In this document: positions 1 to 64,000 of the stretch, piece by piece | How the letters are laid out: each line of letters opens with the position of its first letter | How positions within the stretch are numbered: the first letter of the stretch is position 1 | Assembly: GCA_016938675.1 (NCBI GenBank) | Contig: JAFGUF010000045.1 | Span: 14,450-78,449, forward strand | Length of the DNA stretch: 64,000 nucleotides | From: Clostridia bacterium | GTDB taxonomy: Bacteria > Bacillota > Clostridia > Christensenellales > UMGS416 | Reading direction: 5' to 3' | Program-made: the position numbers and the translations under genes | The notes under the pieces: model-generated | Databases searched by the model: none | The model's input: the letters and a program-made list of their open reading frames with translations, nothing else | Told to the model about the DNA's origin: nothing

Positions 1-8
1 AAAATAAT

Positions 9-26
9 GCCCCTGCATGCAGGGGC
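9..26 (-). terminator. Rho-independent terminator hairpin downstream of the vWA lipoprotein gene
   Basis: The GC-rich palindrome gcccctgcatgcaggggc lies right after the stop at 36-38. It is flanked by T-rich runs on both strands (attatttt on minus, aatttcttttt on plus). Confidence 0.6.
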
Positions 27-35
27 AATTTCTTT

Positions 36-1355
36 TTATTCAATCTCTTCATTGATTAATCTTATCAGTAATTCATTCAAATACTCCACATCGTATTGAC
101 CAATGGTTGGTTCAATATGTTCATTTCCTATTCCGCTGTCATTTGTCAGAAATACATAAGTCCCGTTGGTTGATACATCAAGAAATCTTAGAAAGAATTC
201 TGAGCTTTTGTCAACACCGCTTGACGCAACCGGAATGATCTTTATGCCTAGCTTTGCAGCCTCTATTGTTTGCTCGGCAACTATTTGGAGCACTTCACTA
301 TTCAGATGAGGAGGCGCATCCAATATCAGAAACATTATCCTAGCTCTTGCCTTATCATTCCATTCATGATTGCTTATGCCTTCATAAAGTGCTTTTTCCA
401 CTGCCTCAGGGTAGTCTCCGCCTCCGTCTGCATACTGATCATTAATCTGGCGGATAGCCTTATTTATATTATCTGTAAATTCAAATGTTCTGCATACATA
501 TTCATCTTCTGTATCTCTGTAGAAATTTGTGCTTACTCGAATATCCAGATTGTTTTCATTGGCATCCTGCACCTCTTCAATTATATATGTCAGCTCCGAC
601 TGTATATAGGTAAGCTCATCACTCATAGAGCCCGTAGTATCAATCATAAACATAATATCTACTTCATTGCTTCTTTCAGCAGTTGCCTCCAATACTATAT
701 CAATCATCTGGTCTTTGTCTATATCATTCAGCTGCTGTGTTACAACCTTTCCCTGATAGCTAACTGTCAAAGTAAAATCATGTTCAATATCACTATCAAA
801 TAAGTATGGAAATACATACGCAATGCCTCTATTGTCAGTTTTGGCTGCAAAGACTACATCTTGCTGCTCATCAGATATCTCAACCACTGCATTCTGCACA
901 GGCATATAATCGGATGAAATCACATGTACACCCACCCTTGTAAAGTCCTCATAGCCCCAGGTCTCCATATAGCTGTACCACTCGTTATCATTAAGCAGTT
1001 CAAGGAAATAATCAAAGTATTCATTGTCATTCCAGCTGCCTGCAGTCAACTGCCCTGCTTGAGGTGAAGATACTGTATCAGAACCTTTTGAGGATTCATC
1101 ATCACTTTCTATGCTTTCTGTCCTCTCACTCTCTGCCCAGGCTGAATCTTCCAGTGCCGCAGCTTCTGCAGGAGCCTCCTCAGATTTTTCCGAATACATG
1201 CCTGAATCGGAATCCACTGCACTTTCGCCTGTGCTGTCATATACCGGCTCAAGGCCGCTTGAAGTTTCCGCTGAGTCCTTCTTTGCACAGCCGCTTGAAA
1301 AAGCCATTGCTGCCGCAATCATTATAATCAATGCCGTAAATAAAACTTTCTTCAT
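36..1355 (-). CDS. Secreted lipoprotein with C-terminal von Willebrand factor A (vWA) domain
   Basis: 439-aa ORF. It has a signal peptide ending in the lipobox-like FSSGC, followed by an acidic Ser/Glu-rich linker. A MIDAS-type DxTxS motif occurs in IMFMIDTTGSMSDEL. Confidence 0.7.
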   Translation of the reverse strand: MKKVLFTALIIMIAAAMAFSSGCAKKDSAETSSGLEPVYDSTGESAVDSDSGMYSEKSEEAPAEAAALEDSAWAESERTESIESDDESSKGSDTVSSPQAGQLTAGSWNDNEYFDYFLELLNDNEWYSYMETWGYEDFTRVGVHVISSDYMPVQNAVVEISDEQQDVVFAAKTDNRGIAYVFPYLFDSDIEHDFTLTVSYQGKVVTQQLNDIDKDQMIDIVLEATAERSNEVDIMFMIDTTGSMSDELTYIQSELTYIIEEVQDANENNLDIRVSTNFYRDTEDEYVCRTFEFTDNINKAIRQINDQYADGGGDYPEAVEKALYEGISNHEWNDKARARIMFLILDAPPHLNSEVLQIVAEQTIEAAKLGIKIIPVASSGVDKSSEFFLRFLDVSTNGTYVFLTNDSGIGNEHIEPTIGQYDVEYLNELLIRLINEEIE

Positions 1356-1553
1356 TTTTCCTTCCTCCGCTCTCTGCTTTATATTCTTTTAGATGGAAAA
1401 ATGCTAAAATTAGTTCCATAAAATCCTAAAGTATATTTCCAAATTTAACATACTTCATGCTTTCAACGTAAACTACATATTAACAAAACAATATTAATAT
1501 CAGATTTTAATGTATAATAAGGAAAAACGAAACAGCAAAAGGAAGTGAAGCCA

Positions 1554-2273
1554 ATGGCACGAGCAAGAGCATTTATGTGGTACGGCGCGGCAATTATATG
1601 CCTTATAGTATCGTATCCAACAATTTTTTATGCCAGATATCTCAATGTCCGTGGCAAATTCGTGCGAAGAAACTGGTATGCAAACGTAGTCGTTTCTAGG
1701 CTTTGCAGAGTGATGTTCTATATGACAGGCTCTCGAATAAAAATAGAGGGCAGGGAAAATATCCCTTTGGATGCCCCTTGCCTATTTGTCAGCAACCATC
1801 AGGGGCACTTAGACAGCGTAATAATCCAAGGCTTCATCAAAAAACCGAAAGGCTTTGTTTCTATCACCCAGTATGAGCGCGTACCTATATTAGGCTCATG
1901 GATGGCGCACATGGGCAGCGTTTTTATAGATAGAAATGACATCCGCCAGACCTTCAAGACCATAACCAGCGCAGCAGACAACATCAGCCTCGGCCACTCA
2001 ATGGTAGTATTCCCAGAAGGGAAACTAAACGACGGTAAGGAGACATTTGAGTTCCAGAAGGGCTGGCTTAAAATGGTTCGCAACAATCCAATAGCAATAG
2101 TCCCTGTCACAATAAAAGGCTCCTACAAAATATTATCTTACAACGGCAAATCCATGCGCCCTGCAAGAATTGAATGCTTCGTTTCTCCCCCAATTTATGC
2201 GGAGGGCATGAAAAAAGGCGATGAAGAAAATTTCCTGCTGGGATTAAGAAACACAATACTTGAGAAGCTTTAA
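1554..2273 (+). CDS. plsC: 1-acyl-sn-glycerol-3-phosphate acyltransferase
   Basis: It carries the HX4D acyltransferase motif (NHQGHLD) and the VFPEG block. The ATG at 1554 lies 8 nt after the RBS aaggaag. The ORF track starts 9 nt earlier at a GTG inside that RBS. Confidence 0.85.
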   Translation: MARARAFMWYGAAIICLIVSYPTIFYARYLNVRGKFVRRNWYANVVVSRLCRVMFYMTGSRIKIEGRENIPLDAPCLFVSNHQGHLDSVIIQGFIKKPKGFVSITQYERVPILGSWMAHMGSVFIDRNDIRQTFKTITSAADNISLGHSMVVFPEGKLNDGKETFEFQKGWLKMVRNNPIAIVPVTIKGSYKILSYNGKSMRPARIECFVSPPIYAEGMKKGDEENFLLGLRNTILEKL

Positions 2274-2290
2274 ATAATTGGAGATAATAC

Positions 2291-2326
2291 AAAACCTCTC
2301 TGTTTATAATAATTCAGAGAGGTTTT
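2291..2326. terminator. Bidirectional terminator between convergent genes
   Basis: Arms aaaacctctctg / cagagaggtttt form a 12-bp perfect stem with a 12-nt loop. A/T runs flank both sides. Confidence 0.65.
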
Positions 2327-2351
2327 ATATTTGTATTGCTTAAGGTGTCTG

Positions 2352-2705
2352 TCAGTCGTCATTTGATGGATTGTAGTATCCGTACATTCCGCATCCACGA
2401 AATCCCGCATAATCTCTGTCCATCATGCCGCCATGGAAATATCCATCTTCATAATTGTAGTCTTCGTCGAAATACGGACAGTCATCAATATCGTAGCCAT
2501 CTTCCATCTGCTGAATCCATAAATCGGCTTCTTCCTGTGTGATTACTCCATCCTCTACGAGCTGAGAGAGATGTTCCTCTCTATATTCAGCCATGTCTGC
2601 GCGACGGCCAAAAAAAGTACCATCAGTTACATCTGCTGCAAATGCCACAGTTGCTCCTACTATCAGTAATGCCAATGTTAGAACTATTACAAAACCCTTT
2701 TTCAT
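2352..2705 (-). CDS. Small secreted acidic protein, unknown function
   Basis: The internal start MKKGFVIVLTLALLIVGATVAFA|AD gives a classic signal peptide. The C-terminus is rich in Asp, Tyr and Gly and has two Cys. The upstream 24 codons of the tracked ORF look non-coding. Confidence 0.55.
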   Translation of the reverse strand: MKKGFVIVLTLALLIVGATVAFAADVTDGTFFGRRADMAEYREEHLSQLVEDGVITQEEADLWIQQMEDGYDIDDCPYFDEDYNYEDGYFHGGMMDRDYAGFRGCGMYGYYNPSNDD

Positions 2706-2855
2706 CTTTATCTTGTTCCTTTCCAAGTTTATATCTGGATTATAAAGAACAAATGTGTAGAAAATATGCAGATTCAAAATTAAATAGTATTTTTATATTG
2801 GACTTTTTAGAGAATTTATCATAAAATTCATTTATTAATGAAGCGAGGTGCGTTT

Positions 2856-3128
2856 ATGTCCCAGTTACTCGAGGCCCTAATGGTGATATGCTTCGGCATT
2901 TCATGGCCGTTTTCAATTATTAAATCTATCCGATCAAAAACCGCAAAGGGCAAAAGCCTGTTTTTTATGTCATTCGTTCTTGCAGGGTATGCTTTCGGAA
3001 TAGTAAGCAAATTAGCAAGCGACAACATAACATATGTACTCTTTTTCTATATGCTGAATTTCGTGATGGTAGGTGCAGATATAGCACTATATTTTGTAAA
3101 TTCAAAAAGGGATAAATCAGAGGCTTAA
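2856..3128 (+). CDS. Small three-helix membrane protein (PQ-loop / SemiSWEET-like, tentative)
   Basis: The RBS gaggtg lies 5 nt before the ATG at 2856. The product is 90 aa with three hydrophobic helices. ISWPFSIIKSIRSKTAKGKS resembles a PQ-loop type motif. Confidence 0.45.
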   Translation: MSQLLEALMVICFGISWPFSIIKSIRSKTAKGKSLFFMSFVLAGYAFGIVSKLASDNITYVLFFYMLNFVMVGADIALYFVNSKRDKSEA

Positions 3129-4042
3129 ATTTTATTGCCTGCAGTAAATATTACGAGATATTGCCTACGGTCATCAAATGGCCAGATGCAGTACCTTTCG
3201 CTAGTAATATCTAGGCTTTGCTTTATGTTATCCAGCCCCAGCAAAGCAAGCTCGGAATAATTTTCTTTTAAGTAATCCTTAATATATTGCTTGTTTTCAA
3301 TGCTCTCTTTCATGCGCTCCGCCAAGCTAAAATCTGTTATTTCCAGAATATCTGTAAGTACAATTACTTTTCCTCCGCTTTTTACCTTTGATAAGATCAG
3401 TTTATTATATCTCTCTATTATTGCAGGCATAATATTATACATTTCATTCAATATTCCGTTTAGTGCATCCAATGGATAAATACCGTAATCATATAGTATC
3501 CTTAAAAGAGCTTCCATCTGCGTGAATGCTATCTGTGTGTAGGTCGGCAGAACGATAACTGTATCGTACGTATCTTTTTTGTACGTCCGTATTTCTATTT
3601 TTTCAAAACTGCTGATAATATTCTTAATATATTTTACTATTTCTTTTTCGTCAGCTTTTCTGCTCGCCATCTTAGAAAGATTCTCAAAAAATCTTGCCTC
3701 TTCGAGGCCGCTGTAGTCCAGCCGCTGTTTTGATAATTTAGCTTCCTTATCTTTATCTAATTGCTGTCTCGTGATGCCATCTGTGATGCTAAATAAATCA
3801 ATGTCGCTAAGTACAACGCTGTCAAATACTGACGCTAAAAAGGCTAGGTCAATATCGTTGCATTCGCCTGCGCCGAAAACAAATAAGGAATTAGTCTCTC
3901 CATTATTTATGTTATCAGAAATAAACCGTGCAACATCAGCCCGATAGGATTGCCACCCGGCATACTTGCTCTGAGGGTTTCCACTGCTATTTACATCTAT
4001 ATTGAATTTTTCAATTGAAAAGTTTTTTATCTTAAAGTCCAT
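3125..4042 (-). CDS. Hypothetical protein with class-I SAM-methyltransferase-like motifs
   Basis: The RBS gaggaa precedes the ATG at 4042 (MDFKIKNF...). LFVFGAGECNDIDL is motif-I-like, VVLSDID supplies the acidic end of beta-2, and DTVIVLPTY and GGKVIVLTD resemble later motifs. The function is not established. Confidence 0.5.
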   Translation of the reverse strand: MDFKIKNFSIEKFNIDVNSSGNPQSKYAGWQSYRADVARFISDNINNGETNSLFVFGAGECNDIDLAFLASVFDSVVLSDIDLFSITDGITRQQLDKDKEAKLSKQRLDYSGLEEARFFENLSKMASRKADEKEIVKYIKNIISSFEKIEIRTYKKDTYDTVIVLPTYTQIAFTQMEALLRILYDYGIYPLDALNGILNEMYNIMPAIIERYNKLILSKVKSGGKVIVLTDILEITDFSLAERMKESIENKQYIKDYLKENYSELALLGLDNIKQSLDITSERYCIWPFDDRRQYLVIFTAGNKI

Positions 4043-4090
4043 ATTATTCCTCACCCATGATGATTGTACCAAATACTTTATCTTAATGCA

Positions 4091-4119
4091 AAAAGAAAGC
4101 CTGCCTATATGGCAGACTT
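4091..4119 (-). terminator. Terminator closing the Mrp/Nuo-like operon
   Basis: Minus strand reads aagtctgcc-atata-ggcaggctt, a 9-bp stem with one mismatch, followed by tctttttgc. It lies 16 nt after the stop at 4135. Confidence 0.6.
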
Positions 4120-4134
4120 TCCAGCAAATTAATT

Positions 4135-5970
4135 CTAGCTTTTCTTTTTGTTTTTTCTCAAATACTCATCAATGCCTATCGCAGCATCATGCCCATTGGC
4201 TACGCCGTTTATAATATCCATTCCTTTGATGATATCTCCGCCTGCAAACAGCCACGGCACTCCTGCAACCTGTCCGTTTTTGTTCGTCTTTATCTTGCCT
4301 CGCTCTATCTGCATCTGGCTCTGCACTTCATCAGGAATGTAGGTAAAGTCCGGCATCTGTCCGATTGCAAGGTATACCTGATCAGCCTCTAAAACCTGTC
4401 TTGCATCGAAATCAAATTGAGGATTGAACCTGTGGTTTTCATCAAAGAGCTGTGTGCACTCGCAAACCTCCACGCCCTTTACATTTCCTGTTTTTTCATC
4501 CACAACGATTTTCTGCGGGCCGCAGGCGAGGTTGAATTTGATGCCTTCTTCTGTTCCTTCCTCAATTTCCTCAATATCGGCTGGAATCTGCTGCCTGTTT
4601 TCAAGAGCTGCCATCATAACGTCGGATTTGCCGTATTTCATGTTCTGCAGGCGCACAAGCGTCCTTGCAACGTCGAATGCAACGTTTCCTGAGCCGATAA
4701 CTACGACCTTTTCCTTTATTTCTGGCATTTTCGCGCTTCCTCTTTCGAAGTCTGCCGAATCTGCGAGGAACGGCATCGCCATAATTACATCCTTGTTGTC
4801 AACGCCGGGGATATTTAAAGGTCTTGTATCTGGATATCCAGTCGCAATGAACACAGCATCGTGTGTGCTCTTTAATTTATCCATCGTAATGTCTTTCCCG
4901 ACGTCTGTATTCGTGTGTATTTTCACACCGAGCTTCTCTATGAATGAAATATCCCTGTTTGTAATGTCATCCGGCAGCCTGTACTTTGGCGCACCGTATC
5001 TCATCGGGCCGCCTGCCTGAGCCTTTCTTTCGTATACATCTACTTCATAGCCCAATGTGCTGAGGTAATAGGCCGCTGATAGCCCTGCGGAGCCTGAGCC
5101 CACTATGGCCACCTTGCCGTCACCTTTTTTAGATACCTGAGAGAGAACTACCTTTTCGTACTCATCATCGGGCACATTGTCCACGATGTATCGTTTCAGC
5201 CATCTTATTGCTACAGCGTCGCCTCTTTGGGATATGGCGCACGCGCCTTCGCACTTGTGTGTACATATTCTGCCGCACACAGACGGCAGCGGATTCGTTT
5301 TGTATAGGTAGTCAACGCCTTCTGAAAGATTGTCATTCCATACTGACCTGATATATTCCGGTATGTTCATATGTGCGGGGCATGTCTTTGTGCATATTTC
5401 GCATGCAACACACCTTGAAGCCTCTGCAATGGCCTGCTCCTTGGAAAAACCTCTGACTATTTCAATAAATGAGCCTTTTCTCTCGTCCTCGCCGACGTGT
5501 TCCATATGCTTTCTTTCAAGGTCTAGCAAGTCTGATGTCTCATCTTTTACATAGCCTAATTTAATTGGTTTCCCCGTAATGCCCTTTTCAGTAGGCATGT
5601 AGTAGAAGTCCTCAGGGTCTGACGAATTAAGCAGGTATTCCTTTGTAAGGCTTAATGAGCCTGATGTACATATATCTACGCATAGTGCGCAGAAACAGCA
5701 CCTGCCGTAGTCTATTACCGGGCGCTCCGGCTTGGAGCCCTCTTCATCGGCTACATCACTGCGCTCTACCATGGTTATAGCATTGGTCGGGCACACTTCA
5801 GAGCATGTGCCGCATCCTATGCACTTTGCCCAGTCGTTTATGTGGAAGCCCCTGTAATTGTCCTGTGATTCTCTGGGATTCTTGAATATATCATCCATAG
5901 CCACAGTAACAGGCTTTTTAAATAAGTATTTCCAGCCCTTGAAAGGCGCTAAAATGCTCTTTTTATCCAT
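4135..5970 (-). CDS. Fusion protein: NuoI/MbxN-type 2x[4Fe-4S] ferredoxin module + GltD/NfnB/SudA-type FeS-FAD-NAD(P)H oxidoreductase
   Basis: The N-terminal ~115 aa contain CIGCGTCSEVCP and CCFCALCVDICT, and the N-terminus looks NuoI-like (KGWKYLFKKPVT). GltD-type Cys clusters follow (RCVACEICTKTCP and CGRICTHKCEGAC). Two dinucleotide folds are present (VAIVGSGSAGLSAAYYL and VVVIGSGNVAFDVA), along with a C-terminal AGGD motif. Confidence 0.8.
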   Translation of the reverse strand: MDKKSILAPFKGWKYLFKKPVTVAMDDIFKNPRESQDNYRGFHINDWAKCIGCGTCSEVCPTNAITMVERSDVADEEGSKPERPVIDYGRCCFCALCVDICTSGSLSLTKEYLLNSSDPEDFYYMPTEKGITGKPIKLGYVKDETSDLLDLERKHMEHVGEDERKGSFIEIVRGFSKEQAIAEASRCVACEICTKTCPAHMNIPEYIRSVWNDNLSEGVDYLYKTNPLPSVCGRICTHKCEGACAISQRGDAVAIRWLKRYIVDNVPDDEYEKVVLSQVSKKGDGKVAIVGSGSAGLSAAYYLSTLGYEVDVYERKAQAGGPMRYGAPKYRLPDDITNRDISFIEKLGVKIHTNTDVGKDITMDKLKSTHDAVFIATGYPDTRPLNIPGVDNKDVIMAMPFLADSADFERGSAKMPEIKEKVVVIGSGNVAFDVARTLVRLQNMKYGKSDVMMAALENRQQIPADIEEIEEGTEEGIKFNLACGPQKIVVDEKTGNVKGVEVCECTQLFDENHRFNPQFDFDARQVLEADQVYLAIGQMPDFTYIPDEVQSQMQIERGKIKTNKNGQVAGVPWLFAGGDIIKGMDIINGVANGHDAAIGIDEYLRKNKKKS

Positions 5971-5984
5971 ATTCTAAATCCCTC

Positions 5985-7091
5985 CTATCTGTCGATTTCC
6001 GGCGAGCAGATGCCCATCGTGTCAAACCAGAGCGGTGCGTCGTCAATTCTGTGCCCCGGCATGTATTTCTCAACGCCCAATAGCCCTTGCGGGAATGATG
6101 CTCCTCGCACCGCTACCCTGTATGGCATTGTGTTTCCGTCAGATACGGTGTAGTATCCGTATTCACCGCGGCTTGCTTCCACTGCGCTGTATACCTGTCC
6201 TGCAGGGACACGCCACCTTAGTGCGCTGCCGTCTGCTACTTTGGCTCTTACTTTGCCGCCCGGCATCATGTCAATAGCCTGCTTGATTATGTTTATGCTC
6301 TGGTACATCTCCTGATACTTAAGTGTCATTCTGGTCTGTGCGTCCGAATATGTAGCTGTCGGCACCTTGAAGTCAACTTTTTCGTATCTTGCGTACGGAG
6401 CCACTTTTCTTATGTCGTATTCCTGTCCGGTTGCTGACCTCATGCCTATTCCGGTTACGCCCAGCTCCCATACAACCTCTGCAGGTAGCAGAATGTTGTC
6501 AACCGTACGTGCGCGGACTGTTGGATTGTTCAATACCAGGTCTTCGTATTCAGGCAGCCTGCTTTCAAGGTCATTCAAAAAGTCGAGTATTTTGTTTTCA
6601 ATTCCTTTTGGCAGATCCTTGCGAACTCCGCCTGCCACTATATACATGTGGTATACTCTATGGCCTGTAATTTCTTCAAATATTGTGAGTATGCGGTCTC
6701 TGTCGGCCTGTGCCCAGTACATTGCAGTGTAGAGCCCTGTAGGGCCTCCTATTCCGCCAAATGCCATAAGGTGAGCAGAAAGCCTTGCAAGCTCTAATAT
6801 TATCATGCGAATCCAGTGGGCACGCTCCGGCACCTTTATCTTGGCCAGTGCTTCAATATTCATGGCATAGACCATTTCGTTTGTGTCCGGTTCAGGCACG
6901 CATATCCTTGGGATGAGGGCGATGTTGTTCATCCATGTGCGCCTCTCCATAGATTTTTCGAATCCCCTGTGAAGCATTCCCGGCAATAGGTAAGACCTTT
7001 TGATTATGTCACCTTCCACATACATATGGACACTGGCGTTTCCGTGCATTCCCGGGTGCTGAGGGCCTAAGAATAATTTTATCTCTTTCAT
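5985..7091 (-). CDS. NuoD / group-4 [NiFe]-hydrogenase large-subunit homolog lacking two of the four Ni-Fe cysteines (Mbx/Mbs-L-like)
   Basis: GPQHPGMHG and LHRGFEK are NuoD/HycE signatures. The N-terminal motif reads RICVPE (C64..E67) instead of RxCGxC. The C-terminal motif reads ICSPEIDR (C362..E365) instead of PCxxCxDR. Confidence 0.85.
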   Translation of the reverse strand: MKEIKLFLGPQHPGMHGNASVHMYVEGDIIKRSYLLPGMLHRGFEKSMERRTWMNNIALIPRICVPEPDTNEMVYAMNIEALAKIKVPERAHWIRMIILELARLSAHLMAFGGIGGPTGLYTAMYWAQADRDRILTIFEEITGHRVYHMYIVAGGVRKDLPKGIENKILDFLNDLESRLPEYEDLVLNNPTVRARTVDNILLPAEVVWELGVTGIGMRSATGQEYDIRKVAPYARYEKVDFKVPTATYSDAQTRMTLKYQEMYQSINIIKQAIDMMPGGKVRAKVADGSALRWRVPAGQVYSAVEASRGEYGYYTVSDGNTMPYRVAVRGASFPQGLLGVEKYMPGHRIDDAPLWFDTMGICSPEIDR

Positions 7092-7612
7092 TTCTTATCA
7101 CCTGCCTTGCTGAAGTCTGCAGCATACTCCCTAACCGGATATTTCCTGTCGGAATAGGCCTTTGAATCAAAGTCCTTGCGCAGCGGTGGCATATCGTCCC
7201 AATTTTCAAGAAAGAGCTGCTTATATGAATCCGGGTTGCCTTCAAACTCCACTCCGAAAAATTCGTGAACGTCTCTTTCGTAGTATTTCGCTCCGGGATA
7301 TATGCTGGTGACTGTTGTAAATTTCGGGTTAGACCTGTCTATTCTTGTGCGCACCTGCAGCCTTATGCCTGTCTCCCAGTTAAATACTATGTACACCAGC
7401 TGGAATTGGTTGTCCTTAATCCAGTCTACGCAGGAAAGGATAGACAGCTGCCTGAAGCCCTGCGACTTAACATATGCCAGAACAGAATGAATATCTCTCG
7501 AATTAAAATCCAATGCTGCCTGGTCATCTTTAGGGTAATCTTCGCCCACAAGCTCAAACCTTGATTTAATATCTGCAACTAAATTTTTAATATCTTTATT
7601 CATGGAACTCAT
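7088..7612 (-). CDS. NuoC (30-kDa subunit)-like
   Basis: YERDVHEFFGVEFEGNPD matches the NuoC ERE..DmfGi.F.gHP signature. The gene overlaps both neighbours. Confidence 0.85.
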   Translation of the reverse strand: MSSMNKDIKNLVADIKSRFELVGEDYPKDDQAALDFNSRDIHSVLAYVKSQGFRQLSILSCVDWIKDNQFQLVYIVFNWETGIRLQVRTRIDRSNPKFTTVTSIYPGAKYYERDVHEFFGVEFEGNPDSYKQLFLENWDDMPPLRKDFDSKAYSDRKYPVREYAADFSKAGDKK

Positions 7613-8156
7613 CCTTTATCCGCAATTCTCCAAGGGCCTGTATCTGGTTTTTTCTGTACCAGTCCTTGTTTTGCTCGTACTTTTTCCATCCGTTTGCTTC
7701 CTTGCGCTTAATCATGCCGATAAGGTCGTTGAAGCCGTTCATTACAGCCTCTGGCTTTGGCATGCAGCCTGCTATATAAACATCTATTGGAAGATACTGA
7801 TCCAGCCTGTTTATTACGGCATGAGAATCGTAGTATATTCCTCCGTTTAATGTGCATGGCCCGAAAGCAACCAGATATTTCGGAGTTGACATCTGTTCAT
7901 AGGCGTATATTATGCGCCTTAAGGTTTTAAGGCTTAGATATCCTGTAATTAGTAAAACGTCTGCCTGCCTAGGGGTGGCCATCGGGCCCATGCCCAGACG
8001 CTCCATATCATACCTAGATGTCATTGCCTGAGGCAGCTCTATTGCGCAGCAGCCTGTGCAGTACATCAGCATCCATATGGAATTTGCTCTGAAAAACCTG
8101 GAGATTCCATCCCAGCCTTTTCTTATGTTTTCTTGTTTTTCTACGGTATTATCCAT
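7596..8156 (-). CDS. NuoB (PSST) / hydrogenase small-subunit-like, [4Fe-4S] N2-type
   Basis: It contains CTGCCAIE, DVLLITG, GPCTLNGG and YIAGCMPKPEA, which together supply all four cluster cysteines. Confidence 0.9.
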   Translation of the reverse strand: MDNTVEKQENIRKGWDGISRFFRANSIWMLMYCTGCCAIELPQAMTSRYDMERLGMGPMATPRQADVLLITGYLSLKTLRRIIYAYEQMSTPKYLVAFGPCTLNGGIYYDSHAVINRLDQYLPIDVYIAGCMPKPEAVMNGFNDLIGMIKRKEANGWKKYEQNKDWYRKNQIQALGELRIKDEFHE

Positions 8157-8159
8157 GTA

Positions 8160-9065
8160 TTATACCCCCCATCCTAGAAATACTACCATCAGAGCCTGAA
8201 CTATGGCCAGTGTAATTGGCACCTTATAGTAGAATTTGATTACTTGATCAATCTTGAATCTCGCCAGAGCGTTCGATATAAGGCTGGCTAAGATATATAC
8301 TACAAAGTATTTAGCAATAAAGCCAAATAGTGTTGTCGCGCCGCCCAAAAACAGAGTTACAAATAACGTAACTTCTATAAATGTAGCGAATTCGTGCATT
8401 ATCATAAGCATTCCCAGCTGCTTGCCGCCATATTCAACCATTGGGCCTGAGGCAATCTCCGCAGGAGCTATAAATGTCTCAAACGGCTTTTTGCCTAGCA
8501 TTCCAAGCAGCGAGATATAGGCAACTACTGTACCAATAGGCATCTTTACTAAGTTCCAAGTCATGATGCCTGATGCCTGCTGTATGGCAGCCAGCTCTGA
8601 AAGAGAACTCGTATTATGGCCGAATATTATTCCTAGGATAACTATCATAAATGGCACTTCATAGCCTACCATCTGTGTCAGGGCGCGCATAACGCCGATT
8701 CCCGCAAGAGGATTTCCTGATCCTACGGAGCTCATTGCCATGCCCAGCATTCCTACTGCCAGCAGATAAACAAAGATAAAGAAGTTGTCCATTCCGGGGA
8801 ATGCCGAGTAGCCTACTACCGGCAGGAACATAACTGTTGCCATAATGCCGCCTAATGCCATCATTACGCCAAAGTCAAATACCCATCCGTGAGTTACACC
8901 TGTTTTGCTTAATGCCTTGAAGATATCTCTGAATTGCTGGTACCATTTTGGCCCAATCCTCTTTTGGAATCTTCCGACAATTTTTCTGTTTATTCCGTCA
9001 AGTGATGTCTGCCACACAAAGGCAAACAACAATATCCCGAATCCTGTTAATATCCCTGTAATCAT
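8160..9065 (-). CDS. NuoH / HyfC / MbhM-like membrane subunit
   Basis: It is polytopic. NRKIVGRFQKRIGPKWYQ matches the NuoH ER..g..Q.R.GP signature. The start at 9065 forms an ATGA overlap with the upstream stop, so the tracked ORF is 12 codons too long. Confidence 0.85.
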   Translation of the reverse strand: MITGILTGFGILLFAFVWQTSLDGINRKIVGRFQKRIGPKWYQQFRDIFKALSKTGVTHGWVFDFGVMMALGGIMATVMFLPVVGYSAFPGMDNFFIFVYLLAVGMLGMAMSSVGSGNPLAGIGVMRALTQMVGYEVPFMIVILGIIFGHNTSSLSELAAIQQASGIMTWNLVKMPIGTVVAYISLLGMLGKKPFETFIAPAEIASGPMVEYGGKQLGMLMIMHEFATFIEVTLFVTLFLGGATTLFGFIAKYFVVYILASLISNALARFKIDQVIKFYYKVPITLAIVQALMVVFLGWGV

Positions 9066-10909
9066 AAGCTGCCTCCCCACAATAGAGCTATTACCGCGCA
9101 AACCATCCAGAACACTATAATCCGCGGCTTATTGTTGAAGAATGTGTAGCTTACCAATTGTCCTGCTTCCTCAATCTTCTTTATAAGCGCTGCGTACCAC
9201 TTTTCTGTTGAAGGAGCATTCTCATACAGCCTTTCAAACGGAGCGTAGAAAGCATATGAGTAATGCAGAAGTTCCGGGGTGTATATAAACTCTGAAGCTG
9301 TGTATGTGTCCATCAAGTCTACTTTTCTTGATTTCGGATGGATTATGAAAATTATCAAAGCGATAAAGAAACCTATTCCGAAGATCAATGAAACCAATGA
9401 AGGGTTGAGTTGTCCGTTAGTTCCCGATATTACGAGCCCGTTAAGTGTAAGTCCGTCAAGCCCTGCTGTCTTTAATATATCACTGATGAATCTAAGCACT
9501 ATATTAGGGAATACTCCGAATAATAATGTCAGCAGAGAAAGGCCTATCATCGGCACCTGCATAAGGAACGGAGCTTCCTTCACGCTTTCATGCTTCGGCG
9601 AAAGCTGACCCAAAAATACTGCGCTCAAAGGCCTGAATACATAAAGGAACGAACCAATGCTTCCGAAGAATGCTGCAGCTGCAGTAAATACCATTCCCTT
9701 TCCTATCATTGACTGAAAGAGCATCCACTTGGATATAAACCCGCTCATTGGCGGAATGCCTGCCATTGATATGATTGCTATCAGGTAGACAAGGTATGTG
9801 AGGGGCATTCTGTGAATAAGTCCGCCCAGCTCGCTCATCTTGGTTGTTCCTGTTCTGTGCACCACAGCAGCTGCTGACAAAAACGCCGCTGCCGAAGCCA
9901 GAGCGTGAGCGAACATATGCATAAACGCTCCGCCTACGCTTAGTGAGTCAGCAATCGCTATTCCTATTATTATGTATCCGCCGTTTGCAACGGATGAATA
10001 GGCAATCAGTTTTTTAAAGTCTTCTGATTTTATGGCCATCAGTGTTCCTACTACTATACTTACAGCTCCCAGGAACACCAGAATATAGTTAGGTACAGGC
10101 ATTGCAAGCTCTCTGCCTAAAAACAGCGCATTAGAAGCAAACACCTTATAGGAGGGCATCACTATTACTGCAAGAAATGCCGCGAATCCGCCTGCCTTTA
10201 CCAATCCGCCTGAAAGTATCGGCGAGAATGTATCCGGAGCGTTGCCGTGCGCTTTAGGAAGCCACAGATGGAACGGAAATACGCCTATTTTCACAAGCCC
10301 CGCTATACCTATTGTTATGAACGCTACCAGCGCATATGTCGTGTTCATTGACGCCTGCTCAAGAACATACTGAATATCAAATGAACCTGTCTTTGAGTAA
10401 AGATACAGTATGCCAAAGAGCATGCTTAACGATCCGAATGCACTGAACGCGTAGTAGACAACGGATGCATTTCTGGATTTTCCGAATGGGATAATAAACA
10501 TTGAAGCCCACACTATTGTTTCCCAGAAAATGAACAGTCCAATAAAGTCCTTCGCTGTAAAAGCGCCTACCGTGCCTGCCAGTGCAACCAGGTAGAGAAA
10601 GTTATATGCCGCCGGATGAATAATCTTCTTCATCCAATACAGATTGAAAAATGACACGCTGAAAAATATAAGCAGCATCAGAACGGAGAAAAACCATCCG
10701 TAGTCTGTAAGCTTAAAGCCTAGAGCCCCAAGGCTCTGTACGCTGTTTATATCGCCTTTAAGCATAAGCATCGCAGCCAGAGCGGCGCCGGAGCCTAATA
10801 CTGTAATCAGTGCGCCCAGAATTTTATTTGCCTTAGTTAGCAAATATGCCAGCACAGCAGCCGCAAACAGGCCAACTACTATTGCCGGAACGCTTAAAAT
10901 AAAATCCAT
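9062..10909 (-). CDS. MrpA/MrpD / NuoL-type antiporter-like subunit (second copy, MbxH'-like)
   Basis: 615 aa and polytopic. It carries the proton-antiporter signature FHLWLPKAHGNAPDTFSPILSGGLVKAG. Confidence 0.85.
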   Translation of the reverse strand: MDFILSVPAIVVGLFAAAVLAYLLTKANKILGALITVLGSGAALAAMLMLKGDINSVQSLGALGFKLTDYGWFFSVLMLLIFFSVSFFNLYWMKKIIHPAAYNFLYLVALAGTVGAFTAKDFIGLFIFWETIVWASMFIIPFGKSRNASVVYYAFSAFGSLSMLFGILYLYSKTGSFDIQYVLEQASMNTTYALVAFITIGIAGLVKIGVFPFHLWLPKAHGNAPDTFSPILSGGLVKAGGFAAFLAVIVMPSYKVFASNALFLGRELAMPVPNYILVFLGAVSIVVGTLMAIKSEDFKKLIAYSSVANGGYIIIGIAIADSLSVGGAFMHMFAHALASAAAFLSAAAVVHRTGTTKMSELGGLIHRMPLTYLVYLIAIISMAGIPPMSGFISKWMLFQSMIGKGMVFTAAAAFFGSIGSFLYVFRPLSAVFLGQLSPKHESVKEAPFLMQVPMIGLSLLTLLFGVFPNIVLRFISDILKTAGLDGLTLNGLVISGTNGQLNPSLVSLIFGIGFFIALIIFIIHPKSRKVDLMDTYTASEFIYTPELLHYSYAFYAPFERLYENAPSTEKWYAALIKKIEEAGQLVSYTFFNNKPRIIVFWMVCAVIALLWGGSL

Positions 10910-12355
10910 TTAAACACCTCCTAAGCCGTCTGTCAGAAATGATAATATATCAAAGTTAAACCAATCGTTCATCTGAAGCAGAGGCAGAATACCTGCTGCT
11001 ACTATGGCAATTGCCGCAATAGTAATTATGATTGTAAGCCTTACCTTATTAGTAAGCTTATATTGCTTTGCGTCCTCTGCCTTTGCTAGTTCGCCCTCTT
11101 CACCTGTGTTCCAGAGAGTTGTGAGCATCCTTACCACATATGCTCCCTCTATTACGCTAACAATTAATATAACCATTGGAAGCCATATATTGTTTGCTTC
11201 GAAAAGCGAAACCAGAACATTAGCTTTTGCTATAAATCCGAAAAACAAAGGAAGGCCTATAAGTGACATGGCAGCCGCTGTGAAGCCGAAGCCCAGCACT
11301 TTGTTTTTAAGAAATACTCCTTTTAGATCCTCCAGCTTGTCTGTTCCGTTGTCTTCACCTATCTTAGCAGCCAATGTAAAGAGAATCATCTTTGATATTA
11401 CGTTGTTTATTAATACCAGCAGTGCAGCGGATTTTAGCCCCTGAAGGAAAAGCGCAACAACCAGCCCTGACTGAGCTATGCTTGAAAATAAAAGTATTTC
11501 CCTTAGGTTTTTCTTTGAAAATGCCGCTATCTCCGCCAATATCAATGTGCCTACTGTAACCACCGTAAAGACAATCAGCAGAGAGTCACTCATAACAAAC
11601 AGCGAATCTATAAGCCTGCCGAAAGCAAGAAGCACTGCTGCTGAAAATGCGGAAACAATAAGTGTTCCTACAAGAGAATTCGAATCCTTAAGGACTCCTC
11701 TTGCCCATCCGCTGAAAGGCAGAAGCTTCGCCTCAACTGACAGACCTGTAAAAATCAATGCCAGAGGAAGAACCAGCGCACCGGCCACAGGATAAGAAAT
11801 AATTGCCATCCTGTTCTGAATGTCCATTATGTTAAGTGAACCGAACATATTGTATATTACCGCTATGCCGAAAAGCAGAAGACCTGAGCCCAATGTTCCC
11901 AGCACAAGATAATTGAATGTATACTTGATGTTTTTGTTCATTGTAGTCAGGATATAGGCCGCTATAGCGGATATCTCCATAAACACAAACAAATTAAATA
12001 AGTCGCCTGTTAATATGACTCCGTTAAGCGCTGCCAGCGCTACTGACAAAACCACTTCATACTTTTTGATGTACTTGCATGCCATTATTGCAATGAGTGC
12101 AAATACTACATTAAGAAGAAGTATTCCCAGCAATGAATATTCATCCAGCACCAGGCTGATGCCATATGGCGGCTTGAATCCGCCTATTTCATATATAACA
12201 GGAGATACGTAGTCATAGGCTAGTATGCCGCTTGCCGCAAGGTTAAATCCTATTGCAGCACCCAGAAAATACTTGCCGAGTTTTTTAACCAGCACTGATA
12301 AAAACGCTGCGCCTAATGGTACGGCTATTAATAATATAATAAAGCTTGTATTCAT
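10910..12355 (-). CDS. MrpD / NuoN-type antiporter-like subunit (MbxH-like)
   Basis: Polytopic. The start MNTSFIILLIAVPLG at 12355 lies one nt after the MrpC stop. It is a divergent antiporter-like core (EAKLLPFSGWARGV...). Confidence 0.8.
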   Translation of the reverse strand: MNTSFIILLIAVPLGAAFLSVLVKKLGKYFLGAAIGFNLAASGILAYDYVSPVIYEIGGFKPPYGISLVLDEYSLLGILLLNVVFALIAIMACKYIKKYEVVLSVALAALNGVILTGDLFNLFVFMEISAIAAYILTTMNKNIKYTFNYLVLGTLGSGLLLFGIAVIYNMFGSLNIMDIQNRMAIISYPVAGALVLPLALIFTGLSVEAKLLPFSGWARGVLKDSNSLVGTLIVSAFSAAVLLAFGRLIDSLFVMSDSLLIVFTVVTVGTLILAEIAAFSKKNLREILLFSSIAQSGLVVALFLQGLKSAALLVLINNVISKMILFTLAAKIGEDNGTDKLEDLKGVFLKNKVLGFGFTAAAMSLIGLPLFFGFIAKANVLVSLFEANNIWLPMVILIVSVIEGAYVVRMLTTLWNTGEEGELAKAEDAKQYKLTNKVRLTIIITIAAIAIVAAGILPLLQMNDWFNFDILSFLTDGLGGV

Positions 12356-12356
12356 A

Positions 12357-12692
12357 TTATTTACCTCCCATTTCGTCCATGTCGTATGTTCCGTACTTAT
12401 CATGCATCTTCTTAGCCAATGCAAGAGCCAAAGCTGTCACGCCGACGCCGATTACAATAGATGTAAGCACGAGAGCATGGGGAAGCGGGTCAACATAGAG
12501 CATGGCTGATGATTCGTTATTTGATGTAAGAATAGGCACAAGCCCGTCCTTAACAAATCCTATTGATACAATGAAAAGATTTAATCCTATTTCGAATATG
12601 TTAAGTGCCGCAATCAGCTTAATTACATTTCTCTGGCTTAATAGGCCGTATATGCCTACCAGCATCAGAACGATAGAGAAATATTGTATCAT
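12357..12692 (-). CDS. MrpC / NuoK-like subunit
   Basis: 111 aa with three TM helices. GIYGLLSQRNVIKLIAALNIFEIGLNLF is typical of MnhC/NuoK. Confidence 0.85.
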   Translation of the reverse strand: MIQYFSIVLMLVGIYGLLSQRNVIKLIAALNIFEIGLNLFIVSIGFVKDGLVPILTSNNESSAMLYVDPLPHALVLTSIVIGVGVTALALALAKKMHDKYGTYDMDEMGGK

Positions 12693-13444
12693 CCTTCCAC
12701 CTCCTCTGTAAGAAAGCCGTCAATTACTGATGAGAGCTCACTACCTACTTTAAGTCCGATAAGCATATAGACTATTGGAATAACACCTGAGCTGATAACT
12801 TCGCCGACTGTACCTGTAGGAAGGAAGTTTTGCAGGAAGTATCCCGCAAGCACAATTCCCAAAAGTCCTACAATTACGTATAGACTTCCTGCTGTGCTCT
12901 CTACTGCCTTAGCAGCTGAAAGCTTAACCCTGAATTCATCATCAGATAAATACAAAAGCAGTATTGAAGCCGCGATTATGGCTCCGCCGGGGAAGCCACC
13001 GCCGGGAGTTATGTGCCCGTGTATAAACATATAAACGCCGAAAACTACCATTATACCGAAGATTATCCTTGCACCCTGCTTCAAAATGAAGTTAGGTGCG
13101 TCTTTCAGGTTCTTTCTTTTTCTCTTTCCATTCAGCAGCAGGCCAACACCCAGTGCGGAAACGAAAAGCACAGTAACCTCGCCTAATGTATCAAACGACC
13201 TATAGTTAACAACAACCGATGTAACCATATTTGCAGAGCCGGACTCAGCATTTTGTGTCTCTCCGAATATAATTTCTTCAGTATTGCCGTTTACGCTTTT
13301 ATCAATATACTTTTCGGATACTCTGTCATCTAGGTTTACATTTCCGTATTCATTAAACTTCAATGTTTCATCTGAAAAATAGAGTGCTGAAAAAATAAGA
13401 ATTCCTATGGCAGCAACCAATAAAATAGAAACTATCTGCTTCAT
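12689..13444 (-). CDS. MrpB (MnhB-domain) subunit with N-terminal extension
   Basis: It carries the VVNYRSFDTLGEVTVLF MnhB signature. An ATGA overlap is present at both ends. Confidence 0.8.
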   Translation of the reverse strand: MKQIVSILLVAAIGILIFSALYFSDETLKFNEYGNVNLDDRVSEKYIDKSVNGNTEEIIFGETQNAESGSANMVTSVVVNYRSFDTLGEVTVLFVSALGVGLLLNGKRKRKNLKDAPNFILKQGARIIFGIMVVFGVYMFIHGHITPGGGFPGGAIIAASILLLYLSDDEFRVKLSAAKAVESTAGSLYVIVGLLGIVLAGYFLQNFLPTGTVGEVISSGVIPIVYMLIGLKVGSELSSVIDGFLTEEVEG

Positions 13445-13695
13445 GCCTTGCCACCTGCTTTCTTACCTGCGAAGAGAGTGAACACAAAAAGTGCAGTTAC
13501 AAGCCCTGAGCCTATTACAGCCTCGGTTATCGCAACATCAGGAGCTCTCATAATTACAAAGCATACAACAGCAAGCATACTCATCATTGAAAGATAAATA
13601 ACCGTATTGAAAAGCTTCTTAGCATTTAATGCCAATACGCCAAGCACTACCATCAGGCTGCCTGCAACGATTGAAATAATATCTAGTACTGTCAT
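13441..13695 (-). CDS. DUF4040 / MrpA-C-terminal / MbhD-like small membrane subunit
   Basis: 84 aa with three TM helices. It carries the RAPDVAITEAVIGSG signature. Confidence 0.7.
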   Translation of the reverse strand: MTVLDIISIVAGSLMVVLGVLALNAKKLFNTVIYLSMMSMLAVVCFVIMRAPDVAITEAVIGSGLVTALFVFTLFAGKKAGGKA

Positions 13696-14003
13696 TTCAC
13701 TTCACTCCTTTCTTCGCCTTCTTTTTTGTATTGATATGCGCCTTTTTTGTAAGCTGCCCTTGCAAGCACTGATGAGCCTACAGGGTTTGTTATGGCGATA
13801 AAGACGATAATCAAAATCAGCTTAAGCAGCCATTGGGGGTGAACAAAGCCAACACCTAAAATCAATGAGAATGCTCCCAGTGTTGTCGCCTTGGTTCCTG
13901 CCTGTATACGGTTGAATACGTCGGGCATTCTCAGCACGCCGAATCCACCAAGCAGCAGGAAAACCCCGCCTATAACCATCAAAATATTTCCTGCTATAAT
14001 CAT
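13692..14003 (-). CDS. MrpG-like subunit
   Basis: FGVLRMPDVFNRIQAGTKATTLG matches the MnhG signature. Confidence 0.75.
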   Translation of the reverse strand: MIIAGNILMVIGGVFLLLGGFGVLRMPDVFNRIQAGTKATTLGAFSLILGVGFVHPQWLLKLILIIVFIAITNPVGSSVLARAAYKKGAYQYKKEGEERSEVK

Positions 14004-14251
14004 TGTTTCCCCTCCAAAAATCTGGCGAATACAACAGTTTCAAGGAAAGAAAGTATCGCATAAGCCAAAGCTATATCCAGATACAGGCTGCTTTCCAAAA
14101 CCAGAGCAATCATAACTATTGCCGCCGTAATAATAATGTTGAGGGTATCCAGGCCAACCACTCTGTCAAAAGATGAAGGCCCAGCAATCAGCCTGATAAG
14201 AGCAAAGAGAACGCCTAAACCGATAAGAGAAAAAACTATAATATTAATCAC
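14000..14251 (-). CDS. MrpF-like subunit
   Basis: IRLIAGPSSFDRVVGLDTLN matches the MnhF signature. Confidence 0.75.
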   Translation of the reverse strand: MINIIVFSLIGLGVLFALIRLIAGPSSFDRVVGLDTLNIIITAAIVMIALVLESSLYLDIALAYAILSFLETVVFARFLEGKQ

Positions 14252-14733
14252 TTTATAATCCCTCCTAATATCTTATCAAAGTCCTTGGATATTTCCTTCT
14301 TGTACTCTTCTTCAGTGCTTCCTTTTACGTTTACCCAGTGTACCAATACATGTCCGTCCTCAACATCCAGAGAGAGTGTTCCCGGAGTCAGAGTGATGGA
14401 ATTGGCCAGTACTAATTTTCCGAAATCATTTTTGATTTCCGTCGGCACTTTCACAATGCCCGGATTGATAGGCATTTTCGGGCTTAGTACCCGGTATGCC
14501 ATGTCCAGATTGGCAATTACAAGCTTATAGATAAATACAGGTATGTATACAAATACAAACTTTAATGCTCCTAATACTATTGAAAAGCCGAAGGAATAGT
14601 TGACATACTTGGATACAATAAAAGCAAGGATTAAAGCAACTGCACCACCAAGGATAATCTCAGTTACATTGAATCCGGCAATCAGTATCCATATTGCCCA
14701 TAGAGCTAAAAATGTCGATATGCCTTTTTTCAT
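14248..14733 (-). CDS. MrpE-like subunit
   Basis: It carries the LANSITLTPGTLSLDVE MnhE signature. The start MKKGIS at 14733 is preceded by the RBS aaggaagggga. Confidence 0.75.
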   Translation of the reverse strand: MKKGISTFLALWAIWILIAGFNVTEIILGGAVALILAFIVSKYVNYSFGFSIVLGALKFVFVYIPVFIYKLVIANLDMAYRVLSPKMPINPGIVKVPTEIKNDFGKLVLANSITLTPGTLSLDVEDGHVLVHWVNVKGSTEEEYKKEISKDFDKILGGIIK

Positions 14734-14794
14734 ATGATCCCCTTCCTTTAAAATAAAATGATGTAATAAGTTCATTATTTTCCGGCGGATAAAA

Positions 14795-15091
14795 TCAATC
14801 TACCAGAACATTAACGATTTTTATTATGCGTTCATTAACCACATAATAGTTTACTTCCAATCCGCTTCTTCTGGCGTCCACAATGCCCGCTGTTCGCAGC
14901 TTAGCAAGGTGCTGAGATATGGTAGACTGCGGAAGATCCAGACAGCTTTGGATTTTGGTCACATTGCATCCTGGTTCATTTATCAGACCGTTTACAATGC
15001 AGAGCCTGATAGGATGGGCAATAGCTTTTAGCATCTCTGCCTTTTCCGTCATCTGCTCTAGTTTTTCCTTTGCGTTAATTATAGTTATCAC
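14795..15091 (-). CDS. ArsR/SmtB-family transcriptional regulator
   Basis: The winged helix-turn-helix reads AIAHPIRLCIVNGL...QSTISQHLAKLRTAGIV. Cys residues are at 31, 42 and 50, with no canonical CVC metal site. The start is ambiguous: either the GTG at 15091, which sits inside a gaggtg string, or the ATG at 15052. Confidence 0.85.
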   Translation of the reverse strand: MITIINAKEKLEQMTEKAEMLKAIAHPIRLCIVNGLINEPGCNVTKIQSCLDLPQSTISQHLAKLRTAGIVDARRSGLEVNYYVVNERIIKIVNVLVD

Positions 15092-15106
15092 CTCGCAAAC
15101 ATAATT

Positions 15107-15120
15107 GTTAAATATTTAAC
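15107..15120. promoter_or_regulatory. Perfect 14-bp palindrome in the arsR-like leader
   Basis: GTTAAATATTTAAC equals its own reverse complement. It lies 16 nt upstream of the GTG at 15091. AT-rich palindromes can arise by chance. Confidence 0.3.
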
Positions 15121-15150
15121 GATTTCGAACGTAGAAAAAACGAAAAGTCG

Positions 15151-15176
15151 TATCGTTATATCTATATATTACGATA
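15151..15176. promoter_or_regulatory. 26-bp imperfect palindrome, candidate ArsR-type operator overlapping the -10
   Basis: In tatcgttatatctatatattacgata, 22 of 26 positions are self-complementary. The outer arms TATCGT/ACGATA are perfect. It overlaps the -10 hexamer at 15166-15171. Confidence 0.45.
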
Positions 15177-15194
15177 TAGCGGTTTAAAAGTCAA
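15166..15194 (-). promoter_or_regulatory. SigmaA-type promoter for the ArsR-like gene and probably the whole Mrp/Nuo-like operon
   Basis: Minus strand reads TTGACT, then a 17-nt spacer, then TAATAT. No hairpin terminator is seen between the regulator and the MrpE-like gene. Confidence 0.55.
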
Positions 15195-15388
15195 TATGCA
15201 TACACCATTCCTTTATTAATAACGAAAAACATACATCAATTTAATATAAATAAAAAAAAGAATTGCCCTTATCTTCTTTGCAGACGGCGAGCCTCCGCTC
15301 ACGGCAAACACGCTCTAATAAATCTATTCACAAAGTGAAAAATGTGATATTATCTGTACTATAATCAAACTTAAACAGGAGGTATTAT

Positions 15389-16741
15389 ATGCAGCAAAGC
15401 TTATCCACCGGGCGCAAGGCACTATATGGTGCGGGGGATATAATGGGCACATTGGCATTCACAGTAACAGCACTTTTTCTTCCATATTTTTTCACCGATG
15501 TGCTTGGCCTACCCTCCGTACTTGCAGGCCTTGTAATCTTCATAGGCAATTTCTGGGATGCGCTTACGGATCCCTTCGCAGGGCATATTTCCGACAGAAC
15601 TAAATCCCGTTTGGGCAGGAGAAGGCCGTATTTCCTCTATATGGCTCTTCCTATCGGGCTGACTTTTGTTTTGCTTTTTGCCGTTCCATCAGGCATGGCC
15701 ACATCGGCTACATTTATCCTTACATCCATTGCATACATTGCCTTTATGACAAGCACTACTTTCTATCTGGTGCCGTATCTCGCATTCGGAATGGAGATTG
15801 AAAAGAGCTATGACGGGCGTACATCATTAATAGCCTGGCGCATGCTTTTTTCCATAGGCTTCGGCTTGGTCGGCGCGGTAGTACCGAAAATTATTTGGGA
15901 GGCAGCAGAAACACCTTCAAAAGGCTTCCTCATAATGGCGGTAATGCTGGCTATTCCGGTCACAATATCTACGCTGTTTCCTTTCTTCGCGGCAAAGGAA
16001 CAGAAGTCAGAAAGCCTGCACGAAAGCCACTTTTTCAATGACTTTAAAAAGGCTCTTAAGAGCAGGTCATTTTTAAAGGGTGTAATAATCTACGTTGCAA
16101 CCTGGGCGGGGATCGGAGTGGTGCAGACACTGCTAATCTACTATTTTAAGTATGTGCTTTGCATTCCGGAGCAGTTCGAGCTTTTAATAGGCGTTCTTTT
16201 CGGGGTTACTATTGTCGCGCTTCCTTTGTGGGTATTCTTAAGCGGACGGCTGGACAAAAGAAAAGCATATGTCATTGGCGCTGTTGTTTTTATACTGGGC
16301 CTTGCGGCACTTCTGATGCCTACTCATATTATACTAAAGCTTATATGGTTTGTTATTCCTGTTCTTGGAATAGGCCTTTCCGCTCTGCATGTGATGCCCA
16401 ACGCTATACTTCCCGAAGCCATCGAAGCCGCCTCCGAAGGAAAAAGCGGCGAAGGAGCACATTACGGAATAGTAACCTTTATATACAAAATGAGCAACGC
16501 TCTCATGCAGCTGGGCGTTCTTGGAATACTCGGTGCGGTCGGATATATTGAAACCACTCAGGAATCCGCGGTTGTGCAGCCTGCGTCGGCTATATTGGCT
16601 ATAAAGATGCTCCTGGTTGTTGTTCCTATAGGTATGCTGATACTTGGAATTATAATGGCTTTCGCTTTTAAAATAGGCAGGCACGGGGAAATAGCAAAGC
16701 AACCAGCACGAATAACCAAGGAGGCTGCAAATGAGCATTGA
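15389..16741 (+). CDS. GPH-family (MelB-like) glycoside/pentoside/hexuronide:cation symporter
   Basis: 12-TM profile. It carries the GPH signature DALTDPFAGHISDRTKSRLGRRRPY. A strong RBS (aacaggaggt) precedes the ATG. Confidence 0.85.
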   Translation: MQQSLSTGRKALYGAGDIMGTLAFTVTALFLPYFFTDVLGLPSVLAGLVIFIGNFWDALTDPFAGHISDRTKSRLGRRRPYFLYMALPIGLTFVLLFAVPSGMATSATFILTSIAYIAFMTSTTFYLVPYLAFGMEIEKSYDGRTSLIAWRMLFSIGFGLVGAVVPKIIWEAAETPSKGFLIMAVMLAIPVTISTLFPFFAAKEQKSESLHESHFFNDFKKALKSRSFLKGVIIYVATWAGIGVVQTLLIYYFKYVLCIPEQFELLIGVLFGVTIVALPLWVFLSGRLDKRKAYVIGAVVFILGLAALLMPTHIILKLIWFVIPVLGIGLSALHVMPNAILPEAIEAASEGKSGEGAHYGIVTFIYKMSNALMQLGVLGILGAVGYIETTQESAVVQPASAILAIKMLLVVVPIGMLILGIIMAFAFKIGRHGEIAKQPARITKEAANEH

Positions 16742-17843
16742 AGTAAGGCAAATTGACGAAAGCAATCTAAAGGAGTTCATCAAGCTGCCTTTCAGGCTCT
16801 ATAAAAACGATCCTAATTGGGTGCCGCCATTAATATCCGAAATGAAAAGTATGCTTAATGCTGATAAAAACGTGTTTCTTCAAAGCCAGCATGCATTCTT
16901 CATTGCATACCGCGACGGCAAGCCTGCGGCGCGCATACTGGCAGGATATAATGAACCAGTTTCTAAGACCACGGGCATCTCAAACGGCTACTTTTCGCTT
17001 TTCGAGGCAGATGATGAGGAGAGCGGCGCTGCCGTGCTGGAAGCAGCTGAGACATACTTAAGAAACATCGGAACGGTAAAAATGTTCGGCCCATATTCCC
17101 CAACGGATGGCGAGGAAAACCGCGCGCTTCTGGTGGAAGGCTTTGATTCTCCGCCTGTTTTGTACGCGGCTTACAATCCCGAATGGTATATGCATACTTT
17201 TGAGGAATTCGGCCTGAAAAAATCATCAGACCTTCTTGCTTTTAAGATAGATACCGGCAAGATGCCCATAGAGAAGTTCCGAAAGATTGTTGGATACGCC
17301 AAGAAAAAATTTGGATTTGAGGCTTACCCTCTTAACCTAAGTCAGCTCGAAAGTGAGCTTATGGATATTCAGTCCATTCTAAAAGAATCCGCTATTGACG
17401 ATTGGGACACCGGGATTCCATCATGGGATTTAATTGTTCAGTCTGCTGAGGCCATGAAAACACTGGCTGACCCCGAATTAGTATACATTGTGAGGCACAA
17501 TGACGGGCGCCCGATAGCCTTTGTAGTATGCATTCCAAATTTCAACGAAGTACTTAAGCATATGAACGGACGACTTTTGCCATTTGGATTTATTAAATTT
17601 CTATACTGGAAAAATCGAATTTCCGGCCTGCGAGTGCTTATGCAATTCTGCATAAAAGAATACGAAAGAAAGGCTGCTGTTTCGGCAGCATATCTGGGAA
17701 TAATGGAAGCCGCTTTGAAAAAAGGCTACGACTGGGGAGATGCCTCCACTATAGGAGAAGAGAACTATAAATCTTGGCGTGCAGTAGTGGGCGCAGGCGG
17801 CAGGCAATACCGCCGATTTCGCTGGTATGTAAAGGAATTCTAG
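16731..17843 (+). CDS. GNAT-like acyltransferase-family protein (tentative)
   Basis: 370 aa. The N-terminal LKEFIKLPFRLYKNDPNWVPPL block is one I associate with a widespread GNAT-annotated family. The gene overlaps the transporter gene by 11 nt. Confidence 0.45.
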   Translation: MSIEVRQIDESNLKEFIKLPFRLYKNDPNWVPPLISEMKSMLNADKNVFLQSQHAFFIAYRDGKPAARILAGYNEPVSKTTGISNGYFSLFEADDEESGAAVLEAAETYLRNIGTVKMFGPYSPTDGEENRALLVEGFDSPPVLYAAYNPEWYMHTFEEFGLKKSSDLLAFKIDTGKMPIEKFRKIVGYAKKKFGFEAYPLNLSQLESELMDIQSILKESAIDDWDTGIPSWDLIVQSAEAMKTLADPELVYIVRHNDGRPIAFVVCIPNFNEVLKHMNGRLLPFGFIKFLYWKNRISGLRVLMQFCIKEYERKAAVSAAYLGIMEAALKKGYDWGDASTIGEENYKSWRAVVGAGGRQYRRFRWYVKEF

Positions 17844-17849
17844 TATTAC

Positions 17850-17887
17850 AAAAACACCTTCCGGAAAACAATCTGAAAGGTGTTTTT
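17850..17887. terminator. Bidirectional terminator between convergent genes
   Basis: aaaaacacctt pairs with aaggtgttttt to give an 11-bp stem with a 16-nt loop. A and T runs lie on the outer sides. Confidence 0.65.
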
Positions 17888-17907
17888 ATTAAAAATTATT
17901 GAGCTAA

Positions 17908-18741
17908 TCAGTCGAATTTCAGGCTTATATCCAGCGCCTTAACAGAATGGGTAAGGGCTCCAATTGATATGATGTCGACTCCTGTCTTTGCTACTTCCTC
18001 AAGGTCCTTCTCGCCCATATTGCCGGAGGCTTCGATAATTGCCCTTCCTGCTGCTATTTTTACTGCTTCAGTCATTGTATTGTTATCCATATTATCTAGC
18101 ATTATTATGTCTGCACCGGCTTTGAGCGCTTCATTCAGCTGCTGTATCGTTTCAACTTCCACTTCTATTTTAAGGGTATGCGGTGCGTTCCTTCTGGCTG
18201 CCTCTACTGCCTTTGTTATGCCGCCTGCCGCCTTTATGTGATTATCCTTTATCAGCACGCCGTCTGCAAGATTAAACCTGTGGTTGGCGCCGCCGCCTGC
18301 CTTTACAGCATATTTTTCGAATACTCTTAATCCGGGAGTAGTTTTTCTTGTATCAACAATCTTCGCCTTGTATCCTGATACTTTCTGAACTGCTTCATTG
18401 GTGTTTGTTGCTATGCCGGACATCCTCTGCATCAGGTTAAGCGCCAGTCTCTCGCCCGTCAGCACGGAGGCTGCATCCCCTGAAATAGTGCCGATTATAT
18501 CACCTTTATTAACATGCTCGCCATCCTTTAAGCTGCAATTAAACTCTATACTTTTATCAGCATAATCAAAAACTGCCCTTGCTACCTCTATTCCGCATAT
18601 GATTCCCGATTCCTTGGCTATAAACCTGCCTGATATCTTAGTCCCCTCCGGTACTGTGCTCAATGTTGTGATATCACCGGTTCCTATATCCTCTTGTAAG
18701 GACCTCTTAATAAAATCCCTCATTATATCTTTATCAATCAT
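17908..18741 (-). CDS. nadC: Nicotinate-nucleotide (quinolinate) phosphoribosyltransferase
   Basis: It carries the IVDTRKTTPGLR and GGGANHRFNLADGVLIKDNH signatures. Confidence 0.9.
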   Translation of the reverse strand: MIDKDIMRDFIKRSLQEDIGTGDITTLSTVPEGTKISGRFIAKESGIICGIEVARAVFDYADKSIEFNCSLKDGEHVNKGDIIGTISGDAASVLTGERLALNLMQRMSGIATNTNEAVQKVSGYKAKIVDTRKTTPGLRVFEKYAVKAGGGANHRFNLADGVLIKDNHIKAAGGITKAVEAARRNAPHTLKIEVEVETIQQLNEALKAGADIIMLDNMDNNTMTEAVKIAAGRAIIEASGNMGEKDLEEVAKTGVDIISIGALTHSVKALDISLKFD

Positions 18742-20281
18742 CTATGTCGTCCTCCCTGTAGTGCGCTCCCATTGATTTTTTTCTTGCTATGGCCGCCTTG
18801 AAAATCTCCTCTGAGACTAAGCACATGTTATATAGCTCCATCGCCTCAACTGTACTCAGCTCTGCTTCCTCCAGCATCTGCGTTATCTTGTGCGCTTTCT
18901 CGAATCCTAGCCGCAGGTATTTATCGCTCCGCAGTATTCCGCAGTATTTTACCATGATTCCTTTCAGGTTTATGCTTTCTTCATATAGATCTATATGCTC
19001 ACCTGAAATGTTTTGCCGCGTAAATTCCACTGATCCGCAGCCCTTGCGAGTCGGTTTGCTGTTTATTGACTGCGCCGCTCTTCTGCCGAATACGAGGCAT
19101 TCAAGGGTTGAGTTGCTCGCCAGCCTGTTTGCCCCATGCACGCCCGTACAGGCAGCCTCTCCGCATGTATATAGCCCTTCGATATTTGTCCTGCCATCCA
19201 AATCGCTCTTTATTCCGCCCATTATGTAGTGCTGCGCCGGGCCAACAGGGATAGGCTCTTTGGCTATATCAACGCCATTAACCATACAATTATTATATAT
19301 AGTAGGAAACCTGCTCTCAAGAAATTCCCTTTCCTTGAAAGAAATATCCAGATTAACATATGGCGAAGCCTGATTTTCAATCTCGCGGTATATTTCTCTG
19401 GCTACAATATCTCTAGGCGCAAGCTCGCATCTTTCGTGCCTGCCCACCATAAATCTTTCGCCCTTGTCATTATACAAAAGCCCGCCTTCACCGCGCACAG
19501 CTTCTGATATTAGAAAGCACTGCTTGTTTCTGTTCGTCGAGCTGTAGAATCCCGTCGGATGGAACTGAACAAATTCCATATCCACAATCTCTGCCCCTGC
19601 CCTTTTAGCCATCGCTATGCCGTCGCCTGTTGCAACCAATGGATTTGTTGTGTACCTATATACCTGGCCTATACCACCGGATGCAACTATAACATGATTT
19701 GTTCTAAAAAAATGCCAGCCGTTATTATAGGCCGCGACTCCGCATACCTTATCATTTTCATCTGTTATAATGTCCGCTACAAAGTATTTTTGCAGCAGTT
19801 CAACATTGCTGCGCTCCTTTACCATCTGCTTAAGTATGCGCACTATTTCCTTGCCGGTTGCGTCACCGCCGCTATGCAGTATCCTTCGCCTGCCATGCCC
19901 GCCTTCCATTGTGGCTTTCAGGTGGCCCTCACTGTCCGTATCGAAATTAATGCCGAGGTCAATTAGCCTGTTTATGTCGTCCGGACCTTCCTCGACTATC
20001 GTATGAACGGCTGCCTCGTCGCAGTGTCCCGCTCCTGCCTTAACGGTGTCTTCAAAATGATACTCAAACTTGTCTTCGCTCTCAAGTACCACTGCTATGC
20101 CGCCCTGGGCCAGTGATGAGGAGCTGACATCAGTTTTATCCTTGGTAAATATTACGCAGGATTTATCCTCGTCTATATTATATGCGGCATAAAGTCCCGC
20201 TATTCCGCTGCCTATTATTGCTACATCTGCCTCATGCTGATCAAACTCCTCAAAAGGCGTATTAAAAAGATATCTTCTCAT
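18734..20281 (-). CDS. nadB: L-aspartate oxidase
   Basis: It has the FAD fold VAIIGSGIAGLYAA and the motifs ELAPRDIVAR, HYIMGGI and GANRLASNS. It overlaps nadC by 8 nt. Confidence 0.9.
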   Translation of the reverse strand: MRRYLFNTPFEEFDQHEADVAIIGSGIAGLYAAYNIDEDKSCVIFTKDKTDVSSSSLAQGGIAVVLESEDKFEYHFEDTVKAGAGHCDEAAVHTIVEEGPDDINRLIDLGINFDTDSEGHLKATMEGGHGRRRILHSGGDATGKEIVRILKQMVKERSNVELLQKYFVADIITDENDKVCGVAAYNNGWHFFRTNHVIVASGGIGQVYRYTTNPLVATGDGIAMAKRAGAEIVDMEFVQFHPTGFYSSTNRNKQCFLISEAVRGEGGLLYNDKGERFMVGRHERCELAPRDIVAREIYREIENQASPYVNLDISFKEREFLESRFPTIYNNCMVNGVDIAKEPIPVGPAQHYIMGGIKSDLDGRTNIEGLYTCGEAACTGVHGANRLASNSTLECLVFGRRAAQSINSKPTRKGCGSVEFTRQNISGEHIDLYEESINLKGIMVKYCGILRSDKYLRLGFEKAHKITQMLEEAELSTVEAMELYNMCLVSEEIFKAAIARKKSMGAHYREDDIDD

Positions 20282-20289
20282 ATTCTCCC

Positions 20290-21210
20290 TCAGCTTAGCT
20301 CCAGCATCCTGTCAAGGCTTGCCTGCGCTTTGCTTCTTATCTCTTCATCCAGTTCAATTACGTTTATTGGCTTGCTCGCTTCTAGGCTTTCAAATGCCAT
20401 GAGCAAATCATTTAGTGTGGTTTTCTTCATATCGTCGCATACAAAATTAGAAGATACCATAACGAATTCCTTATCGGGGTTTTGCTCCTTCAACTTGTAA
20501 AGGATGCCGTCTTCTGTGCCCACAATTATTGTTTTTGCTTCCACTTCGCCAGCCTGATTCAGTATCTGGGTAGTGCTTCCAACAAAGTCTGCCAGTTCTA
20601 TTACGTCATCCGGACACTCAGGGTGGACTAAAAATGGAGCTCCCGGGTATTTCTCCTTGGCTTCCAGCACTTGGCCTGCAACTATAATGTCATGCACCGG
20701 ACAATATCCGTCAACTGTAATTACTTCCTTATTTTCTGCATTTTCTGCAACATATCTGCCGAGATTTTTATCCGGCAGGAAAACAATGCGCTTTTGCTCA
20801 AGTGAATTGACTATCTTTACGGAGTTTGATGAAGTGCAGCATACATCGCATTCTGCTTTTACCTCAGCGGATGTATTAACATAGCATACAAATGCAGCAT
20901 CAGGATATTGCTTTTTCAGTTTCTTTACGTCCTCTGCAGTTATCATATCCGCCATAGGGCAGCCTGCATCCATATTAGGCAGTATCACTGTCTTTTCAGG
21001 GCTTAGTATTTTTGCGCTCTCCGCCATGAATTTAACTCCGCAGAAGACTATCACATCAGCATCGGTATCTGCTGACTTTTTGCTCAGTCCGTAGGAATCG
21101 CCCACCATGTCGGCAACGGCCTGAATCTCCGGTATCTGATAATAATGCGCAAGTATCACTGCATTATGCTTCTTTTTAAGTTCCTGTATCCTATCTACGA
21201 TTTCTTTCAT
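20290..21210 (-). CDS. nadA: Quinolinate synthase
   Basis: It has the ILAHYYQ start block, FMAESAKIL, and conserved Cys residues in the CPMA, CYVN and HPECP regions. Confidence 0.9.
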   Translation of the reverse strand: MKEIVDRIQELKKKHNAVILAHYYQIPEIQAVADMVGDSYGLSKKSADTDADVIVFCGVKFMAESAKILSPEKTVILPNMDAGCPMADMITAEDVKKLKKQYPDAAFVCYVNTSAEVKAECDVCCTSSNSVKIVNSLEQKRIVFLPDKNLGRYVAENAENKEVITVDGYCPVHDIIVAGQVLEAKEKYPGAPFLVHPECPDDVIELADFVGSTTQILNQAGEVEAKTIIVGTEDGILYKLKEQNPDKEFVMVSSNFVCDDMKKTTLNDLLMAFESLEASKPINVIELDEEIRSKAQASLDRMLELS

Positions 21211-21254
21211 AGTTACCTCCTTTTTTTGCTTCCATTATGTTCTTTTATACCTTG

Positions 21255-22235
21255 CTAAAATAATTCCAGCATGTCATCAGCTGATATTTTGAAAAAATAC
21301 TCGCCTGCGTTTACTTCATAGAGTTTCTTCTTTATTATGTCCTTGTCATAAGGGATTCCAATAAGCGCCGCTTTGAGTTCGCCGATTTCTTTCTGGGCGA
21401 AAAAATCACCATAGAATCCTATATCGGAAATCAGCCCCTTATCTACAGATACGCATACCTGCATTTTGCCGCCTTCAAATCGGTTTTCATTTTTTATGCT
21501 GAATTCCGGCGTCCTGCCTATATTCCATTCCCATGTGTCGAACTTTTCCTGCTTGAGAATATTTATTCTGGCTATATCATATTCTGTCAGCTCATATTTT
21601 TCCATATCTTTGAGCAGATAAAACAGCATTATATCCTTGAATTCCTCGCTTGTAATTTTCTGCGGCAGGTAGTCCAAAACATTCGTTACCCTCTGCCTTA
21701 CAGACTTTATGCCCTTTGATATTATTTTTTCATCATCCACATTTAATGCTCTTACCATCTCTTCAATATCTGTATCAAACAGCAGTGAGCCATGATGTAG
21801 GCTGACGCTTTTGTCATGAAACTGCGCATTGCCCGAGAATTTCTTCCCGTCAATCAAAAGGTCATTCCTTCCGCTCAGGGATGCATCCACGCCCATACTT
21901 GCCAGTGCCGCGATGATCGGCTTTGTGTGCTTTACGAAGTCAACTTTCCCCTCGTCTTCATTACCGTCTTTTATTATAAAAGAAAACTGCCAGCCGTTAA
22001 GGTCAGTATATATGGTTCCGCCGCCGGTTATCCTTCTGACTATATTTATATTCTTCTTTTTGGCGTATTCCATGTTTACTTCCTGATAAGGGTTCTGATA
22101 CCTTCCAATCATAAGCGTTGGCTGCGTGCGCCAAAATATAAAATAAGAATCCGCTATGTCAAGCTCCCGCATCAGGTAATTTTCCAGTGCAAAATTGAAA
22201 TTTGCGTCTGTGCTTTTGCTTTCTACATAAATCAT
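21255..22235 (-). CDS. lplA: Lipoate-protein ligase A
   Basis: The [16 protein letters not shown] motif (RRxSGGGAVyHD type) is present, as is KFSGNAQ. Confidence 0.85.
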
Positions 22236-23104
22236 TTATCAGCTCCCATTTTTGCCACTGCATTCATTCCTTCTGAAGCATTGTAGGAGCTCCTTACAAA
22301 AGGCCCGCTGGCTACATATTTAAATCCCTTTTCAAGCCCTGTTTTTCTATAATCCTCAAATACATCTGGATGAACATATTCGGTTACCTCAATATGGCTC
22401 TTCGATGGCTGCAGATACTGTCCTATTGTCAGAATGCCGCATCCTGTTTCCAGCAAATCATCCATTAGCTTAAGCATCTCTTCCCGTGTTTCGCCCAGCC
22501 CTACCATAACTCCGCTCTTTGTGTGTATTTCAGGGTTTGCATCCTTTACTCTGCGCAAAAGCTCCAGCGACCTTTCATACTGCGCCATCGGACGCACTTT
22601 TGAATAAAGGCTTTTAACGGTTTCTACATTGTGGTTTATTATATCTGGCTTTTCCTTTATAACTGTCATAAGAGACTCATAATCACCCTGAAAATCAGGG
22701 ATAAGCACTTCCACTGTGCTATCTGGGAGATATTCGCGAATCTTGCGTATTGTCTCTGCAAAATGCCCCGCTCCGTTATCAGGAAGGTCATCCCTTGTTA
22801 CGCTGGTTACAACCACGTGCTTAAGCCCTAGTTTTTTCGCCGCCCTTGCTACATTTTCAGGCTCGTTTTTGTCTAGTTCCTGCGGCGCGCCCTTTGTCAC
22901 CTTGCAGAATCTGCAGTTCCTTGTGCAGTTTTCTCCGAGAATCATGAAAGTCGCTGTTTTGTTTTTATAGCACTCGCCTCTGTTCGGGCAGCCCGCACTG
23001 CTGCATACAGTATTTAAGGATAGCGCTTTAAGTATCTCTTCTGTGTCATGCTGGCCTCCGAAATCAACCTTTTTCTTTAGCCATTCCGGTTTTCTTTTTT
23101 CCAT
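22232..23104 (-). CDS. lipA: Lipoyl synthase (radical SAM)
   Basis: It has the CTRNCRFC radical-SAM motif plus the auxiliary cluster [12 protein letters not shown]. An ATGA overlap joins it to lplA. Confidence 0.9.
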
Positions 23105-23361
23105 TATTATTCCTTTTATTTAATTCTGATATACAGACCGGATTTTGTATACTTACTCCGGCGCATTACTATTATAGCCCATTGATAATAAATAAAAAAG
23201 TTTTTTTAGTTTTAATAATAGCTTTTTAATCCTGAATTATAGGTCAACTTATTAAAATATACTTATTTTTGGCAATCCCTGCTTTTACAGAAGTAAGCCA
23301 AAAGACCATGCCTCACCACCTTTATGTGCCTGCATAGTCTTTGATTTGTTCTTTTTCTTTT

Positions 23362-26300
23362 TTAGTCATTATCAGCTATTGATCCAAAATAATCCCGGAT
23401 TATTTCATAGCTGTCTTTGAGTCTTGGAGTATAGTCAGGCACATCCCAGCTCTCCCACATAAACGGCTTTGCTACGCTGCTTTTTGCTTCGCCGATTACC
23501 ATCCCATCAGCTTTTTCCGCAAGAATTACACCTGCGAGAATCCCATCTGTTTTTACTGTGCCTATTTCTTCCTTCAGCGGCACCGGGATGTAATCTTCAT
23601 CATAAAGCACTATCATGTCAGAAGGATCGCTGAAGCAAATAAGCATCCATGGAATCCTTAAAAATATGTTGTTTCCTGAAACATTCCATGTATAAAGGGT
23701 GTTGTTATCAAAGCTTCCGTAGTCAAGCATACTAATGTTGTCATATACTGCATCAATATGCACTCCCTGTTTTGTAACAGTTTCCTTATTTGTCAGCACG
23801 ACCATTTCCTCGTATATTCCATCACTAGTCTGCGTTGGTGCATATAGCCCCTTTGTAAAGTTATACCCCGGGTGAACGAGTATTTCAGCTTCCTTTTCAT
23901 CTGAAATATCAATGACAAACTCCATACCGAACGGCGCATATGCCTCTAAATCTTCGGCATATTTATCATCTCCCAGGTCTCTGCGGAATGTATCAAGCCC
24001 CACTATAAGCCTTTCATTTTCGAAGTTAATGCTCTTTGAAAGGTTAACTGTGATATATAGGTATTCTTCATCCATGCCTAATTCTAATGAGCTAATATTC
24101 TCTGTTCCTTCAATTATATATTCTTCGCTTCTTATCTCCCCTGCTTCCATTGCGTATATTCCGTAGTTTTGCTCCGGGTCAGCTACATTGTGCCATAGCA
24201 CATTTCTTTCATATGGAATTATATAGGGTTCTGTCGTCCATGTCTTTTTTGCCCATTCGTCTGACCATTCGAATATTATTCCCCCCGCGAAGTTCTCTCT
24301 TCTGATAGCTTCCATCATCCGCACTATCCCTTCACCCTGCTCTTGTTCACTTAGTCCTCCGTGGTTATATCCGTCAGGGTTGCTGTGGGCGTCGCCCATG
24401 CCTGTTGATAGCCCGAACTCGGCTACAATCGCCGGATATTTTTTGTGTCCGGCAATAAATTCCCGAAGGTACCCACCATATCGGAACACGCCTTCGTTAT
24501 CTTCGTATTCCGCGTAGGAAGCCTCGTTATTCATGAAATCAGGATAGTTGGGATATATATGATATGCCCCGAAAAATCCTGGCTTCAGGCTGTCTTTAAC
24601 CTCAATATTGTTTATATCTATTGATACTTTGTCGTTATACTCCAGCTCTTTGTCGCCCTGCTCGTTCCACTCGCTGTCGTGCTCTGCCGTGTCCAGCGTG
24701 GGCCAGCTGACAATGCCGACTGGGTGCTGCCAACCGTGCTTTTCCTCTTCATAGCCGGCTACATAATCGCAGCTCATAGCCAGCCACGCCTCAGTCGGCG
24801 AGGCTTCATCTGCGCAATACAGATAGTCCCCTTCAAATGTGAAGCCCTCATTTAGCTCATTGGTAGCTGTGACTTCCTCCGGCTCTAGCTCACGCCCAAC
24901 TAGGTATCCCGCAAGATACGGCGATACATCACTGGTATATATTCCGTAGGCTCTTCCAGTCCTAAATGGTATATTTGCCTGTCCGTTAATAGCATCCACG
25001 ACATATTCTATTTCCTGCCTGTATGCTTCATTATAGTCATCTTTTAGATAATTGCCGTCTTCAGGGTTTTCCTCCGGCCATATTTCCTGAAACAGCCACA
25101 AAGGCTTCTCCGGGTGGCTTTCATTATAATAGACAAATGCAGTGTAGAACTGTGGCGGAAGCAGAGTATATACCCTTACGGTATTCGCATTCATTTCCGC
25201 AATCTGCTCAAGCCATTCAAGGTAGTGGCTTTCGCTTGTATCAAACTGGGTAAACCATTTGCCCGGAGTCGATGAACCAATATTTACCCCCTTAATGAAA
25301 TAGTCCTGCCATTGCCCATCAGCAAGTATCTGGAATTCTGACGAAGCTGCGCGTACATTATATTGTGTTTCCTGCAACGCTGTATCGCCTTGTCCCTTCT
25401 TCGATGTGATGTCTTCTAATATGCTTGTCATCATTGGCACATAGCATCGCCAATAAAATTCCGAATTTTCTCCTTTTTCGCCCAGAGGCAGCAGCTTCTT
25501 AAATTCAGCGAAACCTTTCAGATTCCACCATTTGTATTCAATATTCCCGTCTGCAAAATCACCTGCAAAATAGTATGATGTATACTGTGTGTTTTTGTTT
25601 CTGGTAACTGCAGGGAAGGTATCTTGAAGTCCTAGTGCCGCGAGCTTTTGTGCCCCGCTTTCAGTAACGTCAAATGTGAAATCAGCGATGATTTCAGCGG
25701 AGCTGTCCGGTATTGTAAACTCAAACCAATAGTCATATGGTATGCTTTCGTTTATTCCGAACTCCTCCCAGTACTCCTCTCTGAACGATATGAATATCTG
25801 GTCTTTTCCATAGTCTTTATCTTTTTCAAATACCACTATTTTATCATCATTATAAACAAGTATTATGCCTTCGCCTGAAAATCTCCATTCGTTCCCCGTC
25901 TCCTCTTCATAGCTATTCACCGCCCAAGCAGGCACCTCTATTCCCTTGCTTAGGTCGAAGAAATACCTTCCGCTCCAGCCTGTCCAATCCATTCTGAATA
26001 TCTCCCCTAGCTGGTCCCTGTTCACTTGGTTTGTGGGCGCAGAAGCCGTGTTGAACTCCCCTATTATTGTGTTTCCTCTGCCAAGGTTTGCTTTTATCTT
26101 TGCGGTTTCCTCTTCCAGCAGGCCGCCTTCAATCAGCTCTGAGCGTGTGCCCTGAATATTCTCTGCAAAGTAATCATCCTCATATACTCCATAAGTATCT
26201 GCTAGGTAAATAAGATCCGGATATTCGATACCATCTGGAATTTCTTTAGTTTCATATGTATCTTCATCTATCGGATAGAAGCCGTAATAGTCCTTCGAGT

Positions 26301-26535
26301 ATTCATATGGTTTTCCTGTTTTTTCAGATATTATTTTCTCGTTGTTAAGCAGCCATAGCAGCCCTTTGTGCTCCCTGAAATCTGTGTTGGGCACTGTCTT
26401 GTCAATGATCCATATATTGAGCGCAGTGCTTTCCATATTCCTGTATGCGGCATAGGGATAAATGAGCAGAAAACCTAGTAGTAACACAAGGCCAATAATA
26501 ATCAAATTCAATATTGCTACCAATGCCTTTTTCAT
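23362..26535 (-). CDS. Large membrane-anchored extracytoplasmic protein with clan GH-A-like (TIM-barrel glycosidase/transglycosylase-like) region; exopolysaccharide-associated (tentative)
   Basis: 1057 aa with a single N-terminal TM helix (LVAILNLIIIGLVLLLGFLLIY). NANTVRVYTLLPP, AIVAEFGLSTG and GGIIFEWSDEW resemble the GH-A strand-4 and strand-7 acid/nucleophile contexts. A 4-nt overlap joins it to the GT2 gene. Confidence 0.55.
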   Translation of the reverse strand: MKKALVAILNLIIIGLVLLLGFLLIYPYAAYRNMESTALNIWIIDKTVPNTDFREHKGLLWLLNNEKIISEKTGKPYEYSKDYYGFYPIDEDTYETKEIPDGIEYPDLIYLADTYGVYEDDYFAENIQGTRSELIEGGLLEEETAKIKANLGRGNTIIGEFNTASAPTNQVNRDQLGEIFRMDWTGWSGRYFFDLSKGIEVPAWAVNSYEEETGNEWRFSGEGIILVYNDDKIVVFEKDKDYGKDQIFISFREEYWEEFGINESIPYDYWFEFTIPDSSAEIIADFTFDVTESGAQKLAALGLQDTFPAVTRNKNTQYTSYYFAGDFADGNIEYKWWNLKGFAEFKKLLPLGEKGENSEFYWRCYVPMMTSILEDITSKKGQGDTALQETQYNVRAASSEFQILADGQWQDYFIKGVNIGSSTPGKWFTQFDTSESHYLEWLEQIAEMNANTVRVYTLLPPQFYTAFVYYNESHPEKPLWLFQEIWPEENPEDGNYLKDDYNEAYRQEIEYVVDAINGQANIPFRTGRAYGIYTSDVSPYLAGYLVGRELEPEEVTATNELNEGFTFEGDYLYCADEASPTEAWLAMSCDYVAGYEEEKHGWQHPVGIVSWPTLDTAEHDSEWNEQGDKELEYNDKVSIDINNIEVKDSLKPGFFGAYHIYPNYPDFMNNEASYAEYEDNEGVFRYGGYLREFIAGHKKYPAIVAEFGLSTGMGDAHSNPDGYNHGGLSEQEQGEGIVRMMEAIRRENFAGGIIFEWSDEWAKKTWTTEPYIIPYERNVLWHNVADPEQNYGIYAMEAGEIRSEEYIIEGTENISSLELGMDEEYLYITVNLSKSINFENERLIVGLDTFRRDLGDDKYAEDLEAYAPFGMEFVIDISDEKEAEILVHPGYNFTKGLYAPTQTSDGIYEEMVVLTNKETVTKQGVHIDAVYDNISMLDYGSFDNNTLYTWNVSGNNIFLRIPWMLICFSDPSDMIVLYDEDYIPVPLKEEIGTVKTDGILAGVILAEKADGMVIGEAKSSVAKPFMWESWDVPDYTPRLKDSYEIIRDYFGSIADND

Positions 26536-29500
26536 GAAGCACTCCCTCCCTGCTTATTCTTAACAAAGCCCTTCCTCTTCTGCTCGCCCCATACATGCTC
26601 CTTGGAGAACATATTGAAGAATCCAGCAACCCGCCAGAAACTGAAAAGCTGGCGCGTGCCGAAGTTTTCAACAACTGCAATCCCCAGCAGCCTTATTATA
26701 TCCTTGTAGGAATAGTACCTGTTCTCAGTTTCGGCAATAATCAGTGATATTATTGACACTAGGACGCCAAGCATTACGCTTGCTACAAAAAGGAATAGTG
26801 CAATCTCTATACTCAATATCCCTAAAATAAAAGCTGCCAGCACCATTAAGTACCCCTGAGCTTCAATCAGCGGCCCGATCATTTCAAAAAGGAAAAAGTA
26901 AGGCATTCCGATCAGCCCCATCCTCTTATATTTCGCATTGAATATGGTCTTGGCATGGAAATGAAGAGTCTCCGAAAGCCCTCTGTACCAGCGCAGCCTC
27001 TGCTTCTTCAGCTGCTTGATTTTTTCAGGCACTTCAGTCCAGCAATTGGCATTATAGCAGTAATTAATTTTAAACTTCTTTTTTTGTTCATGCATCATAC
27101 GGGAAATTCTGACTACCAGCTCCATGTCCTCGCCAACGGTGTCTTTATTGTATATGCTGCTTTTTGTCAGGTATCCGCCTACGTTTACTACACGCTCCTT
27201 TCTAAATACGCCGAATGCTCCGGATATTATAAGAAGGCTGTCTAGGTATGCCCAGCCCAGCCTACCGGACATAAAGGCACGTATGTACTCAATTGTCTGA
27301 AAGCGAGCGATGAAGTTTTCCGGAATCCGCTTTTCCACTATATGTCCTTTTGACACTTTGCAGCCATTTACAGGGAACACATTTCCGCCTAAGGCAGGCG
27401 TTTCCACATCTTCATCCAAAGTCTGCGATGCCAGCTTGAGCAGCGAATCATTTTCCAGCAGCGAGTCAGAGTCTATGCAGCAGAAATATTCTTTGTTCGA
27501 TATCATTATTCCTGCATTCAATGAATCCGCCTTGCCTGCATTTTCTTTGTCTACTACCAAAAGCTTTGGATATGCAGGATTTCTGTATATCCCCCTTACA
27601 GGTGCGGTTTTCAGCTCGGATTCATAAGCATAATCAAACCTCTCCAGGCTGAAATATTCAATAAGAATACCAAGGGTATTATCCGCTGAGCCATCGTTTA
27701 CTATTATTAGGTTATAGTCCGGATATTTCAGATTAAGCAGCGAATGCACGCTTTCAACAATAATGCTCTCTTCATTGTACGCAGGCGCAATTATGGATAT
27801 TCCCGGCAGCATCTTGCTTTTAAAAAGCATTTTGTCATTCTTCAACTTCCATACTTTTGCCTGCTTTGATACATTTATACGTGAAAACGCTATTAGTATC
27901 AGATAGATTACATTAATTGCTACTGAATAAAATGCCAGAAAATAATTATAGTCTACTACGTAGGTCTTCAAATGCTTAACCCATGACCACATGCCTATCG
28001 CATCAAAGTGGCTTGCAATATATATGGCAGGGGAAATTGCCAGAAGAAGAATCAATTCCACCGCAAGTGTAGTAATAAGGCCGGTTCTGCTTGAAAACCT
28101 TTTCGTTGCAGACTCCTGATCTGCTATATGTAGCCCAACTTCCTTGAGCAGCGTTTCATGTAGATATGTGCTGAATTCTTCCTTTAGCTCCTCTTTCTGG
28201 GTCAATACTTTCTTTAGAATTGCTATTAAGGCACTTTCAATTACCTTATCTTTATTATTGTTTAAAAATCCGATAAACTCACTGGTTTTGCCTAAAAGCA
28301 GTATTTCCTCGATTATTCTTTCTGCCTGCTCTCTTTCTTCTGTCATCAGCTTCATAATGAAGTACTCAATCTTTACCGAAAGGGACTCTGCTATATATAT
28401 AGTAACGTCTTTGTTTTTTTCCGATGTCAGCATATTAGAAACTTCATCTAAAAACTCTGGCTTTTCCTCAATTATTTCAGATATTGCCAACTGGGCACTT
28501 CTTGCAATTTCATTGTCATAGAGCATTTCCTTCAGCTTGTTAATGCTTGAGATGCTTGCTATCTTTGCCATAGAGGCAATTGACCGTTTCCTAATTGAAA
28601 TGTTGCTGCTTGTTAGGTACTTATCAACGGCAAACTCCTTAAAATAGTATTGGGACGCTGCATCTGCCGCCTTTTCGACAACGGAGTCGAATATCCAGAG
28701 AATGCTTTTACTGTCAAGCTTGCTCTTCCTTTTTGCGCAGCCTTTCTCTCTGTCAATTTCTTTGCCATATCGGCACTTTTCGTTGCCAGCAATTTCTGCG
28801 CTGCTTTTATATATACACCTATCGCAGTCTTTTATTTTACTCCCGATTTCGGCTTCATCAATCAGTCTCTTTCTATTTGATTCATAGTTGTCTAGCAACT
28901 GAAAAACATATTTTTTCAGCTTTTCAGACGGATAAATAGACGCCATATCAATTATCAAATCCAGAATCTCTATTTCGTCTCTGTGCATAATAGTGTAAAT
29001 ATATTCATAGGCTTCCGATCCGAAATCCGCAATAAGCATATTTACTTTTTCTCTGTACCATCTGTTTTCTCCTAAAAGTGATGATACAAGCACGGGAATG
29101 GAGCTGCTGTTGCCTATGTCTGACAGTGCGTTGGCAAAATAGAGCTTAACTTGTATTTTCTTTTCCTTTTTAAGAGCATCGGTAATCGCTGAAACCGCTT
29201 CTTCGGTAGCCAGCAGGCTAAGATTGATTGCTGCCCGTATTCTCCGCAGCTTTATGGGCGATTTCAATCTTCTGAAACTTTTTTTGATAATTTTGCTTTT
29301 TTCAAGCCTGGCAGGCAGTTCTTCTTCCATTTCACTTTCCAGCTTCACCAGGTTCTTTGCATCTGCCAATATACCAAAATATGAATTGATATTTTTTATG
29401 TCGCCCTTGTTTACCCATTTTGCTATCAGCCTGGCTTTTAGCTTTGCATCTATGGAATCTTTGTCCTCTCGCTTTAGCTTGAATATGATCAGCCTTATAG

Positions 29501-29567
29501 ACAGAACAGCATCAAGAAAAAGCAGAATAATCATTGCAACGAAAACTAACTCAATATCCGGCTTCAT
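26532..29567 (-). CDS. Processive family-2 glycosyltransferase (PgaC/IcaA/BcsA-like polysaccharide synthase) with ~495-aa N-terminal HEAT-repeat extension
   Basis: GT2 core motifs are IIAPAYNEE, IVNDGSADNT, GKADSLNAG, IDSDS, GEDMEL and QRLRW (the QxxRW motif). There are about 6 TM helices. Residues 30-495 are helical HEAT/PBS-lyase-like repeats, for example RRIRAAINLSLLATEEAVSAITDAL and NALSDIGNSSSIPVLVSSL. Confidence 0.8.
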   Translation of the reverse strand: MKPDIELVFVAMIILLFLDAVLSIRLIIFKLKREDKDSIDAKLKARLIAKWVNKGDIKNINSYFGILADAKNLVKLESEMEEELPARLEKSKIIKKSFRRLKSPIKLRRIRAAINLSLLATEEAVSAITDALKKEKKIQVKLYFANALSDIGNSSSIPVLVSSLLGENRWYREKVNMLIADFGSEAYEYIYTIMHRDEIEILDLIIDMASIYPSEKLKKYVFQLLDNYESNRKRLIDEAEIGSKIKDCDRCIYKSSAEIAGNEKCRYGKEIDREKGCAKRKSKLDSKSILWIFDSVVEKAADAASQYYFKEFAVDKYLTSSNISIRKRSIASMAKIASISSINKLKEMLYDNEIARSAQLAISEIIEEKPEFLDEVSNMLTSEKNKDVTIYIAESLSVKIEYFIMKLMTEEREQAERIIEEILLLGKTSEFIGFLNNNKDKVIESALIAILKKVLTQKEELKEEFSTYLHETLLKEVGLHIADQESATKRFSSRTGLITTLAVELILLLAISPAIYIASHFDAIGMWSWVKHLKTYVVDYNYFLAFYSVAINVIYLILIAFSRINVSKQAKVWKLKNDKMLFKSKMLPGISIIAPAYNEESIIVESVHSLLNLKYPDYNLIIVNDGSADNTLGILIEYFSLERFDYAYESELKTAPVRGIYRNPAYPKLLVVDKENAGKADSLNAGIMISNKEYFCCIDSDSLLENDSLLKLASQTLDEDVETPALGGNVFPVNGCKVSKGHIVEKRIPENFIARFQTIEYIRAFMSGRLGWAYLDSLLIISGAFGVFRKERVVNVGGYLTKSSIYNKDTVGEDMELVVRISRMMHEQKKKFKINYCYNANCWTEVPEKIKQLKKQRLRWYRGLSETLHFHAKTIFNAKYKRMGLIGMPYFFLFEMIGPLIEAQGYLMVLAAFILGILSIEIALFLFVASVMLGVLVSIISLIIAETENRYYSYKDIIRLLGIAVVENFGTRQLFSFWRVAGFFNMFSKEHVWGEQKRKGFVKNKQGGSAS

Positions 29568-31586
29568 TTATGCTTTCTCCTTCAATTTCGAGTCGACAAT
29601 GCCCAATATCTCCACGATCATATATGGTTTTTTTAAGTAATGAGTTATTCCAAGCCCAAAAGCCCTCTTCAATGAATTTTCATTTTTAAGATTTGATATA
29701 ACAATAAAGGGAATGTTTTTCGTATATGAGTTGTGCAAAAGGTTCTCCCTAAGCAGGAATCCGTCCATTTTAGGAAGCATGATTTCTGAAATTATAAGCT
29801 CCGGCAATTCCTTATAGGCCAATTCTGCAGCCTCTTCTCCGTCAGCAGCGGTAAGCACGTTGTACTCTCTGTTTTCAAGATATGCTTTTAGTACATTTCT
29901 GTTCGTCTCATCGCTGTCTGCAATCAGCACCTTACCATTGTCATACTCTATTCCTAAAATATCAGTATCGCTGACTACTATATCACCGCCTCTGTTTTTT
30001 GCCATCCTTAGCCGCAGAAGTGCAGCCTCATACATGCGCACGGCCTTTGACTTGCTTTCAGTTTCCATACCTTCTATTTCTGCATAGTCAGCAACGCCTT
30101 CGGATATTGTCATTTCATCTATAAATTTCTTCGAATTTCTAACTTCGTTTCTTATATTTTCTGCTATTTCTACTGCGCCCTCTTTTGATATGTCGCTGCA
30201 CAAATAGGCGAAAATCCCGCTGTCCAGCCTGAAGAGCATATGCCCGCTTTTTCTTTCATGCTTTAGTATATAGCTCATTGACTTCAATGCATTGTCATAT
30301 TCTTCTTGTCCGAAGGCAGTTTTTATCCTTGTCAAGTCATCAAAATCAATAAGAATTATTGATGCCGGACTCTCGCTTTCCTCTCTTTCAGAATCAATAA
30401 CCATTTTGAGATATTCCATAAAAAATACCTGGCTGTAAAGTCCGGTTATCGCGCATCTTGAGGTTTTTACACCTTTGCTGAGTATACTTTGATCCGCATT
30501 GCTGCTCTGCATTTTAAGTGCCTCAACCTCGTGTCTAAGAACTATTGCTTCTTCCTGAGATTTAATAAACTCAGAAACCATAATTTCCGGGAATGGCATA
30601 TCGTATTCCTTACATATCTTTTCTACTAGGGACTCAATTATAATAAGCCACTTTATACCTTTGTTATTGAAAATCGCTTCAAACAGGTTTTCCCATAGCT
30701 GAAGGCCTGTGCCGCCGTATGAAAGAATTTCAAAAGGTCTGTCACCTGTTTCAATATTCATTCCGCTTAGGGCTTCCAGTATCTCAGCATCGCTAAAGAT
30801 ATCAGTATATTTTTTTATTATCAGCGAGCAGATGCTGCCATATCCGCCATAGTCTTTTACACTCTTCTTTACAGAGTTCAGGAAAATGCCGCATTCTAAA
30901 TTTCTCAATATCGTAATATAGTCTTTTACATTTTTATTTATTACTAATCCGTGCTGCGGCGCAATAGTTTCAATACCCATCAGCAGGAACGTTTCCATTA
31001 CCGGCCTCATTATCTGGGTAGAAGGCATGTAGTTCTCATGAAAGGCTCTCATTCCCGTGATATAGCTTTCGTCTGCAAAAATGCCCTCGGAGCTTTCCAT
31101 TGAACCAAATAAATCACCGGAAAAAAGTGTCTTCGATTTAATATCATATGATGCAATTGCACCGGGGAAATGTAAATAAGGCGTAGGTATAAACTGTATT
31201 TCTCTTCCTGATTTAAGCTTGAGTTTGTAGTCATTCTCGTCCACCATATAAAATTCTGATTTAACGCCATAATATTTTATAAGTATTTTCGTTCTCCAGT
31301 GAGTGACTATTTTGAAATCTGTGTTTTCTTTTTCGAGCATAGGAAGGCAAGAGCATAAATCAGGGTCTTGGTGGGACAAGACCACATATTTAATTTTTCT
31401 GAGCGGGACAATTTCTTTTACATTGCTGATCACCTTTTCAAAGTCCAGTACAGAGCCTGGATCAAAAAGTACGGCTTCATTACCATCTATGAGCAAATAT
31501 GGATTGCAGCGCATGTCACCCGAAGCCTGTTGGTCCCCAACCCAATAGATTTCGCCTGCAATCTCTCTTTCTGTATCTCTTTTCAT
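29568..31586 (-). CDS. Sensor protein: FprA/ODP-like metallo-beta-lactamase-fold di-iron domain + degenerate GGDEF domain + pseudo-receiver (REC) domain
   Basis: Candidate MBL/di-iron ligands are H72-x-D74-x-D76 (SHQDPD), H139 (YLHFPG), D158 (SGDLFG) and H212 (APQHG). The GGDEF fold starts at AITGLYSQVFF, but the active site reads DSGIF (455-459) and the I-site position reads RKSG. The REC domain starts at KVLIADSDE and has E601 (LIISEIMLPKMDG) where the phospho-Asp should be. Confidence 0.75.
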   Translation of the reverse strand: MKRDTEREIAGEIYWVGDQQASGDMRCNPYLLIDGNEAVLFDPGSVLDFEKVISNVKEIVPLRKIKYVVLSHQDPDLCSCLPMLEKENTDFKIVTHWRTKILIKYYGVKSEFYMVDENDYKLKLKSGREIQFIPTPYLHFPGAIASYDIKSKTLFSGDLFGSMESSEGIFADESYITGMRAFHENYMPSTQIMRPVMETFLLMGIETIAPQHGLVINKNVKDYITILRNLECGIFLNSVKKSVKDYGGYGSICSLIIKKYTDIFSDAEILEALSGMNIETGDRPFEILSYGGTGLQLWENLFEAIFNNKGIKWLIIIESLVEKICKEYDMPFPEIMVSEFIKSQEEAIVLRHEVEALKMQSSNADQSILSKGVKTSRCAITGLYSQVFFMEYLKMVIDSEREESESPASIILIDFDDLTRIKTAFGQEEYDNALKSMSYILKHERKSGHMLFRLDSGIFAYLCSDISKEGAVEIAENIRNEVRNSKKFIDEMTISEGVADYAEIEGMETESKSKAVRMYEAALLRLRMAKNRGGDIVVSDTDILGIEYDNGKVLIADSDETNRNVLKAYLENREYNVLTAADGEEAAELAYKELPELIISEIMLPKMDGFLLRENLLHNSYTKNIPFIVISNLKNENSLKRAFGLGITHYLKKPYMIVEILGIVDSKLKEKA

Positions 31587-31689
31587 TCTTAACCTCCATC
31601 TTCCGGCTATACTTCATTATATCTGAGTGCACTTTAATTATTTCTCTCTATCATGCCACATCTATCTTTAGCTTTATTTCCAGTTCTGG

Positions 31690-32670
31690 TTAATCAAGAA
31701 GCATCTCCTTAAGCGGCTCAAGATAATGATATGCAAATTTAAGCTTCTCATACTGCGCTTTTACAAATACGCTTTCGAAACTTTTCTGTGCCTCATCAGT
31801 GCCAAGATTATTGTATGTCTGCTCCTCTGTCAGGTTATATTGCCCTACTGCCTGAAACTCAAATATGCAGGTTACATATTTATCGTATTCTCTTGCATAT
31901 TCAATCTCATTTTCCATATCTCCATATTCGTTATTTCTGTTATAGTTCATTACTGATATCTCATCGCAGTATTTAATCAGCTCTAAAAGAGTGCTATTGT
32001 AATCCGCATCATACCATGATGGAATGCATATGATAACTCTCAAATTTTGTTCTTTGGCCGCTTCATATGCTATCTTCATTCCAGCAATATAATTCTCCAT
32101 CAGCACTTCCTGCTTGCCTCTTGACCACTTTTCAGAATCATATGGCTCAATATCAAATACAATGCCGGTAATTGCCCCTTCTCCCCATCGTTCCCTAAAT
32201 GATACTGCACGGTTGATCTCATTCAGCATCTTTGCTCCATCCGGCTTATATGTCCATGTGCTGCTTCCCGCGAGAATATATAAATCCACATTCATTTCAT
32301 CTAATTCTCCGGCAAATTCAGCCGCGCTTGTGTCGTCATAGGAAATGACTTCAAAGTACTGGTATACTTCATCTATACCAAGAATATTAATTATCTCATA
32401 TAGGTCTTCCTTGTTCCCCTGTTTTATGGTAGCAGGGCCCCATGAAAAAAGCCCTTTATCATATTTAACTTCCAGCAAAACCTCTTCCTGTTCTTCCTCA
32501 TCGTTTTCTATAGATGGTGTGCGGATGGTGTAATCTTTCTGCAAATATCCTTCTGCATCAACATTGCTAATCATTTTATTTTTCAGCACAAGCATAAACC
32601 CCAGAAACAAAATAACCAAACTGAAAAGAACAAGCACAACAACTTTTGTGCGTTTTTTTTCTTTTTCCAT
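31690..32670 (-). CDS. Membrane-anchored putative glycoside hydrolase (GH18-like DxE context, tentative)
   Basis: The start MEKEKKRTKVVVLVLFSLVILFLGFMLVL at 32670 gives an N-terminal signal anchor. ITGIVFDIEPY resembles the GH18-type D-x-E catalytic strand. The tracked ORF extends 29 codons further upstream. Confidence 0.45.
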   Translation of the reverse strand: MEKEKKRTKVVVLVLFSLVILFLGFMLVLKNKMISNVDAEGYLQKDYTIRTPSIENDEEEQEEVLLEVKYDKGLFSWGPATIKQGNKEDLYEIINILGIDEVYQYFEVISYDDTSAAEFAGELDEMNVDLYILAGSSTWTYKPDGAKMLNEINRAVSFRERWGEGAITGIVFDIEPYDSEKWSRGKQEVLMENYIAGMKIAYEAAKEQNLRVIICIPSWYDADYNSTLLELIKYCDEISVMNYNRNNEYGDMENEIEYAREYDKYVTCIFEFQAVGQYNLTEEQTYNNLGTDEAQKSFESVFVKAQYEKLKFAYHYLEPLKEMLLD

Positions 32671-32820
32671 ATTTCCCACCAGTAAAAAAGTAATTATTAT
32701 TATATTATACACCAATTTAATATAATCTAATAAATTCTTTTGCCGTATTTCCCCCATTTACGCCAAAATATCAATTTTTATGCCTTTATATGCCTGCAGT
32801 TCCAATCTTTCATTTATAAT

Positions 32821-32843
32821 AAAAAAACGGCTCATTTGAGCCG
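32821..32843 (-). terminator. Terminator after adenine deaminase
   Basis: Minus strand reads cggctc-aaat-gagccg followed by ttttttt. It lies 15 nt after the stop. Confidence 0.7.
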
Positions 32844-32857
32844 CCGCAAATCATTTG

Positions 32858-34609
32858 CTATTTCTTAATTATCGGAATAAATTTTTTATTGCTTACATCC
32901 ACCAGTCCATAATCCGTGAGACGGACTTCAGGAATAACCGGCAAGGCCAATGTAGCCAGCTGCAAAAGCATGCACGAGCTTTCTATACCCAGTTCCCTCA
33001 TTTTCCGTTTCAAGAGCGCAGTCTTTGGCGCCAGTTTTTCGATGGGTTCACCCGATAGCAGCCCGGCTATTGGGAGCTCAACTATTGCCTCAACTTTTCC
33101 ATCCAATACGCATACTATTCCCCCGCCTGTACTAATAAGGGTTTCGGCCGCCTTTGCCATGTCTTCTTCATTTTTCCCAATTACTATAAGGTTGTGGCAG
33201 TCGTGCGCTACGGTGGAGGCAATGGCTCCTCTCTTAAGGCCTAGGTTTTTAACAATACACGTCTGCCTGTTGCCGTTTTTCCCATGCCTTTCGAAAACCG
33301 TGAGTACGGATAAATCCTCTCTGTCAGAAATATCTAAATATCCTTTGCACGCGTCAACCTCCGTCTCTTCAAGCTTTGTTATTATAGGCACATCCTTGTC
33401 ATATGCCATCACATTCAATTTTGCCTTCTTACCAGCAAATTTAATTCTGAAATCTTCTTTTTCCGGCATAGATTTGAGACGAACAGTGTTTATTTTTTCT
33501 ATTGGATATTCTTTCGCATTTGTCTTTGCTATCATTTTTCCATCTTTTGCAATATGCTCGCCATTTATGAACACATCGATGACTTCAATGTTTTCAAGGC
33601 TGTCTAGGACTACAATGTTCGCTCTCTTCCCGGGCGTTAACGACCCGATGTCATCAATCCCTAATAGCCGAGCAGAATTATATGTAGCCATTTTTATCGC
33701 TTCAACTGCTGGTATTCCCGACTCTATTGCCACCCTTATTACATGATCCAGGTGTCCTTCACTAAGAAGGTCGTCAGGCTCTCTGTCATCGGTGCACAAA
33801 GTAGCATTTTCAGGATAATTGAATTCTTTTATTACATCAGCAAGCACATTAATATCATGCATAATGGAGCTTTCCCTGCACTCTAATGTCATTCCTGCTC
33901 TCAGCTTGTATCTAGCTTCATCCGCAAAGCTTGTTTCGTGGCAGGATTTTATTCCCGTTGAAAGATAAGCTGAAAGCTCTCTTCCCGTAAGCATAGGCGC
34001 ATGACCCTGAATAAAAACCTTCCTGCGCCTTGCCTCATCCAGTATCTCAGACATTCTTTGTGACTGGTTTATCACGCCCTCAAAATCCATCACTTCACCC
34101 AGGCCTATCACCCTGTCTATACTAAGAATTCTGCCTATCTCATCTCTCGAAAACTCAGCCCCCGACGTCTCCATATTCTCAACTGATGGCACGCATGACG
34201 GCGCAAGAACATATGTCATCATAGGTGTATCCTTGGATGATTCAATAATGTACTCTACCCCTTCAATGCCCATTACGTTTGCAATCTCGTGGGGGTCGCA
34301 GGCAATTGTAGTTGTGCCATGCGGAATTAATGCCTCGGCTACATTGTGCAGCGTCATCATTGTGCTCTCTGTGTGAATATGAGTATCTATCAGTCCCGGA
34401 ATAACATACCTGCTGTGAGCGTCAAAAATTCTCTTTGCTTCAAGAGGCGGCTCACCCGGCTGGTTAACATGCCCTATTTTTCCGTCGATTATTCCTATTT
34501 CAGATTCGTAGACCTCACGGGTAATTACATTAACAAAATTAGCGTTCTTTATTACCAGATCAAAGGGAATCTCCCCGTTTATCGCTTCAATAACTCTGCT
34601 TCTTTGCAT
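32858..34609 (-). CDS. ade: Adenine deaminase
   Basis: It has the IPGLIDTHIHTESTMM metal-binding motif and the family-typical length (583 aa). The ATG at 34609 is preceded by the RBS aggagag. The tracked ORF has 36 extra codons with no RBS. Confidence 0.85.
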   Translation of the reverse strand: MQRSRVIEAINGEIPFDLVIKNANFVNVITREVYESEIGIIDGKIGHVNQPGEPPLEAKRIFDAHSRYVIPGLIDTHIHTESTMMTLHNVAEALIPHGTTTIACDPHEIANVMGIEGVEYIIESSKDTPMMTYVLAPSCVPSVENMETSGAEFSRDEIGRILSIDRVIGLGEVMDFEGVINQSQRMSEILDEARRRKVFIQGHAPMLTGRELSAYLSTGIKSCHETSFADEARYKLRAGMTLECRESSIMHDINVLADVIKEFNYPENATLCTDDREPDDLLSEGHLDHVIRVAIESGIPAVEAIKMATYNSARLLGIDDIGSLTPGKRANIVVLDSLENIEVIDVFINGEHIAKDGKMIAKTNAKEYPIEKINTVRLKSMPEKEDFRIKFAGKKAKLNVMAYDKDVPIITKLEETEVDACKGYLDISDREDLSVLTVFERHGKNGNRQTCIVKNLGLKRGAIASTVAHDCHNLIVIGKNEEDMAKAAETLISTGGGIVCVLDGKVEAIVELPIAGLLSGEPIEKLAPKTALLKRKMRELGIESSCMLLQLATLALPVIPEVRLTDYGLVDVSNKKFIPIIKK

Positions 34610-34793
34610 ATATACTCTCCTGATAAGTTCAGTTTCAATTGTTTTACCAATAAGCGGCATCGCCTTCTCATGCTGCTTATTTAAAAATCTATCACTTACT
34701 ATATCCTTTGTCAACATAATGCAGTATTCATATCATTAAACTGAATAATTTAAATGGAACATATAATCATTTCTATACAATTCTTAAATAATG

Positions 34794-34831
34794 AATAAAA
34801 CAGGCCGGCCTATAATATTAAGCCAGCCTGT
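34794..34831 (-). terminator. Terminator after the uronate-type utilisation operon
   Basis: Minus strand acaggctggc / gccggcctgt forms a 10-bp stem with one mismatch and a 12-nt loop. It is followed by ttttatt. Confidence 0.55.
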
Positions 34832-34857
34832 ATGTATAAATTCAGCCTATTAAAATG

Positions 34858-36285
34858 CTAAACGAATTCGTCAATAATTTCCTGTTTTTCTTTCTCATCT
34901 TCTTCAGTCAAGGTCTCTTTTGCGAGCAGGTATTTCACCTTCTTTGATACTTCCGGCGTGATTTTAAATTGGCGCGCCAGCAAAAATGCAACGCCCATAA
35001 TCAGAAGCCACGCGAAAATCAATATCAGCCTTAATCCTAATACAGTGCTTTCCGACTGTACGGGAATCGGAACTTCATCAGTGGGCTTAATAAACCCTGT
35101 AATGCTCAAAACCTGTCCGATAATAAATATTGCTATCGCTGAGGCTGCCTTTCTTACGAAGGTCATAACTCCGCTTAATGAGCCGGATATCCTCTCTCCA
35201 AGGCCGAGCTGCGCAATGTCCACTACATCAGGGAATATAATCCAGCTCATTGTCTGCGCGCCCGCAAACCCCATAGCCATCAGCGCAGTAGCCATATAGA
35301 TAAGGTCTACATTTCCATCTGAAGGGAATAATCCGATATAAACAGCGCAGACTATGGAAATCGGGAGCCCGAATCTATAAAGCTTGGTTTTCGATACTTT
35401 ATTTACCATCAAATTAAGAATCGGCAGCATCAATAGCTGTACAACCAGAAATGAAGCCATAAATATAGTTTCATCCATTCCCTTAATTACATACAGAGCA
35501 TAGTATAAAGCTATCGCGGAAAGAATATCGAGATTGGTAGACTGGCACAGGTACAAGCCTAACAGCCTCCTGAAAGACTTAACTTTAAGCGGCTTTACAA
35601 ACTGGGCAAAGCTGAAGTGCGATTTTTCATCTCCATAGCTCACCCTCTCCTTTGTAAAGATGCCAGTCAGCAGCAGAGGAATGGAAAAGAACAATCCAAA
35701 ACCTACAACTATCAGTATATAAAAGGTTGTAAGGCTTATCTGTCCCCTTGAAAGCATTCCGAAAATTTCAACAGGTACTATTGTGCATATCGCAGTAGAA
35801 ATCAGCGAAAATACAAGGCGAAGCAGATTAACCCTGTTTGTCTCTTCATATCGGGTGGATAGCTCCGTGCTCAGCGAGCTATACGGCACTGATATCATTG
35901 TTGATACGGTAGAATATAAAAGGTATGTAACAGTTACGTAGATAACCAGCCCGACCTGTGTGCCGAAAGCCACTGGATACCATAACAGTCCCATAGAAAT
36001 AATCAGGATTATTCCGCCTGCGAAGATATATGGTTTCCTTCTGCCGAACTTACTTCTTGTGTTGTCTGATATTACGCCCATCAGTGGGTCTGATATAGCA
36101 TCCCAAAGCTTTGATATCATTACTACTGTTCCTGCCCATGCCGGGTTAATACCGATTACGTTGGTTAGGAAGATCAAATAAATTATCGCAACTATTGTCT
36201 GTCCTCCGCCGCCGAAAAAGTCTGCCGAGGCAAATATAAGCTTTTCTTTAATGCTTACTTCCCTTTTCATGTTCTCCATAGTCAT
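34858..36285 (-). CDS. GPH-family (MelB/UidB-like) oligosaccharide:cation symporter
   Basis: It carries the signature DAISDPLMGVISDNTRSKFGRRKPY and has a 12-TM profile. Confidence 0.85.
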   Translation of the reverse strand: MTMENMKREVSIKEKLIFASADFFGGGGQTIVAIIYLIFLTNVIGINPAWAGTVVMISKLWDAISDPLMGVISDNTRSKFGRRKPYIFAGGIILIISMGLLWYPVAFGTQVGLVIYVTVTYLLYSTVSTMISVPYSSLSTELSTRYEETNRVNLLRLVFSLISTAICTIVPVEIFGMLSRGQISLTTFYILIVVGFGLFFSIPLLLTGIFTKERVSYGDEKSHFSFAQFVKPLKVKSFRRLLGLYLCQSTNLDILSAIALYYALYVIKGMDETIFMASFLVVQLLMLPILNLMVNKVSKTKLYRFGLPISIVCAVYIGLFPSDGNVDLIYMATALMAMGFAGAQTMSWIIFPDVVDIAQLGLGERISGSLSGVMTFVRKAASAIAIFIIGQVLSITGFIKPTDEVPIPVQSESTVLGLRLILIFAWLLIMGVAFLLARQFKITPEVSKKVKYLLAKETLTEEDEKEKQEIIDEFV

Positions 36286-36311
36286 TCCTCCAAATCCTTC
36301 TTTAGATTATT

Positions 36312-38252
36312 TTAGTCTTTTACTATACGTTCGAGATTCTCAAAATCCAGATACAGGGATTTTCCTGCAAACTCTATTGTTATTGTATCCGACTTTCTCT
36401 CTGTCTCGGAGTACGGCGAATCATATCTGCTGTAGTCGGTGTCTACAACCTGTGAATTAATCATGAAATCCCCTCCGAATGTAAGCTCCATCTTTTTTCC
36501 GCCGCTTGTGTATGAAAGGTGAAGAGCTTCTTCGTCGAATTCAACAGTATTTGCTTTAATGTATTCTGCGAATTCTTCAAGCGTTGCATATTCGTCTTTT
36601 GTAGCAAGCTCACACATCCAGTATGTCACTGCGCCGTCCTGTATCAGGTCATCAGTCGTGCCTTCCTGCAGATAAAGCTCATTTTTGCCTATGAGGACTA
36701 TCCATGTGTTTTTGTACTCGCCAAAAGCATAATTGCCTTCAATTATTGTCCTGTCAAAAAGCTCAGTTGGAAAATATGCGTGAGTAAAGAATACAAGATT
36801 CTTCTCCATGAATCCTTTTTCATCCTCTATGGAATATATAGTTAAGTTGATGTTTTCATCCTGTGCGCTGTGAGGGAATCTGCCTGAGCCTACCCAGTAG
36901 TTGGGAGATCCGCTTAATGCTCCTTCGCCCAAAGGCTTGGCCGGATGCGTTGTGAATACACTGAACTCATAGCCAAGTGTTGCCGTCCACACATGCTGCT
37001 GGTCCGCAAATTCACCCGGATGGTGGTTCTGTGCTGTTGCCATCATGTAGTCATCTGTCCTGTAGGTATATGTGTTAGCCCTTTGTATGGAAACACCGTC
37101 TGTAATAGGGTTTAATATCCTGCTTATTGTTGGCAGCAGCCCTGCGTACTTAAGGAAGCTGATATTAATAAGCTTAAAGTCATTCAAAAACTCATTAGAA
37201 AGCATATTGTTCTTGCTTATGTATTTCATGGTGTTGCTTATTACTTCAGGATTAGTGAAGGATTCCATACCCCACTGCATCATTATCTGGTTGGTATCCT
37301 GCCCTACTAGGCCTTCGCCCTTCAGCTCACTTAAATCAAGCCCCGTAGATGCCTTTATAACAGCATCTTCTGTATCTCTGCCTATTGCGCGAATCACCTC
37401 AGGCACTTCATAGTTTTCTATCATGAGGAAGTTTATGTCCATGCCTTTGCGAGAGTCTCCTATTTCATATTCAGGCCAGATATCCATTGCGACCTCGCGC
37501 ATGGAATTATCCGCTCCTGATTTTTTGCCGCCTTCATAGCTCCTGCCGCTGGTTGATACAAGAGCACCCTTATATGATTGGGTAGCAAGGTCATATAGGA
37601 GCAAATCCATTATCATAGTCGCCTTCAGCTGTATGTCCTCGTCCCCTGCAAAATCAATCAAGTTGGAAAGCGGGCCGATATCCTCAACATAGTATGTATT
37701 TGAATACCATTCAATAAATCCGTAATCATACCTCTGCTTAAGCCATATATTCAGACGCTCTTTGCCTATTTCCATATGCTCTGCGCCTGTTTTTCCGTCG
37801 TTTGTGAATATCTCATCTGGGAAAAGCTGCCCGGCTAAGTATTCAGCAGTCGCAAAAAGCAATTGATGATTTTCAGACCAGAAGCACATACTGTCTTCCC
37901 CAGGCTGATCCATCCAGTATTTAAAGCCCAGCATTGTTTCCTTTATCGCATCGTATTGATTTTGGGGTATTTCATCTCCGTACTTATACATTACCCTCAT
38001 TAAAGATACCAATCGGAAATCCGAGCAGTCATATCTGCCGTTTACATAATCCAGCACATTGAATAATAACTCATCCGGATATTCCTCTCCACTTGAAACA
38101 GCCAGCAGATATTCATCCGGGCTTCCTTCCAGGCTTTGCTCGGGTCTTGAAGGCAGCTTTCCTATCTTATCACTCCTTAGAAAGTCTGCAGCCATCCATC
38201 CGATTATTCCCAGGATAAGCACAATCACAACAATAATAATCCACTTTTTCAT
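36312..38252 (-). CDS. Membrane-anchored ~650-aa protein of unrecognised family, paralog A (candidate polysaccharide lyase/hydrolase)
   Basis: It has an N-terminal TM anchor. Blocks shared with the 40753-42705 product include MDQPGEDSMCFWSENH, NIWLKQR, EWYSNTYY, PLSNLIDF, MLSNEFLN, IQRANTYT, ATAQNHHPGEF, SPNYWVG and KGFMEK. Confidence 0.55.
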   Translation of the reverse strand: MKKWIIIVVIVLILGIIGWMAADFLRSDKIGKLPSRPEQSLEGSPDEYLLAVSSGEEYPDELLFNVLDYVNGRYDCSDFRLVSLMRVMYKYGDEIPQNQYDAIKETMLGFKYWMDQPGEDSMCFWSENHQLLFATAEYLAGQLFPDEIFTNDGKTGAEHMEIGKERLNIWLKQRYDYGFIEWYSNTYYVEDIGPLSNLIDFAGDEDIQLKATMIMDLLLYDLATQSYKGALVSTSGRSYEGGKKSGADNSMREVAMDIWPEYEIGDSRKGMDINFLMIENYEVPEVIRAIGRDTEDAVIKASTGLDLSELKGEGLVGQDTNQIMMQWGMESFTNPEVISNTMKYISKNNMLSNEFLNDFKLINISFLKYAGLLPTISRILNPITDGVSIQRANTYTYRTDDYMMATAQNHHPGEFADQQHVWTATLGYEFSVFTTHPAKPLGEGALSGSPNYWVGSGRFPHSAQDENINLTIYSIEDEKGFMEKNLVFFTHAYFPTELFDRTIIEGNYAFGEYKNTWIVLIGKNELYLQEGTTDDLIQDGAVTYWMCELATKDEYATLEEFAEYIKANTVEFDEEALHLSYTSGGKKMELTFGGDFMINSQVVDTDYSRYDSPYSETERKSDTITIEFAGKSLYLDFENLERIVKD

Positions 38253-38261
38253 ATCGCACCT

Positions 38262-39323
38262 CTATTTATTAAGCATCTCATAATTGGCAGCTGCAAAAAA
38301 CAGCGCAGCAAGGCCATATGACCAGTCTATCTCTTTGAAAACAAGCCTCTGAATCCTGTATCCTGCGTAGGGGAAAATCTGAACAGGAATTGTCGGCCCG
38401 CTTATGTAGTCCATGCTAAGCATTCCGTCTTTGTATACCTGCAGATCGTCTACCACAGCATAAAAGGACTTCTTCGCAGGCTGTAGGAATTTGCTGTCCA
38501 GATATCCTTTTCTTACGCCGTGCATCCAGCCGGAGGCAATTAGCGCAGTTGCGCTGCTTTCTTTTTTTGTTTTGCCCGGCTTATTCAGAATCAGTTCAAA
38601 GTAACCATCTTCTCTCTGATACTTCAACAGTGATTCTGATATTTCTACTAGTATGTTTTTTGCTCTTTCCTTTTCCGGCCCTTCCGGCAGATTGTCAAGG
38701 AGCATGGGCATAGCGGCCACTACCCAGCCGTTGCCTCTGCCCCAGAATAAATTATCAGGGTATTTCTTGCCCTGCTTCACCCAATATGAGTGCACAAATA
38801 GTTTTGTCTCCTTATCCTGTAGAAAATCGGAGAAAAACTTTGGCTGGGTTTTCGCGAAATCCATTAGCCAGTCAATATCGTTTTCCTTTGCATAAAGCGC
38901 GCTGAAAACACCGTACATCATGATGGAATCAACCCAGATACTTCTTGGGTACATTTTCCCTTCAGGTGATGAGCCCAGATGGTTTGGCATATTGTTGATG
39001 ATCTTTTCGGAATTTTTTATATAGTCTATGCCTCTGTCTGTAATCTCTTTGTATTTTTCATCACACAGTTTTTTCTGCAGATAATATGTCGCCAGCGTCG
39101 GCGCAAGGGTGTCCGATTGGTCTACTCTTAGCCCTTTTTCGATGTGATGGTCTGCATATCTTTTGATATAGTCAGTATACCTGTCATCACCAAGCAGATC
39201 ATTAAGTATGCCAAGTGAATGCATCAAAAGCGCTTCGCCCCACATCCACTTCAATCCTTCAGGCGCAAATCTTTTCGTAGCTGCATCCGCAAGCTGAAGC
39301 GTTTTTTCAAAATACTTGTCCAT
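38262..39323 (-). CDS. GH88/GH105-family unsaturated glucuronyl / rhamnogalacturonyl hydrolase
   Basis: It has the WMWGEALLMHSL start, IWVDSIMM, and the FWGRGNGW signature. No signal peptide is present. Confidence 0.8.
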   Translation of the reverse strand: MDKYFEKTLQLADAATKRFAPEGLKWMWGEALLMHSLGILNDLLGDDRYTDYIKRYADHHIEKGLRVDQSDTLAPTLATYYLQKKLCDEKYKEITDRGIDYIKNSEKIINNMPNHLGSSPEGKMYPRSIWVDSIMMYGVFSALYAKENDIDWLMDFAKTQPKFFSDFLQDKETKLFVHSYWVKQGKKYPDNLFWGRGNGWVVAAMPMLLDNLPEGPEKERAKNILVEISESLLKYQREDGYFELILNKPGKTKKESSATALIASGWMHGVRKGYLDSKFLQPAKKSFYAVVDDLQVYKDGMLSMDYISGPTIPVQIFPYAGYRIQRLVFKEIDWSYGLAALFFAAANYEMLNK

Positions 39324-39370
39324 TTATCCTCCTTATAGAATATATTTATATATCTTACTACTTGTGTTTT

Positions 39371-40147
39371 TTAATTTAAGATTTTTCTTATATAGTTATA
39401 GCTTCTCAGGATATCCTCTTCAGGCTTTTTTGTGTCCTGCTCAATGGAATAGAAGTCAATTTTTCTGTGCCAGTCATTTTTTAGGATTGCTGCAAAATCA
39501 ATGGTGCCGTCGCCCAAAGCTCCGTCTCGTGATATAAACTTTCCCCTTTTGAATTCGAAAATATTATCTCTTAGGTGGACTCCCTTTATTCTATCAATCC
39601 TGCCTTCAATAAATTTCGCAGGATTGTATCCGCTCTTTGCTAGCCAATATGTATCGCACACGAAGTTTACATAATCTGCATCTGTGCTCTTCATGAGCAA
39701 ATCAAATGAAATATCTTCGCCAAATTTTATAAGCTCAAAATTATGATGATGATATAGCAGCCTAACTCCTCTGTGCTCCATTTTTTTGCCAAGTTCATTG
39801 AGCTTTGCTGCAAGTTCTACTATTCCCTTTCTTCCCGCTAAAAAGCTGCCTGCGGGAATCACGGAGACTTCGATAAAATGAATATCAAGCTTAGAACAGA
39901 ACTCCATAAGAAAATCAAAATTGCTTATTATCTTCTTCAGTGTTATCTGGCAAGCAGTGTAATTAATGCCATGTGTTTCTTTCAACTTGCTTAGGGCATT
40001 AAGCACCCCTTCATCAAATTTAATTCTGGATAGTTCAAAGTTATTAATCCCCATTCTTAAGTAGAATTCCAATGTCTTTTCCAGCCCGTCCGGAGATTTG
40101 ATATTTTTTCTTATGGTAAATGTCTGCAGTCCAATTTTATTAAGCAT
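39371..40147 (-). CDS. Sugar phosphate isomerase/epimerase (xylose-isomerase-like TIM barrel)
   Basis: 258 aa. NNFELS, the HHHNFE metal-site block and GVHLRD are typical of AP-endonuclease-2 / TIM-barrel isomerases. Confidence 0.7.
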   Translation of the reverse strand: MLNKIGLQTFTIRKNIKSPDGLEKTLEFYLRMGINNFELSRIKFDEGVLNALSKLKETHGINYTACQITLKKIISNFDFLMEFCSKLDIHFIEVSVIPAGSFLAGRKGIVELAAKLNELGKKMEHRGVRLLYHHHNFELIKFGEDISFDLLMKSTDADYVNFVCDTYWLAKSGYNPAKFIEGRIDRIKGVHLRDNIFEFKRGKFISRDGALGDGTIDFAAILKNDWHRKIDFYSIEQDTKKPEEDILRSYNYIRKILN

Positions 40148-40167
40148 ATTTCCTCACCTAACCAGCG

Positions 40168-40716
40168 CTATTTATTCGCTGAAAACCCTTCTATGGTCTG
40201 TCTGACGCACTTTTCCAACAAATCTTCCTGATTAACGTCATCCATTGATAGCACTTGCTTGGTGACGCCCAGTACGACAAGTCTGTATATTTCATGATCT
40301 ACGGGTTTTAGATATCCCTCTTCAATACACTGATTATAGAGCTTTCTCGACATATTCCAGTTGTCTTCAATATAGTGGATAAACATATCATAGGGCTTGG
40401 GGAAGTCATCCTTCATCATTATAGCTTTATGGTAGTCTATGTCCTTAACGTCGGGAAATGCACATGTAACATATATTAGCTTTTCAAGAGTATTGTATTT
40501 GTCAGACGCGATTATTTTCTCAAGCCTGTTTTCGATGCCCTCGAATGCAGCCTTTACAACCAGTATTATCAATGCTTCTTTATTTCCGTATTCTGCATAT
40601 ATGGTTTTCTTGCTTATCTTCATTGCCGAGGCGACATCGTCCATCTTGAACTTTGGGCCTTTTTCTGCAAATAAGTCAATGACAGTATTCACTATTTCTT
40701 TATCTCTTGTATTCAC
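40168..40716 (-). CDS. TetR/AcrR-family transcriptional regulator
   Basis: The N-terminal HTH reads FAEKGPKFKMDDVASAMKISKKTIYAEYGNKEALI. Confidence 0.85.
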   Translation of the reverse strand: MNTRDKEIVNTVIDLFAEKGPKFKMDDVASAMKISKKTIYAEYGNKEALIILVVKAAFEGIENRLEKIIASDKYNTLEKLIYVTCAFPDVKDIDYHKAIMMKDDFPKPYDMFIHYIEDNWNMSRKLYNQCIEEGYLKPVDHEIYRLVVLGVTKQVLSMDDVNQEDLLEKCVRQTIEGFSANK

Positions 40717-40752
40717 CTTTCCCTCCTTTATTCTTACTAGGCAAATAAATTA

Positions 40753-42705
40753 CTACTCGTTTCTCACGCAGTTTTCATAGTCTAGCATCAGGCTGCTTCC
40801 ATCAAATGATATTTCTATTACTTGGCTTTCCCTTTGTGTATCGCTGTATTTAGATTCGAACCTTTTGTACTCAGTATCCTGTTTTTTGCCGTCAATGTTG
40901 AAATCACCTTTATACTTAAGCCTATAGTCCCTGCCTGTCGTAGCGTAGCACAGTGTCTTCGATTCCGAATCGAAGCTAAGCTCATTGCTTCTTATCCTTT
41001 GGGAGAACTCCTCAAAGGTCTCTTTATCCCGGCTGCTAAGCTCCGTAACCCAGTATGTCAATTCACCTTCCTGCAGCAGCTCATCCGCAGTCATTGTCAT
41101 TTTGCTTCCGCTGCGTATGGCTATAAATGCATCACCACGCCTGCCTGTCACTACTTTATTTGATAGTTCAACTTCATTGAATAAACTTTTCGGGAAATAG
41201 CAATGTGTCTTCATGTCCCTTTTCTTCTCCATGAAGCCTTTCTTGCCATCAAGTGAATATATTGTTATATTAACATTTTTGTCTTGAACAGAGTGAGGAT
41301 TGATTCCATTACCCACCCAGTAATTGGGCGAAGCGCTCAACGCGCCATCATCGCTAAAGGGTGGCGCAGGATGCGTAGTGAATATGCATAAATTATCTGC
41401 CAGAGTAGCAGACCATATATGCTGCTGGTCTCCGAACTCTCCGGGATGGTGGTTTTGAGCGGTCGCCAGCATATAATCTTTAGTTTTGAAGGTGTATGTG
41501 TTCGCCCTCTGTATTGCAACTCCGTCTGAAAAAGGCCTTAGAATGCCGCTTATTACAGGCAGCAGCCCAGTATATTTTAATATCGACAAATCAATTAATT
41601 TAAATCCGTTTAAAAACTCATTGGATAGCATGTGGTTTTTGTGCACATACTTTATTGTATCTGTCACAACCTCTTTATTTGAGAATGATTCCATCGCCCA
41701 CTGCATCATCACTCTTTCAAGGCTTTGGCCTTTGGGCATTTCTTTTACTAGTTCAGTCAGGTTAAGTCCGGACGAAGCTTTTATAATTCCTGCCTCACTA
41801 TCCAGCCCAATCTTTTTTATCACATCCGGCACTTTGTAGTTGTTTATATATATGAAGTTCTGGTCGAGCCCCTTTTTCTCATATCCCATTTTATATCCCC
41901 ATACAGAATAGGTGATGTTTCTGAGCGCGCTGTTTTCACCGCTTTTTTTGCCCAGCTCATACTGCCTTCCACTGGTTGAGGTGAAGCTGCCCATATGGCT
42001 CTGCGTAGCAATATCATGAAGCAGGATATCCATTATCATTTTGCTTCTTGTTACAACTTCACTATTATCACAAAAATCAATCAGATTAGAAAGCGGAGCA
42101 ATGTCTTCTTCATAGTATGTATTGCTGTACCACTCCGTAAAGCCATAATAAAATCTTTGCTTAAGCCATATATTTATCCTCTCCAGCGCAATTTCTTTAT
42201 GTCTCTTGCCAGTCAGGTTGTCGTTTGTAAAAATTTCATCTTCATATAGCTGTCCTGTCAGGTATTCAGCTGCAGCAAAAAGCAAAAGGTGATTCTCTGA
42301 CCAGAAACACATGCTATCCTCGCCCGGCTGATCCATAAAGAACTTTGAGCTAAGCAAAGAATTTTTAATCATTTCTATATATTTTTCTGGGATTTTATCT
42401 GAATGCTTAAACAGCATTCTCAAAAGTGTCTGCATCCTGAAATCGACGCAGTCGAATCTGTAGTCCAAATAGCTGCATGTGCTTTCTATTGTGGAAAAAT
42501 CCGCTTCATCAAGTGAGATTTTTTCCTCCAGCTTATATAGCAGCTCATGGAGATTGGAATTCATGATCTTATCAAATCCATCATCTCTGCCTTCTGCCTT
42601 TGGCCTAGCTGGGATTATCTTTATCCTTGAATTCTTTTGAAATTCAATAAAAGTAATAATGGCTATGATTAAGATTAGCCCTGCGATTGCTATAAATATG
42701 TACAT
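40753..42705 (-). CDS. Membrane-anchored ~650-aa protein of unrecognised family, paralog B
   Basis: It has an N-terminal TM anchor. It is collinear with the 36312-38252 product over its full length, with roughly half of the residues identical by eye. RBS aggagg precedes the start. Confidence 0.55.
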   Translation of the reverse strand: MYIFIAIAGLILIIAIITFIEFQKNSRIKIIPARPKAEGRDDGFDKIMNSNLHELLYKLEEKISLDEADFSTIESTCSYLDYRFDCVDFRMQTLLRMLFKHSDKIPEKYIEMIKNSLLSSKFFMDQPGEDSMCFWSENHLLLFAAAEYLTGQLYEDEIFTNDNLTGKRHKEIALERINIWLKQRFYYGFTEWYSNTYYEEDIAPLSNLIDFCDNSEVVTRSKMIMDILLHDIATQSHMGSFTSTSGRQYELGKKSGENSALRNITYSVWGYKMGYEKKGLDQNFIYINNYKVPDVIKKIGLDSEAGIIKASSGLNLTELVKEMPKGQSLERVMMQWAMESFSNKEVVTDTIKYVHKNHMLSNEFLNGFKLIDLSILKYTGLLPVISGILRPFSDGVAIQRANTYTFKTKDYMLATAQNHHPGEFGDQQHIWSATLADNLCIFTTHPAPPFSDDGALSASPNYWVGNGINPHSVQDKNVNITIYSLDGKKGFMEKKRDMKTHCYFPKSLFNEVELSNKVVTGRRGDAFIAIRSGSKMTMTADELLQEGELTYWVTELSSRDKETFEEFSQRIRSNELSFDSESKTLCYATTGRDYRLKYKGDFNIDGKKQDTEYKRFESKYSDTQRESQVIEISFDGSSLMLDYENCVRNE

Positions 42706-42768
42706 CCTTCTCCTCCTTCAGCATCAACAACTTTATTGCGCAACACGGGTGTATTCAATTAATAATTA

Positions 42769-42797
42769 AATTATACTGCGGAAACTCGTTTTTGTAA
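42769..42797 (-). promoter_or_regulatory. SigmaA-type promoter of the TetR-containing operon
   Basis: Minus strand reads TTTACA, then a 17-nt spacer, then TATAAT. It lies about 60 nt upstream of the ATG at 42705. Confidence 0.6.
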
Positions 42798-42820
42798 ACC
42801 AGTTTCTTAAAATGAGTTTC
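42779..42820. promoter_or_regulatory. Candidate TetR operator: 13-nt inverted arms plus a central AAAC-NN-GTTT unit, overlapping the -35 and spacer
   Basis: ggaaactcgtttt (42779-42791) and aaaatgagtttcc (42808-42820) are reverse complements with one mismatch. The central aaaccagttt is a third copy of the same half-site pattern. Confidence 0.5.
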
Positions 42821-42908
42821 CAGGATTGAATTTTTATTTATTTACCACGAAATGAAGAAAATATTTATTTTTATACTAACTCAACAAAATTTCTATCGCA
42901 TAATATTG

Positions 42909-42954
42909 ACATATGCCTATAATAGGTGTAAAGTGTTTTAGGCATATGTTTTTT
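42909..42954 (+). promoter_or_regulatory. 11-bp perfect inverted repeat followed by a T-run upstream of the Nox-like gene (operator or leader hairpin)
   Basis: acatatgccta (42909-42919) and taggcatatgt (42938-42948) are perfect reverse complements, followed by tttttt. The left arm overlaps a TTGACA hexamer at 42905-42910. Confidence 0.4.
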
Positions 42955-43017
42955 ACTTAATCAAATATATTTTATAATCATATACCACAAAATAAAAATG
43001 CTTTTGGGAGGTTCAAA

Positions 43018-44361
43018 ATGGTAAATACAGACGTATTGATTATCGGAGGCAGCGCTGCCGGCCTGGTCTCAGCGATGACAGTGAAGTCAGTCAACAAAGA
43101 CAAAAAGGTAACATTGGTAAGGAAAGAAGAGAAGGTTATGATTCCTTGTGGAATTCCCTACATATTCGGAACAATAGGAACGAGCGACAAGAATATCTTG
43201 CCCGATCAGGGACTCGTTAATTTAGGAGTCGATATTGTAGTAGATGAGATAACATCTATAGATACCGAAACAAAAACTGCTCTTGCAAAAAGCGGAGAGA
43301 AGTACAAATATGAAAAGCTGATTTTAGGAACTGGCTCTGAACCAAGCATCCCTGCCTGGCTGAAGGGCGCAGACAAAGAGAACGTATTTACTATACCAAA
43401 GAGAAAAGAATACCTAGACACTCTTCAAGAAAAGCTAAACGGCAAAAAGCAAATACTAATCGTAGGTGCCGGCTTTATAGGCGTTGAGGTGGCAGACGAG
43501 CTTAACAAAAAAGGATTTGATATTACTCTTGTTGAAATCCTCCCCCATATTCTCGGTGTGGCGTTTGACCAGGAATTTGCTGAGAATGCTAAAACCGCAC
43601 TTACAGAACGTGGCGTAAAAGTGCTTAACGACACTGGAATTAAGGAAATTCTTGGCAAGGACAAAGTTGAAAGCGTTCTATTAACTGACGGCACGACATT
43701 GGATGCAGACGCTGTAATACTCTCTCTGGGATATCAGCCAAATTCAGCACTTGCAAAAGATATGGGCCTAAAAATAAACGAATGCGGCTTTATTGAAACC
43801 GACCAGTATAAGAGAACTTCAAAGAAAGATATTTTTGCCGTAGGCGACTGCTCAGAAAAGAAGGACTTCCTTACGGGCAAGTTAAGCAAGATAATGCTTG
43901 CTTCCACAGCATGTGCCGAGGCTAGAGTAGCAGGGCTGAATCTATATTCACTGTCAACAGTAAGTACATTCAGGGGAACTATAGGTATATACTCAACCAG
44001 CATCGGTGACATGGCATATGGCGTAGCAGGCCTTACCGAGAGTATCGCAATAAAGGAAGGCTTCGACATTGTAACAGCTTCGTTCACAGGCGTAGATACC
44101 CATCCCGGATGCATAGAACATTCACAAAAACAGACCGTTAAGCTGATAGTATCAAAGAAAAATGGCGTAATATTGGGCGGCGAAGCAATGGGCGGCAGAA
44201 GCGTGGGTGAGCTGACAAATGTGCTTGGCTTTATCATCCAGAATAATATGACAATAAACAACCTGCTGGTAGCACAGATCGGAACTCAGCCAATGCTTAC
44301 AGCATCACCTGCAGGGTATCCTTTGATAAAGGCTGCAGAAATCGCATCAAGAATGCTATAG
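43018..44361 (+). CDS. FAD-dependent pyridine nucleotide-disulfide oxidoreductase, single-Cys Nox/Npx/CoA-disulfide-reductase type
   Basis: VLIIGGSAAGL is the FAD fold and ILIVGAGFIGVEVA the NAD(P)H fold. A single redox Cys occurs in MIPCGIPY (C44), and GD occurs in FAVGDC. RBS gggagg precedes the start. Confidence 0.8.
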   Translation: MVNTDVLIIGGSAAGLVSAMTVKSVNKDKKVTLVRKEEKVMIPCGIPYIFGTIGTSDKNILPDQGLVNLGVDIVVDEITSIDTETKTALAKSGEKYKYEKLILGTGSEPSIPAWLKGADKENVFTIPKRKEYLDTLQEKLNGKKQILIVGAGFIGVEVADELNKKGFDITLVEILPHILGVAFDQEFAENAKTALTERGVKVLNDTGIKEILGKDKVESVLLTDGTTLDADAVILSLGYQPNSALAKDMGLKINECGFIETDQYKRTSKKDIFAVGDCSEKKDFLTGKLSKIMLASTACAEARVAGLNLYSLSTVSTFRGTIGIYSTSIGDMAYGVAGLTESIAIKEGFDIVTASFTGVDTHPGCIEHSQKQTVKLIVSKKNGVILGGEAMGGRSVGELTNVLGFIIQNNMTINNLLVAQIGTQPMLTASPAGYPLIKAAEIASRML

Positions 44362-44387
44362 GTAACATACCTCTCAATATATGAAAA

Positions 44388-44420
44388 GCAGCAGGAATAA
44401 GTATTTCCTACTGCTTTTTT
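44388..44420 (+). terminator. Terminator after the Nox-like gene (probably bidirectional)
   Basis: gcagcaggaa / ttcctactgc forms a 10-bp stem with one mismatch, followed by tttttt. An AAAA run precedes it. Confidence 0.7.
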
Positions 44421-44457
44421 ATTATGCATTTTTTCAATAACTGAGATACTCTGTCGT

Positions 44458-45960
44458 CTATTTCCGGCTGAAAGCAAATTTCAGCATATCTCCTCTGCCC
44501 TTTCCCTTGAATGTAAAATTAAGAGCGTGAATACCACTAATATTTATTTCAATCTTGCTTTCTATCCAGCTATTAGAGGGCATCATTTCAATCTCGCCAT
44601 AAGTATTGCCTGCTTCATCCGTAACGGTAATCTTTCCTTTGGCCTTTCCTCTGGTCGTCACCGACAGGAGCGTTGCCCCCTCAAAATCAAAATACTTATA
44701 TCCTATAAATGTATTGTTGCATATGCCTGAAATAAACCTATCATTATGCTCATGAGTAATATGCGGCTTTTTCTTCTTGGTTATTCCGTTTTCAGCGTGC
44801 GGCATTTTGCCGTCAGTTAGGTTGCATGCTATCACAGCAGGATATTCTCCCTTTGCTTCAAGCGGCCCTCCATTCAAACCGCAGGATGTCATCTCAACCT
44901 GCTTGATTGAGCCATCTTCCGCTATTTCAATCTTTTCGGCGCATCCCTGCCTGGAATATGAACTCATATGCGTATGCCTGTGGTAGAAGATATACCAGCT
45001 TCCGTTAATCAGTTCAATGCTTCCATGGTTATTACCCGTAAAGCACAGCCTGTCTTTTTCTTTTCTGCCACCAATGCCTATATCGCCGTTGGAGACTATT
45101 GTTCCGCCATACTTGAACCCCTTGTCCGGATATTTGCTTACAGCATAGCATAGCTCGTGCATATGAGTAGAAGAATAGATAAAGTAAAATAAACCATTTA
45201 CTTTTCTTATGGAGCTCGCTTCAAAAAAGGCATGGCCCTCAAAATCCGTTCCTTTTGCGTCCATTTCACATGGGATTATCCTCTTGATTTCGCCCTTAAC
45301 GGTCAGCATGTCATCCTCTAATTCCAGAACATTTGCGCCCATTATGCCAAGAGGCTCCGTTTTTATCTCCTGCATGTCCTTGTGAAAAACGTTCTGCATC
45401 ACTTTGTAGTATGCATTCTTCTTAATCGGATTATTTGTCGGCCAAATCGGCAGCGACCATCCGTAGTACAAATATATTCTGCCGTCGTCGTTGATAGCGG
45501 CCGGATCAAAGGGAATGTACCTGTAAACGGCGCTGCCGTCTGCATATTTTACATCCCCGATATATTCATATTCTCCTGCTGGAGTATCGCACACTGCAGC
45601 AGAAATCGGCCCGTCAAATCCGCCTTTCCCTGCCCGTCCTGAAAGGCAGTAATAAAGATAGTACCTGCCGTCATTGCCTCGCACTACATCGGGGGCGTAA
45701 AGATATTTCCTTTGCCCGCCGCCTTTTGCCTTTTCCCTGCTGTGCGGATCCTTAGACGAACTATAAATCGTTCCTTCAAAACGCCATTGAGTCAGGTCAT
45801 GTATATCCGCCGAATATGAAACATAATCCAGCTCACAAAAAGTGTCGCCGCCCTCTCTGTCATGGGAGCCGAATATGTAAACCCTGTCTCCGAAAACATG
45901 CGGTTCGCCGTCAGGGATGTATTCATTCAGCGGCAGGTATGGGTTATAAATCTGTGCCAT
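44458..45960 (-). CDS. Glycoside hydrolase family 43-like protein (intracellular)
   Basis: The N-terminus NPYLPLNEYIPDGEPHVFGDRVYIFGSHD is typical of a GH43 five-bladed propeller subfamily. A C-terminal beta-sandwich is likely. There is no signal peptide. Confidence 0.7.
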   Translation of the reverse strand: MAQIYNPYLPLNEYIPDGEPHVFGDRVYIFGSHDREGGDTFCELDYVSYSADIHDLTQWRFEGTIYSSSKDPHSREKAKGGGQRKYLYAPDVVRGNDGRYYLYYCLSGRAGKGGFDGPISAAVCDTPAGEYEYIGDVKYADGSAVYRYIPFDPAAINDDGRIYLYYGWSLPIWPTNNPIKKNAYYKVMQNVFHKDMQEIKTEPLGIMGANVLELEDDMLTVKGEIKRIIPCEMDAKGTDFEGHAFFEASSIRKVNGLFYFIYSSTHMHELCYAVSKYPDKGFKYGGTIVSNGDIGIGGRKEKDRLCFTGNNHGSIELINGSWYIFYHRHTHMSSYSRQGCAEKIEIAEDGSIKQVEMTSCGLNGGPLEAKGEYPAVIACNLTDGKMPHAENGITKKKKPHITHEHNDRFISGICNNTFIGYKYFDFEGATLLSVTTRGKAKGKITVTDEAGNTYGEIEMMPSNSWIESKIEINISGIHALNFTFKGKGRGDMLKFAFSRK

Positions 45961-46001
45961 ATGCTTATCCTTCCTATTGTAATTCTGATTTTTTTATTCT
46001 T

Positions 46002-47894
46002 CTAAAGTAATGCTCTTTCTTCCTCACTTGGCTCAGCATAATGCTTTGCCTGCGCATCCCAGAGCTCATAATATTTACCGTCTTTATCCTGAACTAGCTT
46101 CTCATGGCTCCCAAGCTGCACAATTCTTCCCTTGTCGAAAACAGCTATACTATGGCAGAATCTACACGATGAAAGCCTATGTGATATGAAAACTGCCGCC
46201 TTGCTGCCTACAAGAGTGTCAAGCTTTGAATATATCTCATATTCAGTAATCGGGTCAAGTGCAGCGGTAGGCTCATCCAGTACAACCACAGGCGCATCTT
46301 TATATAGGGCTCTTGCTATGGCTGTCTTCTGCCTTTCGCCTCCGGAAAAATCTCGGCCGTGCTCATCGAAATTCTTGTCCATGCATACCTTGTAGTCTCC
46401 CTTTAATTCATCTGCAATATTTTTGAGCCCCGCATTTATGATGCACTCCTGTAGCCTTACCGGATCAGGTTTTTCGCTCACTGCGATGTTTTGATCAAGT
46501 TCAAAGGAGAAAAGCTTGAAATCCTGAAACACCACAGAAAACATCTTTATATATTCATCATAATCGTATTCTTTTATATCTATGCCATTTAGAGTTATTG
46601 TGCCTTCTGACGGGTCATAGAGCCTGCATAGCAGCTTCACCATAGTTGTCTTCCCGGCGCCGTTCATTCCCACAACTGCCAGTCTCTCACCTTTTTTAAT
46701 TTGCAGGTTTATTTTATCAAGTACCAGATTATCAGTAGACGGATATTTAAAAGATACATTCTTGAATTCAAATATATATCTATTTCCATCTGCACCATTT
46801 ATTTTTTCTGCGCCCTGCTTTTTCATCTCAGGCAAATCGAAAAATTTAATGCTGTTTTTGAAGTGTTCGCAGGAAACTATCAGCATGTTGTATTGCTTCA
46901 TCAGGCTTCCCAGAGCCTGATAAAGCCGCATTATTGCATTTATCTGAATGAAAATCGCTCCCACAGTTATTGCTCCGACATATGCTTTTAATATTATAAA
47001 AGTATAAACAGCAATTAGCAACAAAACATTTACTAGGTTAAGAATTGAAAAGTGTTTAATATTAGGCCGTACATAGTTTTCTTCTACCTCATTGCAGCTG
47101 TCATCTACGTAGTACTTAATCTTTTCTCCCAGCATATTCTGCGCATTGTACAGCCTTATGTCCTTGCCATTTTCATAATTGTAGCTGATGTGAAAAAATA
47201 AATACCCGAATGTTCTGTTTGACTTAACACCGTTTTTTGCATTATTCGCCGCAGTTTTCCCTATCCTGCTCTGTACCAGGCTGTATATGCCCAGCCCCGC
47301 AAGGAGAAGAAAAATAAGCCCTGCTGCAGCAGCGGTCGACTCAATAAACTGCAGGCTTTGGTCGGCTATCTCAATACCTCCACCGGAAAAAACTGTACAT
47401 ATAAGAACCAGCGCAATCAGTATCTCCAGCAAAGCCAGCGCACCCTTCTGCATATATTCTGCTATGTTCCATATGCCCATATAGTTGTGCCCTGCCTCCT
47501 CTATTAGCTGCAGCAGGTCACGGGTCTGCGGCTTTTCAGCCTCAGCATAGCTCATTTTCATGCATTTTTTTGAAAGTTCAAAAAAGTAATTGTTTATTAG
47601 CATGCGGTTTTTATCATTGTACTTTTTAGTATAGAAAGCAAGAAGAATATGGTCAGCCAAGGTTAACCCCACCAGCAAAGATATTAGTAATATAAGTCTA
47701 TTAATGTCTTTGCCGCCCAGAAGCTCATCCAGTATTTTTGCTGAAAGAATTATCGGTATAAATGGCTTTAACGACTGCAATACAGCCTGAACAACGAGAA
47801 CTCCTATATACTCTTTTTGAAGCTGGCGTATTTTCCTGACGGCCGCGATTATTGAAGATACATTAAGTCTTATTTTTTTATTTTCCTGCATCAT
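46002..47894 (-). CDS. ABC exporter, fused permease/ATPase (half-transporter B)
   Basis: It has an N-terminal six-TM domain, Walker A GMNGAGKTT, the signature FSGGERQK and Walker B VVVLDEPTAALD. Confidence 0.9.
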   Translation of the reverse strand: MMQENKKIRLNVSSIIAAVRKIRQLQKEYIGVLVVQAVLQSLKPFIPIILSAKILDELLGGKDINRLILLISLLVGLTLADHILLAFYTKKYNDKNRMLINNYFFELSKKCMKMSYAEAEKPQTRDLLQLIEEAGHNYMGIWNIAEYMQKGALALLEILIALVLICTVFSGGGIEIADQSLQFIESTAAAAGLIFLLLAGLGIYSLVQSRIGKTAANNAKNGVKSNRTFGYLFFHISYNYENGKDIRLYNAQNMLGEKIKYYVDDSCNEVEENYVRPNIKHFSILNLVNVLLLIAVYTFIILKAYVGAITVGAIFIQINAIMRLYQALGSLMKQYNMLIVSCEHFKNSIKFFDLPEMKKQGAEKINGADGNRYIFEFKNVSFKYPSTDNLVLDKINLQIKKGERLAVVGMNGAGKTTMVKLLCRLYDPSEGTITLNGIDIKEYDYDEYIKMFSVVFQDFKLFSFELDQNIAVSEKPDPVRLQECIINAGLKNIADELKGDYKVCMDKNFDEHGRDFSGGERQKTAIARALYKDAPVVVLDEPTAALDPITEYEIYSKLDTLVGSKAAVFISHRLSSCRFCHSIAVFDKGRIVQLGSHEKLVQDKDGKYYELWDAQAKHYAEPSEEERALL

Positions 47895-49741
47895 GCGGAT
47901 GCCTCTTCTTTCCGGTCATTGTAGTAATGGCTCTGCACCATGTACATATGGGCATATTTCCCGTTTAGCTTCATCAGTTCATCATGTGTGCCACGCTCAG
48001 TGATGCAGCCGCCATCCAAAAGCAGCACCTCATCACAGAACTTTGTGCTTGATAATCTATGTGAAATGTAAATTGAGGTTTTTCCCTTAGTCATTTCATT
48101 ATATTTTTCATAAAGCTGCGCTTCTGCTATAGGGTCCAATGCGGAAGACGGCTCATCCAAAATCAAAAACGGCGCGTCTTTATAAAGTGCGCGTGCCAAA
48201 ATCAGCTTCTGCCTCTCTCCGCCCGAAAGTTCCGTACCTTGATCATCCAGATATCTTTCGGCACTTGTGTATTTTCCATTTTCAAGGCTGTTTATCTTTT
48301 CTTCCAGCCCGGCGAGTTTTATTACATCATCCACTCTCTCCTGGTCGGTCTCTTCACTTGATTTCATAGATATGTTCGAATCAATGCCGTATGCAAGCAC
48401 CAAAGCATCCTGAAAAGCCACAGAGAACAAATCAAAGTAATCTCTTATATCTATTTCCTTTGAATTGATATCATTAATGAGTATCTGCCCTTCAGACGGC
48501 TCCACAAGATTCAGCATCAGCTTTACCAGAGTGGATTTCCCCGCACCGTTTACACCCACCAGCGCAATCTTTTTCCCTTTTTGTATTTTCAGATCAAAAT
48601 TCTTAAATATTTCTTTTTCTCCGTATGAAAAGCATACATTCCTAAACTCAATTGAAACAGGACTATTAAAGCTCATTGCAGGAAGCCTGGAATTGAGGTT
48701 CTCCTCTGCTTTATCCATAAACACTCTGAAATCCGAAAGCTCCAGAGAGTCGGCTGCTAGTATTATAGCATTCTTTGCAAGATTACTTACCCACATTGAA
48801 AATCCTGCTATTAAGCTAATATAAAGAATAAATTCAGATACAGGTATTTCATTATTTAATACCAGAATCACAAGGTAACCATATGCAATACCATCCCGCA
48901 AAAAAGCCACCAGCCCATCTGCAGCCGCACTAAGAAATTCTCGAAGCGTTATTTTGCTTTCCCATTCATTCTCTTCATCGACAAACTTTTGCCCGAGTGA
49001 CACCAGCCAGTCGAACATTCCGTACATCCTGATATCTTTAGCGTACTTGCTGTCCCTTGTAGCATTTTTTACATAATGCCCCTTTTTTCTAATCTTGTTT
49101 ATTGTGTCTTTGTGCTTTAATCTGTACCTGTTTACAACATTCCCGGCAAGGAAGCTAAGTATTCCGCAGGCAATAAGCCCCAGTATAATAAAAGGGCTCA
49201 ATGAAGATAGTATTATTATATAAACCACTGCACCTATAAGATTTGCTCCGCACTCTACAATGCGCAGAACAGTGTCTTCAACACCTGTTGCAGGCCTGCT
49301 CATTGCATGCTGTGCCTTTCCGCATTCCAGCTGGCCCAGCTCAGATGACAGATATTTATAGTGCACATGCATCGTGGCAAGGCACATCTCTGAGCCTAAT
49401 TTCATGCTGCGGTACATTGATTTCATTATAGGGAAATATCCGTCCGCAAAGCTCCTGATTTGACCCAGAATTAATGAAACCACTCCGAAGACAACAATAA
49501 GAATAATAAAATCTGACAAAGCTCTGCTTTCCTCAAAAAATTGAACTATGAACTTAGGCATCAATATTGTAATCATAGGTTGAGCAACCATTACAAATAC
49601 CATTTCCGCCATTGCAACCAGCAATATCTTGTTTATCCTATAAACATTTTTGAACGTGAAAATAATATTAGAAAAAACACCATGTTTCGGCTTGGTATTC
49701 TTCATTTTGTACCTCTTTAAATTTTTATATTTGTTGAACAC
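47891..49741 (-). CDS. ABC exporter, fused permease/ATPase (half-transporter A)
   Basis: It has Walker A GVNGAGKST, the signature LSGGERQK and Walker B FLILDEPSSALD. A 4-nt overlap with the partner gene suggests a heterodimer. Confidence 0.9.
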   Translation of the reverse strand: MFNKYKNLKRYKMKNTKPKHGVFSNIIFTFKNVYRINKILLVAMAEMVFVMVAQPMITILMPKFIVQFFEESRALSDFIILIVVFGVVSLILGQIRSFADGYFPIMKSMYRSMKLGSEMCLATMHVHYKYLSSELGQLECGKAQHAMSRPATGVEDTVLRIVECGANLIGAVVYIIILSSLSPFIILGLIACGILSFLAGNVVNRYRLKHKDTINKIRKKGHYVKNATRDSKYAKDIRMYGMFDWLVSLGQKFVDEENEWESKITLREFLSAAADGLVAFLRDGIAYGYLVILVLNNEIPVSEFILYISLIAGFSMWVSNLAKNAIILAADSLELSDFRVFMDKAEENLNSRLPAMSFNSPVSIEFRNVCFSYGEKEIFKNFDLKIQKGKKIALVGVNGAGKSTLVKLMLNLVEPSEGQILINDINSKEIDIRDYFDLFSVAFQDALVLAYGIDSNISMKSSEETDQERVDDVIKLAGLEEKINSLENGKYTSAERYLDDQGTELSGGERQKLILARALYKDAPFLILDEPSSALDPIAEAQLYEKYNEMTKGKTSIYISHRLSSTKFCDEVLLLDGGCITERGTHDELMKLNGKYAHMYMVQSHYYNDRKEEASA

Positions 49742-49850
49742 AATAATTAAATGTATTTATATAGAAAAGATGTTTTCTGCTTTCTCTGTATTTTATATCA
49801 TATATCATATAACATTTTTTTACAAGCAGTAAATATCCTGCTTTTTACAT

Positions 49851-49878
49851 AAAAAAAGCACCAGTATAATACCGGTGC
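49851..49878 (-). terminator. Terminator after hsp20
   Basis: Minus strand gcaccggta-tta-tactggtgc forms a 9-bp stem with one mismatch, followed by ttttttt. Confidence 0.6.
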
Positions 49879-49902
49879 GTTGATTGGGTTGGGAGATTGA
49901 AA

Positions 49903-50349
49903 TTACTTAATATCTATCTGCTTTACTTTCTGCGCTTCAGATACTTTCGGTACTGTTATTGTCAGTACGCCGTTTTCCAGCTTCGCCTCAATGTCTTCAT
50001 TCTTGACATCACGCAGATAGATGTTTCTGCCCATAGATTCGAACCTTCTCTCCTTATGGACATAATTTTTGTCAGTTTCTTCTGTGACTTCTTCTCTCTT
50101 AACATTTATGCTGAGAGTGTTTTCTCTTAGCTCCAGGCTTATTTCGTCTTTGCTGATTCCTGGCATATCCGCCTCAATTACGTAGGTTTCGTCATTGTCC
50201 TGAACGTCCACTTTGAATGTGTCCTTCGAAACGCTTAATGTTGGCGACCACATATCATTAAAAAAGCCGTCGAGCATATTACCAACACTTGCAATCTCAA
50301 AAGGAACAATCCTGCTGCTTCTGCGATTCAATGGTATCATGTTTGTCAT
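49903..50349 (-). CDS. hsp20: Small heat-shock protein, Hsp20/alpha-crystallin family
   Basis: The alpha-crystallin domain runs FKVDVQDNDETYVIEADMPGISKDEISLEL...LENGVLTITVPK. The RBS aaggag lies 8 nt before the ATG at 50349. The tracked ORF runs through the promoter and operator and is too long. Confidence 0.9.
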   Translation of the reverse strand: MTNMIPLNRRSSRIVPFEIASVGNMLDGFFNDMWSPTLSVSKDTFKVDVQDNDETYVIEADMPGISKDEISLELRENTLSINVKREEVTEETDKNYVHKERRFESMGRNIYLRDVKNEDIEAKLENGVLTITVPKVSEAQKVKQIDIK

Positions 50350-50378
50350 ATTCGTCAACTCCTTATTTTCTGATTTTG

Positions 50379-50405
50379 TTAGCACTCTTGTTAGGTGAGT
50401 GCTAA
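50379..50405. promoter_or_regulatory. CIRCE element (HrcA operator), perfect consensus
   Basis: TTAGCACTC-ttgttaggt-GAGTGCTAA matches TTAGCACTC-N9-GAGTGCTAA exactly. It sits between the promoter and the hsp20 RBS. Confidence 0.9.
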
Positions 50406-50415
50406 TTACATTTTT

Positions 50416-50443
50416 ATTATATCTCTTTCTAAGCAAATGTCAA
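50416..50443 (-). promoter_or_regulatory. Consensus sigmaA promoter of hsp20
   Basis: Minus strand reads TTGACA, then a 16-nt spacer, then TATAAT. CIRCE begins 10 nt downstream of the -10. Confidence 0.75.
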
Positions 50444-50537
50444 GGGGTTTTTGAAAATTTTTTATCATTTTTTCTTGTTGAATGTTTAATAAATCCCACA
50501 AGAACGCTAGGAGCAAGAAAGGCCATATGTAAAATCA

Positions 50538-50572
50538 TAAAAATTAGCTCAAACATAATAATGCCGAGCTAA
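50538..50572 (-). terminator. Terminator after uvsE
   Basis: ttagctc / gagctaa forms a 7-bp stem with a 15-nt loop. On the minus strand it is followed by tttttatgatttt. Confidence 0.45.
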
Positions 50573-50625
50573 GCTTTTGTGAAATTATAAAATAAAGTGA
50601 TTCTTGCGTTACTACACGTAGGCAA

Positions 50626-51906
50626 TCACCACTCTATAAAATAATAAGAATTAAGCAAATATTCAATATCATATTTTTCAGCAAGGACGCGCATTGTTTT
50701 TTTCATACTTTTAAGCGAGATTTTAACTTCCCTGTATTTTTCAATTGAGTTGATTATTCTTCGTTTTTCAGTATCTGTAGCAAGTTTCCTGAAATATCCG
50801 GCTACATGCTGAGCCGCATTTATTTCATTATTCTTAATTGATTCACAACTGATGGCTTCCTCTATGATCTCATAGAAATCTTTTACCAAGTATTTAGTTT
50901 TGTCCTTAAGCAGTTCTCTGATTTTGTAGTATCCTTCGGGGTACTTGCCAAGCACATAGTATTTATATCTTGCCCATTCCGTTTCCAAGTGCTTAGCACT
51001 ATACTTCTTTCCGCTATATAGTATGCACTTGACTGCTGATATGTTTTTATCCTTCACCTCCAGCATTATATCTATATTCCTGTCCGGTAAATCATTCAGG
51101 AACTCGCTGAATACCTTTGCATCAATTGTTTTGGAATGTGCGCCGGCGGATTTTTCTATGTTCTGCTGAGAGTAGTGTATCTTCTGCGGTCCGTCCTTTT
51201 CTTTCCATGTCGCGCCGCTTCTTTCTATCCATTCGAACTGGCTGTTTTTATTCGCAGCCGGATTTATTTGGTGGTGAAGATTATCGAACACCACTGGAAT
51301 GCCGCACTGCGCTGATATATTTAGTACGTCTTCAATGTTATAATTTTTGTCGTCATTCTCTATAATAAGGCGTCTTTTTATAGCTTTATCCAGCCTTTTG
51401 TAATTTAAAACAAATCGATTGATCGCCTGCTTTTTATCTCCGTATACTCCTCCGATGTGCAGCACTATTTTGCAGCTTTCGTCCACACCAAGGCAATCTA
51501 GGAAATAGGCATGATATTTAAGGTCATCAATTGCGTTCTCCACGACGCTTTCGCTCAACGAATTAAGCACTGTATACTGCCCCGGATGCATGGATACGCG
51601 TATATTGTTAGCTATAATGAGTTCGCCGATCTTTTTTATCTTTTCACGAAAAATACTGCACCACTCAATAGAAACCAGCGGATGGCTGGCAAGCGGAATG
51701 ATATCAGAGCTGATTCGGAACAACCTTATGTCATTTTCTGCGTTGTACTTTATCACCGTTTCAAGTGCATTTAAATTGTTTTCAATGATTCCTTTTAATC
51801 TGTCATCTTCAGCATTCTGAAGTCTGCACGTTTTTAAACCTGCATTTTTAAGGCCCAGCGTTATGCAGGCATATCCAATGTTGTACACATTACTATCTAT
51901 TCTCAT
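50626..51906 (-). CDS. uvsE: UV-damage endonuclease (UvdE/UvsE)
   Basis: It has the IGYACITLG start block, a TIM-barrel-type HPGQY motif, and VLHIGG and IENDD blocks typical of UVDE. A ~120-aa C-terminal helical extension is present. Confidence 0.8.
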   Translation of the reverse strand: MRIDSNVYNIGYACITLGLKNAGLKTCRLQNAEDDRLKGIIENNLNALETVIKYNAENDIRLFRISSDIIPLASHPLVSIEWCSIFREKIKKIGELIIANNIRVSMHPGQYTVLNSLSESVVENAIDDLKYHAYFLDCLGVDESCKIVLHIGGVYGDKKQAINRFVLNYKRLDKAIKRRLIIENDDKNYNIEDVLNISAQCGIPVVFDNLHHQINPAANKNSQFEWIERSGATWKEKDGPQKIHYSQQNIEKSAGAHSKTIDAKVFSEFLNDLPDRNIDIMLEVKDKNISAVKCILYSGKKYSAKHLETEWARYKYYVLGKYPEGYYKIRELLKDKTKYLVKDFYEIIEEAISCESIKNNEINAAQHVAGYFRKLATDTEKRRIINSIEKYREVKISLKSMKKTMRVLAEKYDIEYLLNSYYFIEW

Positions 51907-51990
51907 TTTACACTTCTCTTTTATAAATACTGCTAAAAAAATGGATAAGCGCTTCTTTAAAACGCATTATCCATTTTTGTTTCATTATTC

Positions 51991-52359
51991 TCAGCTTATG
52001 AGCCACGGAACTACCAGATGCACAACCAGCAGAACCACCAGAACCATACCTAGCACTTTGTGCAAAGTGAGTATTGGCTTTTTCTTCATTGAAATAAACA
52101 TGCCGCCTACGAACATAGTTATAAGAGCAGCTACAGCCACCAATGTGCCGGTGTGCAGCGCTATTTTGTGTAAAGCGAGATATCCATGCACTACGGCGCT
52201 TACAACAAGCAGCGCACCCAGCGGCCTGTGGAATTTGCTCAAAAACTTCTTAAGCTTAAAAAGGAAGCTGTCCTTATTTTTAACGCCTTTAAGAATGACA
52301 AAAGGAATTAAGAGGATTACAACTATACCTACATTTATCCATCCAAGCACTGGATACAT
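51991..52359 (-). CDS. Four-helix membrane protein with conserved His (DUF4405 / cytochrome-b-like, tentative)
   Basis: 122 aa with four hydrophobic helices. His residues lie within the helices (FHRPLGALLVVSAVVHGYLALH, TLHKVLG, VVHLVV). The start follows the upstream stop by one nt. Confidence 0.5.
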   Translation of the reverse strand: MYPVLGWINVGIVVILLIPFVILKGVKNKDSFLFKLKKFLSKFHRPLGALLVVSAVVHGYLALHKIALHTGTLVAVAALITMFVGGMFISMKKKPILTLHKVLGMVLVVLLVVHLVVPWLIS

Positions 52360-52360
52360 A

Positions 52361-52726
52361 TCAATCTACCACCTTTCCGACAACAGTAAGACCGTCAAGC
52401 TTGGATGTACCGTGAGCAGCGCTTCCTAGCTTCTCTGTTATGTCTGATCCCGCCATATTGCCTCCGTGTATTCCTGTAGTCCACTGAGGAATATCGGAAA
52501 CATCATATATTGTTCCTTCATATGCCACATATGCCGGCATCCCATCTTTACCATTGTAAGCTTTTAACTCATCAAGCGTAAGCGAAAGCTGTTCTGATGT
52601 CGTCTCTGTTTCCGTATTAGTCTGCGTTTGTGGAGCTGTATTATCTGCCGTGCAGCCTGCAAGTGAAGCTGCAATTATTAAAACTACCGCTATAACTGGC
52701 AGTGTTTTCTTCATTCTTTTTCTCAT
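52361..52726 (-). CDS. Lipoprotein with cytochrome b5-like heme/steroid-binding domain
   Basis: A lipobox is present (SLAGC). LTLDELKAYNGKDGMPAYVAYEGTIYDVS ... GIHGGNMAGSDIT matches the cyt-b5-like (PGRMC-type) fold signature. Confidence 0.7.
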   Translation of the reverse strand: MRKRMKKTLPVIAVVLIIAASLAGCTADNTAPQTQTNTETETTSEQLSLTLDELKAYNGKDGMPAYVAYEGTIYDVSDIPQWTTGIHGGNMAGSDITEKLGSAAHGTSKLDGLTVVGKVVD

Positions 52727-53141
52727 TTTTCTCTCCTATCTAATGTAATTTTTTTGTTTTTATACAAAAAGTATTTTTTATATTTCTAAACCAATAATTC
52801 CAAAGTTAAACAGTGGCCATAAATTAAAAACATCAAATAAGACTAATACCATTATTAATAGTATTAAATTATTTGCAATGCTGCCTCAATGCCTCAAAAG
52901 CCTAGAGGCGACTTTACTACTCATCGTATCCGTATATTCCACGCGTTCATTATTGCCATTTTGTACTGCAAGTCCGAAAACAAATCCTGCGGTCCGCATA
53001 TCCGCTTCGTTACAATTATTGTTTTGGAATATTTCAGTAAATCATTTTGCGCGTTTCAAGCATAATCTTTAAATAAAAAACAGCACCTGCAATCATAAAT
53101 GAATGCAAATGCCGCTTTCAGTTTTAGCCTTTATAAATAAA

Positions 53142-53354
53142 TTATACTATAAAAACGTTCACAGCCCTGAACTTATTCTTGTTCTTTGGGTCCTGCTCCA
53201 TATCAAAAGTCACTTTTTGTCCTTCTTCTAATGTTTTGTACCCTTGGCTCATAATTGCTGAGTAATGAACAAAGCAATCTTCTCCTCCGTTGTCATTTGC
53301 AATAAATCCGAAACCTTTTTCCGAATTAAACCATTTTACTGTACCACTATTCAT
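53142..53354 (-). CDS. csp: Cold-shock protein (CspA family)
   Basis: [15 protein letters not shown] is the RNP1 motif and CFVHYS the RNP2 motif. The product is 70 aa. Confidence 0.95.
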
Positions 53355-53477
53355 CTGGCACCTCCTGTTTGTGCTTTATCCTGTACAAACGAAAACACAT
53401 GTGTCTGTAAATCATAAAATGAAACAATGATTTACAAATACATGTGTAGTCATTCCGTACATTTTGGATATCGCGTA

Positions 53478-53508
53478 ATATTAACATATTTTGCTTGCAT
53501 CTGTCAAG
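53478..53508 (-). promoter_or_regulatory. Putative csp promoter giving a ~115-nt 5' UTR
   Basis: Minus strand reads TTGACA, then 18-19 nt, then TGtTAATAT (an extended -10). The spacing is slightly long. Confidence 0.45.
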
Positions 53509-53550
53509 AGATAGATATTTAAAAGACAATATTTATTTAAAAAACGCGAT

Positions 53551-54381
53551 TTATTTCTTCTCCGGCTGGCATATCGGGCAATAGTAAACACTTCCACCCA
53601 TATATGCCTTTTTAATTATCTCACCGCCGCAGTGAGGGCATGGGCTGTCTATTGTTTTTTTAGACATTAAGGTTCTATATCCGCCTTCATTCCCGAAAAT
53701 GTCCTTTTCCGTGTCTCTGCCGCCTTTTTGTGACATCTCCTTAAGCGTCGCCTTAACTTTCTCAAACAATAGTTTTATTTCCGGTTCGTCGAGAGCGCTC
53801 ATCTTTGTCATTGGGCTTATTCCTGAATTGAATAGTATATCCTGCAGCACGCCGTTGCCTAGCCCAGGTATCCTCTGCTCCGTCGCCAGAAAAGCCTTAG
53901 CGCTCAGCTTAGTGCCGGAGTTTTCTATTAGCTTCATAAAATACTCATAGTCAAATTTATCAGACAACGGTGAAGTTTTTGTTTTTGAACCGATGTAGTA
54001 GTCGTTGTCATACTCACCGGCTTTGAAGGCAGCCATCCCTCCATACATCTGCACCCCGCAGATAAGCATGGATGCATCATCGAACTCTATAAAAAGCTGA
54101 TGCTTTAAGGGTAGTTCTTCATTCGGCTGATAGTACCTTATGTTTAGTCCGTCGCTGAATACCATTGACGCACCCTCAGCATTCACTTCAACCATTCCTC
54201 CGTAGTTTGTGCTGCCGGTTATTTCCCTGCCCTTCAGCAGGCCATTATACTCCTCAGGGTTTCCATTGAACCAGACAAATTTATGCGGAGATGCATTTGC
54301 TATCACATTTATAATCTTTTTGCCTTTTATTGTTTCGTTCAGTTGATTCGCTATATTATAGCTTTCGGGTATTTCCAGCAT
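53551..54381 (-). CDS. Fpg/Nei-family (H2TH + zinc-finger) protein lacking the catalytic N-terminal proline
   Basis: The N-terminus is MLEIPES, versus the canonical MPELPEV. The H2TH block reads KAFLATEQRIPGLGNGVLQDILFNSGISP. The C-terminal zinc finger reads CPHCGGEI...YYCPICQ. Confidence 0.8.
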   Translation of the reverse strand: MLEIPESYNIANQLNETIKGKKIINVIANASPHKFVWFNGNPEEYNGLLKGREITGSTNYGGMVEVNAEGASMVFSDGLNIRYYQPNEELPLKHQLFIEFDDASMLICGVQMYGGMAAFKAGEYDNDYYIGSKTKTSPLSDKFDYEYFMKLIENSGTKLSAKAFLATEQRIPGLGNGVLQDILFNSGISPMTKMSALDEPEIKLLFEKVKATLKEMSQKGGRDTEKDIFGNEGGYRTLMSKKTIDSPCPHCGGEIIKKAYMGGSVYYCPICQPEKK

Positions 54382-54395
54382 ATCATTCTCCTCTT

Positions 54396-55610
54396 TTAAT
54401 AGTCAAATGGGTCCTTCCGTATGTTGTAGTAGCGTTCAGGTTCTGCATTTTCTTTCAATATGCAGTATTCGCCCTCAATAATAATATCAGCCTCTCTTGC
54501 TCGTTTTACTTTCTTTACTGCAGTTTCCGATCCGAATTTTAAAATGCCATGCGCCAGCTCAACCTTTGCTTCATCGCTGCTGCTATTGAATATTTGCCTA
54601 ATTGTTTCGAAAGTAACCAGCTCCTCGTTTTTTGCTAACATTTCGAAATCCTTATCTGTACCATTCACAATTTCGTTCCATTTTATGTTTTGAATTTTTG
54701 TTAATTCATCCGCTGCAATCTTTCTGATCTCAGGGTTATCATCGCCGAGAAAAAGAATCAACTGATCCCCTCCGGCCTTTGTGTCAATTTCCGTCAGCGC
54801 AAGCGCCAAGAATAATTTTCTGTAATAAACATTTTCTGAATACTCAATTAAATAATATCTGCGCTTTTTTATCCACTTTTTCATCTGCTCCTTGGAAATA
54901 GCTTTCAATCCAAAAAAATCATCATACTCGCCTCGCACAACCTTTGAGTACGAACTGTCACCCAGCTTGCCTATAGCCGCTGCCACATGCACTCTCATGT
55001 ATTTATCTGATATCAAATACGGCTCAAGATATCCAATCGCTTTCTTATTGTTTTTCCTTACAAGTGCGTCAACGATACAATACTCAAAAACATCGTGATC
55101 CAGCGCTTCAATAAGCTTATTAAACCCTGCCGCGTCAGCAATAGGTGCAAGTCCCTTTGCTGCCTTTTTGTATAGCTTTCCGTCCGATGCTATCATTATA
55201 TTTATCAGCTCCTCCGCTGCCCTCTGCCCGCCTATTTTGCCCATCGCCTCCGCAATATACTCCCGGCTTGAATAATGAAAAAAATTATCTGAATAATATA
55301 TTTCTACAAGACAGTCCAAAGCTTGCTGTCCTCCTATTTTGCCAATTGCCTCAATGGACTCCATGGAATATTCACTCTTGAGCGATGCAATATCCTTCAG
55401 AATATCGAGATTATCTTCGCTGCCAATTTCTCCAAGAGCTTTAGACACAATATCAATTACAGAGAAATACTTCACACTTTTTTCATACAGAAGATAGTCT
55501 CTTAATATATTACTCAATAGTTCAGTATTGCCTTGTTCTTTTATCGACTTTATCTCAGTGAAAATATCGCCTATTGGCATATCCTTGTATCTGCTGAATA
55601 GATTATCCAT
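54396..55610 (-). CDS. HEAT-repeat (PBS-lyase type) protein, unknown function
   Basis: The RBS aggag precedes the ATG at 55610. It has repeated AxGxIG..A...L units (ALGEIGSEDNLDILKDI, AIGKIGGQQALDCLVEIY, AMGKIGGQRAAEELINI, AIGKLGDSS). It lies 14 nt upstream of the Fpg-like gene. Confidence 0.7.
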   Translation of the reverse strand: MDNLFSRYKDMPIGDIFTEIKSIKEQGNTELLSNILRDYLLYEKSVKYFSVIDIVSKALGEIGSEDNLDILKDIASLKSEYSMESIEAIGKIGGQQALDCLVEIYYSDNFFHYSSREYIAEAMGKIGGQRAAEELINIMIASDGKLYKKAAKGLAPIADAAGFNKLIEALDHDVFEYCIVDALVRKNNKKAIGYLEPYLISDKYMRVHVAAAIGKLGDSSYSKVVRGEYDDFFGLKAISKEQMKKWIKKRRYYLIEYSENVYYRKLFLALALTEIDTKAGGDQLILFLGDDNPEIRKIAADELTKIQNIKWNEIVNGTDKDFEMLAKNEELVTFETIRQIFNSSSDEAKVELAHGILKFGSETAVKKVKRAREADIIIEGEYCILKENAEPERYYNIRKDPFDY

Positions 55611-55730
55611 TATTTCTCCTATATTACGTTCATTTACACTATTTATTATATAATAATAAAGCCGCAATAAAAAGGCTAAAATGCTTCATAATATTGCAGC
55701 TTACTGTTTTTATTTAAATTTATTTCTAGA

Positions 55731-57443
55731 TTAATGGATGCCTAATTCATCGTTTATAAGTTTTATTACCTGCTCCTGCGATTCTGTATACAGAGCTTTG
55801 TGTGCAGACTTTTTCATATCTTCATAGTTTAGGTTTGAAAGGGCTTCCCTAACTTTCAAAATAGATGATGCATTCATACTGAATTCATCCAGGCCAAGGC
55901 CTAAAAGCAAAGGAACTGCTTTGGGGTCCGCTGCCATCTCTCCGCATAACCCTGCCCACTTACCCTCTTTATGAGCAGCCTCAATAACCAGCGAGATCAG
56001 CCTGAGAAGCGAAGGGTTGCATGGCTGGTACAGATATGATACATCTTGATTCATCCTGTCAGCGGCAAAGGTATACTGTATCAGGTCATTTGAGCCGATC
56101 GAGAAGAAATCAACCTCCTTTGCGAATACATCAGCCAGCATTGCAGATGACGGTATCTCGACCATCATACCAACTTTATATGTTTCACTTATCTCAGTGC
56201 CCTCTTCTTTGAGATGCACCTCAATTTCCTTTATCATTCTTTTCGCGTCTCTAAGCTCGTCAATGGTCGCAACCATAGGGAACATAATGTGCAGATTGCC
56301 ATAGACTCCTGCCCTAAGAAGCGCTCTTAGCTGAGTTGTAAAAATGTCTTTATGCTTCAGGCAAAACCTTAAAGCACGGTTTCCCAAAAACGGGTTCATC
56401 TCGTCATCTAAGCGCAAGTAGTCCAACTTCTTATCGCCGCCTATGTCCAGCGTCCTGATAACAACAGGTCTTTCTCCCATCACTTCCAGCACATCTTTAT
56501 ACGCCTCAAACTGCTCTTGCTCGCTCGGCAGGGAGTTCCTATTCATATAGAGAAACTCCGTCCTAAATAGGCCTATTCCCTCCGCGCCGCTCTTTATTGC
56601 AATCTCAGCTTCCTCAGCACTTCCTATATTCGCGCTTATCTCAAGATGCCTTCCGTCTTTTGTTATGGTTTTTTTATTTCGGTACTCTTCAAGTGCAGAA
56701 CTACGTGTTTTATATTCTTCAATTTTTGCTCTATATTCTGCTTTTACTGATTCAGGGGGGTCTACAATAACATCACCTGAAAACCCATCCAGCACCATCA
56801 AATCGCCGTCATTTACGTTTTCATAGGCGCTCTTTGTTCCGACAACTGCCGGTATCCCAAAGGATCTGGCCATTATTGCGGTGTGGCAGGTGTACCCTCC
56901 TGCATCAGTTACAAACCCTTTAACCAGCTTTTTGTCTATCTGTGCTGTATCAGAGGGCAATAAATCTTTAGACACTATAATAACTTCTTCTTTTATGGAT
57001 GATAGAGAAACAGGCTTAATACCTTCAATATGCATTATTACCCTGCTTTTTATGTCCTTTAAATCCGCTGCTCGCTCCCTGAAATACTCATTGTCCATGG
57101 ATTCAAAAGCGGCGGCGAACTTATCGCAGGCCTCAGAAAAAGCATAAGCTGCATTTGCATTATCGCTCTTTATCTTTTCTCCTGCAGCGCCTTTCAGCCC
57201 AGGGTCATCAAGTATTTCTATATGAGCATCAAATATATCTGCCGCTTCGCTATCGCCTGCTTCTTCCATCGCGTCACGTATGCCACTCAGCTCTTCTATG
57301 CTCTTTTCTATGCTTAAACCCAACAGCAAAATTTCCTTTTCTATATCCTGAACAGGAGTTTTGATTATATCCAACTCCGGTTTGTTATATTTGAATACTT
57401 TGCCGATAGCTATGCCTTCGCTTGCACCAATTCCTTTTATCAT
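55731..57443 (-). CDS. ptsI: PTS enzyme I (phosphoenolpyruvate-protein phosphotransferase)
   Basis: GGYTCHTAIMARS is the phospho-His region. LFRTEFLY and SIGSNDLIQY are also present. Confidence 0.95.
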   Translation of the reverse strand: MIKGIGASEGIAIGKVFKYNKPELDIIKTPVQDIEKEILLLGLSIEKSIEELSGIRDAMEEAGDSEAADIFDAHIEILDDPGLKGAAGEKIKSDNANAAYAFSEACDKFAAAFESMDNEYFRERAADLKDIKSRVIMHIEGIKPVSLSSIKEEVIIVSKDLLPSDTAQIDKKLVKGFVTDAGGYTCHTAIMARSFGIPAVVGTKSAYENVNDGDLMVLDGFSGDVIVDPPESVKAEYRAKIEEYKTRSSALEEYRNKKTITKDGRHLEISANIGSAEEAEIAIKSGAEGIGLFRTEFLYMNRNSLPSEQEQFEAYKDVLEVMGERPVVIRTLDIGGDKKLDYLRLDDEMNPFLGNRALRFCLKHKDIFTTQLRALLRAGVYGNLHIMFPMVATIDELRDAKRMIKEIEVHLKEEGTEISETYKVGMMVEIPSSAMLADVFAKEVDFFSIGSNDLIQYTFAADRMNQDVSYLYQPCNPSLLRLISLVIEAAHKEGKWAGLCGEMAADPKAVPLLLGLGLDEFSMNASSILKVREALSNLNYEDMKKSAHKALYTESQEQVIKLINDELGIH

Positions 57444-57455
57444 CTTTTATTGTCC

Positions 57456-57719
57456 TTATTGTTCAATGTCTGTTTCTACTACCTTGCGCAGGGCATCCAG
57501 CGCCTGGCGCTCATCCCTGCCATCGGCCATCACTTCTATTCTGGCTCCCTGCTCCGCACCAAGTGTAAGAATCTCCAGAATCGATTTTCCGTTAGCTTCC
57601 TTATCATTCAGTTTCACCGTTATTGTGCTCTGATACTTTTTAGCCTCTTTTACAAACATAGATGCAGGCCTTGCGTGCAGCCCTACCTTGTTTCTTACAA
57701 TAATACTTGATCTGGTCAT
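57456..57719 (-). CDS. ptsH: Phosphocarrier protein HPr
   Basis: GLHARPAS is the His15 site and GKSILEILTLG the Ser46-type region. The product is 87 aa. Confidence 0.95.
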   Translation of the reverse strand: MTRSSIIVRNKVGLHARPASMFVKEAKKYQSTITVKLNDKEANGKSILEILTLGAEQGARIEVMADGRDERQALDALRKVVETDIEQ

Positions 57720-57730
57720 ATTTCCTCCAA

Positions 57731-60418
57731 TTATTTACTCATTATGATTTTGTATGTCTGCGCTGTACTACCCTTTATTCCGCTTACCCTAAAAACACCT
57801 TCATTATGTTCTATCTCTCTAGTGTTCCTCTCCAAAAAATCACACTCGTAAACCTTTTCTATCTGCCCTTTTAAATAAATATCTACCAAATCCACAGTTT
57901 CTGATGACGGATTATATACTCTTAGAATTATTGCATCTTCTTTTTCTGCTTTCTTAAGAGCCGAAATCAGTATCTTATCATTATCTATTTTGATAAACTC
58001 AAATCCAGCATTATCTATACTGCCCAGTCTATCCTGTACGCTGTCTTGCAGCCTCTCATAGTCAAAAAGATTCATCATCGGTCCATACTTTTTGGCTATT
58101 GCTGTCAGCTTAATTTCGTTCTGCACCGCCGACGCCTCTGCGTCATATGCCGCGGCATGCTTCGCCGCTTGTGATTTGTCTGTGTCCCCCAAATGCGCCA
58201 AAACGCTGTACTCCAATGTTGTTTCACCTATGCACTGCGCGTCCGGCGTAGGCGTATACACTCCCGAAGGCCTGCCTGGCCTTATTGATAAATCCGGCTT
58301 CCCTAAATAGCCCACACCCCTAAGCAGCGTAACTGCTATCTCTTTTGATTCCCCATTGTATATTTCATACTCTGTCAGGCCTCTGTTTAAAACTGCTAAT
58401 CCGTAGCTGCCATTGTTTACATCTACAAACCTTTGGCATGAATAAATAGGCAATGGTTTTTCCTTAAGTTTCTTTTCCATCCAGTCAGCAGCTTCTTTTA
58501 TTTCGTCGTTTCTTCTTATCGTTCCGAATTGGGTCTCTGCATATGAAAAGCTGCTCTCAATACCCACCGGGAACAAAGCCCGTACTCTATGGTCTTTTAC
58601 ATCGCTTTTTATCTTCGTCCTTATGTCTATTCGTTTCAGACTTTGATAAAGGGTTATCTCAGTCTCCACTTCCATGGGTTTCATCTTGTCACTTCTTGCT
58701 CTTCCGTCCTCGGAAAGACTCTCAGGCACCATCATTTCATATTTAATCAGAGCTGTCGCTTTTTTTGCTGATTTTTTGATTTCCACGGAGCTTTCTTTTA
58801 CATTTCTGCTGGTTATCACATTGTCCTTGTCAGGCGGACAGTAGTTGTATGTGTCCCCCGCATCGCCACAGTCTTCTATTGTGTTAAGACCGATATATTC
58901 TATGCCGCTCTCTTTATCCAGCAAATCAAACGTTCCGTTATTATTAATTTTCAATACCGAATAATCATTTTCCAATATATTTGAATCCTGCTCCACATAG
59001 CAGGTTTTGCCTTTCGGCACTTTACCCTCATTTATCCTAAGCCGCCTGTACCCGTAGTTAAAGCTAAAATCCAGTTCGAAAAATATATCAACTTTGTTCA
59101 CTATACATGGTGTATCCAAATATAGAGACCAAATGCTAAATGCCGCAGCATCCACTTTTTCACTCGTTTCTATTACATAGTCGATTTCGTTTCCATTTTC
59201 ATCTGTCAGCGAGAAACTATCACTATCACAAAACACCGTCGCATGTACAGCCTGTGTCCCTGTTGTCATAGAATCATTAAAAACCGCCAATACAGAATCT
59301 TTCCCTGCAATGGCTGATGCTATCGCCCTAGCATGCATCTTCTTCAATGTCGTTGCCATATTGTCAATATCTTCGAATCGCTGTCCAATCTCTCTGTGCA
59401 CCTCATCTGTGCAGCATCCGCATATGCTGTCATGTGCCTGGTTTTTAAATAATTCTTTCCATGCACTGTCTAATATACTATCAGGATAATCCGCACCCAT
59501 TACCCATGCCATAGTGCAAAGCGGTTCAGTTCCCTTCTCAAGCAGCGACTGCATTCTCCTGTTTTTAGTCTTCTGGTACATTCTCGTGGACGCAATGCTT
59601 GTATGAACTCTATTGGTAACAGGAGATATCATTTCTCCATCTACTTCTACAAGATTTGCCTTATCTTCACTCGCCGCTTCAATATAGCCTTCCAGCGTAG
59701 AATGCAGATATTTGCTCTTGCTTTTACTTCCGATATATTGGGCTATCTGCGGCTGTGGGAACTGGTGATCCACTCCGTTCATTACCAGTACATTGTCTTT
59801 GTTTCCGGCTTTTTTAATGTCGTGGATTATCTTTTTCATCCGCACATCAATTGCTACATTTCCTGCAGGTAAAAACATCCCGTTTGAGTATCCTTCCGGC
59901 AATGCGACAGAGAAAACTTCGTCGCCGTTTAGGCCTCGCCATATAAACTCTGTGCGCTTTAGCTTATCTGCGGGTACTCCGCGCATCATGCACGCTGATT
60001 TTATGCCGCAGCCATTTAGTATATGCGGCATCTGGCAGCTTTGCCCAAAAGAATCCGGCAGGTAGCCTACATTCATATATTCACCATACTCTAATGCCAT
60101 ATTCGTACCTTTAAGCAGATTCCTTATCAGTGCTTCACCATCAGGGGCAAACTCATCCGGCTGGGAATACCACGGGCCGATAATGAGCCTGCCCTGCATA
60201 ACATATTCTTTAATCTTTTCTTTGTTTTCAGGTTTCATGTTCAGATAGTCTTCAATCATTACCATCTGGCCATCAAGCATAAAGTATTTATAATCCTCAT
60301 TTTCTTCTATAGCGCTAAAGAGCTTATCAAAAAAATATGATAACCTTACCTTGAAATATTGAAATGGCCTGTACCACTCTCTGTCCCAGTGAGTATGCGA
60401 AACTATATGAACTTTCAT
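57731..60418 (-). CDS. GH38 alpha-mannosidase (MngB-like)
   Basis: It has the N-terminal HIVSHTHWDREWY metal-site motif. The product is 895 aa and cytoplasmic. Confidence 0.9.
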   Translation of the reverse strand: MKVHIVSHTHWDREWYRPFQYFKVRLSYFFDKLFSAIEENEDYKYFMLDGQMVMIEDYLNMKPENKEKIKEYVMQGRLIIGPWYSQPDEFAPDGEALIRNLLKGTNMALEYGEYMNVGYLPDSFGQSCQMPHILNGCGIKSACMMRGVPADKLKRTEFIWRGLNGDEVFSVALPEGYSNGMFLPAGNVAIDVRMKKIIHDIKKAGNKDNVLVMNGVDHQFPQPQIAQYIGSKSKSKYLHSTLEGYIEAASEDKANLVEVDGEMISPVTNRVHTSIASTRMYQKTKNRRMQSLLEKGTEPLCTMAWVMGADYPDSILDSAWKELFKNQAHDSICGCCTDEVHREIGQRFEDIDNMATTLKKMHARAIASAIAGKDSVLAVFNDSMTTGTQAVHATVFCDSDSFSLTDENGNEIDYVIETSEKVDAAAFSIWSLYLDTPCIVNKVDIFFELDFSFNYGYRRLRINEGKVPKGKTCYVEQDSNILENDYSVLKINNNGTFDLLDKESGIEYIGLNTIEDCGDAGDTYNYCPPDKDNVITSRNVKESSVEIKKSAKKATALIKYEMMVPESLSEDGRARSDKMKPMEVETEITLYQSLKRIDIRTKIKSDVKDHRVRALFPVGIESSFSYAETQFGTIRRNDEIKEAADWMEKKLKEKPLPIYSCQRFVDVNNGSYGLAVLNRGLTEYEIYNGESKEIAVTLLRGVGYLGKPDLSIRPGRPSGVYTPTPDAQCIGETTLEYSVLAHLGDTDKSQAAKHAAAYDAEASAVQNEIKLTAIAKKYGPMMNLFDYERLQDSVQDRLGSIDNAGFEFIKIDNDKILISALKKAEKEDAIILRVYNPSSETVDLVDIYLKGQIEKVYECDFLERNTREIEHNEGVFRVSGIKGSTAQTYKIIMSK

Positions 60419-60436
60419 TCTGATTTCTCCGTCTTT

Positions 60437-61474
60437 TTATTCTTCTGTAGGCTCTTCTTTTTTCTTCATTATTATAAGGAGTGCAACAGTGATAGCTACC
60501 CCTACTACGTGGCAAAGCACATAAAGCAAGCCGTTTGTAACTGTCTGTGATCCAATGAAGAGCCCCATAAGCGACGGGAACACTGCCGTATTAAATACTC
60601 CAAGCAATGCTGCCAAGGATGCACCTGCAGCGCTGCCTATCATGTAAGCAGGTATTACCCTGAGCGGGTGAACAACTGCCAGCGGAATAGCACCCTCTGT
60701 GAAGCCGAATATACTCATAAACAGAGCTGTCTTGCCGGCTATTCTTTCTTCTTCGTCGTATTTTTTCTTAGCGATAATTGTTGCGAGGCCTGCCGAAAGC
60801 ACCGGAATAGTAATAGCAATTAGTACCGGAGCTACAACATAGTTAAGCCCTTGCTCAAATGCAGCCAAAGCGAAAGTATACGCCACTTTGTTTACTGGGC
60901 CGCCCATGTCGAAAGCTATCATTGCGCCCAAAATAGCAGCTAAAAGCACAGCGTTGCCCGTGCTCATTGCACCTAGCCAGTCGTTTACGGCTGCAAGTGC
61001 CGCAGTTACCGGTGCTGCAATGAGGAAATATACCAATGCGCCTACTGCCAAGGTCGATACAATCGGAACAACTAAAAATCCTGTGATAACGTCATTTGCC
61101 TGTCCCTGCTTAAACTTTGACGCAACAGCAACCAATGCCTTAACTGCATAGCCCACCAGCAGACCTACGATAAGACCGCCGATAAAGCCCATGCCCAGGT
61201 TTTCCGATAGCAGTCCGACAACAAATGCCGGGGCAAGAGCCAGCTTGCCAACTATCGAGAACGCAATGTAGGCCGCCAAAACGGGGCCAATCAGTGTTTT
61301 TGCCAGTTCGCTTATGTTCGCGCACAGCTCCCCAACCGCACCAGGAATCTGCCCAAGCACCATAAAGAATGCATAAATAATAATTACTGGCAGCATGAAC
61401 GAAACGCCGCTCATCAGGTGCTTTCTTATGTCTCCAAAGAATCCTTCTTTCTTGCTCATAATGTTCTCCTTCAT
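60437..61474 (-). CDS. PTS EIIC component, fructose (Fru) family
   Basis: Polytopic. FDMGGPVNKVAYTFA is the Fru-family EIIC signature. Confidence 0.9.
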   Translation of the reverse strand: MKENIMSKKEGFFGDIRKHLMSGVSFMLPVIIIYAFFMVLGQIPGAVGELCANISELAKTLIGPVLAAYIAFSIVGKLALAPAFVVGLLSENLGMGFIGGLIVGLLVGYAVKALVAVASKFKQGQANDVITGFLVVPIVSTLAVGALVYFLIAAPVTAALAAVNDWLGAMSTGNAVLLAAILGAMIAFDMGGPVNKVAYTFALAAFEQGLNYVVAPVLIAITIPVLSAGLATIIAKKKYDEEERIAGKTALFMSIFGFTEGAIPLAVVHPLRVIPAYMIGSAAGASLAALLGVFNTAVFPSLMGLFIGSQTVTNGLLYVLCHVVGVAITVALLIIMKKKEEPTEE

Positions 61475-61476
61475 TT

Positions 61477-61785
61477 TTATTTAATTGAAGCTAATGCTTC
61501 ATTAATGATCTTTTCAGCTTTGCGTATTGCTATGCTCGTTCCGGTTTCGTATTTTGGAACATTTGCAAATCTTTCTGCTTCCAGAGGGGCAACGTCAGCA
61601 GCCAGAATCATAACATCAGCGTTGTCAGCCTCTTCCTTGCTTATTTTGTCGCGTATGCCCATAGACCCCTGTGTTTCCACCTTTATCTCATGCCCCAGCT
61701 TCTTTGCAGCCTTTTTAAGCGCCGCTGCAGCCATATATGTATGCGCCATTCCAACGGGGCAAGAAGTCAGAGCTATTATCTTCAT
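61477..61785 (-). CDS. PTS EIIB component, fructose family
   Basis: MKIIALTSCPVGMAHTYMAA contains the active-site Cys. The product is 102 aa. Confidence 0.9.
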   Translation of the reverse strand: MKIIALTSCPVGMAHTYMAAAALKKAAKKLGHEIKVETQGSMGIRDKISKEEADNADVMILAADVAPLEAERFANVPKYETGTSIAIRKAEKIINEALASIK

Positions 61786-61786
61786 G

Positions 61787-62245
61787 TTATCCTCCTACAA
61801 GTTTATTCATTCGCTTTAGCAGCTTGTTGGTGTTTATTGTTTTGTAAAGCATATCCCTAAATTTATCGTCAATTAGGAGTTCAGCGATTTTCGAAATCAG
61901 TTCTAGGTGCTCCACACCCTCCTCTGTCGGCGAAACCGCAAGCATGAAAATGATTTTTACAGGCTCACCATAGTCTTCCCACTCGATTTCATTAGTAAGC
62001 CTGGCTAAAGCAACGGAAGATTTCTTTATGGCTTTGGACTGGCTGTGCGGAATAGCTACGCCCATATCCATATTTGTAGTCTCCAATTCTTCCCTTTTGT
62101 ATACATCAGCAATAAATTCATCAACTGATTCTATCCTGCCTTCTTTTTTAAGCATATCAGCCATTGCCTCTATTGCTTCCCTCTTGTTTTGTACATTCAA
62201 TCTTAAATCAACTATATTTCTGTTTATCAGTTGTGTAAGGTTCAT
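61787..62245 (-). CDS. PTS EIIA component (Fru/Mtl/Ntr type)
   Basis: 152 aa. GVAIPHSQS contains the phospho-His. Confidence 0.85.
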   Translation of the reverse strand: MNLTQLINRNIVDLRLNVQNKREAIEAMADMLKKEGRIESVDEFIADVYKREELETTNMDMGVAIPHSQSKAIKKSSVALARLTNEIEWEDYGEPVKIIFMLAVSPTEEGVEHLELISKIAELLIDDKFRDMLYKTINTNKLLKRMNKLVGG

Positions 62246-62260
62246 TTTTGCCGTCGCCTC

Positions 62261-63874
62261 CTATTGATTAATTGTTTTTATAAATTCATAATAATTTTTT
62301 GATTTAATAAGCCTTTCCACTTTTCCACTTGCACTTATCAAATCAAAAAAACTTTCAAATATCTGCTTTACGTTGGTTTTTGATGCCCTTGTGATATTTA
62401 TTAGAAATATCAGCTGCACCCTTTCACCGTTCCAGTCAATCGGCCTTTTCAGTATTCCCGCGGCAACTGCGTCCTCTCCTGCTCCTTTGCTTATTGCATG
62501 TGGTATTGCAACCATGTTACCAATTGATGTGGACGAGATGTTTTCCCTCTCAAATACATCCTGCAGAAAATCATTGCCTGCATAACCGTTTGTTTGCATT
62601 ATATCGTAGAGCTGCTTTATCGCTTCATGCTTGCTGAACGCTTCAAAGTCTTTTAAGAAAAGATCCTCCCTAAATAAATTATTAAACTGGTAGCCTACGC
62701 TTTCTGCCTGCTCAATCTGCTTTATCGCTGTCTGTATTTTCAGCACATCATAGTCTTTGAACAGTGGGTTTATCACTATCACCGGAGCATCGGAGCTTTC
62801 TATTGCTGTTGTTGATATTATTATCTCCGGCTTTAGTTCAGCAGCTTTTTGAACCTTATACAGAGGAAAAAATCCAACAATATTAAATTTAGGAAAATAC
62901 CTCTTTATTTTTGTCTCAAGAAGCTTTCTTTCAATAATTCCTGACTGGCATAATACAGCTACATCACGTTCTTTAAGCTCCTTTTCTAGCATGTCCTGCT
63001 CTTGGGCACATGCAAGCAGCATAACAACCCTTATCAGTTCGTCCGCCCCATATCGAAGACCTGTTTTTCTGCTCATAATGTTAAGTAAGCTGGCAGCTAT
63101 CTCAAGCATTAGCGGATATTCTCTGCTGATTTCAGATATTGTGTATTCGCTATAGGATTCTCTGTGCTCTATCGTAATCGCTCTGCAAAGATTCCTCTTA
63201 ATTTCATCTGAAAAAGCGAAACTATACATACCGGTTAGTTCGTCTATAGCGCTTTCAAATACCTTATCATAGTTTTTCTCAGCAGCTTTATCTGCCTCAT
63301 CTGTGAAGAAATCTTTCAAATAATCTGCTGCATACCTCTGCTCATAAATGCTAGAGGATATTTCTATCGCTGATGTTTCCAGCAGAAGCGAAAGTTCCCT
63401 GCTTATGCTTCCGGTATCTTTATCATATGAGTCAAGGACATGCCCTCTTCGGTTTCTGAAAACTACAACTGTAATAAAAACTATAACAGCGTCAAATTCA
63501 TCTCCTGTTAAACTAATACCATTAGATTCTGTAAACTCATGTACCTTTTCCTTTATATCAGAGAAAATCTCTGATAGTTCTTTGCTTTTTATATTTTGCC
63601 CTAAGGAGCGAGATTTAGCTGCCTTTGAAAGAAAATCCATGTACACTTTTCTGATCGTGATTTCGTTTCCTTGAATTTTTATATCTTTTCCTGTTTTTTT
63701 GCTTAACCTAAGGCCCTTTTCTTTCAATATTTCGTTGGCCATCAAAAGGTCTCTGCCGAAAGTGGATTTGCTTATGTAAAGCTCTGCAGCTATGCTATCT
63801 GATGAAATGCCTTCCGGATTCAGAATAAGCTGCTCAATAATATAGTCTACACGGCTGCCTGGCATAATCGGCAC
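62261..63874 (-). CDS. PRD-domain transcriptional activator (MtlR/LicR/BglG-family) with EIIB-like and EIIA-like C-terminal domains
   Basis: It has an N-terminal HTH (GISSDSIAAELYISKSTFGRDL) and a PRD region. The EIIB-like block is VAVLCQSG and the EIIA-like block VAIPHAISKG. The tracked start is a GTG at 63874, but the ATG at 63865 is equally plausible. The frame stays open to the window edge, so the 5' end is uncertain. Confidence 0.8.
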   Translation of the reverse strand: MPIMPGSRVDYIIEQLILNPEGISSDSIAAELYISKSTFGRDLLMANEILKEKGLRLSKKTGKDIKIQGNEITIRKVYMDFLSKAAKSRSLGQNIKSKELSEIFSDIKEKVHEFTESNGISLTGDEFDAVIVFITVVVFRNRRGHVLDSYDKDTGSISRELSLLLETSAIEISSSIYEQRYAADYLKDFFTDEADKAAEKNYDKVFESAIDELTGMYSFAFSDEIKRNLCRAITIEHRESYSEYTISEISREYPLMLEIAASLLNIMSRKTGLRYGADELIRVVMLLACAQEQDMLEKELKERDVAVLCQSGIIERKLLETKIKRYFPKFNIVGFFPLYKVQKAAELKPEIIISTTAIESSDAPVIVINPLFKDYDVLKIQTAIKQIEQAESVGYQFNNLFREDLFLKDFEAFSKHEAIKQLYDIMQTNGYAGNDFLQDVFERENISSTSIGNMVAIPHAISKGAGEDAVAAGILKRPIDWNGERVQLIFLINITRASKTNVKQIFESFFDLISASGKVERLIKSKNYYEFIKTINQ

Positions 63875-64000
63875 TATATAATCCTTGCTTATATCTGCCG
63901 CCTTTATAACCGCTGCCTTATTATCGTCAGGAATATAATAACCGCTACCCGGAACAGAATATATGAAGATTCTTTCAGGACTTAACTTATTGTTTATCTC

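What the first reader, a model, noticed from the sequence alone, without database searches (positions are those of the whole stretch)
4135..15194. 13-gene Mrp-antiporter + NuoB/C/D/H/I cluster in Mbx/Mbs gene order in a Clostridia-type genome
Seen in the sequence: thirteen co-directional genes lie between a sigmaA-type promoter (15166-15194) and a hairpin/T-run terminator (4091-4119). Seven junctions are ATGA-type overlaps and most of the remaining junctions abut or overlap, which implies one translationally coupled unit. The order is MrpE, MrpF, MrpG, DUF4040/MbhD-like, MrpB, MrpC, two MrpD/NuoL-N-type subunits, NuoH-like, NuoB-like, NuoC-like, NuoD-like and NuoI-like. Established knowledge, recalled from memory and not checked: this is the order of the archaeal mbx/mbs operon (A-B-C-D-F-G-H-H'-M-J-K-L-N). 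That operon has two antiporter-like subunits and places the NuoH homolog before the NuoB homolog, which differs from mbh, ech and nuo operons. Inference: this is an ion-translocating redox complex. It is not complex I, because no NuoA/J/E/F/G are present and the host type normally lacks quinones. It is not a hydrogenase either (see the following entries). Its substrate pair cannot be deduced from sequence.
Basis: partly seen in the sequence, partly recalled or inferred. Interest (0 to 1): 0.75.

Follow-up and report, generated by a model that had tools for sequence, protein, structure and literature searches.

The report
Bacterial Mbx/MBS-type membrane redox complex
This is a real 13-gene operon for a membrane-bound, ion-pumping redox complex of the Mbx/MBS family (a simpler relative of respiratory complex I) with a built-in NAD(H)-binding flavoprotein module; genome surveys already describe this type and it is common in anaerobic bacteria, but nobody has measured its reaction.

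Summary
Thirteen co-directional, tightly packed genes run from 14733 to 4135 on the minus strand in the order MrpE-F-G, MbhD, MnhB, NuoK, two MrpD-type, NuoH, NuoB, NuoC, NuoD, NuoI. Seven junctions overlap by 4 nt, and a strong terminator follows. Two corrections apply. An ArsR-family regulator gene (14795-15091) lies between the proposed promoter and mrpE. The last gene is a 611-aa fusion of a NuoI/MbsN-like di-cluster domain to an NfnB/GltD-like FAD, NAD(P)H and 2x[4Fe-4S] module.

Every subunit tested matches Pyrococcus MBS (PDB 6U8Y) best. The large subunit keeps only the two vestigial cysteines of MbsL and groups with MbsL in 100/100 bootstraps. It is therefore neither a hydrogenase nor complex I.

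The same operon, including the fusion, occurs in all 80 closest genome loci. Published genome analyses already describe it for Thermotoga, Mesotoga and Thermoanaerobacter. I found no biochemistry.

My best reading is an ion-translocating oxidoreductase fed by NADH, with a sulfane-sulfur-like acceptor. Ferredoxin:NAD+ oxidoreduction is the main rival. This is a new member of a known kind and of moderate interest. A conserved methyltransferase-fold neighbour is a new lead.

The parts
15166..15194 (-). Promoter-like site TTGACT-17-TAATAT upstream of the regulator gene
   Evidence: matches 9 of 12 positions. Such hits are not enriched over shuffles, so only its position supports it. An 11-nt inverted repeat (15151-15161 / 15166-15176) overlaps the -10 hexamer.
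14795..15091 (-). ArsR/SmtB-family winged-helix regulator (98 aa), probably the first gene of the unit
   Evidence: Pfam HTH_5 5.7e-10. NCBIfam NF033788 1.4e-21. Closest solved structure is PagR, 67 bits. A homologue sits directly upstream of mrpE in 17 Christensenellales/Clostridia-type loci and not in the Izemoplasmatales, Vallitaleaceae or Thermotogaceae loci.
14248..14733 (-). MbxA / MrpE-like membrane subunit
   Evidence: Pfam MNHE 8e-39. Start chosen at the ATG with a strong SD.
14000..14251 (-). MbxB / MrpF-like
   Evidence: Pfam MrpF_PhaF 2e-18. GTGA overlap with the previous gene.
13692..14003 (-). MbxC / MrpG-like
   Evidence: Pfam PhaG_MnhG_YufB 1e-25. ATGA overlap.
13441..13695 (-). 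MbxD / MbhD (DUF4040)-like
   Evidence: Pfam MbhD 3e-17. ATGA overlap.
12689..13444 (-). MbsE-type subunit (MbhE + MnhB domains)
   Evidence: Pfam MnhB 3e-22 and MbhE 7e-9. Best solved match is MBS chain E, 179 bits, against MBH chain F at 50 bits.
12357..12692 (-). MbxG / MrpC / NuoK-like
   Evidence: Pfam Oxidored_q2 2e-20. ATGA overlap.
10910..12355 (-). MbxH, antiporter-like subunit 1 (481 aa)
   Evidence: Pfam Proton_antipo_M 3e-32. Best solved match is MbsH 6u8y_H, 176 bits; next is MrpD at 103 bits.
9062..10909 (-). MbxH', antiporter-like subunit 2 with C-terminal extension (615 aa)
   Evidence: Best solved match is MbsH' 6u8y_X, 248 bits. The alignment runs to residue 607 of 615, so it includes the extension. 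MbsH' E128, K217, K248, H336 and K399 are all conserved. NCBIfam NF006419 scores 670 bits, above its cut-off.
8160..9065 (-). MbxM / NuoH-like membrane anchor
   Evidence: Pfam NADHdh 3e-55. MbsM 6u8y_M (169 bits) is the only solved match at E<=1e-25.
7596..8156 (-). MbxJ / NuoB-like subunit, carrier of the proximal [4Fe-4S]
   Evidence: Best solved match is MbsJ, 213 bits and ungapped; next is NdhK at 128 bits. C33, C36, C101 and C131 correspond to MbsJ C25, C28, C93 and C123. There is an extra C37, giving the motif CTGCC.
7088..7612 (-). MbxK / NuoC-like
   Evidence: Pfam Complex1_30kDa 4e-30. Best solved match is MbsK, 85 bits.
5985..7091 (-). MbxL / NuoD-like large subunit without a NiFe site
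   Evidence: Bit scores: MbsL 286, NDUFS2 229, MbhL 136, HycE 106. It has only two cysteines, C64 and C362, which correspond to MbsL C85 and C385. It forms a clade with MbsL in 100/100 bootstraps.
4135..5970 (-). Fusion of an MbxN (NuoI-like 2x[4Fe-4S]) domain to an NfnB/GltD-like module (2x[4Fe-4S], FAD, NAD(P)H)
   Evidence: Residues 3-121 match MbsN at 102 bits. Residues 162-608 match P. furiosus NfnI large subunit at 250 bits, T. maritima NfnB at 242 and GltD at 195. All 16 cluster cysteines are invariant in 121/121 homologues, and Glu457 is present in 187/190. The two parts form a single frame without a stop in 76 of 77 loci. NCBIfam NF010590 'putative oxidoreductase' matches full length at 911 bits.
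4094..4122 (-). Intrinsic-terminator-like hairpin plus T-run
3125..4042 (-). Candidate accessory gene: 305-aa protein with a class I SAM-methyltransferase fold and no family assignment (membership of the system is uncertain)
   Evidence: No Pfam or NCBIfam hit. AF2 pLDDT 88.7. All top Foldseek PDB hits are SAM methyltransferases. A homologue lies within 600 nt of the operon in 32 of 42 loci that have both flanks, at either end.

Best explanation
The operon encodes a 13-subunit Mbx/MBS-type membrane oxidoreductase.

The membrane arm has nine subunits: MrpE/F/G-, MbhD-, MnhB- and NuoK-like proteins, two MrpD-like proton-channel subunits, and a NuoH-like anchor. The peripheral arm is NuoB/C/D/I-like. 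This much is shown by sequence.

The N subunit is fused to an NfnB/GltD-type flavoprotein. A pyridine nucleotide is therefore wired through FAD and four [4Fe-4S] clusters to the proximal cluster on the J subunit. This wiring is inferred from the domain content and from invariant ligands.

The proposed direction is also inferred. NADH is the electron donor, playing the role that NuoEFG plays in complex I. Electrons end at the J/L/M chamber, where a sulfane-sulfur or disulfide-type acceptor is reduced as in archaeal MBS. That step drives H+/Na+ export through the Mrp-like arm.

An ArsR-type repressor probably controls the unit in this lineage.
For: Architecture and order.

Every subunit tested has its best solved relative in P. 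furiosus MBS 6U8Y, with wide margins:
- L 286 bits
- J 213
- H' 248
- H 176
- M 169
- E 179
- K 85
- N part 102

The L subunit keeps exactly the two vestigial cysteines of MbsL and the RICVPEPD and C-x-P-x-IDR motifs. It clusters with MbsL in 100/100 bootstraps.

The J subunit aligns to MbsJ without a gap and keeps C25, C28, C93 and C123.

The H' channel residues are conserved.

The flavoprotein module is complete and under selection. It has 16 invariant cluster cysteines and both GxGxxG/A motifs. The fusion is present in 76/77 loci.

Glu457 (187/190) replaces the Tyr-Arg-Arg of NADPH-dependent NfnB at the end of the second Rossmann strand. By general Rossmann-fold rules this indicates NADH (inference).

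In complex-I-type machines energy coupling occurs at the NuoB/D/H chamber (PMC7684303, PMC8165549). A nucleotide module attached to the distal end of the cluster chain is positioned like an input module.

Energetics: PMC8165549 gives MBS 42 and MBH 12 kJ/mol per 2e-. This places the sulfur couple about 60 mV above NADH, or roughly 12 kJ/mol. That is as much as MBH conserves.

Physiology: T. maritima mbxA rises 4.4-fold on S0 (PMC9431562). CoADR/NSR-type genes lie next to the operon in 7 loci, and one is in this window.
Against: - No activity of any bacterial member has been measured, so direction and acceptor are inferences.
- The pocket differs from archaeal MBS. The L subunit keeps a His at the position of complex I Nqo4 H38, which MbsL lacks.
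- 63 of 74 J subunits carry an extra Cys (CTGCC versus MbsJ CTGCG). This could complete four-Cys ligation and remove the open iron site proposed to be catalytic in MBS.
- Nothing else in the window signals sulfur respiration. The host is a mesophilic Clostridia MAG.
- Mesotoga mbx is poorly expressed on thiosulfate.
- Published genome papers assign bacterial Mbx a ferredoxin:NAD(P)+ role.
- Thermoanaerobacter clades carry either mbx or Rnf, which fits functional equivalence.
- The AF2 model of the fusion leaves the interdomain linker (residues 145-174) at low confidence. The relative position of the two cluster pairs is therefore not established.
Confidence: 0.4

Rival explanations
1. Ion-translocating ferredoxin:NAD(P)+ oxidoreductase, a functional analogue of Rnf. 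Reduced ferredoxin donates electrons, the fused flavoprotein reduces NAD(P)+, and the free energy drives Na+/H+ export.
For: This is the assignment in the genome literature: PMC4758237, PMC3608648 and bioRxiv 10.1101/322537. Thermoanaerobacter clade 3 has mbx, whereas clades 1 and 2 have Rnf. The ferredoxin to NAD+ span is comparable to that used by Rnf. The N-subunit di-cluster domain that accepts ferredoxin electrons in MBS is retained.
Against: Electrons would pass from ferredoxin through the N clusters to the flavin without reaching the J/L/M chamber. That chamber is the only site known to couple redox chemistry to ion pumping in this superfamily (PMC7684303, PMC8165549). Yet the J and L subunits, their cysteines and the H' channel residues are highly conserved. 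The same role was proposed for archaeal Mbx and was later replaced by direct sulfane reduction. T. maritima, Mesotoga and X. coldseepsis carry both Rnf and this complex.
Confidence: 0.3
2. A minimal NADH:quinone oxidoreductase. This would be a complex-I-like enzyme with a one-polypeptide NADH module that reduces menaquinone in the J/L/M chamber.
For: The L subunit keeps His16 at the position of the quinone-ligating H38 of Nqo4. Most J subunits have the tandem Cys-Cys typical of cluster N2. NCBI's models name the subunits NADH-quinone oxidoreductase. The X. coldseepsis authors read the homologous genes as complex I and report a cytochrome bd oxidase.
Against: The quinone tyrosine (Nqo4 Y87) is replaced by Val in the window, as in MbsL. 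In all 80 loci this position is Val, in the motif R[IV]CV. The L subunit falls outside the NuoD clade in 90/100 bootstraps and with MbsL in 100/100. The tandem Cys is not conserved: 11 of 74 loci have Gly. There are no quinone-biosynthesis genes in the window. From memory and unchecked, several carrier lineages (Thermotogae, Christensenellales) are described as lacking quinones.
Confidence: 0.08
3. A flavin-based electron-bifurcating or confurcating enzyme. The NfnB-type FAD would split or merge electrons between ferredoxin and the membrane-arm acceptor.
For: The nearest solved relatives of the C-terminal module are the bifurcating subunits of NfnAB. The complex could in principle bind both ferredoxin and a nucleotide.
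Against: There is no NfnA-like partner and no second electron exit in the operon. The family has an all-Cys first ligand (C232) where P. furiosus NfnB has Thr, and Leu-Glu where NfnB has its Arg-Arg NADPH site (Tyr-Arg-Arg motif). It therefore departs from NfnB at two functional positions. From memory, all-Cys ligation is the GltD/DPD wire-type pattern.
Confidence: 0.08

Closest known systems
Membrane-bound sulfane reductase MBS (formerly Mbx) of Pyrococcus furiosus, PDB 6U8Y (PMC7684303)
   Same: 13 genes in the same order. Every subunit tested has its best solved match here. The L subunit has the same two vestigial cysteines. The J subunit has the same CxxC spacing and ligands. H' has the same C-terminal extension and charged residues. 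The L subunits form one clade.
   Different: The N subunit carries an extra 450-residue NfnB/GltD-type NAD(H)-FAD-2x[4Fe-4S] module. L is only 40% identical and keeps the His that MbsL lacks. J usually has an extra Cys. The host is a mesophilic bacterium. The archaeal enzyme uses ferredoxin, and its activity has been measured.
Bacterial 'Mbx' clusters of Thermotogae (T. maritima mbxA THEMA_RS08165 unit, PMC9431562; Mesotoga prima Theba_1796-1808, bioRxiv 10.1101/322537) and the gltD-bearing 'mbx-like' operons described in PMC4758237
   Same: Same family. The L subunit is 71% identical to the protein NCBI names MbxL in Marinitoga. Thermotogaceae loci L028 (partial) and L033 show the same order and the same fusion. 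Petrotoga fusion proteins are 57-58% identical over their full length.
   Different: Different phylum. An ArsR-type regulator gene is attached here and in Christensenellales-type loci only. No member has been characterised biochemically.
13-gene mbx cluster of Thermoanaerobacter clade 3 (PMC3608648)
   Same: A Clostridia-class carrier of a 13-gene mbx-ordered cluster, predicted to be an ion-translocating ferredoxin:NAD(P)+ oxidoreductase.
   Different: I did not compare the sequences directly, because no Thermoanaerobacter locus was among the 80 retrieved. Whether its N subunit is fused is not stated in the passage I read.
Respiratory complex I / NDH-1
   Same: Homologous NuoB/C/D/H/I/K and antiporter-like subunits. 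The nucleotide-oxidising module sits at the distal end of the Fe-S chain. L has a His at the H38 position.
   Different: No NuoA, J, E, F or G. The Mrp small subunits are present. The quinone Tyr is absent. L lies outside the NuoD clade. The NADH module is GltD-type and not NuoF-type.
Group 4 membrane-bound [NiFe] hydrogenases (MBH, Ech, Hyc)
   Same: Shared ancestry and modular build.
   Different: L has 2 cysteines in total, so no NiFe site is possible. MbhL scores 136 bits against 286 for MbsL. There are two antiporter-like subunits, not one.

Membership tests
Mbx/MBS-type (Mrp-Mbx) complex | Thirteen genes in the order A-B-C-D-E-G-H-H'-M-J-K-L-N, with two antiporter-like subunits and the NuoH homologue ahead of the NuoB homologue | tested here: met
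   The order is identical in all 80 related loci as far as each contig extends.
Mbx/MBS-type (Mrp-Mbx) complex | Subunits closer to MBS than to MBH, Mrp or complex I | tested here: met
   Best solved match is 6U8Y for L, J, N part, H', H, M, E and K. The small subunits A, B, C, D and G were checked by Pfam only.
Mbx/MBS-type (Mrp-Mbx) complex | Large subunit retains two of the four NiFe cysteines (MbsL C85, C385) | tested here: met
   C64 and C362 align to C85 and C385 and are invariant in the alignment and in the loci. The protein has only two Cys.
Mbx/MBS-type (Mrp-Mbx) complex | J subunit with the shortened CxxC loop, so that only three Cys ligate the proximal cluster (open Fe site) | tested here: inconclusive
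   The ungapped alignment to MbsJ conserves C25, C28, C93 and C123. The match to MbhJ spans 121 chain residues against 118 query residues, which is consistent with a 3-residue difference but does not localise it. However, an extra adjacent Cys (CTGCC) occurs in 63 of 74 loci. Actual ligation cannot be read from sequence.
Mbx/MBS-type (Mrp-Mbx) complex | H' subunit with the C-terminal TM15-16 and lateral-helix extension | tested here: met
   615 aa aligned to MbsH' up to residue 607.
Mbx/MBS-type (Mrp-Mbx) complex | Stand-alone small N subunit that accepts electrons from ferredoxin | tested here: not met
   N is fused to an NfnB/GltD-type module in this window and in 76 of 77 loci. This defines a bacterial subtype.
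Mbx/MBS-type (Mrp-Mbx) complex | Ferredoxin-dependent polysulfide reduction coupled to ion translocation | not testable with these tools
   Needs enzymology. I found none for bacterial members.
Respiratory complex I (Nuo) | NuoA, NuoJ and the NuoEFG NADH module are present | tested here: not met
   No such genes are in or beside the cluster.
Respiratory complex I (Nuo) | Quinone-binding His and Tyr of NuoD (Nqo4 H38, Y87) | tested here: not met
   The His is present (HPGMHG) but the Tyr is replaced by Val. This comes from the alignment to NDUFS2 and the motif classes. The residue numbering is from PMC7684303 and from memory.
Respiratory complex I (Nuo) | Large subunit inside the NuoD clade | tested here: not met
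   Outside the most recent common ancestor of NuoD-type sequences in 90/100 bootstraps, and with MbsL in 100/100 (NJ tree, not ML).
Group 4 [NiFe] hydrogenase | Four cysteines of the L1/L2 motifs in the large subunit | tested here: not met
   Pattern C-x-x-E ... C-x-x-E. There are two Cys in the whole protein. Pfam NiFeSe_Hases scores only 0.0065.
NfnAB transhydrogenase / GltD family (C-terminal module only) | Fer4_20 domain with two [4Fe-4S] clusters, plus FAD and NAD(P)H Rossmann motifs | tested here: met
NfnAB transhydrogenase / GltD family (C-terminal module only) | NfnA partner subunit and the NADPH-binding Tyr-Arg-Arg motif | tested here: not met
   No NfnA-like gene in the cluster. The motif is Ala-Leu-Glu, with Glu in 187/190 sequences.

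The most novel reading that the evidence does not exclude
The NfnB-fused bacterial Mbx is not a ferredoxin:NAD(P)+ oxidoreductase, as genome papers assume. It is an NADH-driven ion pump, a 'minimal complex I' whose whole NADH module is one fused domain. It reduces a sulfane, disulfide or as yet unknown acceptor. It works with a dedicated, previously unnoticed methyltransferase-fold partner encoded next to the operon in about three quarters of genomes. The parallel, from memory, is NDUFAF7 methylating the NuoD homologue in mitochondria.
Probability: 0.25. Interest if true: 0.7.

Novelty: new member of a known kind. Interest (0 to 1): 0.35.

Why it matters
This complex is widespread in fermentative anaerobes. 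At least 519 species-representative genomes hold a relative of its large subunit. All 80 nearest loci carry the full operon as far as their contigs extend.

It is routinely annotated as 'NADH-quinone oxidoreductase', and at least one paper interprets it as complex I (PMC8397711). Knowing whether it oxidises NADH or makes it, and what it reduces, would change energy-budget models for Thermotogae, Christensenellales, Izemoplasmatales and others. It would also fill the step between MBS and complex I in the evolution of respiratory complexes.

The window itself adds only one more instance. The family-wide features extracted here give concrete, testable predictions:
- the invariant fusion
- Glu at the nucleotide site
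- His retained in the L subunit
- the variable extra Cys in the J subunit
- the conserved methyltransferase-fold neighbour

Tried and rejected
- Hydrogenase reading: rejected, because L has two Cys only and a low MbhL/HycE score.
- Complex I reading: rejected on gene content, the missing Tyr and the tree.
- Nfn-type bifurcation: judged unlikely, because there is no NfnA and the ligand and NADPH-site residues differ.
- Promoter: cannot be validated, because consensus hits are at chance level.
- The palindrome overlapping the -10 box was tested as an ArsR operator by looking for ATCGT...ACGAT upstream of the 17 other ArsR-linked operons. None was found, so this remains unsupported.
- Rfam scan of the whole window: nothing.
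- The AF2 model of the fusion was meant to show packing of the two cluster-binding parts. The linker has low confidence and no coordinates are returned, so this is inconclusive.
- The look-up of encoding contigs for the source contig: nothing on record.
- Literature searches for biochemical characterisation of a bacterial Mbx, and for T. maritima locus tags, found none.
- Wu et al. 2018 (PMC6204914) is not held.
- Schut et al. 2013, the source of the bacterial Mbx assignment, was not sought by id and did not turn up in the searches.
- The tree is neighbour-joining on Kimura distances, not maximum likelihood. Reference labels other than MbsL come from motif classes, not from names.

Full report
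**1. Observation**

The minus strand between 15194 and 4094 holds a compact gene array. ORF listing and Pfam scans give this order:
- MNHE/MrpE (14248-14733)
- MrpF (14000-14251)
- MrpG (13692-14003)
- MbhD/DUF4040 (13441-13695)
- MnhB+MbhE (12689-13444)
- NuoK/MrpC (12357-12692)
- two Proton_antipo_M proteins (10910-12355, 481 aa; 9062-10909, 615 aa)
- NuoH (8160-9065)
- NuoB (7596-8156)
- NuoC (7088-7612)
- NuoD (5985-7091)
- a protein whose N-terminus is NuoI-like (4135-5970)

Junction analysis confirms seven 4-nt overlaps: six ATGA and one GTGA. The other junctions are gaps of 0, 1, 3 and 14 nt and one 17-nt overlap. Each start is preceded by a Shine-Dalgarno-like motif.

The terminator is a 12-bp hairpin with a T-run at 4122-4094, beginning 13 nt after the stop codon.

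Promoter-like hits in the region are at chance level (25 found, 26.9 expected).

Two things were missed:
- A 98-aa ArsR/SmtB-family regulator ORF (14795-15091) lies between that promoter and mrpE, 61 nt upstream of it. The unit is probably 14 genes.
- The last gene encodes 611 aa, of which only about 120 are NuoI-like.

**2. What it is**

I compared each larger subunit with all solved structures. In every case the best match is the corresponding chain of the Pyrococcus furiosus membrane-bound sulfane reductase MBS (6U8Y), by wide margins:

| Subunit | MBS match (bits) | Next best or comparison |
|---|---|---|
| L | 286 | NDUFS2 229, Nqo4 223, NdhH 173, MbhL 136, HycE 106 |
| J | 213, ungapped | NdhK 128 |
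| H' | 248, alignment reaches residue 607 of 615 (includes the C-terminal extension) | MbhH 149 |
| H | 176 | MrpD 103 |
| M | 169 | none at E<=1e-25 |
| E | 179 | MBH chain F 50 |
| K | 85 | 61 |
| N-terminal 120 residues of the last protein | 102 (MbsN) | Nqo9 48 |

The L subunit has only two cysteines in the whole protein.
- They align with MbsL C85 and C385, the two survivors of the four NiFe ligands (PMC7684303).
- They are invariant in homologues.

In H', the residues equivalent to MbsH' E128, K217, K248, H336 and K399 are all conserved.

I searched 1.84 billion representative proteins and built a neighbour-joining tree of 143 L-type sequences.
- The window protein and five bacterial homologues are monophyletic in 100/100 bootstraps.
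- This group sits in a clade that contains MbsL and only 2-Cys sequences in 100/100 bootstraps.
- It lies outside the NuoD-type clade in 90/100 bootstraps.
- The 4-Cys hydrogenases served as outgroup.

**3. The fused module**

Residues 162-608 of the last protein match three groups of solved proteins: the large subunit of P. furiosus NfnI (250 bits), T. maritima NfnB (242 bits) and GltD (195 bits). Pfam finds Fer4_20 and Pyr_redox_2.

Across 121 full-length homologues, all 16 cysteines needed for four [4Fe-4S] clusters are invariant, as are both dinucleotide-binding glycine motifs.

NADPH-dependent NfnB has Tyr-Arg-Arg at the end of the second Rossmann strand. The family has Ala/Ser-Leu-Glu there, with Glu in 187 of 190 sequences. 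By the general rule for Rossmann folds this predicts NADH rather than NADPH. This is an inference.

The first ligand of the flavin-proximal cluster is Cys, where P. furiosus NfnB has Thr. From memory, all-Cys ligation is the pattern of the non-bifurcating GltD/DPD electron wires.

NCBIfam already holds a full-length model for this fusion: NF010590, 'putative oxidoreductase', 911 bits.

An AF2 model folds both parts well, but the linker (145-174) and the N-terminus are at low confidence. It does not settle how the two parts pack.

**4. Distribution**

The L subunit is 100% identical to GenBank MBN2880342.1 from a 'Clostridia bacterium' MAG, where it is named NADH-quinone oxidoreductase subunit D.

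The 80 best are 67-92% identical. By record title they come from:
- Christensenellaceae and Limiplasma (the closest)
- other Clostridia
- Vallitaleaceae
- Peptococcaceae
- Izemoplasmatales and other Mycoplasmatota
- Bacilli
- Thermotogaceae

All 80 show the same gene order as far as each contig extends. In 76 of 77 loci the NuoI-like and NfnB-like parts are one open frame.

Full-length fusion homologues also occur in Petrotoga, Haliovirga and Anaerolineales. NCBI names the Marinitoga homologue of L (71% identical) 'mbxL'.

**5. Literature**

- PMC4758237 (2015) states that in mbx-like operons of Thermotoga and proteobacteria NuoI is replaced by a gltD-related flavoprotein, and reads it as the NAD(P)+ reduction site.
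- PMC3608648 (2013) reports a 13-gene mbx cluster in Thermoanaerobacter clade 3 and Rnf in the other clades.
- The Mesotoga preprint models Mbx as a Na+-exporting NADP:ferredoxin oxidoreductase.
- PMC9431562 shows T. maritima mbxA induced 4.4-fold by S0 and predicts a sulfur reductase.
- PMC8397711 reports 'NADH-quinone oxidoreductase' genes induced up to 20-fold in X. coldseepsis and reads them as complex I. That organism's L homologue is 70% identical to the window's. Whether the induced genes are this cluster was not checked.

I found no enzymology for any bacterial member.

**6. Mechanism**

*Shown:* an MBS-type architecture with five [4Fe-4S] sites, an FAD and a nucleotide site.

*Inferred:* in this superfamily redox energy is converted at the chamber formed by the J, L and M subunits (PMC7684303, PMC8165549). 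A nucleotide module fused to the distal end of the cluster chain is placed like the NADH input module of complex I. I therefore favour this path: NADH to FAD, through four clusters to the proximal cluster, then to an acceptor in the chamber, with H+/Na+ export.

The acceptor is most economically sulfane sulfur or a disulfide, as in MBS. The review gives 42 (MBS) and 12 (MBH) kJ/mol per 2e-. These figures place that couple about 60 mV above NADH, which is as much as MBH conserves.

*Against this reading:*
- L retains a His at the complex I H38 position, which MbsL lacks.
- J usually carries an extra Cys next to the cluster ligand (CTGCC in 63 loci, CTGCG in 11).
- The chamber is therefore not identical to the archaeal one.

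*Main rival:* ferredoxin:NAD+ oxidoreduction. It has the literature behind it, and the Rnf/mbx complementarity in Thermoanaerobacter supports it. It would bypass the coupling site, however, and several carriers have both complexes.

My weights are:
- 0.40 for NADH-driven reduction of a chamber substrate
- 0.30 for ferredoxin:NAD+ oxidoreduction
- 0.08 for NADH:quinone oxidoreduction
- 0.08 for bifurcation or confurcation
- the rest unknown

That it is an Mbx/MBS-type nucleotide-linked ion-translocating complex I hold at about 0.9.

**7. Side finding**

The gene just after the terminator (3125-4042) encodes 305 aa with no Pfam or NCBIfam family.
- Homologues lie within 600 nt of the operon in 32 of 42 loci that have both flanks, sometimes upstream and sometimes downstream.
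- AF2 gives pLDDT 88.7.
- All top Foldseek PDB matches are class I SAM methyltransferases.

Conserved linkage with a variable position suggests a functional partner. From memory, the parallel is NDUFAF7, which methylates the NuoD homologue of mitochondrial complex I. This is a lead, not a result.

**8. Verdict**

This is a new member of a known, uncharacterised bacterial subtype of the Mbx/MBS family. Interest is moderate to low for this instance. The family itself remains an open biochemical problem.

Noticed in passing
window 3125-4042 (-): A 305-aa protein with no family assignment sits directly after the operon terminator. It is predicted with high confidence to have a class I SAM-methyltransferase fold. 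Homologues flank the same operon, at either end, in 32 of 42 loci with both flanks.
   Followed up: partly
window 14795-15091 (-): ArsR/SmtB-family regulator gene between the proposed promoter and mrpE. It has three Cys; the RLC and CNV motifs recur in the one homologue inspected (L029). Its closest solved relative is PagR, and BigR and SqrR are also hit. It is conserved upstream of the operon in 17 Christensenellales/Clostridia-type loci only.
   Followed up: partly
window 15151-15176 and 15103-15124: An 11-nt inverted repeat (TATCGTTATAT / ATATTACGATA) overlaps the -10 hexamer, and a second palindrome lies just before the regulator ORF. These are possible operators. The same core was not found upstream of the regulator in 17 other loci.
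   Followed up: partly
window 43018-44361 (+); loci such as L023 14082-15437: A CoA-disulfide reductase / NSR / NADH-oxidase-type flavoprotein is encoded 28 kb from the operon. Similar genes lie just downstream of the operon in 7 Izemoplasma-type loci. This is a possible link to sulfur or persulfide metabolism.
   Followed up: partly
window 7596-8156 (-), residues 33-37; 74 loci: The J subunit motif is CTGCC in 63 loci and CTGCG (as in archaeal MbsJ) in 11. The extra cysteine creates the tandem Cys-Cys typical of complex I cluster N2 but is not essential to the family.
   Followed up: partly
window 5985-7091 (-), residue 16: The L subunit keeps the HPGMHG histidine at the position of the quinone-ligating His of complex I in 79 of 80 loci. 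Archaeal MbsL lacks it, and the partner tyrosine is Val.
   Followed up: partly
fusion-protein family, positions 456-457 of window 4135-5970: Two of 190 family members have Arg-Lys in place of Leu-Glu at the nucleotide-specificity position. These are possibly NADPH-using variants.
   Followed up: no
public annotation of the window's proteins: GenBank names the L subunit 'NADH-quinone oxidoreductase subunit D', and NCBIfam equivalog models pass their cut-offs for L and H'. A paper on X. coldseepsis, which carries a 70%-identical L homologue, reads induced 'NADH-quinone oxidoreductase' genes as complex I. This looks like systematic mis-naming of the family.
   Followed up: partly
window 17908-21210 (-): nadC, nadB and nadA (de novo NAD biosynthesis) lie about 3 kb from the operon, followed by a lipoate-protein ligase and a radical SAM gene. 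The proximity to an NAD-linked complex may be coincidental.
   Followed up: no
window 23362-31586 (-): Three large genes lie in a row: a 1057-aa protein with no Pfam hit, a 1011-aa HEAT-repeat plus family-2 glycosyltransferase protein, and a 672-aa ODP-metallo-beta-lactamase/GGDEF/receiver protein.
   Followed up: no
locus L003 (contig CAXXYG010000014.1): A MAG labelled Prolixibacteraceae (Bacteroidota) carries the operon with an L subunit 85% identical to this window and with the ArsR gene, nearly the same as in an Anaerofustis-labelled MAG (L004). This suggests a mislabelled bin or a recent transfer.
   Followed up: no

Follow-up and report, generated by a model that had tools for sequence, protein, structure and literature searches.

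The locus and its gene content

The window, by which we mean the whole stretch of 64,000 nucleotides that was analysed, carries on its minus strand a 13-gene operon in the order mbsABCDEGHH'MJKLN. Gene order is the same in each of the 80 related loci as far as their flanks extend, and the last gene is always a fusion. In the direction of transcription, the features are:

14795..15091, minus: ArsR/SmtB-family regulator, immediately upstream of the operon; in place in 16 Clostridia-type loci
14248..14775, minus: MrpE-like subunit, MbsA homologue, first structural gene (Pfam MNHE; 6u8y_A, E 2.6e-35)
14000..14251, minus: MrpF-like subunit, MbsB by position (operon ORF; position in related loci)
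13692..14003, minus: MrpG-like subunit, MbsC by position (ORF in operon register)
13441..13695, minus: MbhD-like subunit, MbsD by position (Pfam PF13244)
12689..13444, minus: MnhB/MbhE-like subunit, MbsE homologue (6u8y_E, E 9.5e-52)
12357..12692, minus: MrpC/NuoK-like subunit, MbsG by position (Pfam Oxidored_q2; NCBIfam antiporter subunit C models)
10910..12424, minus: antiporter-like subunit, MbsH/MrpD homologue (6u8y_H, E 1.9e-50)
9062..10909, minus: antiporter-like subunit, MbsH' homologue, 615 aa (6u8y_X, E 1.3e-72)
8160..9101, minus: NuoH/MbsM membrane anchor, 313 aa, true start possibly internal (Pfam NADHdh; 6u8y_M, E 2.5e-48)
7596..8156, minus: NuoB/MbsJ homologue, 186 aa (6u8y_J, E 3e-62; next best 2e-36)
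7088..7612, minus: NuoC/MbsK homologue, 174 aa (Pfam Complex1_30kDa; 6u8y_K, E 5e-23)
5985..7091, minus: NuoD/MbsL homologue, 368 aa (best PDB match 6u8y_L, E 4e-84)
4135..5970, minus: fusion gene, 611 aa, MbsN/NuoI module plus NfnB/GltD-type FeS-flavoprotein; last operon gene
4094..4122, minus (read 4122-4094): terminator-like hairpin, 12-bp stem then T run, directly after the stop codon of the fusion gene

A promoter-like site lies at 15194-15166, upstream of the ArsR/SmtB-family gene. The MbsH/MrpD homologue is listed with a TTG start, its likely start being the ATG at about 12355. Of the 80 loci, 61 have a homologue of the MrpG-like protein at this point of the operon; in the others the locus is cut short by a contig edge.

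Given that a chain of 6U8Y is the best solved relative of every one of the nine subunits tested (A, E, H, H', M, J, K, L and N), usually by a lead of 10-40 orders of magnitude in E-value over the next structure, and that the gene order is that of the mbs operon, we consider it very probable that the complex is a bacterial member of the MBS/MBX family of Mrp-linked, complex-I-like membrane oxidoreductases, whose type enzyme is MBS, the membrane-bound sulfane-sulfur reductase of Pyrococcus furiosus (structure 6U8Y). The operon ORFs and their Pfam matches include no nuoEFG genes, and no gene for an NfnA, SudB or GltB partner was found in the operon, in the window flanks or among the 13 commonest neighbour families. 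No rnf, nfn or hydrogenase gene occurs among the 43 larger window ORFs that were given Pfam annotation; the window has about 49 candidate genes in all, and a few large ORFs, for example those at 23362-29567, lie outside the annotation.

The fusion gene is a single, widespread ORF

The sequence-only reading had described a 611-aa ORF at 4135-5970. It exists as stated; its strand, which that reading did not give, is minus, with the ATG at 5970 and the stop codon at 4135. The same reading had asked whether the ORF might be a sequencing fusion, and we find it to be continuous: contigs assembled independently from run SRR13394436 (Logan assembly) encode 599 of 599 residues identical to aa 13-611, spanning the junction. 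These contigs were reached via the neighbouring 305-aa protein, an exact contig-index look-up of the fusion protein itself giving no match. More than 120 protein clusters contain full-length fusions of about 605-615 aa. The search across genomes for the combination of a NuoI-type dicluster with a GltD-like module, which had been proposed as a check, finds a relative in at least 561 species genomes, spread over many anaerobic phyla (among 599 pattern-matching stretches listed for the species-genome collection). In the 80 loci kept from the genome scan, the match takes in approximately residues 1-604 of the query, or more, unless the contig is too short. NCBIfam devotes a full-length model to the fusion, NF010590/PRK13984, which spans it from one end to the other, the window protein scoring 911 bits against a cutoff of 946. 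Set against the independent assembly, this distribution over clusters, genomes and phyla, the full-length model and the conservation of the linker itself, the idea that adjacent nuoI and gltD genes were joined by an assembly or annotation error, for which we found no supporting evidence, has a negligible probability, and we rule it out.

Among the related loci are those of an uncultured Thermotoga sp., Fervidobacterium, Thermosipho, Kosmotogaceae and Thermotogaceae, in each of which the operon likewise ends in the fusion gene; other carriers are Christensenellaceae, Limiplasma relatives and Izemoplasmatales. The window fusion protein is 50-57% identical to the Thermotogota proteins. Neighbour families were defined by clustering the flanking genes of the 80 loci, and were judged from sequence, with Pfam annotation for part of them. 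They comprise methyltransferase-like proteins (305 aa in the window), rubrerythrin-family proteins and glutathione-peroxidase-family proteins, while no rhodanese, TusA, NSR or polysulfide-handling genes were found among the 13 commonest. The window locus has the ArsR-type regulator upstream and the methyltransferase-like neighbour, whereas the Thermotogota loci carry a rubrerythrin-family gene, which in nine of them overlaps the stop codon of the fusion gene, and a glutathione-peroxidase-family gene lies close to the operon in five Izemoplasma loci. The rubrerythrin was also remarked on by Degli Esposti 2015 (PMC4758237).

Domains, cofactor motifs and fold of the fusion protein

Within the fusion gene we distinguish four parts:

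5596..5970, minus: NuoI/MbsN module, aa 1-125, two [4Fe-4S] motifs; best solved relative 6u8y_N
5476..5595, minus: conserved linker, aa 126-165, including S146-D-L-L-D-L-E-R153 (conserved alignment columns)
5173..5475, minus: Fer4_20 domain, aa 166-266, eight Cys (Pfam PF14691, E 2e-30)
4219..5115, minus: FAD and nicotinamide-nucleotide Rossmann domains, aa 286-584 (Pyr_redox_2; alignment)

The N-terminus is matched by NCBIfam NuoI models, and its best PDB match over aa 1-125 is 6u8y_N, P. furiosus MbsN (E 2e-28), ahead of Nqo9 (4e-12) and MbhN (6e-10); Pfam places a Fer4 dicluster at 46-104, followed by Fer4_20 at 166-266 and Pyr_redox_2 at 286-584. The two NuoI-type CxxCxxCxxxCP motifs claimed earlier, which in NuoI/Nqo9 (TYKY) subunits bind clusters N6a and N6b, are both present as Cys motifs, with one correction: the first is C50IGCGTCSEVCP61 (nt 5788-5823; ligands C50, C53, C56 and C60), but the second, C91CFCALCVDIC101 (nt 5668-5700; Cys 91, 94, 97 and 101), is followed by T and thus ends in CT, not CP. 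The Fer4_20 region, which aligns with NfnI-L and NfnB, has the motifs R186CVACEICTKTCP198 and C232GRICTHKCEGAC244, whose eight Cys (C187, C190, C193, C197, C232, C236, C240 and C244) suffice for two more [4Fe-4S] clusters. The FAD site is G291xG293xxG296 with E314 (motif G291SGSAGLSAAYYL303), and the NAD site is G426xG428xxA431 with L456-E457 (motif G426SGNVAFDVA435; E457 at nt 4600-4602). None of the 16 cluster Cys, and neither of the Rossmann glycine motifs, varies among 75 homologues of 56-96% identity; A431 is kept in 74 of these, and the other residues of the FAD and NAD sites are invariant or nearly so.

The AF2 model of the fusion protein (pLDDT 88.7, pTM 0.83) gives the linker a pLDDT of 81-89 across most of its length, and its C-terminal approximately 470 residues superpose on NfnI-L, NfnB and GltD with TM 0.86-0.89 and rmsd 2.4-2.7 Å. 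Pfam and the modelled fold thus agree with the complete GltD-like module of the sequence-only reading, all of whose quoted Cys, FAD and NAD(P)H motifs are present. That reading was also right, in anatomy and in inference, that a pyridine-nucleotide flavoprotein is hard-wired to the NuoI-type entry subunit of an Mrp-type pump.

The nicotinamide site is predicted to prefer NADH

In NfnB and NfnI, YRR(T) binds the 2'-phosphate (VYRRT in NfnB); in the fusion protein it aligns to ALE(N), that is, AALEN with A455-L456-E457. Among the fusion homologues L456 is kept in 73/75 and E457 in 74/75. In one related locus, a gene that lies a few kb away from the operon encodes a NuoF-GltD fusion that retains ILYRRT, so the change from YRR to ALE is specific to the MBX fusion module. 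An acidic residue ending β2 is the classic determinant of NAD over NADP. From the replacement of YRR by the conserved ALE with Glu457, we predict that the flavoprotein module uses NADH rather than NADPH. The substitution of the NADPH-binding YRR by a conserved ALE is newly noted here; it narrows the NAD(P)H of the sequence-only reading to NADH as the predicted donor.

The NuoB/NuoD pocket

The NuoB homologue has a short C33-T-G-C36(-C37) loop, with C101 and C131 as candidate proximal-cluster ligands. In MbsJ such a shortened CxxC loop gives a proximal [4Fe-4S] cluster with three Cys ligands. As a sequence motif, CTGC is kept in 68 of 68 loci, but 42 of the 68, the window among them, have a third Cys (CTGCC), a tandem pair as in complex I. 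The only two Cys of the NuoD homologue are C64 (RICVPEPD) and C362 (GICSPEIDR), the equivalents of MbsL C85 and C385; they are kept in 72/72 and 77/77 loci, respectively, and as in MbsL two of the four NiFe Cys are lost. The NuoD homologue lacks the NiFe CxxC pairs, and its match to the Pfam family NiFeSe_Hases is below cutoff. A group 4 [NiFe] hydrogenase of the MBH/Ech type is ruled out by this absence of the NiFe ligands from the large subunit.

Conservation within the operon peaks in the NuoB and NuoD homologues, with mean identities across loci of 71% and 70%, respectively, against 57% for the fusion protein, an observation newly made here. This argues for selection on the chemistry at their pocket and for chemistry still taking place there. 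The β1-β2 loop of the NuoD homologue is GPQHPGMHGN, with His16 in 68 of 72 loci, and the corresponding loop of P. furiosus MbsL is GPQHMATENF; the loop is closer to complex I than to MbsL, which hints at a proton-requiring acceptor. In complex I quinone is bound by a His/Tyr pair of NuoD, the 49-kDa subunit; Val65, invariant in 72/72 loci, aligns with the Tyr of this pair. The CTGC loop in MbsJ and C85/C385 in MbsL are features of the MBS site, and the conserved Cys are dispensable for polysulfide reduction by MBS (PMC7684303); their conservation is therefore a family marker and not proof of the substrate.

Previous descriptions of the complex

The architecture is already catalogued and not new. 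The Mbx assignment is reportedly due to Schut et al. 2013 (FEMS Microbiol Rev), whom other authors credit with it. The sequence-only reading was unsure whether the architecture had been described; it is known through NF010590/PRK13984, through Degli Esposti 2015 (PMC4758237) and as the 13-subunit MBX of T. maritima (PMC9431562), and mbx-like operons are reported from Thermotogota and Thermoanaerobacter (PMC9431562, PMC4758237, PMC4596419). Degli Esposti 2015 (PMC4758237) described a gltD-related flavoprotein replacing NuoI in mbx-like operons of Thermotoga and proteobacteria, and read it as the site of NAD(P)+ reduction. The NuoI module that the literature calls substituted has in fact been kept and extended. 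A literature search on TM1217, MbxN and PRK13984 found nothing relevant, and apart from one paper the literature consulted on the complex is silent on the flavoprotein domain; two incompatible labels are used in papers, ferredoxin:NADP oxidoreductase and ferredoxin-dependent sulfur reductase.

Proposed function and alternatives

We propose, as a tentative reading to which we give somewhat less than an even chance, that the complex is an NADH-fed, ion-translocating reductase with sulfane sulfur as the probable acceptor. For electron flow, acceptor and ion pumping we infer the following. FAD would be reduced by NADH and not by NADPH, and electrons would move one at a time along the fusion protein's four [4Fe-4S] clusters until they reach the NuoB/MbsJ homologue and its proximal cluster. 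A small acceptor, by analogy with MBS most likely sulfane sulfur (polysulfide or organic persulfide), would be reduced in the chamber that the NuoB, NuoD and NuoH homologues enclose, and this reduction would power Na+ or H+ translocation through the Mrp module and the two antiporter-like subunits. The same chain may also accept electrons from ferredoxin. The NfnB/GltD-type module, with two [4Fe-4S] clusters, FAD and a nicotinamide site, would act as a one-polypeptide stand-in for the NuoEFG N-module.

By our estimate from textbook potentials, the step from NADH (-320 mV) to polysulfide (about -260 mV) yields little energy except at low sulfide, which makes the thermodynamics tight for ion pumping if NADH is the only donor. 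Many carriers (Christensenellaceae, Limiplasma, Izemoplasmatales) are not known to reduce sulfur, which counts against a sulfur acceptor, as do the saccharolytic character of the window host, a Clostridia MAG, and the absence of sulfur-trafficking genes from the 13 commonest neighbour families of the 80 loci; the complex-I-like His16 loop, in 68/72 loci, speaks against an MBS-like acceptor. As indirect support for sulfur, mbxA of T. maritima is induced by S0, being up 4.4-fold while the change in rnfC is insignificant (PMC9431562).

The sequence-only reading had left two possibilities, an energy-conserving ferredoxin:NAD(P)+ oxidoreductase and a nucleotide-driven reductase at the NuoB/NuoD pocket. 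Neither is proven; the evidence leans to the latter, because the pocket keeps the MBS features and its subunits are the most conserved, and because a pure ferredoxin:NAD+ route would bypass it. In that route ferredoxin would dock at the NuoI/GltD clusters and electrons would run to FAD and on to NAD+, building a Na+/H+ gradient in an Rnf-like manner, with reversal possible. The clusters homologous to those of the fusion form the ferredoxin-facing branch in Nfn, which favours this route, as do comfortable thermodynamics of about -35 kJ/mol (PMC7414866), the reading of the gltD-like subunit as a site of NAD(P)+ reduction (PMC4758237) and the labels given to bacterial Mbx in genome papers after the older Pyrococcus model. 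However, the Pyrococcus prototype, P. furiosus MBS, formerly MBX, has been reassigned from ferredoxin:NADP+ oxidoreductase to sulfane reductase (PMC7684303), and T. maritima already has a proven Na+-Rnf and Nfn beside MBX, with the S0 response in mbxA and not in rnfC (PMC9431562). Moreover, the path would skip the proximal cluster and the NuoB/NuoD/NuoH chamber, the coupling site in all complex-I-type enzymes, and yet the bypassed NuoB and NuoD subunits are the most conserved and carry MBS-specific residues. We therefore regard this route as unlikely.

We judge it similarly improbable that the complex, though NADH-driven and complex-I-like at the NuoB/NuoD pocket, is not a sulfane reductase and instead acts on menaquinone, an organic disulfide or persulfide, or peroxide or oxygen via an associated diiron protein. 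The gap between donor and acceptor potentials would then be wider than with polysulfide, and the His-bearing β1-β2 loop (68/72 loci), the lack of sulfur-trafficking neighbours among those 13 families, and the rubrerythrin-family and glutathione-peroxidase-family genes in the nine Thermotogota and five Izemoplasma loci would fit. Against it, these neighbours vary by phylum, so that none is a core partner, the invariant Val65 occupies the position of the quinone-binding Tyr, most carrier lineages are fermenters in which quinone synthesis is not known, and the complex as a whole is nearest to MBS. An Nfn, glutamate synthase or sulfide dehydrogenase proper is ruled out, there being no YRR and no partner subunit in the operon, in the window flanks or among the 13 commonest neighbour families. 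Electron bifurcation at FAD was set aside as the second acceptor branch is not encoded; because there is no such branch, a bifurcating role of the fusion module is unlikely.

Returning to the NADH-fed reductase, we further hypothesize, as a possibility about which we remain doubtful, that a "mini complex I" has arisen convergently in the fused family: one NfnB/GltD-type polypeptide would replace the three-subunit N-module, and fermenters (Christensenellaceae, Limiplasma relatives, Izemoplasmatales, Thermotogota) would use an MBS-type pocket to oxidise NADH and to pump Na+ or H+. If true, this would be an unrecognised NADH-linked respiration of sulfane sulfur, or of a related small acceptor, in hundreds of species beyond hot-vent archaea, and a dedicated methyltransferase-like factor might service the complex in Bacillota and Izemoplasmatales. 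The identity of the donor (NADH, NADPH or ferredoxin) and of the acceptor (sulfane sulfur, NAD+ or other) would alter models of energy yield for Thermotogota, Izemoplasmatales and Christensenellaceae-type fermenters, and bears on whether an NADH module other than NuoEFG can drive a complex-I-like pump. We stress that NADH preference and a retained MBS pocket are sequence-level predictions that are directly testable.

Comparison with known systems

The complex shares with P. furiosus MBS (6U8Y, PMC7684303) its 13 genes in identical order, two antiporter-like subunits with an Mrp Na+ module, the CTGC sequence motif of MbsJ, the equivalents of MbsL C85/C385 and the lack of a NiFe site. The only architectural departure is the electron-entry subunit, an MbsN/NuoI running on into a flavoprotein module: MbsN is free-standing, 208 aa long and ferredoxin-accepting, whereas the window module is fused to an NfnB/GltD-type flavoprotein of about 450 aa. 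MbsL also lacks the conserved His of the window NuoD loop, and the hosts of the fused family are bacteria, many of them mesophilic. The MBX of T. maritima and the mbx-like operons of Thermotogota belong to the same operon family with a fused last gene, from which the window copy differs in residing in a Clostridia MAG and in being 50-57% identical. Rnf possibly shares the job of Na+-coupled electron exchange between ferredoxin and NAD; it has no homology to the complex, and coexists with MBX in T. maritima (PMC9431562).

With NfnB, NfnI-L, SudA and GltD the fusion module shares the two-cluster Fer4_20 domain and the FAD and nucleotide Rossmann domains (34% identity and TM 0.88 to NfnI-L), but the window operon has no NfnA, SudB or GltB partner, YRR has become ALE, and the module is covalently tied to NuoI. 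The likeness to the N-module of complex I (NuoE, NuoF and NuoG) is one of function, hydride from NADH passing to a flavin and then along an FeS chain that ends at the NuoI and NuoB clusters. Complex I differs in that its N-module has FMN in NuoF and three polypeptides, whereas the fusion is one polypeptide of unrelated fold, an FAD-containing flavoprotein with two dinucleotide-binding domains; the window operon lacks nuoEFG, and its NuoD homologue has the His equivalent, H16, with Val65 at the Tyr position.

Architecture of the fusion protein

The sequence-only reading had described a 611-aa open reading frame joining a NuoI-type ferredoxin module to a GltD-type flavoprotein. All of the motifs it quoted are found in the translation, although the second of the two CxxCxxCxxxCP motifs reads C91CFCALCVDIC101-T and does not end in -CP. 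The gene and its Pfam domains are as follows:

4135..5970, minus strand: fusion gene, ATG at 5970, stop at 4135, 611 aa
residues 46-104: 4Fe-4S dicluster domain
residues 166-266: Fer4_20, the domain that carries two clusters in DPD, GltD and NfnB
residues 286-584: Pyr_redox_2

In NCBIfam, residues 3-130 are matched by NuoI models and residues 150-608 by GltD, NfnB and AegA models. An AlphaFold2 model built from 75 homologues is confident (pLDDT 88.7, pTM 0.83), and in its C-terminal part (~470 residues) it has the fold of P. furiosus NfnI-L, T. maritima NfnB and Azospirillum GltD, superposing with TM scores of 0.86-0.89 and root mean square deviations of 2.4-2.7 Å; a structure search with the model found no solved chain covering the whole architecture (TMq at most 0.69). 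Across the 75 sequences, none of the 16 cluster cysteines varies, nor does either Rossmann glycine motif, and the 40-residue linker between the modules is itself conserved, for example at S146DLLDLER153. The structural part of the sequence-only reading, a pyridine-nucleotide flavoprotein joined to a NuoI-type subunit, is upheld.

The fusion is genuine. A frameshift or stop in an independent assembly had been named beforehand as grounds for rejecting it; none is present, and the Logan assembly of run SRR13394436 contains the same continuous gene, agreeing at 599 of 599 residues from residue 13 through to the C terminus, junction included. More than 120 protein clusters resemble the fusion protein (600-664 aa, nearly all 600-620 aa; 93-100% query coverage, 55-96% identity), labelled as Clostridia, Saccharofermentanales, Petrotoga, Haliovirga, Mycoplasmatota and Anaerolineales. 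The proposed search for the architecture across genomes, run on one genome per species, returned at least 599 pattern-matching stretches, at least 561 of which encode a relative; among the matches listed, those nearest to the window's gene (69-75% identity) come from MAGs of Christensenellaceae, Candidatus Limiplasma and Anaerofustis.

The architecture, which had been thought possibly undescribed, is already known and catalogued, both in NCBIfam and in publications, and the window provides a further example, in a Clostridia MAG, of a widespread family. Model NF010590 (PRK13984, 'putative oxidoreductase', profile length 611) spans residues 1-608 end to end, scoring 911 bits, just below its 946-bit cutoff. 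A gltD-related flavoprotein has been noted in the mbx-like operons of Thermotoga and proteobacteria (PMC4758237); the term 'substituted', used there for NuoI, needs refining, as the NuoI module is entirely kept and lengthened, not replaced. In a 2022 study, the T. maritima cluster is treated as an MBX of 13 subunits and as a homologue of MBS, the P. furiosus membrane-bound sulfane-sulfur reductase; the study assumed ferredoxin as donor, left the flavoprotein domain undiscussed and reported mbxA to be up 4.4-fold after S0 addition (PMC9431562). In Mesotoga and Caldanaerobacter genome papers, the complex goes under the name of ferredoxin:NADP oxidoreductase, after an older Pyrococcus model. In the literature we found no fused-type complex that had been purified, assayed or solved structurally.

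Nucleotide preference

In NfnI-L, Xfn and NfnB, the 2'-phosphate of NADPH is held by two arginines. The V-Y-R-R-T sequence in which they lie, at the β2 end of NfnI-L, Xfn and T. maritima NfnB, aligns (HMMER) with A-A-L-E-N of the fusion protein, a motif that was checked in the DNA at nt 4591-4617; of 75 homologues, 73 share L456 and 74 share E457. The textbook determinant of a preference for NAD rather than NADP is an acidic residue at just this position, and on the strength of E457 we predict that the fusion protein uses NADH. Thirteen loci, in a set of 80 related loci, also encode a 1050-aa NuoE-NuoF-GltD fusion beyond the operon's 3' end, at a distance of about 1-4 kb:

locus L007, 15965-19114: representative NuoE-NuoF-GltD fusion, with thioredoxin-like 2Fe-2S, Nuo51 FMN and Fer4_20/Pyr_redox_2 domains

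Unlike the MBX-linked module, this representative retains the NADPH-type 'ILYRRT', which indicates that the change at YRR is specific to the MBX module.

Relation to MBS

The fusion gene closes an operon on the minus strand. Upstream of it lie, in order, NuoD, NuoC, NuoB and NuoH homologues and two antiporter-like subunits, followed by MrpC, MnhB/MbhE, MbhD, MrpG, MrpF and MrpE homologues. This gene order is that of mbsABCDEGHH'MJKLN, and the 13 structural genes are colinear in 80 of 80 related loci wherever the contig reaches far enough. In a search of all solved structures, the best match was a chain of MBS (PDB 6U8Y) for each of the nine operon subunits tested.

Best structural matches of operon subunits (E values)
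NuoI module: MbsN, 2e-28 (Nqo9 4e-12, MbhN 6e-10)
NuoD homologue: MbsL, 4e-84 (complex I 1e-66, MbhL 1e-38)
NuoB homologue: MbsJ, 3e-62 (next match 2e-36)
NuoH homologue: MbsM, 2.5e-48
615-aa antiporter-like subunit: MbsH', 1e-72
504-aa antiporter-like subunit: MbsH, 2e-50
NuoC homologue: MbsK, 5e-23
MnhB-like subunit: MbsE, 1e-51
MrpE-like subunit: MbsA, 3e-35

In the MBS pocket, MbsL lacks two of the four NiFe cysteines, keeping C85 and C385, and the CTGC loop of MbsJ is shortened, with the result that the proximal [4Fe-4S] cluster is held by three Cys only (PMC7684303). Only two cysteines occur in the NuoD homologue, C64 (invariant in 72 loci) and C362 (in 77), which align with C85 and C385 of MbsL, and C33-T-G-C36 of the NuoB homologue is invariant in 68 of 68 loci. 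Two features are, however, complex-I-like: the nearly invariant β1-β2 loop of the NuoD homologue, GPQHPGMHGN (residues 9-18; His16 in 68 of 72 loci) where MbsL has GPQHMATENF, and CTGCC, with an extra tandem Cys, in 42 of 68 NuoB homologues, the window's own included. By these residues, the pocket is not the same as that of archaeal MBS.

Surroundings of the operon

The operon is flanked by the following features:

3125..4072, minus strand: methyltransferase-like gene, 305 aa, just downstream of the fusion gene; probable start M11, at 4042
4122-4094, minus strand: terminator-like hairpin, 12-bp stem, 3' of the fusion gene stop codon
14795..15091, minus strand: ArsR/SmtB-family regulator adjoining the 5' end of the operon; a promoter-like site precedes the regulator

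Of 16 orthologues of the regulator that precede the operon in related loci, 15 keep its Cys30 (RLC) and Cys42 (GCNV), and there is only weak, sub-threshold similarity to PagR and the sulfite-sensing BigR; the regulator may sense redox state or sulfur through thiols. The 305-aa protein matched no Pfam or NCBIfam family. Its AlphaFold2 model (pLDDT 88.7) matches class I SAM methyltransferases only, and weakly, with GAGECND and LSDID motifs in a divergent form of that fold. A profile from its homologues places a member of its family next to the MBX operon in 36 of the 80 loci, either upstream or downstream, at a median gap of about 85 bp (L002:11882-12835, L020:398-1345 and L038:86-979, among others), and among these loci the family is confined to Bacillota and Izemoplasmatales, never Thermotogota. 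In the window the gene has its own promoter-like site and is parted from the operon by the hairpin. We regard it as a candidate accessory or assembly factor; a loose analogy is NDUFAF7, a methyltransferase acting on the NuoD homologue in complex I assembly.

In nine Thermotogota loci (L054, L064, L066, L069-L072, L075 and L076; e.g. L076:10998-11555), a rubrerythrin-family (ferritin-like diiron) gene of 167-186 aa overlaps the fusion gene stop codon as a 14th operon gene, and a glutathione-peroxidase-family gene lies nearby in five Izemoplasma-type loci; these neighbours may tie the complex to peroxide or oxygen handling. Rubrerythrin has been noted often to close the mbx-like operon (PMC4758237).

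A protein neighbouring the operon has the same sequence (100% identity) as one listed at NCBI under 'Clostridia bacterium' (locus tag JXN65_12010). At 17908..23104, on the minus strand, is an NAD biosynthesis cluster of NadC, NadB and NadA, after which come a lipoate-protein ligase and a radical-SAM protein. The window further encodes, 37 kb from the operon (43018..44361, plus strand), a 447-aa pyridine-nucleotide-disulfide oxidoreductase of the CoA-disulfide-reductase/NADH-oxidase family, scoring below equivalog cutoffs; NSR, a cytoplasmic sulfur reductase that uses NAD(P)H, reportedly belongs to this family. Many glycoside hydrolases (GH88, GH43, GH38) and MFS sugar transporters occupy the remainder, which fits a saccharolytic fermenter as host.

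Electron path and acceptor

The cofactor inventory suggests a single plausible electron wire, which would run from FAD through the two GltD-type and the two NuoI-type [4Fe-4S] clusters to the proximal cluster of the NuoB homologue, and end in the chamber at the NuoB/NuoD/NuoH interface. Mean identity is highest in the NuoB (71%) and NuoD (70%) homologues, the fusion protein reaching 57% and the membrane subunits 42-66%; from this and the retained MBS-specific residues, we think that chemistry still takes place in the NuoB/NuoD chamber. We therefore lean, with slightly less than even confidence, towards an NADH-fed, ion-translocating reductase whose acceptor would most probably be sulfane sulfur, with ferredoxin as a possible additional donor. 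Several points weaken the sulfane-sulfur assignment: NADH and polysulfide lie close together in potential as long as sulfide is not scavenged, sulfur reduction is not known from many of the hosts, clustering of flanking genes across the 80 loci found no sulfur-trafficking partners among the 13 commonest neighbour families, and the conserved His in the NuoD-homologue loop hints at a proton-consuming acceptor.

An Rnf-like ferredoxin:NAD+ oxidoreductase, the traditional assignment, is thermodynamically attractive, but we consider it unlikely: the coupling site would be bypassed, the conservation of the pocket would be left without explanation, and the activity would be redundant with Rnf in T. 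maritima. We give a similarly low probability to a different acceptor, be it a quinone, an organic disulfide or persulfide, or peroxide via the rubrerythrin-family neighbour; Val65 of the NuoD homologue, invariant in 72 of 72 loci, aligns with the quinone-binding Tyr position of complex I. A small remaining share of probability we assign to none of these readings. The proposed wire is built like that of complex I, except that a single, unrelated flavoprotein takes the place of the three-subunit N-module.

Follow-up and report, generated by a model that had tools for sequence, protein, structure and literature searches.

The window, a 64-kb stretch of DNA from a mesophile-type Clostridia MAG, encodes the NuoD-like (L) subunit of a bacterial relative of MBS, the archaeal sulfur-reducing respiratory complex. 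The L protein does not represent a new kind, and its two Cys/Glu motifs are the family's already described remnant of a lost NiFe site. We regard it as probable that the surrounding operon specifies a bacterial MBS-like complex of the 'energy-converting hydrogenase-related' (Ehr) class, which is not a hydrogenase, carries vestigial NiFe motifs and functions as an NAD(P)H-driven, ion-translocating reductase. Our analysis establishes the identity of every subunit, the homology of the motif positions, the conservation of the operon and the architecture of a fusion protein at its end.

Organization of the operon

The L gene is the twelfth gene of a 13-gene mbsABCDEGHH'MJKLN-type operon with an ArsR regulator upstream. 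The Pfam domains follow one another in the order MnhE, MrpF, MrpG, MbhD, MbhE/MnhB, NuoK-like, two Proton_antipo_M, NuoH, NuoB, NuoC, NuoD and NuoI-like, which we take to be the order of the P. furiosus mbsABCDEGHH'MJKLN genes. The P. furiosus MBS structure (6U8Y) is the best solved relative for every subunit tested (L, J, the N domain, H' and M). The features are as follows, in the direction of transcription.

14795–15091, minus strand: ArsR/SmtB-family regulator, first gene of the cluster (Pfam HTH_5; synteny)
14248–14775, minus strand: MbsA/MrpE-like (Pfam MNHE, 8e-39)
14000–14251, minus strand: MbsB/MrpF-like (Pfam MrpF_PhaF, 2.3e-18)
13692–14003, minus strand: MbsC/MrpG-like (Pfam PhaG_MnhG_YufB, 1.2e-25)
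13441–13695, minus strand: MbsD, MbhD-like (Pfam MbhD, 2.8e-17)
12689–13444, minus strand: MbsE with MbhE and MnhB domains (Pfam MnhB, 2.6e-22; MbhE, 6.7e-9)
12357–12692, minus strand: MbsG/MrpC/NuoK-like subunit (Pfam Oxidored_q2, 1.7e-20)
10910–12424, minus strand: MbsH/MrpD-like antiporter-type subunit (Pfam Proton_antipo_M, 4e-32; conserved in related loci)
9062–10909, minus strand: MbsH'/MrpA-like antiporter-type subunit (Pfam Proton_antipo_M; PDB 6U8Y_X, E 1.3e-72, residues 58–607)
8160–9101, minus strand: MbsM/NuoH-like membrane anchor (Pfam NADHdh, 3e-55; PDB 6U8Y_M, E 2.5e-48)
7596–8156, minus strand: MbsJ/NuoB-like subunit with the proximal [4Fe-4S] cluster (PDB 6U8Y_J, E 3e-62)
7088–7612, minus strand: MbsK/NuoC-like subunit (Pfam Complex1_30kDa, 4e-30)
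5985–7091, minus strand: MbsL/MbxL-type (NuoD-like) L subunit, 368 aa (translation, Pfam, PDB match, alignment)
6891–6902, minus strand: L1-equivalent motif C64-V-P-E67 (codons 6900–6902 to 6891–6893; context IPRIC64VPE67PDT)
5988–6008, minus strand: L2-equivalent motif C362-S-P-E365-I-D-R at the L-subunit C-terminus (context MGIC362SPE365IDR, then stop)
4135–5970, minus strand: MbsN–NfnB/GltD fusion, 611 aa (Pfam Fer4, Fer4_20, Pyr_redox_2)
4094–4122, minus strand: terminator-like hairpin, 12-bp stem then T run, 13 nt past the stop of the fusion gene

The true start of the MbsM-like reading frame is probably Met13, near 9065, and that of the MbsH/MrpD-like frame is probably the ATG near 12355. 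The MbsH'/MrpA-like subunit bears a C-terminal extension, and the terminator-like hairpin likely marks the end of the operon. The whole arrangement, fusion gene included, recurs in 25 Clostridia MAG loci, in Marinitoga and in Haliovirga. The regulator scores 76 bits with the NCBIfam HTH_metalloreg model and 57 bits with the BigR model, under the BigR cutoff; its residues C31, C42 and C50 are conserved across the Clostridia loci and are lacking in the ArsR-like regulator of Marinitoga. The regulator of archaeal MBS is SurR.

The L subunit keeps one Cys of each NiFe motif

The L subunit matches Pfam Complex1_49kDa (1.4e-69), and its best PDB match is P. furiosus MbsL (6U8Y_L, E 4e-84), followed by NDUFS2 (~1e-66), MbhL (1e-38) and HycE (1.5e-29). 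A Foldseek search with its AF2 model (pLDDT 91) returned a TMq of about 0.93 to both MbsL and complex I 49-kDa subunits and hence does not discriminate between them.

Translation of the gene confirms the two motifs described in the initial annotation, R-I-C64-V-P-E67 and I-C362-S-P-E365-I-D-R, and the span of 5997–6902 given there is exact: the C64 codon opens at 6902, and the E365 codon (5997–5999) closes at 5997. The protein has no Cys besides C64 and C362, and it ends at the L2-equivalent motif with no extension for endopeptidase processing. In a MAFFT alignment to HycE of E. coli, a genuine group-4 [NiFe] large subunit, R-I-C-V-P-E falls on R-V-C-G-I-C and G-I-C-S-P-E-I-D-R on D-P-C-Y-S-C-T-D-R, residue for residue, and C64, E67, C362 and E365 are equivalent to Cys1, Cys2, Cys3 and Cys4, respectively. 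The positions are therefore homologous to L1 and L2, as had been supposed, and the CxxE motifs represent the vestigial NiFe site of the family, with the first Cys of each kept and the second replaced by a carboxylate.

P. furiosus MbsL has an identical N-terminal motif (RICVPEPD) and the C-terminal motif C385-P-P-D-I-D-R. C64 and C362 align to its C85 and C385, and the two proteins share these surviving Cys, a carboxylate at +3 and the ...DR end, differing in the C-terminal carboxylate, which is Glu here and Asp in MbsL. According to the initial annotation, Mbx/Mbs-type large subunits are reported to keep only a subset of the four Cys. This is correct, since MbsL keeps C85 and C385 (Yu et al. 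2020, PMC7684303) and Mbx-like NuoD homologs retain the first and third NiFe ligands (Degli Esposti 2015, PMC4758237). Across a 50%-clustered library, the four positions read CCCC in hydrogenases, CDCD, CECD or CECE in MBS-like proteins and D/N-S/A-V/I-E in complex I; an exhaustive search of the 50% representatives returned no full-length representative from the query's own clade, the best full-length match being 45% identical.

The Cys/Glu observation is thus real but largely known. Among 120 orthologs of the L subunit (67–100% identity), C64 and C362 are each present in 119 and E67 and E365 in all 120, while R[IV]CVxEPD occurs in 119 of the 120 and CxPE[IV]DR in 118 of the 119 full-length sequences. 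About 33% of all columns in the same set are as conserved as these positions, so the figure alone is weak, and we rejected it as proof of function. Both Cys are still present at 40% identity, in archaeal MbsL. We take the strong conservation of the Cys/Glu pairs to suggest a structural or second-shell role.

The initial annotation had gone further and proposed that the pairs form a different metal site or one based on thiols, for example for an acceptor of the sulfane-sulfur type, which is not supported. Such a site, either a mononuclear metal held by two Cys and two carboxylates or a Cys-persulfide relay, would carry out the acceptor chemistry in place of the Fe-S cluster, and we consider it unlikely. 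Its appeal lies in the near invariance of the four residues, in the recurrence of C[DE]...C[DE] among deeper relatives, in the published view that conservation of the two MbsL Cys is surprising (PMC8165549) and in the prospect that the MbsJ-type cluster is fully Cys-ligated in part of the family (see below), in which case catalysis would need another site. However, the C85A/C385A variant of P. furiosus MbsL has dimethyltrisulfide activity comparable to wild type, and MBS catalysis has been assigned to the non-Cys-ligated Fe of the MbsJ proximal [4Fe-4S] cluster (PMC7684303). The many equally conserved columns also weigh against it, and so does Glu365, which is not special: almost every non-hydrogenase relative, complex I among them (...GEVDR), has an acidic residue at this position, mostly Glu, and it is therefore not a new acquisition. 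If P. furiosus MbsL is a guide, catalysis probably does not take place at the Cys/Glu pairs adjoining the proximal cluster. The P. furiosus mutants were assayed as a soluble subcomplex with a model substrate, which may leave room for the Cys to act in coupling or in the complete enzyme. In itself the motif contributes little, because it has already been published that Mbx/MBS large subunits lost two of their four NiFe Cys, and mutagenesis has found the remaining ones dispensable in the archaeal enzyme.

A Cys doublet in the J subunit

The J subunit aligns to 6U8Y_J without gaps over 159 residues, with a loop as long as the shortened one of MbsJ, whose proximal cluster has only three Cys ligands (C-x-x-C-G), and carries the motif C33-T-G-C36-C37 together with C101 and C131 (numbering of the J alignment). 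CTGCC is found in 92 of 114 scorable J homologs and CTGCG in the other 22; the latter occurs in P. furiosus, Marinitoga and Haliovirga, whereas the Clostridia/Izemoplasma branch has CTGCC. The extra Cys of the C36-C37 doublet corresponds in the alignment to the second of the N2 ligands in NdhK, and CTGCC in place of CTGCG may thus supply a fourth Cys ligand that closes the 'open iron' required by the published mechanism of MBS. If a complex-I-like four-Cys proximal cluster is real, that mechanism cannot apply, and the doublet asks whether the 'site-differentiated cluster' mechanism of sulfane reduction holds family-wide.

A bolder proposal, to which we attach a low probability, is that the Clostridia/Izemoplasmatales MBS scaffold has become a distinct NAD(P)H-driven ion pump, with NfnB-type input, a four-Cys proximal cluster and a His in the beta1-beta2 loop of L, and with the C64/E67/C362/E365 quartet engaged in acceptor chemistry. 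The invariant quartet, which adjoins the cluster, would then act by way of, for example, a persulfide relay or a metal that it binds. The loop in question, GPQHPGMHGN, contains the complex-I-type His16; MbsL has this loop deleted or altered. In Thermotogota and Haliovirga, whose orthologs are 70% identical, the J subunit keeps CTGCG and has no doublet.

Electron input and likely function

The fusion gene lies directly after the L gene and is kept in 27 of 27 related loci. The N-terminal part of its product is an MbsN/NuoI-like 2x[4Fe-4S] domain (residues ~3–121; PDB 6U8Y_N, E 2e-28 over residues 3–121), which is followed by a linker and an NfnB/GltD-like domain of ~450 aa (residues ~162–608; NfnI large subunit 5JCA_L, E 3e-73 over residues 162–608) predicted to hold two [4Fe-4S] clusters, FAD and an NAD(P)H site. 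Residues 1–608 of the 611 align with the NCBIfam model NF010590/PRK13984 at 911.5 bits, just below the cutoff of 946. MBS, in contrast, has a stand-alone, ferredoxin-accepting MbsN, and the fusion of the MbsN-like domain to an NAD(P)H/FAD module implies that ferredoxin is probably not the donor here. The Mbx-like operons of Thermotogota (T. maritima mbx, Marinitoga mbxL, Mesotoga Theba_1796-1808) likewise end in a gltD-like gene (PRK13984); their L subunits are 67–72% identical to ours, with the same CxxE/CxxE pattern, and the operons match the one described here, Fer4-GltD fusion included. In Thermotoga the gltD-like flavoprotein has been described as replacing NuoI (PMC4758237), and S0 induces mbxA of T. 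maritima 4.4-fold (PMC9431562).

Judged from these sequence features, the complex likely functions as an NAD(P)H-driven, ion-translocating reductase, for which we infer the direction of electron flow, the acceptor, the coupling to ions and, for the Cys of the bacterial enzyme, a role outside catalysis. Electrons from NAD(P)H would pass through FAD to the two [4Fe-4S] clusters of the NfnB/GltD-like domain, then to the two of the fused MbsN-like domain and on to the proximal [4Fe-4S] cluster of the MbsJ-like subunit, which would hand them to the acceptor in a chamber that L, J and M form together. Homology makes sulfane sulfur (polysulfide or S0) the probable acceptor. Through its MrpA/MrpD-like subunits and the small Mrp-like ones, the complex would couple turnover to the translocation of H+/Na+. 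To our knowledge, no bacterial, NAD(P)H-linked MBS-like complex, Thermotogota Mbx included, has been purified or characterised biochemically.

Between NAD(P)H (about -320 mV) and polysulfide (about -260 mV), only an estimated 10 kJ or so is available per 2 e-. This is far below the ~41 kJ quoted for ferredoxin-driven MBS (PMC8165549), yet both antiporter-like subunits are kept, an observation that runs against the reading as a reductase of this kind. Three differences separate the complex from archaeal MBS, namely the NfnB/GltD fusion (already noted in Thermotoga), the complex-I-type His of L and the CTGCC motif of J; the last two, with His16 absent from P. furiosus MbsL, also speak against that reading.

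In the older 'Mbx' model, the enzyme would be a ferredoxin:NAD(P)+ oxidoreductase with an Rnf-like function and the GltD/NfnB-like domain would be its NAD(P)+-reducing output. Bacterial Mbx was interpreted in this way by Degli Esposti 2015 (PMC4758237) and in a Mesotoga genomics paper, and the NfnB-type FAD/[4Fe-4S] module is reversible in Nfn (5JCA homology). We nonetheless find this direction improbable, given that this model, once applied to P. furiosus Mbx as well, was replaced after polysulfide reduction by MBS had been shown (PMC7684303, PMC9431562) and that ferredoxin-distal flavin transfer would bypass the proximal cluster and the chamber, presumably the place of coupling in all relatives.

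Comparison with complex I

The Q-module of complex I (NuoD/Nqo4, NuoB/Nqo6) has the same fold as the L subunit (TM 0.93). Also common to both are the C-terminal ...E-[IV]-D-R, the His of the beta1-beta2 loop and, within the Clostridia/Izemoplasma clade, the Cys doublet of the NuoB homolog. Complex I relies on NuoEFG for NADH input and on a NuoA/J/K/L/M/N membrane arm, whereas the operon described here has Mrp-type small subunits and an NfnB-like module. A complex-I analogue of the Bacillota branch, in which the NfnB-like module would take the place of NuoEFG and electrons would go from NAD(P)H to quinone or another hydrophobic acceptor, seems to us very unlikely. The alignment of C36-C37 with the N2 ligands of NdhK agrees with it, as do the equal Foldseek matches to complex I 49-kDa subunits and MbsL, and the L subunit scores above the cutoff of the NCBIfam NuoD equivalog. 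The orthologous cluster of X. coldseepsis, a cultured Izemoplasma, is annotated as complex I, and the genome is said to encode cytochrome bd. The quinone-head ligands of T. thermophilus Nqo4 give a divided picture: His38 is matched by H16, but Tyr87 is replaced by Val65, which is invariant in the 120 L orthologs. Further against a quinone enzyme, the Mrp/MBS-type membrane arm lacks the NuoA/J/L set, similarity is clearly highest to MBS for the tested subunits, and the doublet is missing from the 70%-identical Thermotogota and Haliovirga orthologs; no NuoE, NuoF or NuoG was found in the 64-kb window. We rejected a complex I identity on the Tyr-to-Val65 replacement, the Mrp-type arm and this absence of NuoE/F/G from the window.

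The practical value of assigning the complex to MBS instead is one of annotation. The NCBI model names the L protein NuoD and the Izemoplasma cluster has been read as complex I, so that reconstructions of Christensenellaceae, Vallitaleaceae, Izemoplasmatales and others may wrongly assume NADH:quinone respiration.

Comparison with [NiFe] hydrogenases

The L-subunit pocket cannot be a NiFe site, because the second Cys of both L1 and L2 is replaced; we take these second-position Cys to be the Ni-Fe bridging ligands, as in D. gigas hydrogenase. Scored against the group-4 motifs (RxCGxC for L1, DPCxxCxxR for L2), the subunit has only two of the four Cys, and the hydrogenase proton-relay Glu (HycE ...DEPGHF; MbhL E21) aligns to Gly17 and is absent. 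Pfam scans of all major ORFs in the 64-kb window detected no hyp or hycI homologs, and tblastn with E. coli HypA-F, HycI and HycH gave no match at E<=1e-3 in the window or in the +/-10 kb flanks of the 27 related loci. The initial annotation had likewise noted that the window holds no hyp or endopeptidase genes and had concluded that the pocket is not a NiFe site. Both statements stand, the second being supported as well by MbsL, which keeps the same two Cys, stays active as C85A/C385A and has its catalysis at the MbsJ cluster. A working [NiFe] hydrogenase with unusual ligands is effectively refuted: for all its homology to group-4 large subunits (HycE, E 1.5e-29; MbhL, 1e-38), the L subunit is missing two of four metal ligands and the proton-relay Glu, maturation genes were found neither in the window nor around the 27 related loci, and the closest characterised relative has no hydrogenase site.

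The group-4 enzymes MBH (6CFW) and E. coli Hyd-3 (HycE, 7Z0S) share with the complex a homologous peripheral arm, Mrp-related membrane modules and alignable motif positions, but in contrast to the L subunit they possess the full set of four Cys and the proton-relay Glu and depend on Hyp proteins for maturation. MBH contains one antiporter-like subunit only and the complex described here two. The Ehr class combines group-4-like subunits that lack the NiFe ligands with Mrp-like subunits, as is the case here (PMC6349859); it is a heterogeneous umbrella group, within which the operon belongs to the specific Mbx/MBS branch.

The L subunit retains one cysteine of each NiFe-site pair

The following genes are considered here:
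5985-7091 (-): L subunit, NuoD-like and of MbsL/MbxL type, 368 aa
7596-8156 (-): J subunit, MbsJ/NuoB-like, carrying the proximal [4Fe-4S] cluster
4135-5970 (-): terminal fusion protein, 611 aa

The L gene is a member of the bacterial Mbx/MBS-like complexes with a GltD-type subunit. Its product belongs to the Pfam family Complex1_49kDa (E 1.4e-69) and, in translation, carries IPRIC64VPE67PDT and a C-terminal end reading MGIC362SPE365IDR; the interval singled out in the initial annotation is delimited exactly by the C64 (6900-6902) and E365 (5997-5999) codons. Using E. coli HycE, a bona fide group-4 [NiFe] large subunit, as the reference, R-I-C-V-P-E aligns on R-V-C-G-I-C, and G-I-C-S-P-E-I-D-R aligns on D-P-C-Y-S-C-T-D-R. 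The alignment of both motifs bears out the proposed homology of the CxxE pairs to the hydrogenase CxxC positions and, together with the translation, the reading that each motif keeps its first Cys and has Glu as its second. C64 and C362 are the sole Cys of the protein, and Gly17 is found at the position of the hydrogenase proton-relay Glu (DEPGHF in HycE). By reference to D. gigas hydrogenase, we take the lost positions to be the two Ni-Fe bridging Cys and the retained ones to be terminal Ni ligands.

[quoted passage not shown] RICVPEPD is identical in MbsL, which ends in CPPDIDR, and C64 and C362 correspond to MbsL C85 and C385, counted along the alignment. Pfam scans of all major window ORFs detected no Hyp or HycI family, and neither the window nor the 10-kb flanks of the 27 related loci gave a tblastn match at E<=1e-3 to E. 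coli HypA-F, HycI or HycH, in agreement with the earlier statement that the window holds no hyp or maturation endopeptidase genes.

The Cys/Glu pairs are a NiFe-site remnant, probably non-catalytic

A 'MAG: Clostridia bacterium' protein matches the L subunit at 100% identity, and relatives bearing the NuoD annotation number in the hundreds across Clostridia, Izemoplasmatales/Tenericutes, Fusibacter, Haliovirga and Thermotogota; one from Marinitoga is named mbxL. R[IV]CVxEPD is found in 119 of the 120 best L homologs, and CxPE[IV]DR in 118 of the 119 full-length ones. The C/E pairs, whose conservation across orthologs was the check proposed in the initial annotation, hold after alignment (C64 and C362, 119/120 each; E67 and E365, 120/120 each). 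Such conservation would be consistent with a functional site, a less likely reading of these pairs, but 33% of all alignment columns are conserved to the same degree. In a library clustered at 50%, the four positions grade from CCCC (hydrogenases) through CDCD, CECD and CECE (MBS-like) to D/N-S/A-V/I-E (complex-I-like), and complex I shares the acidic residue of the fourth position (...GEVDR).

In MBS, two of the four NiFe Cys of MbhL are missing and C85 and C385 remain near the proximal cluster (Yu et al. 2020, PMC7684303). The C85A/C385A enzyme is close to wild type in dimethyltrisulfide activity, although this archaeal mutant was assayed as a soluble subcomplex on a model substrate, a caveat to the mechanism proposed below; catalysis was ascribed to the MbsJ proximal [4Fe-4S] cluster, which has three Cys ligands only (PMC7684303). 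A review describes the two Cys as a vestige, 'surprisingly' conserved and not catalytic (PMC8165549). In the NuoD homologs of Thermotoga-type mbx-like operons, it is likewise the first and third of the NiFe ligands that persist (PMC4758237), and these reports substantiate the earlier statement that Mbx/Mbs large subunits keep only a subset of the Cys. The Cys/Glu pairs are a conserved remnant of the NiFe site and probably non-catalytic: the earlier conclusion against a NiFe site in this pocket stands, whereas nothing supports the new catalytic site suggested with it.

Operon organization and proposed electron path

The L gene lies within a minus-strand cluster (about 15194 to 4094), with a promoter-like site 5' of the ArsR gene and a terminator-like hairpin (12-bp stem) 3' of the last gene. 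The cluster encodes, in order, an ArsR-family regulator, MnhE-, MrpF- and MrpG-like proteins, MbhD, MbhE/MnhB, a NuoK-like protein, two Proton_antipo_M proteins, NuoH-, NuoB-, NuoC- and NuoD-like proteins, and the terminal protein. This Pfam order corresponds to the P. furiosus gene order mbsABCDEGHH'MJKLN, and MBS chains are the best solved matches of the J (E 3e-62), H' (1.3e-72) and M (2.5e-48) homologs. The same operon is present, wherever the contig reaches, in Marinitoga, Haliovirga and 25 related genome loci (Christensenellaceae, Ca. Limiplasma, Vallitaleaceae and other Clostridia MAGs, with one record labelled Prolixibacteraceae); a Fer4-GltD fusion lies 3' of the L gene in 27/27 loci and an ArsR gene is found in most.

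Residues 3-121 of the terminal protein match MbsN (6U8Y_N, E 2e-28) and residues 162-608 match the NfnI large subunit (5JCA_L, E 3e-73) and GltD-type proteins. Its Pfam domains are Fer4, Fer4_20 and Pyr_redox_2, and NCBIfam PRK13984 ('putative oxidoreductase') aligns with its full length at 911 bits, slightly below the 946 cutoff. The complex therefore has an NAD(P)H/FAD module connected to the far end of the chain of MBS clusters. Compared with archaeal MBS, the NfnB/GltD fusion implies NAD(P)H, and not ferredoxin, as the redox partner. A less likely rival assignment for the complex is a Fd:NAD(P)+ oxidoreductase.

An MBS/Mbx-type ion-translocating oxidoreductase is the best-supported assignment for the complex. 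Electrons would enter from NAD(P)H at the FAD and travel along five [4Fe-4S] clusters before reaching an acceptor in the L/J/M chamber, most likely sulfane sulfur, judging by homology and by the ecology of the carriers. Oxidation of NAD(P)H by polysulfide would release little energy, about 10 kJ per 2 e- by our own estimate, which is a caveat to this mechanism, as is the resemblance of the J-subunit Cys doublet and L-subunit His16 to complex I.

Thermotoga-type mbx-like operons have a gltD-related flavoprotein in place of NuoI (PMC4758237), and S0 induces T. maritima mbxA 4.4-fold (PMC9431562). The motif, operon type and fusion are thus all already described at the family level; none of the bacterial members has been characterised biochemically.

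Likeness to complex I

The beta1-beta2 loop of the L subunit (GPQHPGMHGN) contains His16 (codon 7044-7046 (-)), which is invariant in the 120 orthologs and aligns with the loop His of complex I (GPQHPAAHG), whereas in P. furiosus MbsL this loop is shorter and lacks an equivalent. This likeness would suit a quinone reductase, another less likely assignment, but the position of the complex I quinone-binding Tyr (Tyr87) is Val65 here. An AlphaFold2 model computed from a 38-sequence alignment (pLDDT 91.1, pTM 0.91) superposes alike on complex I 49-kDa subunits and MbsL (TMq about 0.93), with the best mutual TM for MbsL (0.92); the predicted structure confirms the fold and does not discriminate between subfamilies. 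The L subunit scores 423 against a cutoff of 360 for the NCBIfam 'NADH-quinone oxidoreductase subunit D' equivalog, hence its public annotation as NuoD, and the orthologous cluster of X. coldseepsis was read as complex I (PMC8397711). The NuoD/complex I naming looks like a systematic mis-annotation.

The J subunit carries Y-C33-T-G-C36-C37-A-I-E (8046-8060 (-)), with C-T-G-C-C in place of the C-T-G-C-G seen in P. furiosus MbsJ and in Marinitoga and Haliovirga. In alignment, C36-C37 coincides with the adjacent pair of N2 ligands in NdhK, the extra Cys being the second of the N2 doublet. CTGCC is present in 24/24 Clostridia loci reaching the J gene and, among the 120 best J homologs, in 92/114 scorable sequences (CTGCG in 22/114); the named CTGCC proteins are Izemoplasma, Tenericutes, Acholeplasmataceae and Firmicutes records. 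Judged from the motif, CTGCC may give the proximal cluster a fourth Cys ligand again; ligation of the cluster by C37 would, in this branch, close the 'open iron' invoked for sulfane reduction. According to Degli Esposti (2015, PMC4758237), the doublet first appeared in Fpo, and none is reported there for mbx-like complexes. The locus is of modest interest, mainly for a bacterial enzyme that has not been characterised and is routinely mis-annotated as complex I, and for this clade-specific doublet.

Neighbouring genes and related loci

Further genes in the window are:
3125-4072 (-): 315-aa ORF directly past the operon terminator
14795-15091 (-): ArsR/SmtB-family regulator at the operon head
17908-21210 (-): nadC, nadB and nadA (NAD de novo synthesis), a few kb from the operon
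21255-23104: lipoate-protein ligase and radical-SAM gene, after the nad block
23362-29567 (-): 1011-aa HEAT and glycosyltransferase-2 protein; 1057-aa ORF without family match
29568-31586 (-): adjoining 672-aa protein with ODP-type metallo-beta-lactamase-fold (PF19583, ODP family), GGDEF and receiver domains
43018-44361 (+): 447-aa CoA-disulfide reductase/NADH oxidase-family flavoprotein

The 315-aa ORF has no Pfam or NCBIfam match; homologs (24-49% identity) adjoin the operon, upstream or downstream, in most Christensenellaceae/Vallitaleaceae loci, and none was found in the Marinitoga or Haliovirga loci. The regulator gene stands first in the operon of nearly all Clostridia loci; there its C31, C42 and C50 are kept, whereas the Marinitoga counterpart lacks them. 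The regulator matches the BigR model weakly and below threshold (57 bits, cutoff 155) and could be a redox or sulfane-sulfur sensor. In one Christensenellaceae MAG (L024:10001-11600), the L gene and the next fusion gene contain several mid-gene frameshifts and stops between intact flanking parts, reflecting either an assembly indel error or a decaying copy.

The flavoprotein has an active-site-like PCGIPY and finds its best PDB matches in NoxA-3, CoADR and CoA-persulfide reductase. A protein 54% identical to it is encoded in Haliovirga abyssi by the gene directly upstream of the mbx-like operon (L027:743-2101), and the flavoprotein may serve as a partner of the NSR type, an NAD(P)H sulfur reductase. 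The genes at 23362-29567 and 29568-31586 may form a c-di-GMP-controlled polysaccharide module.
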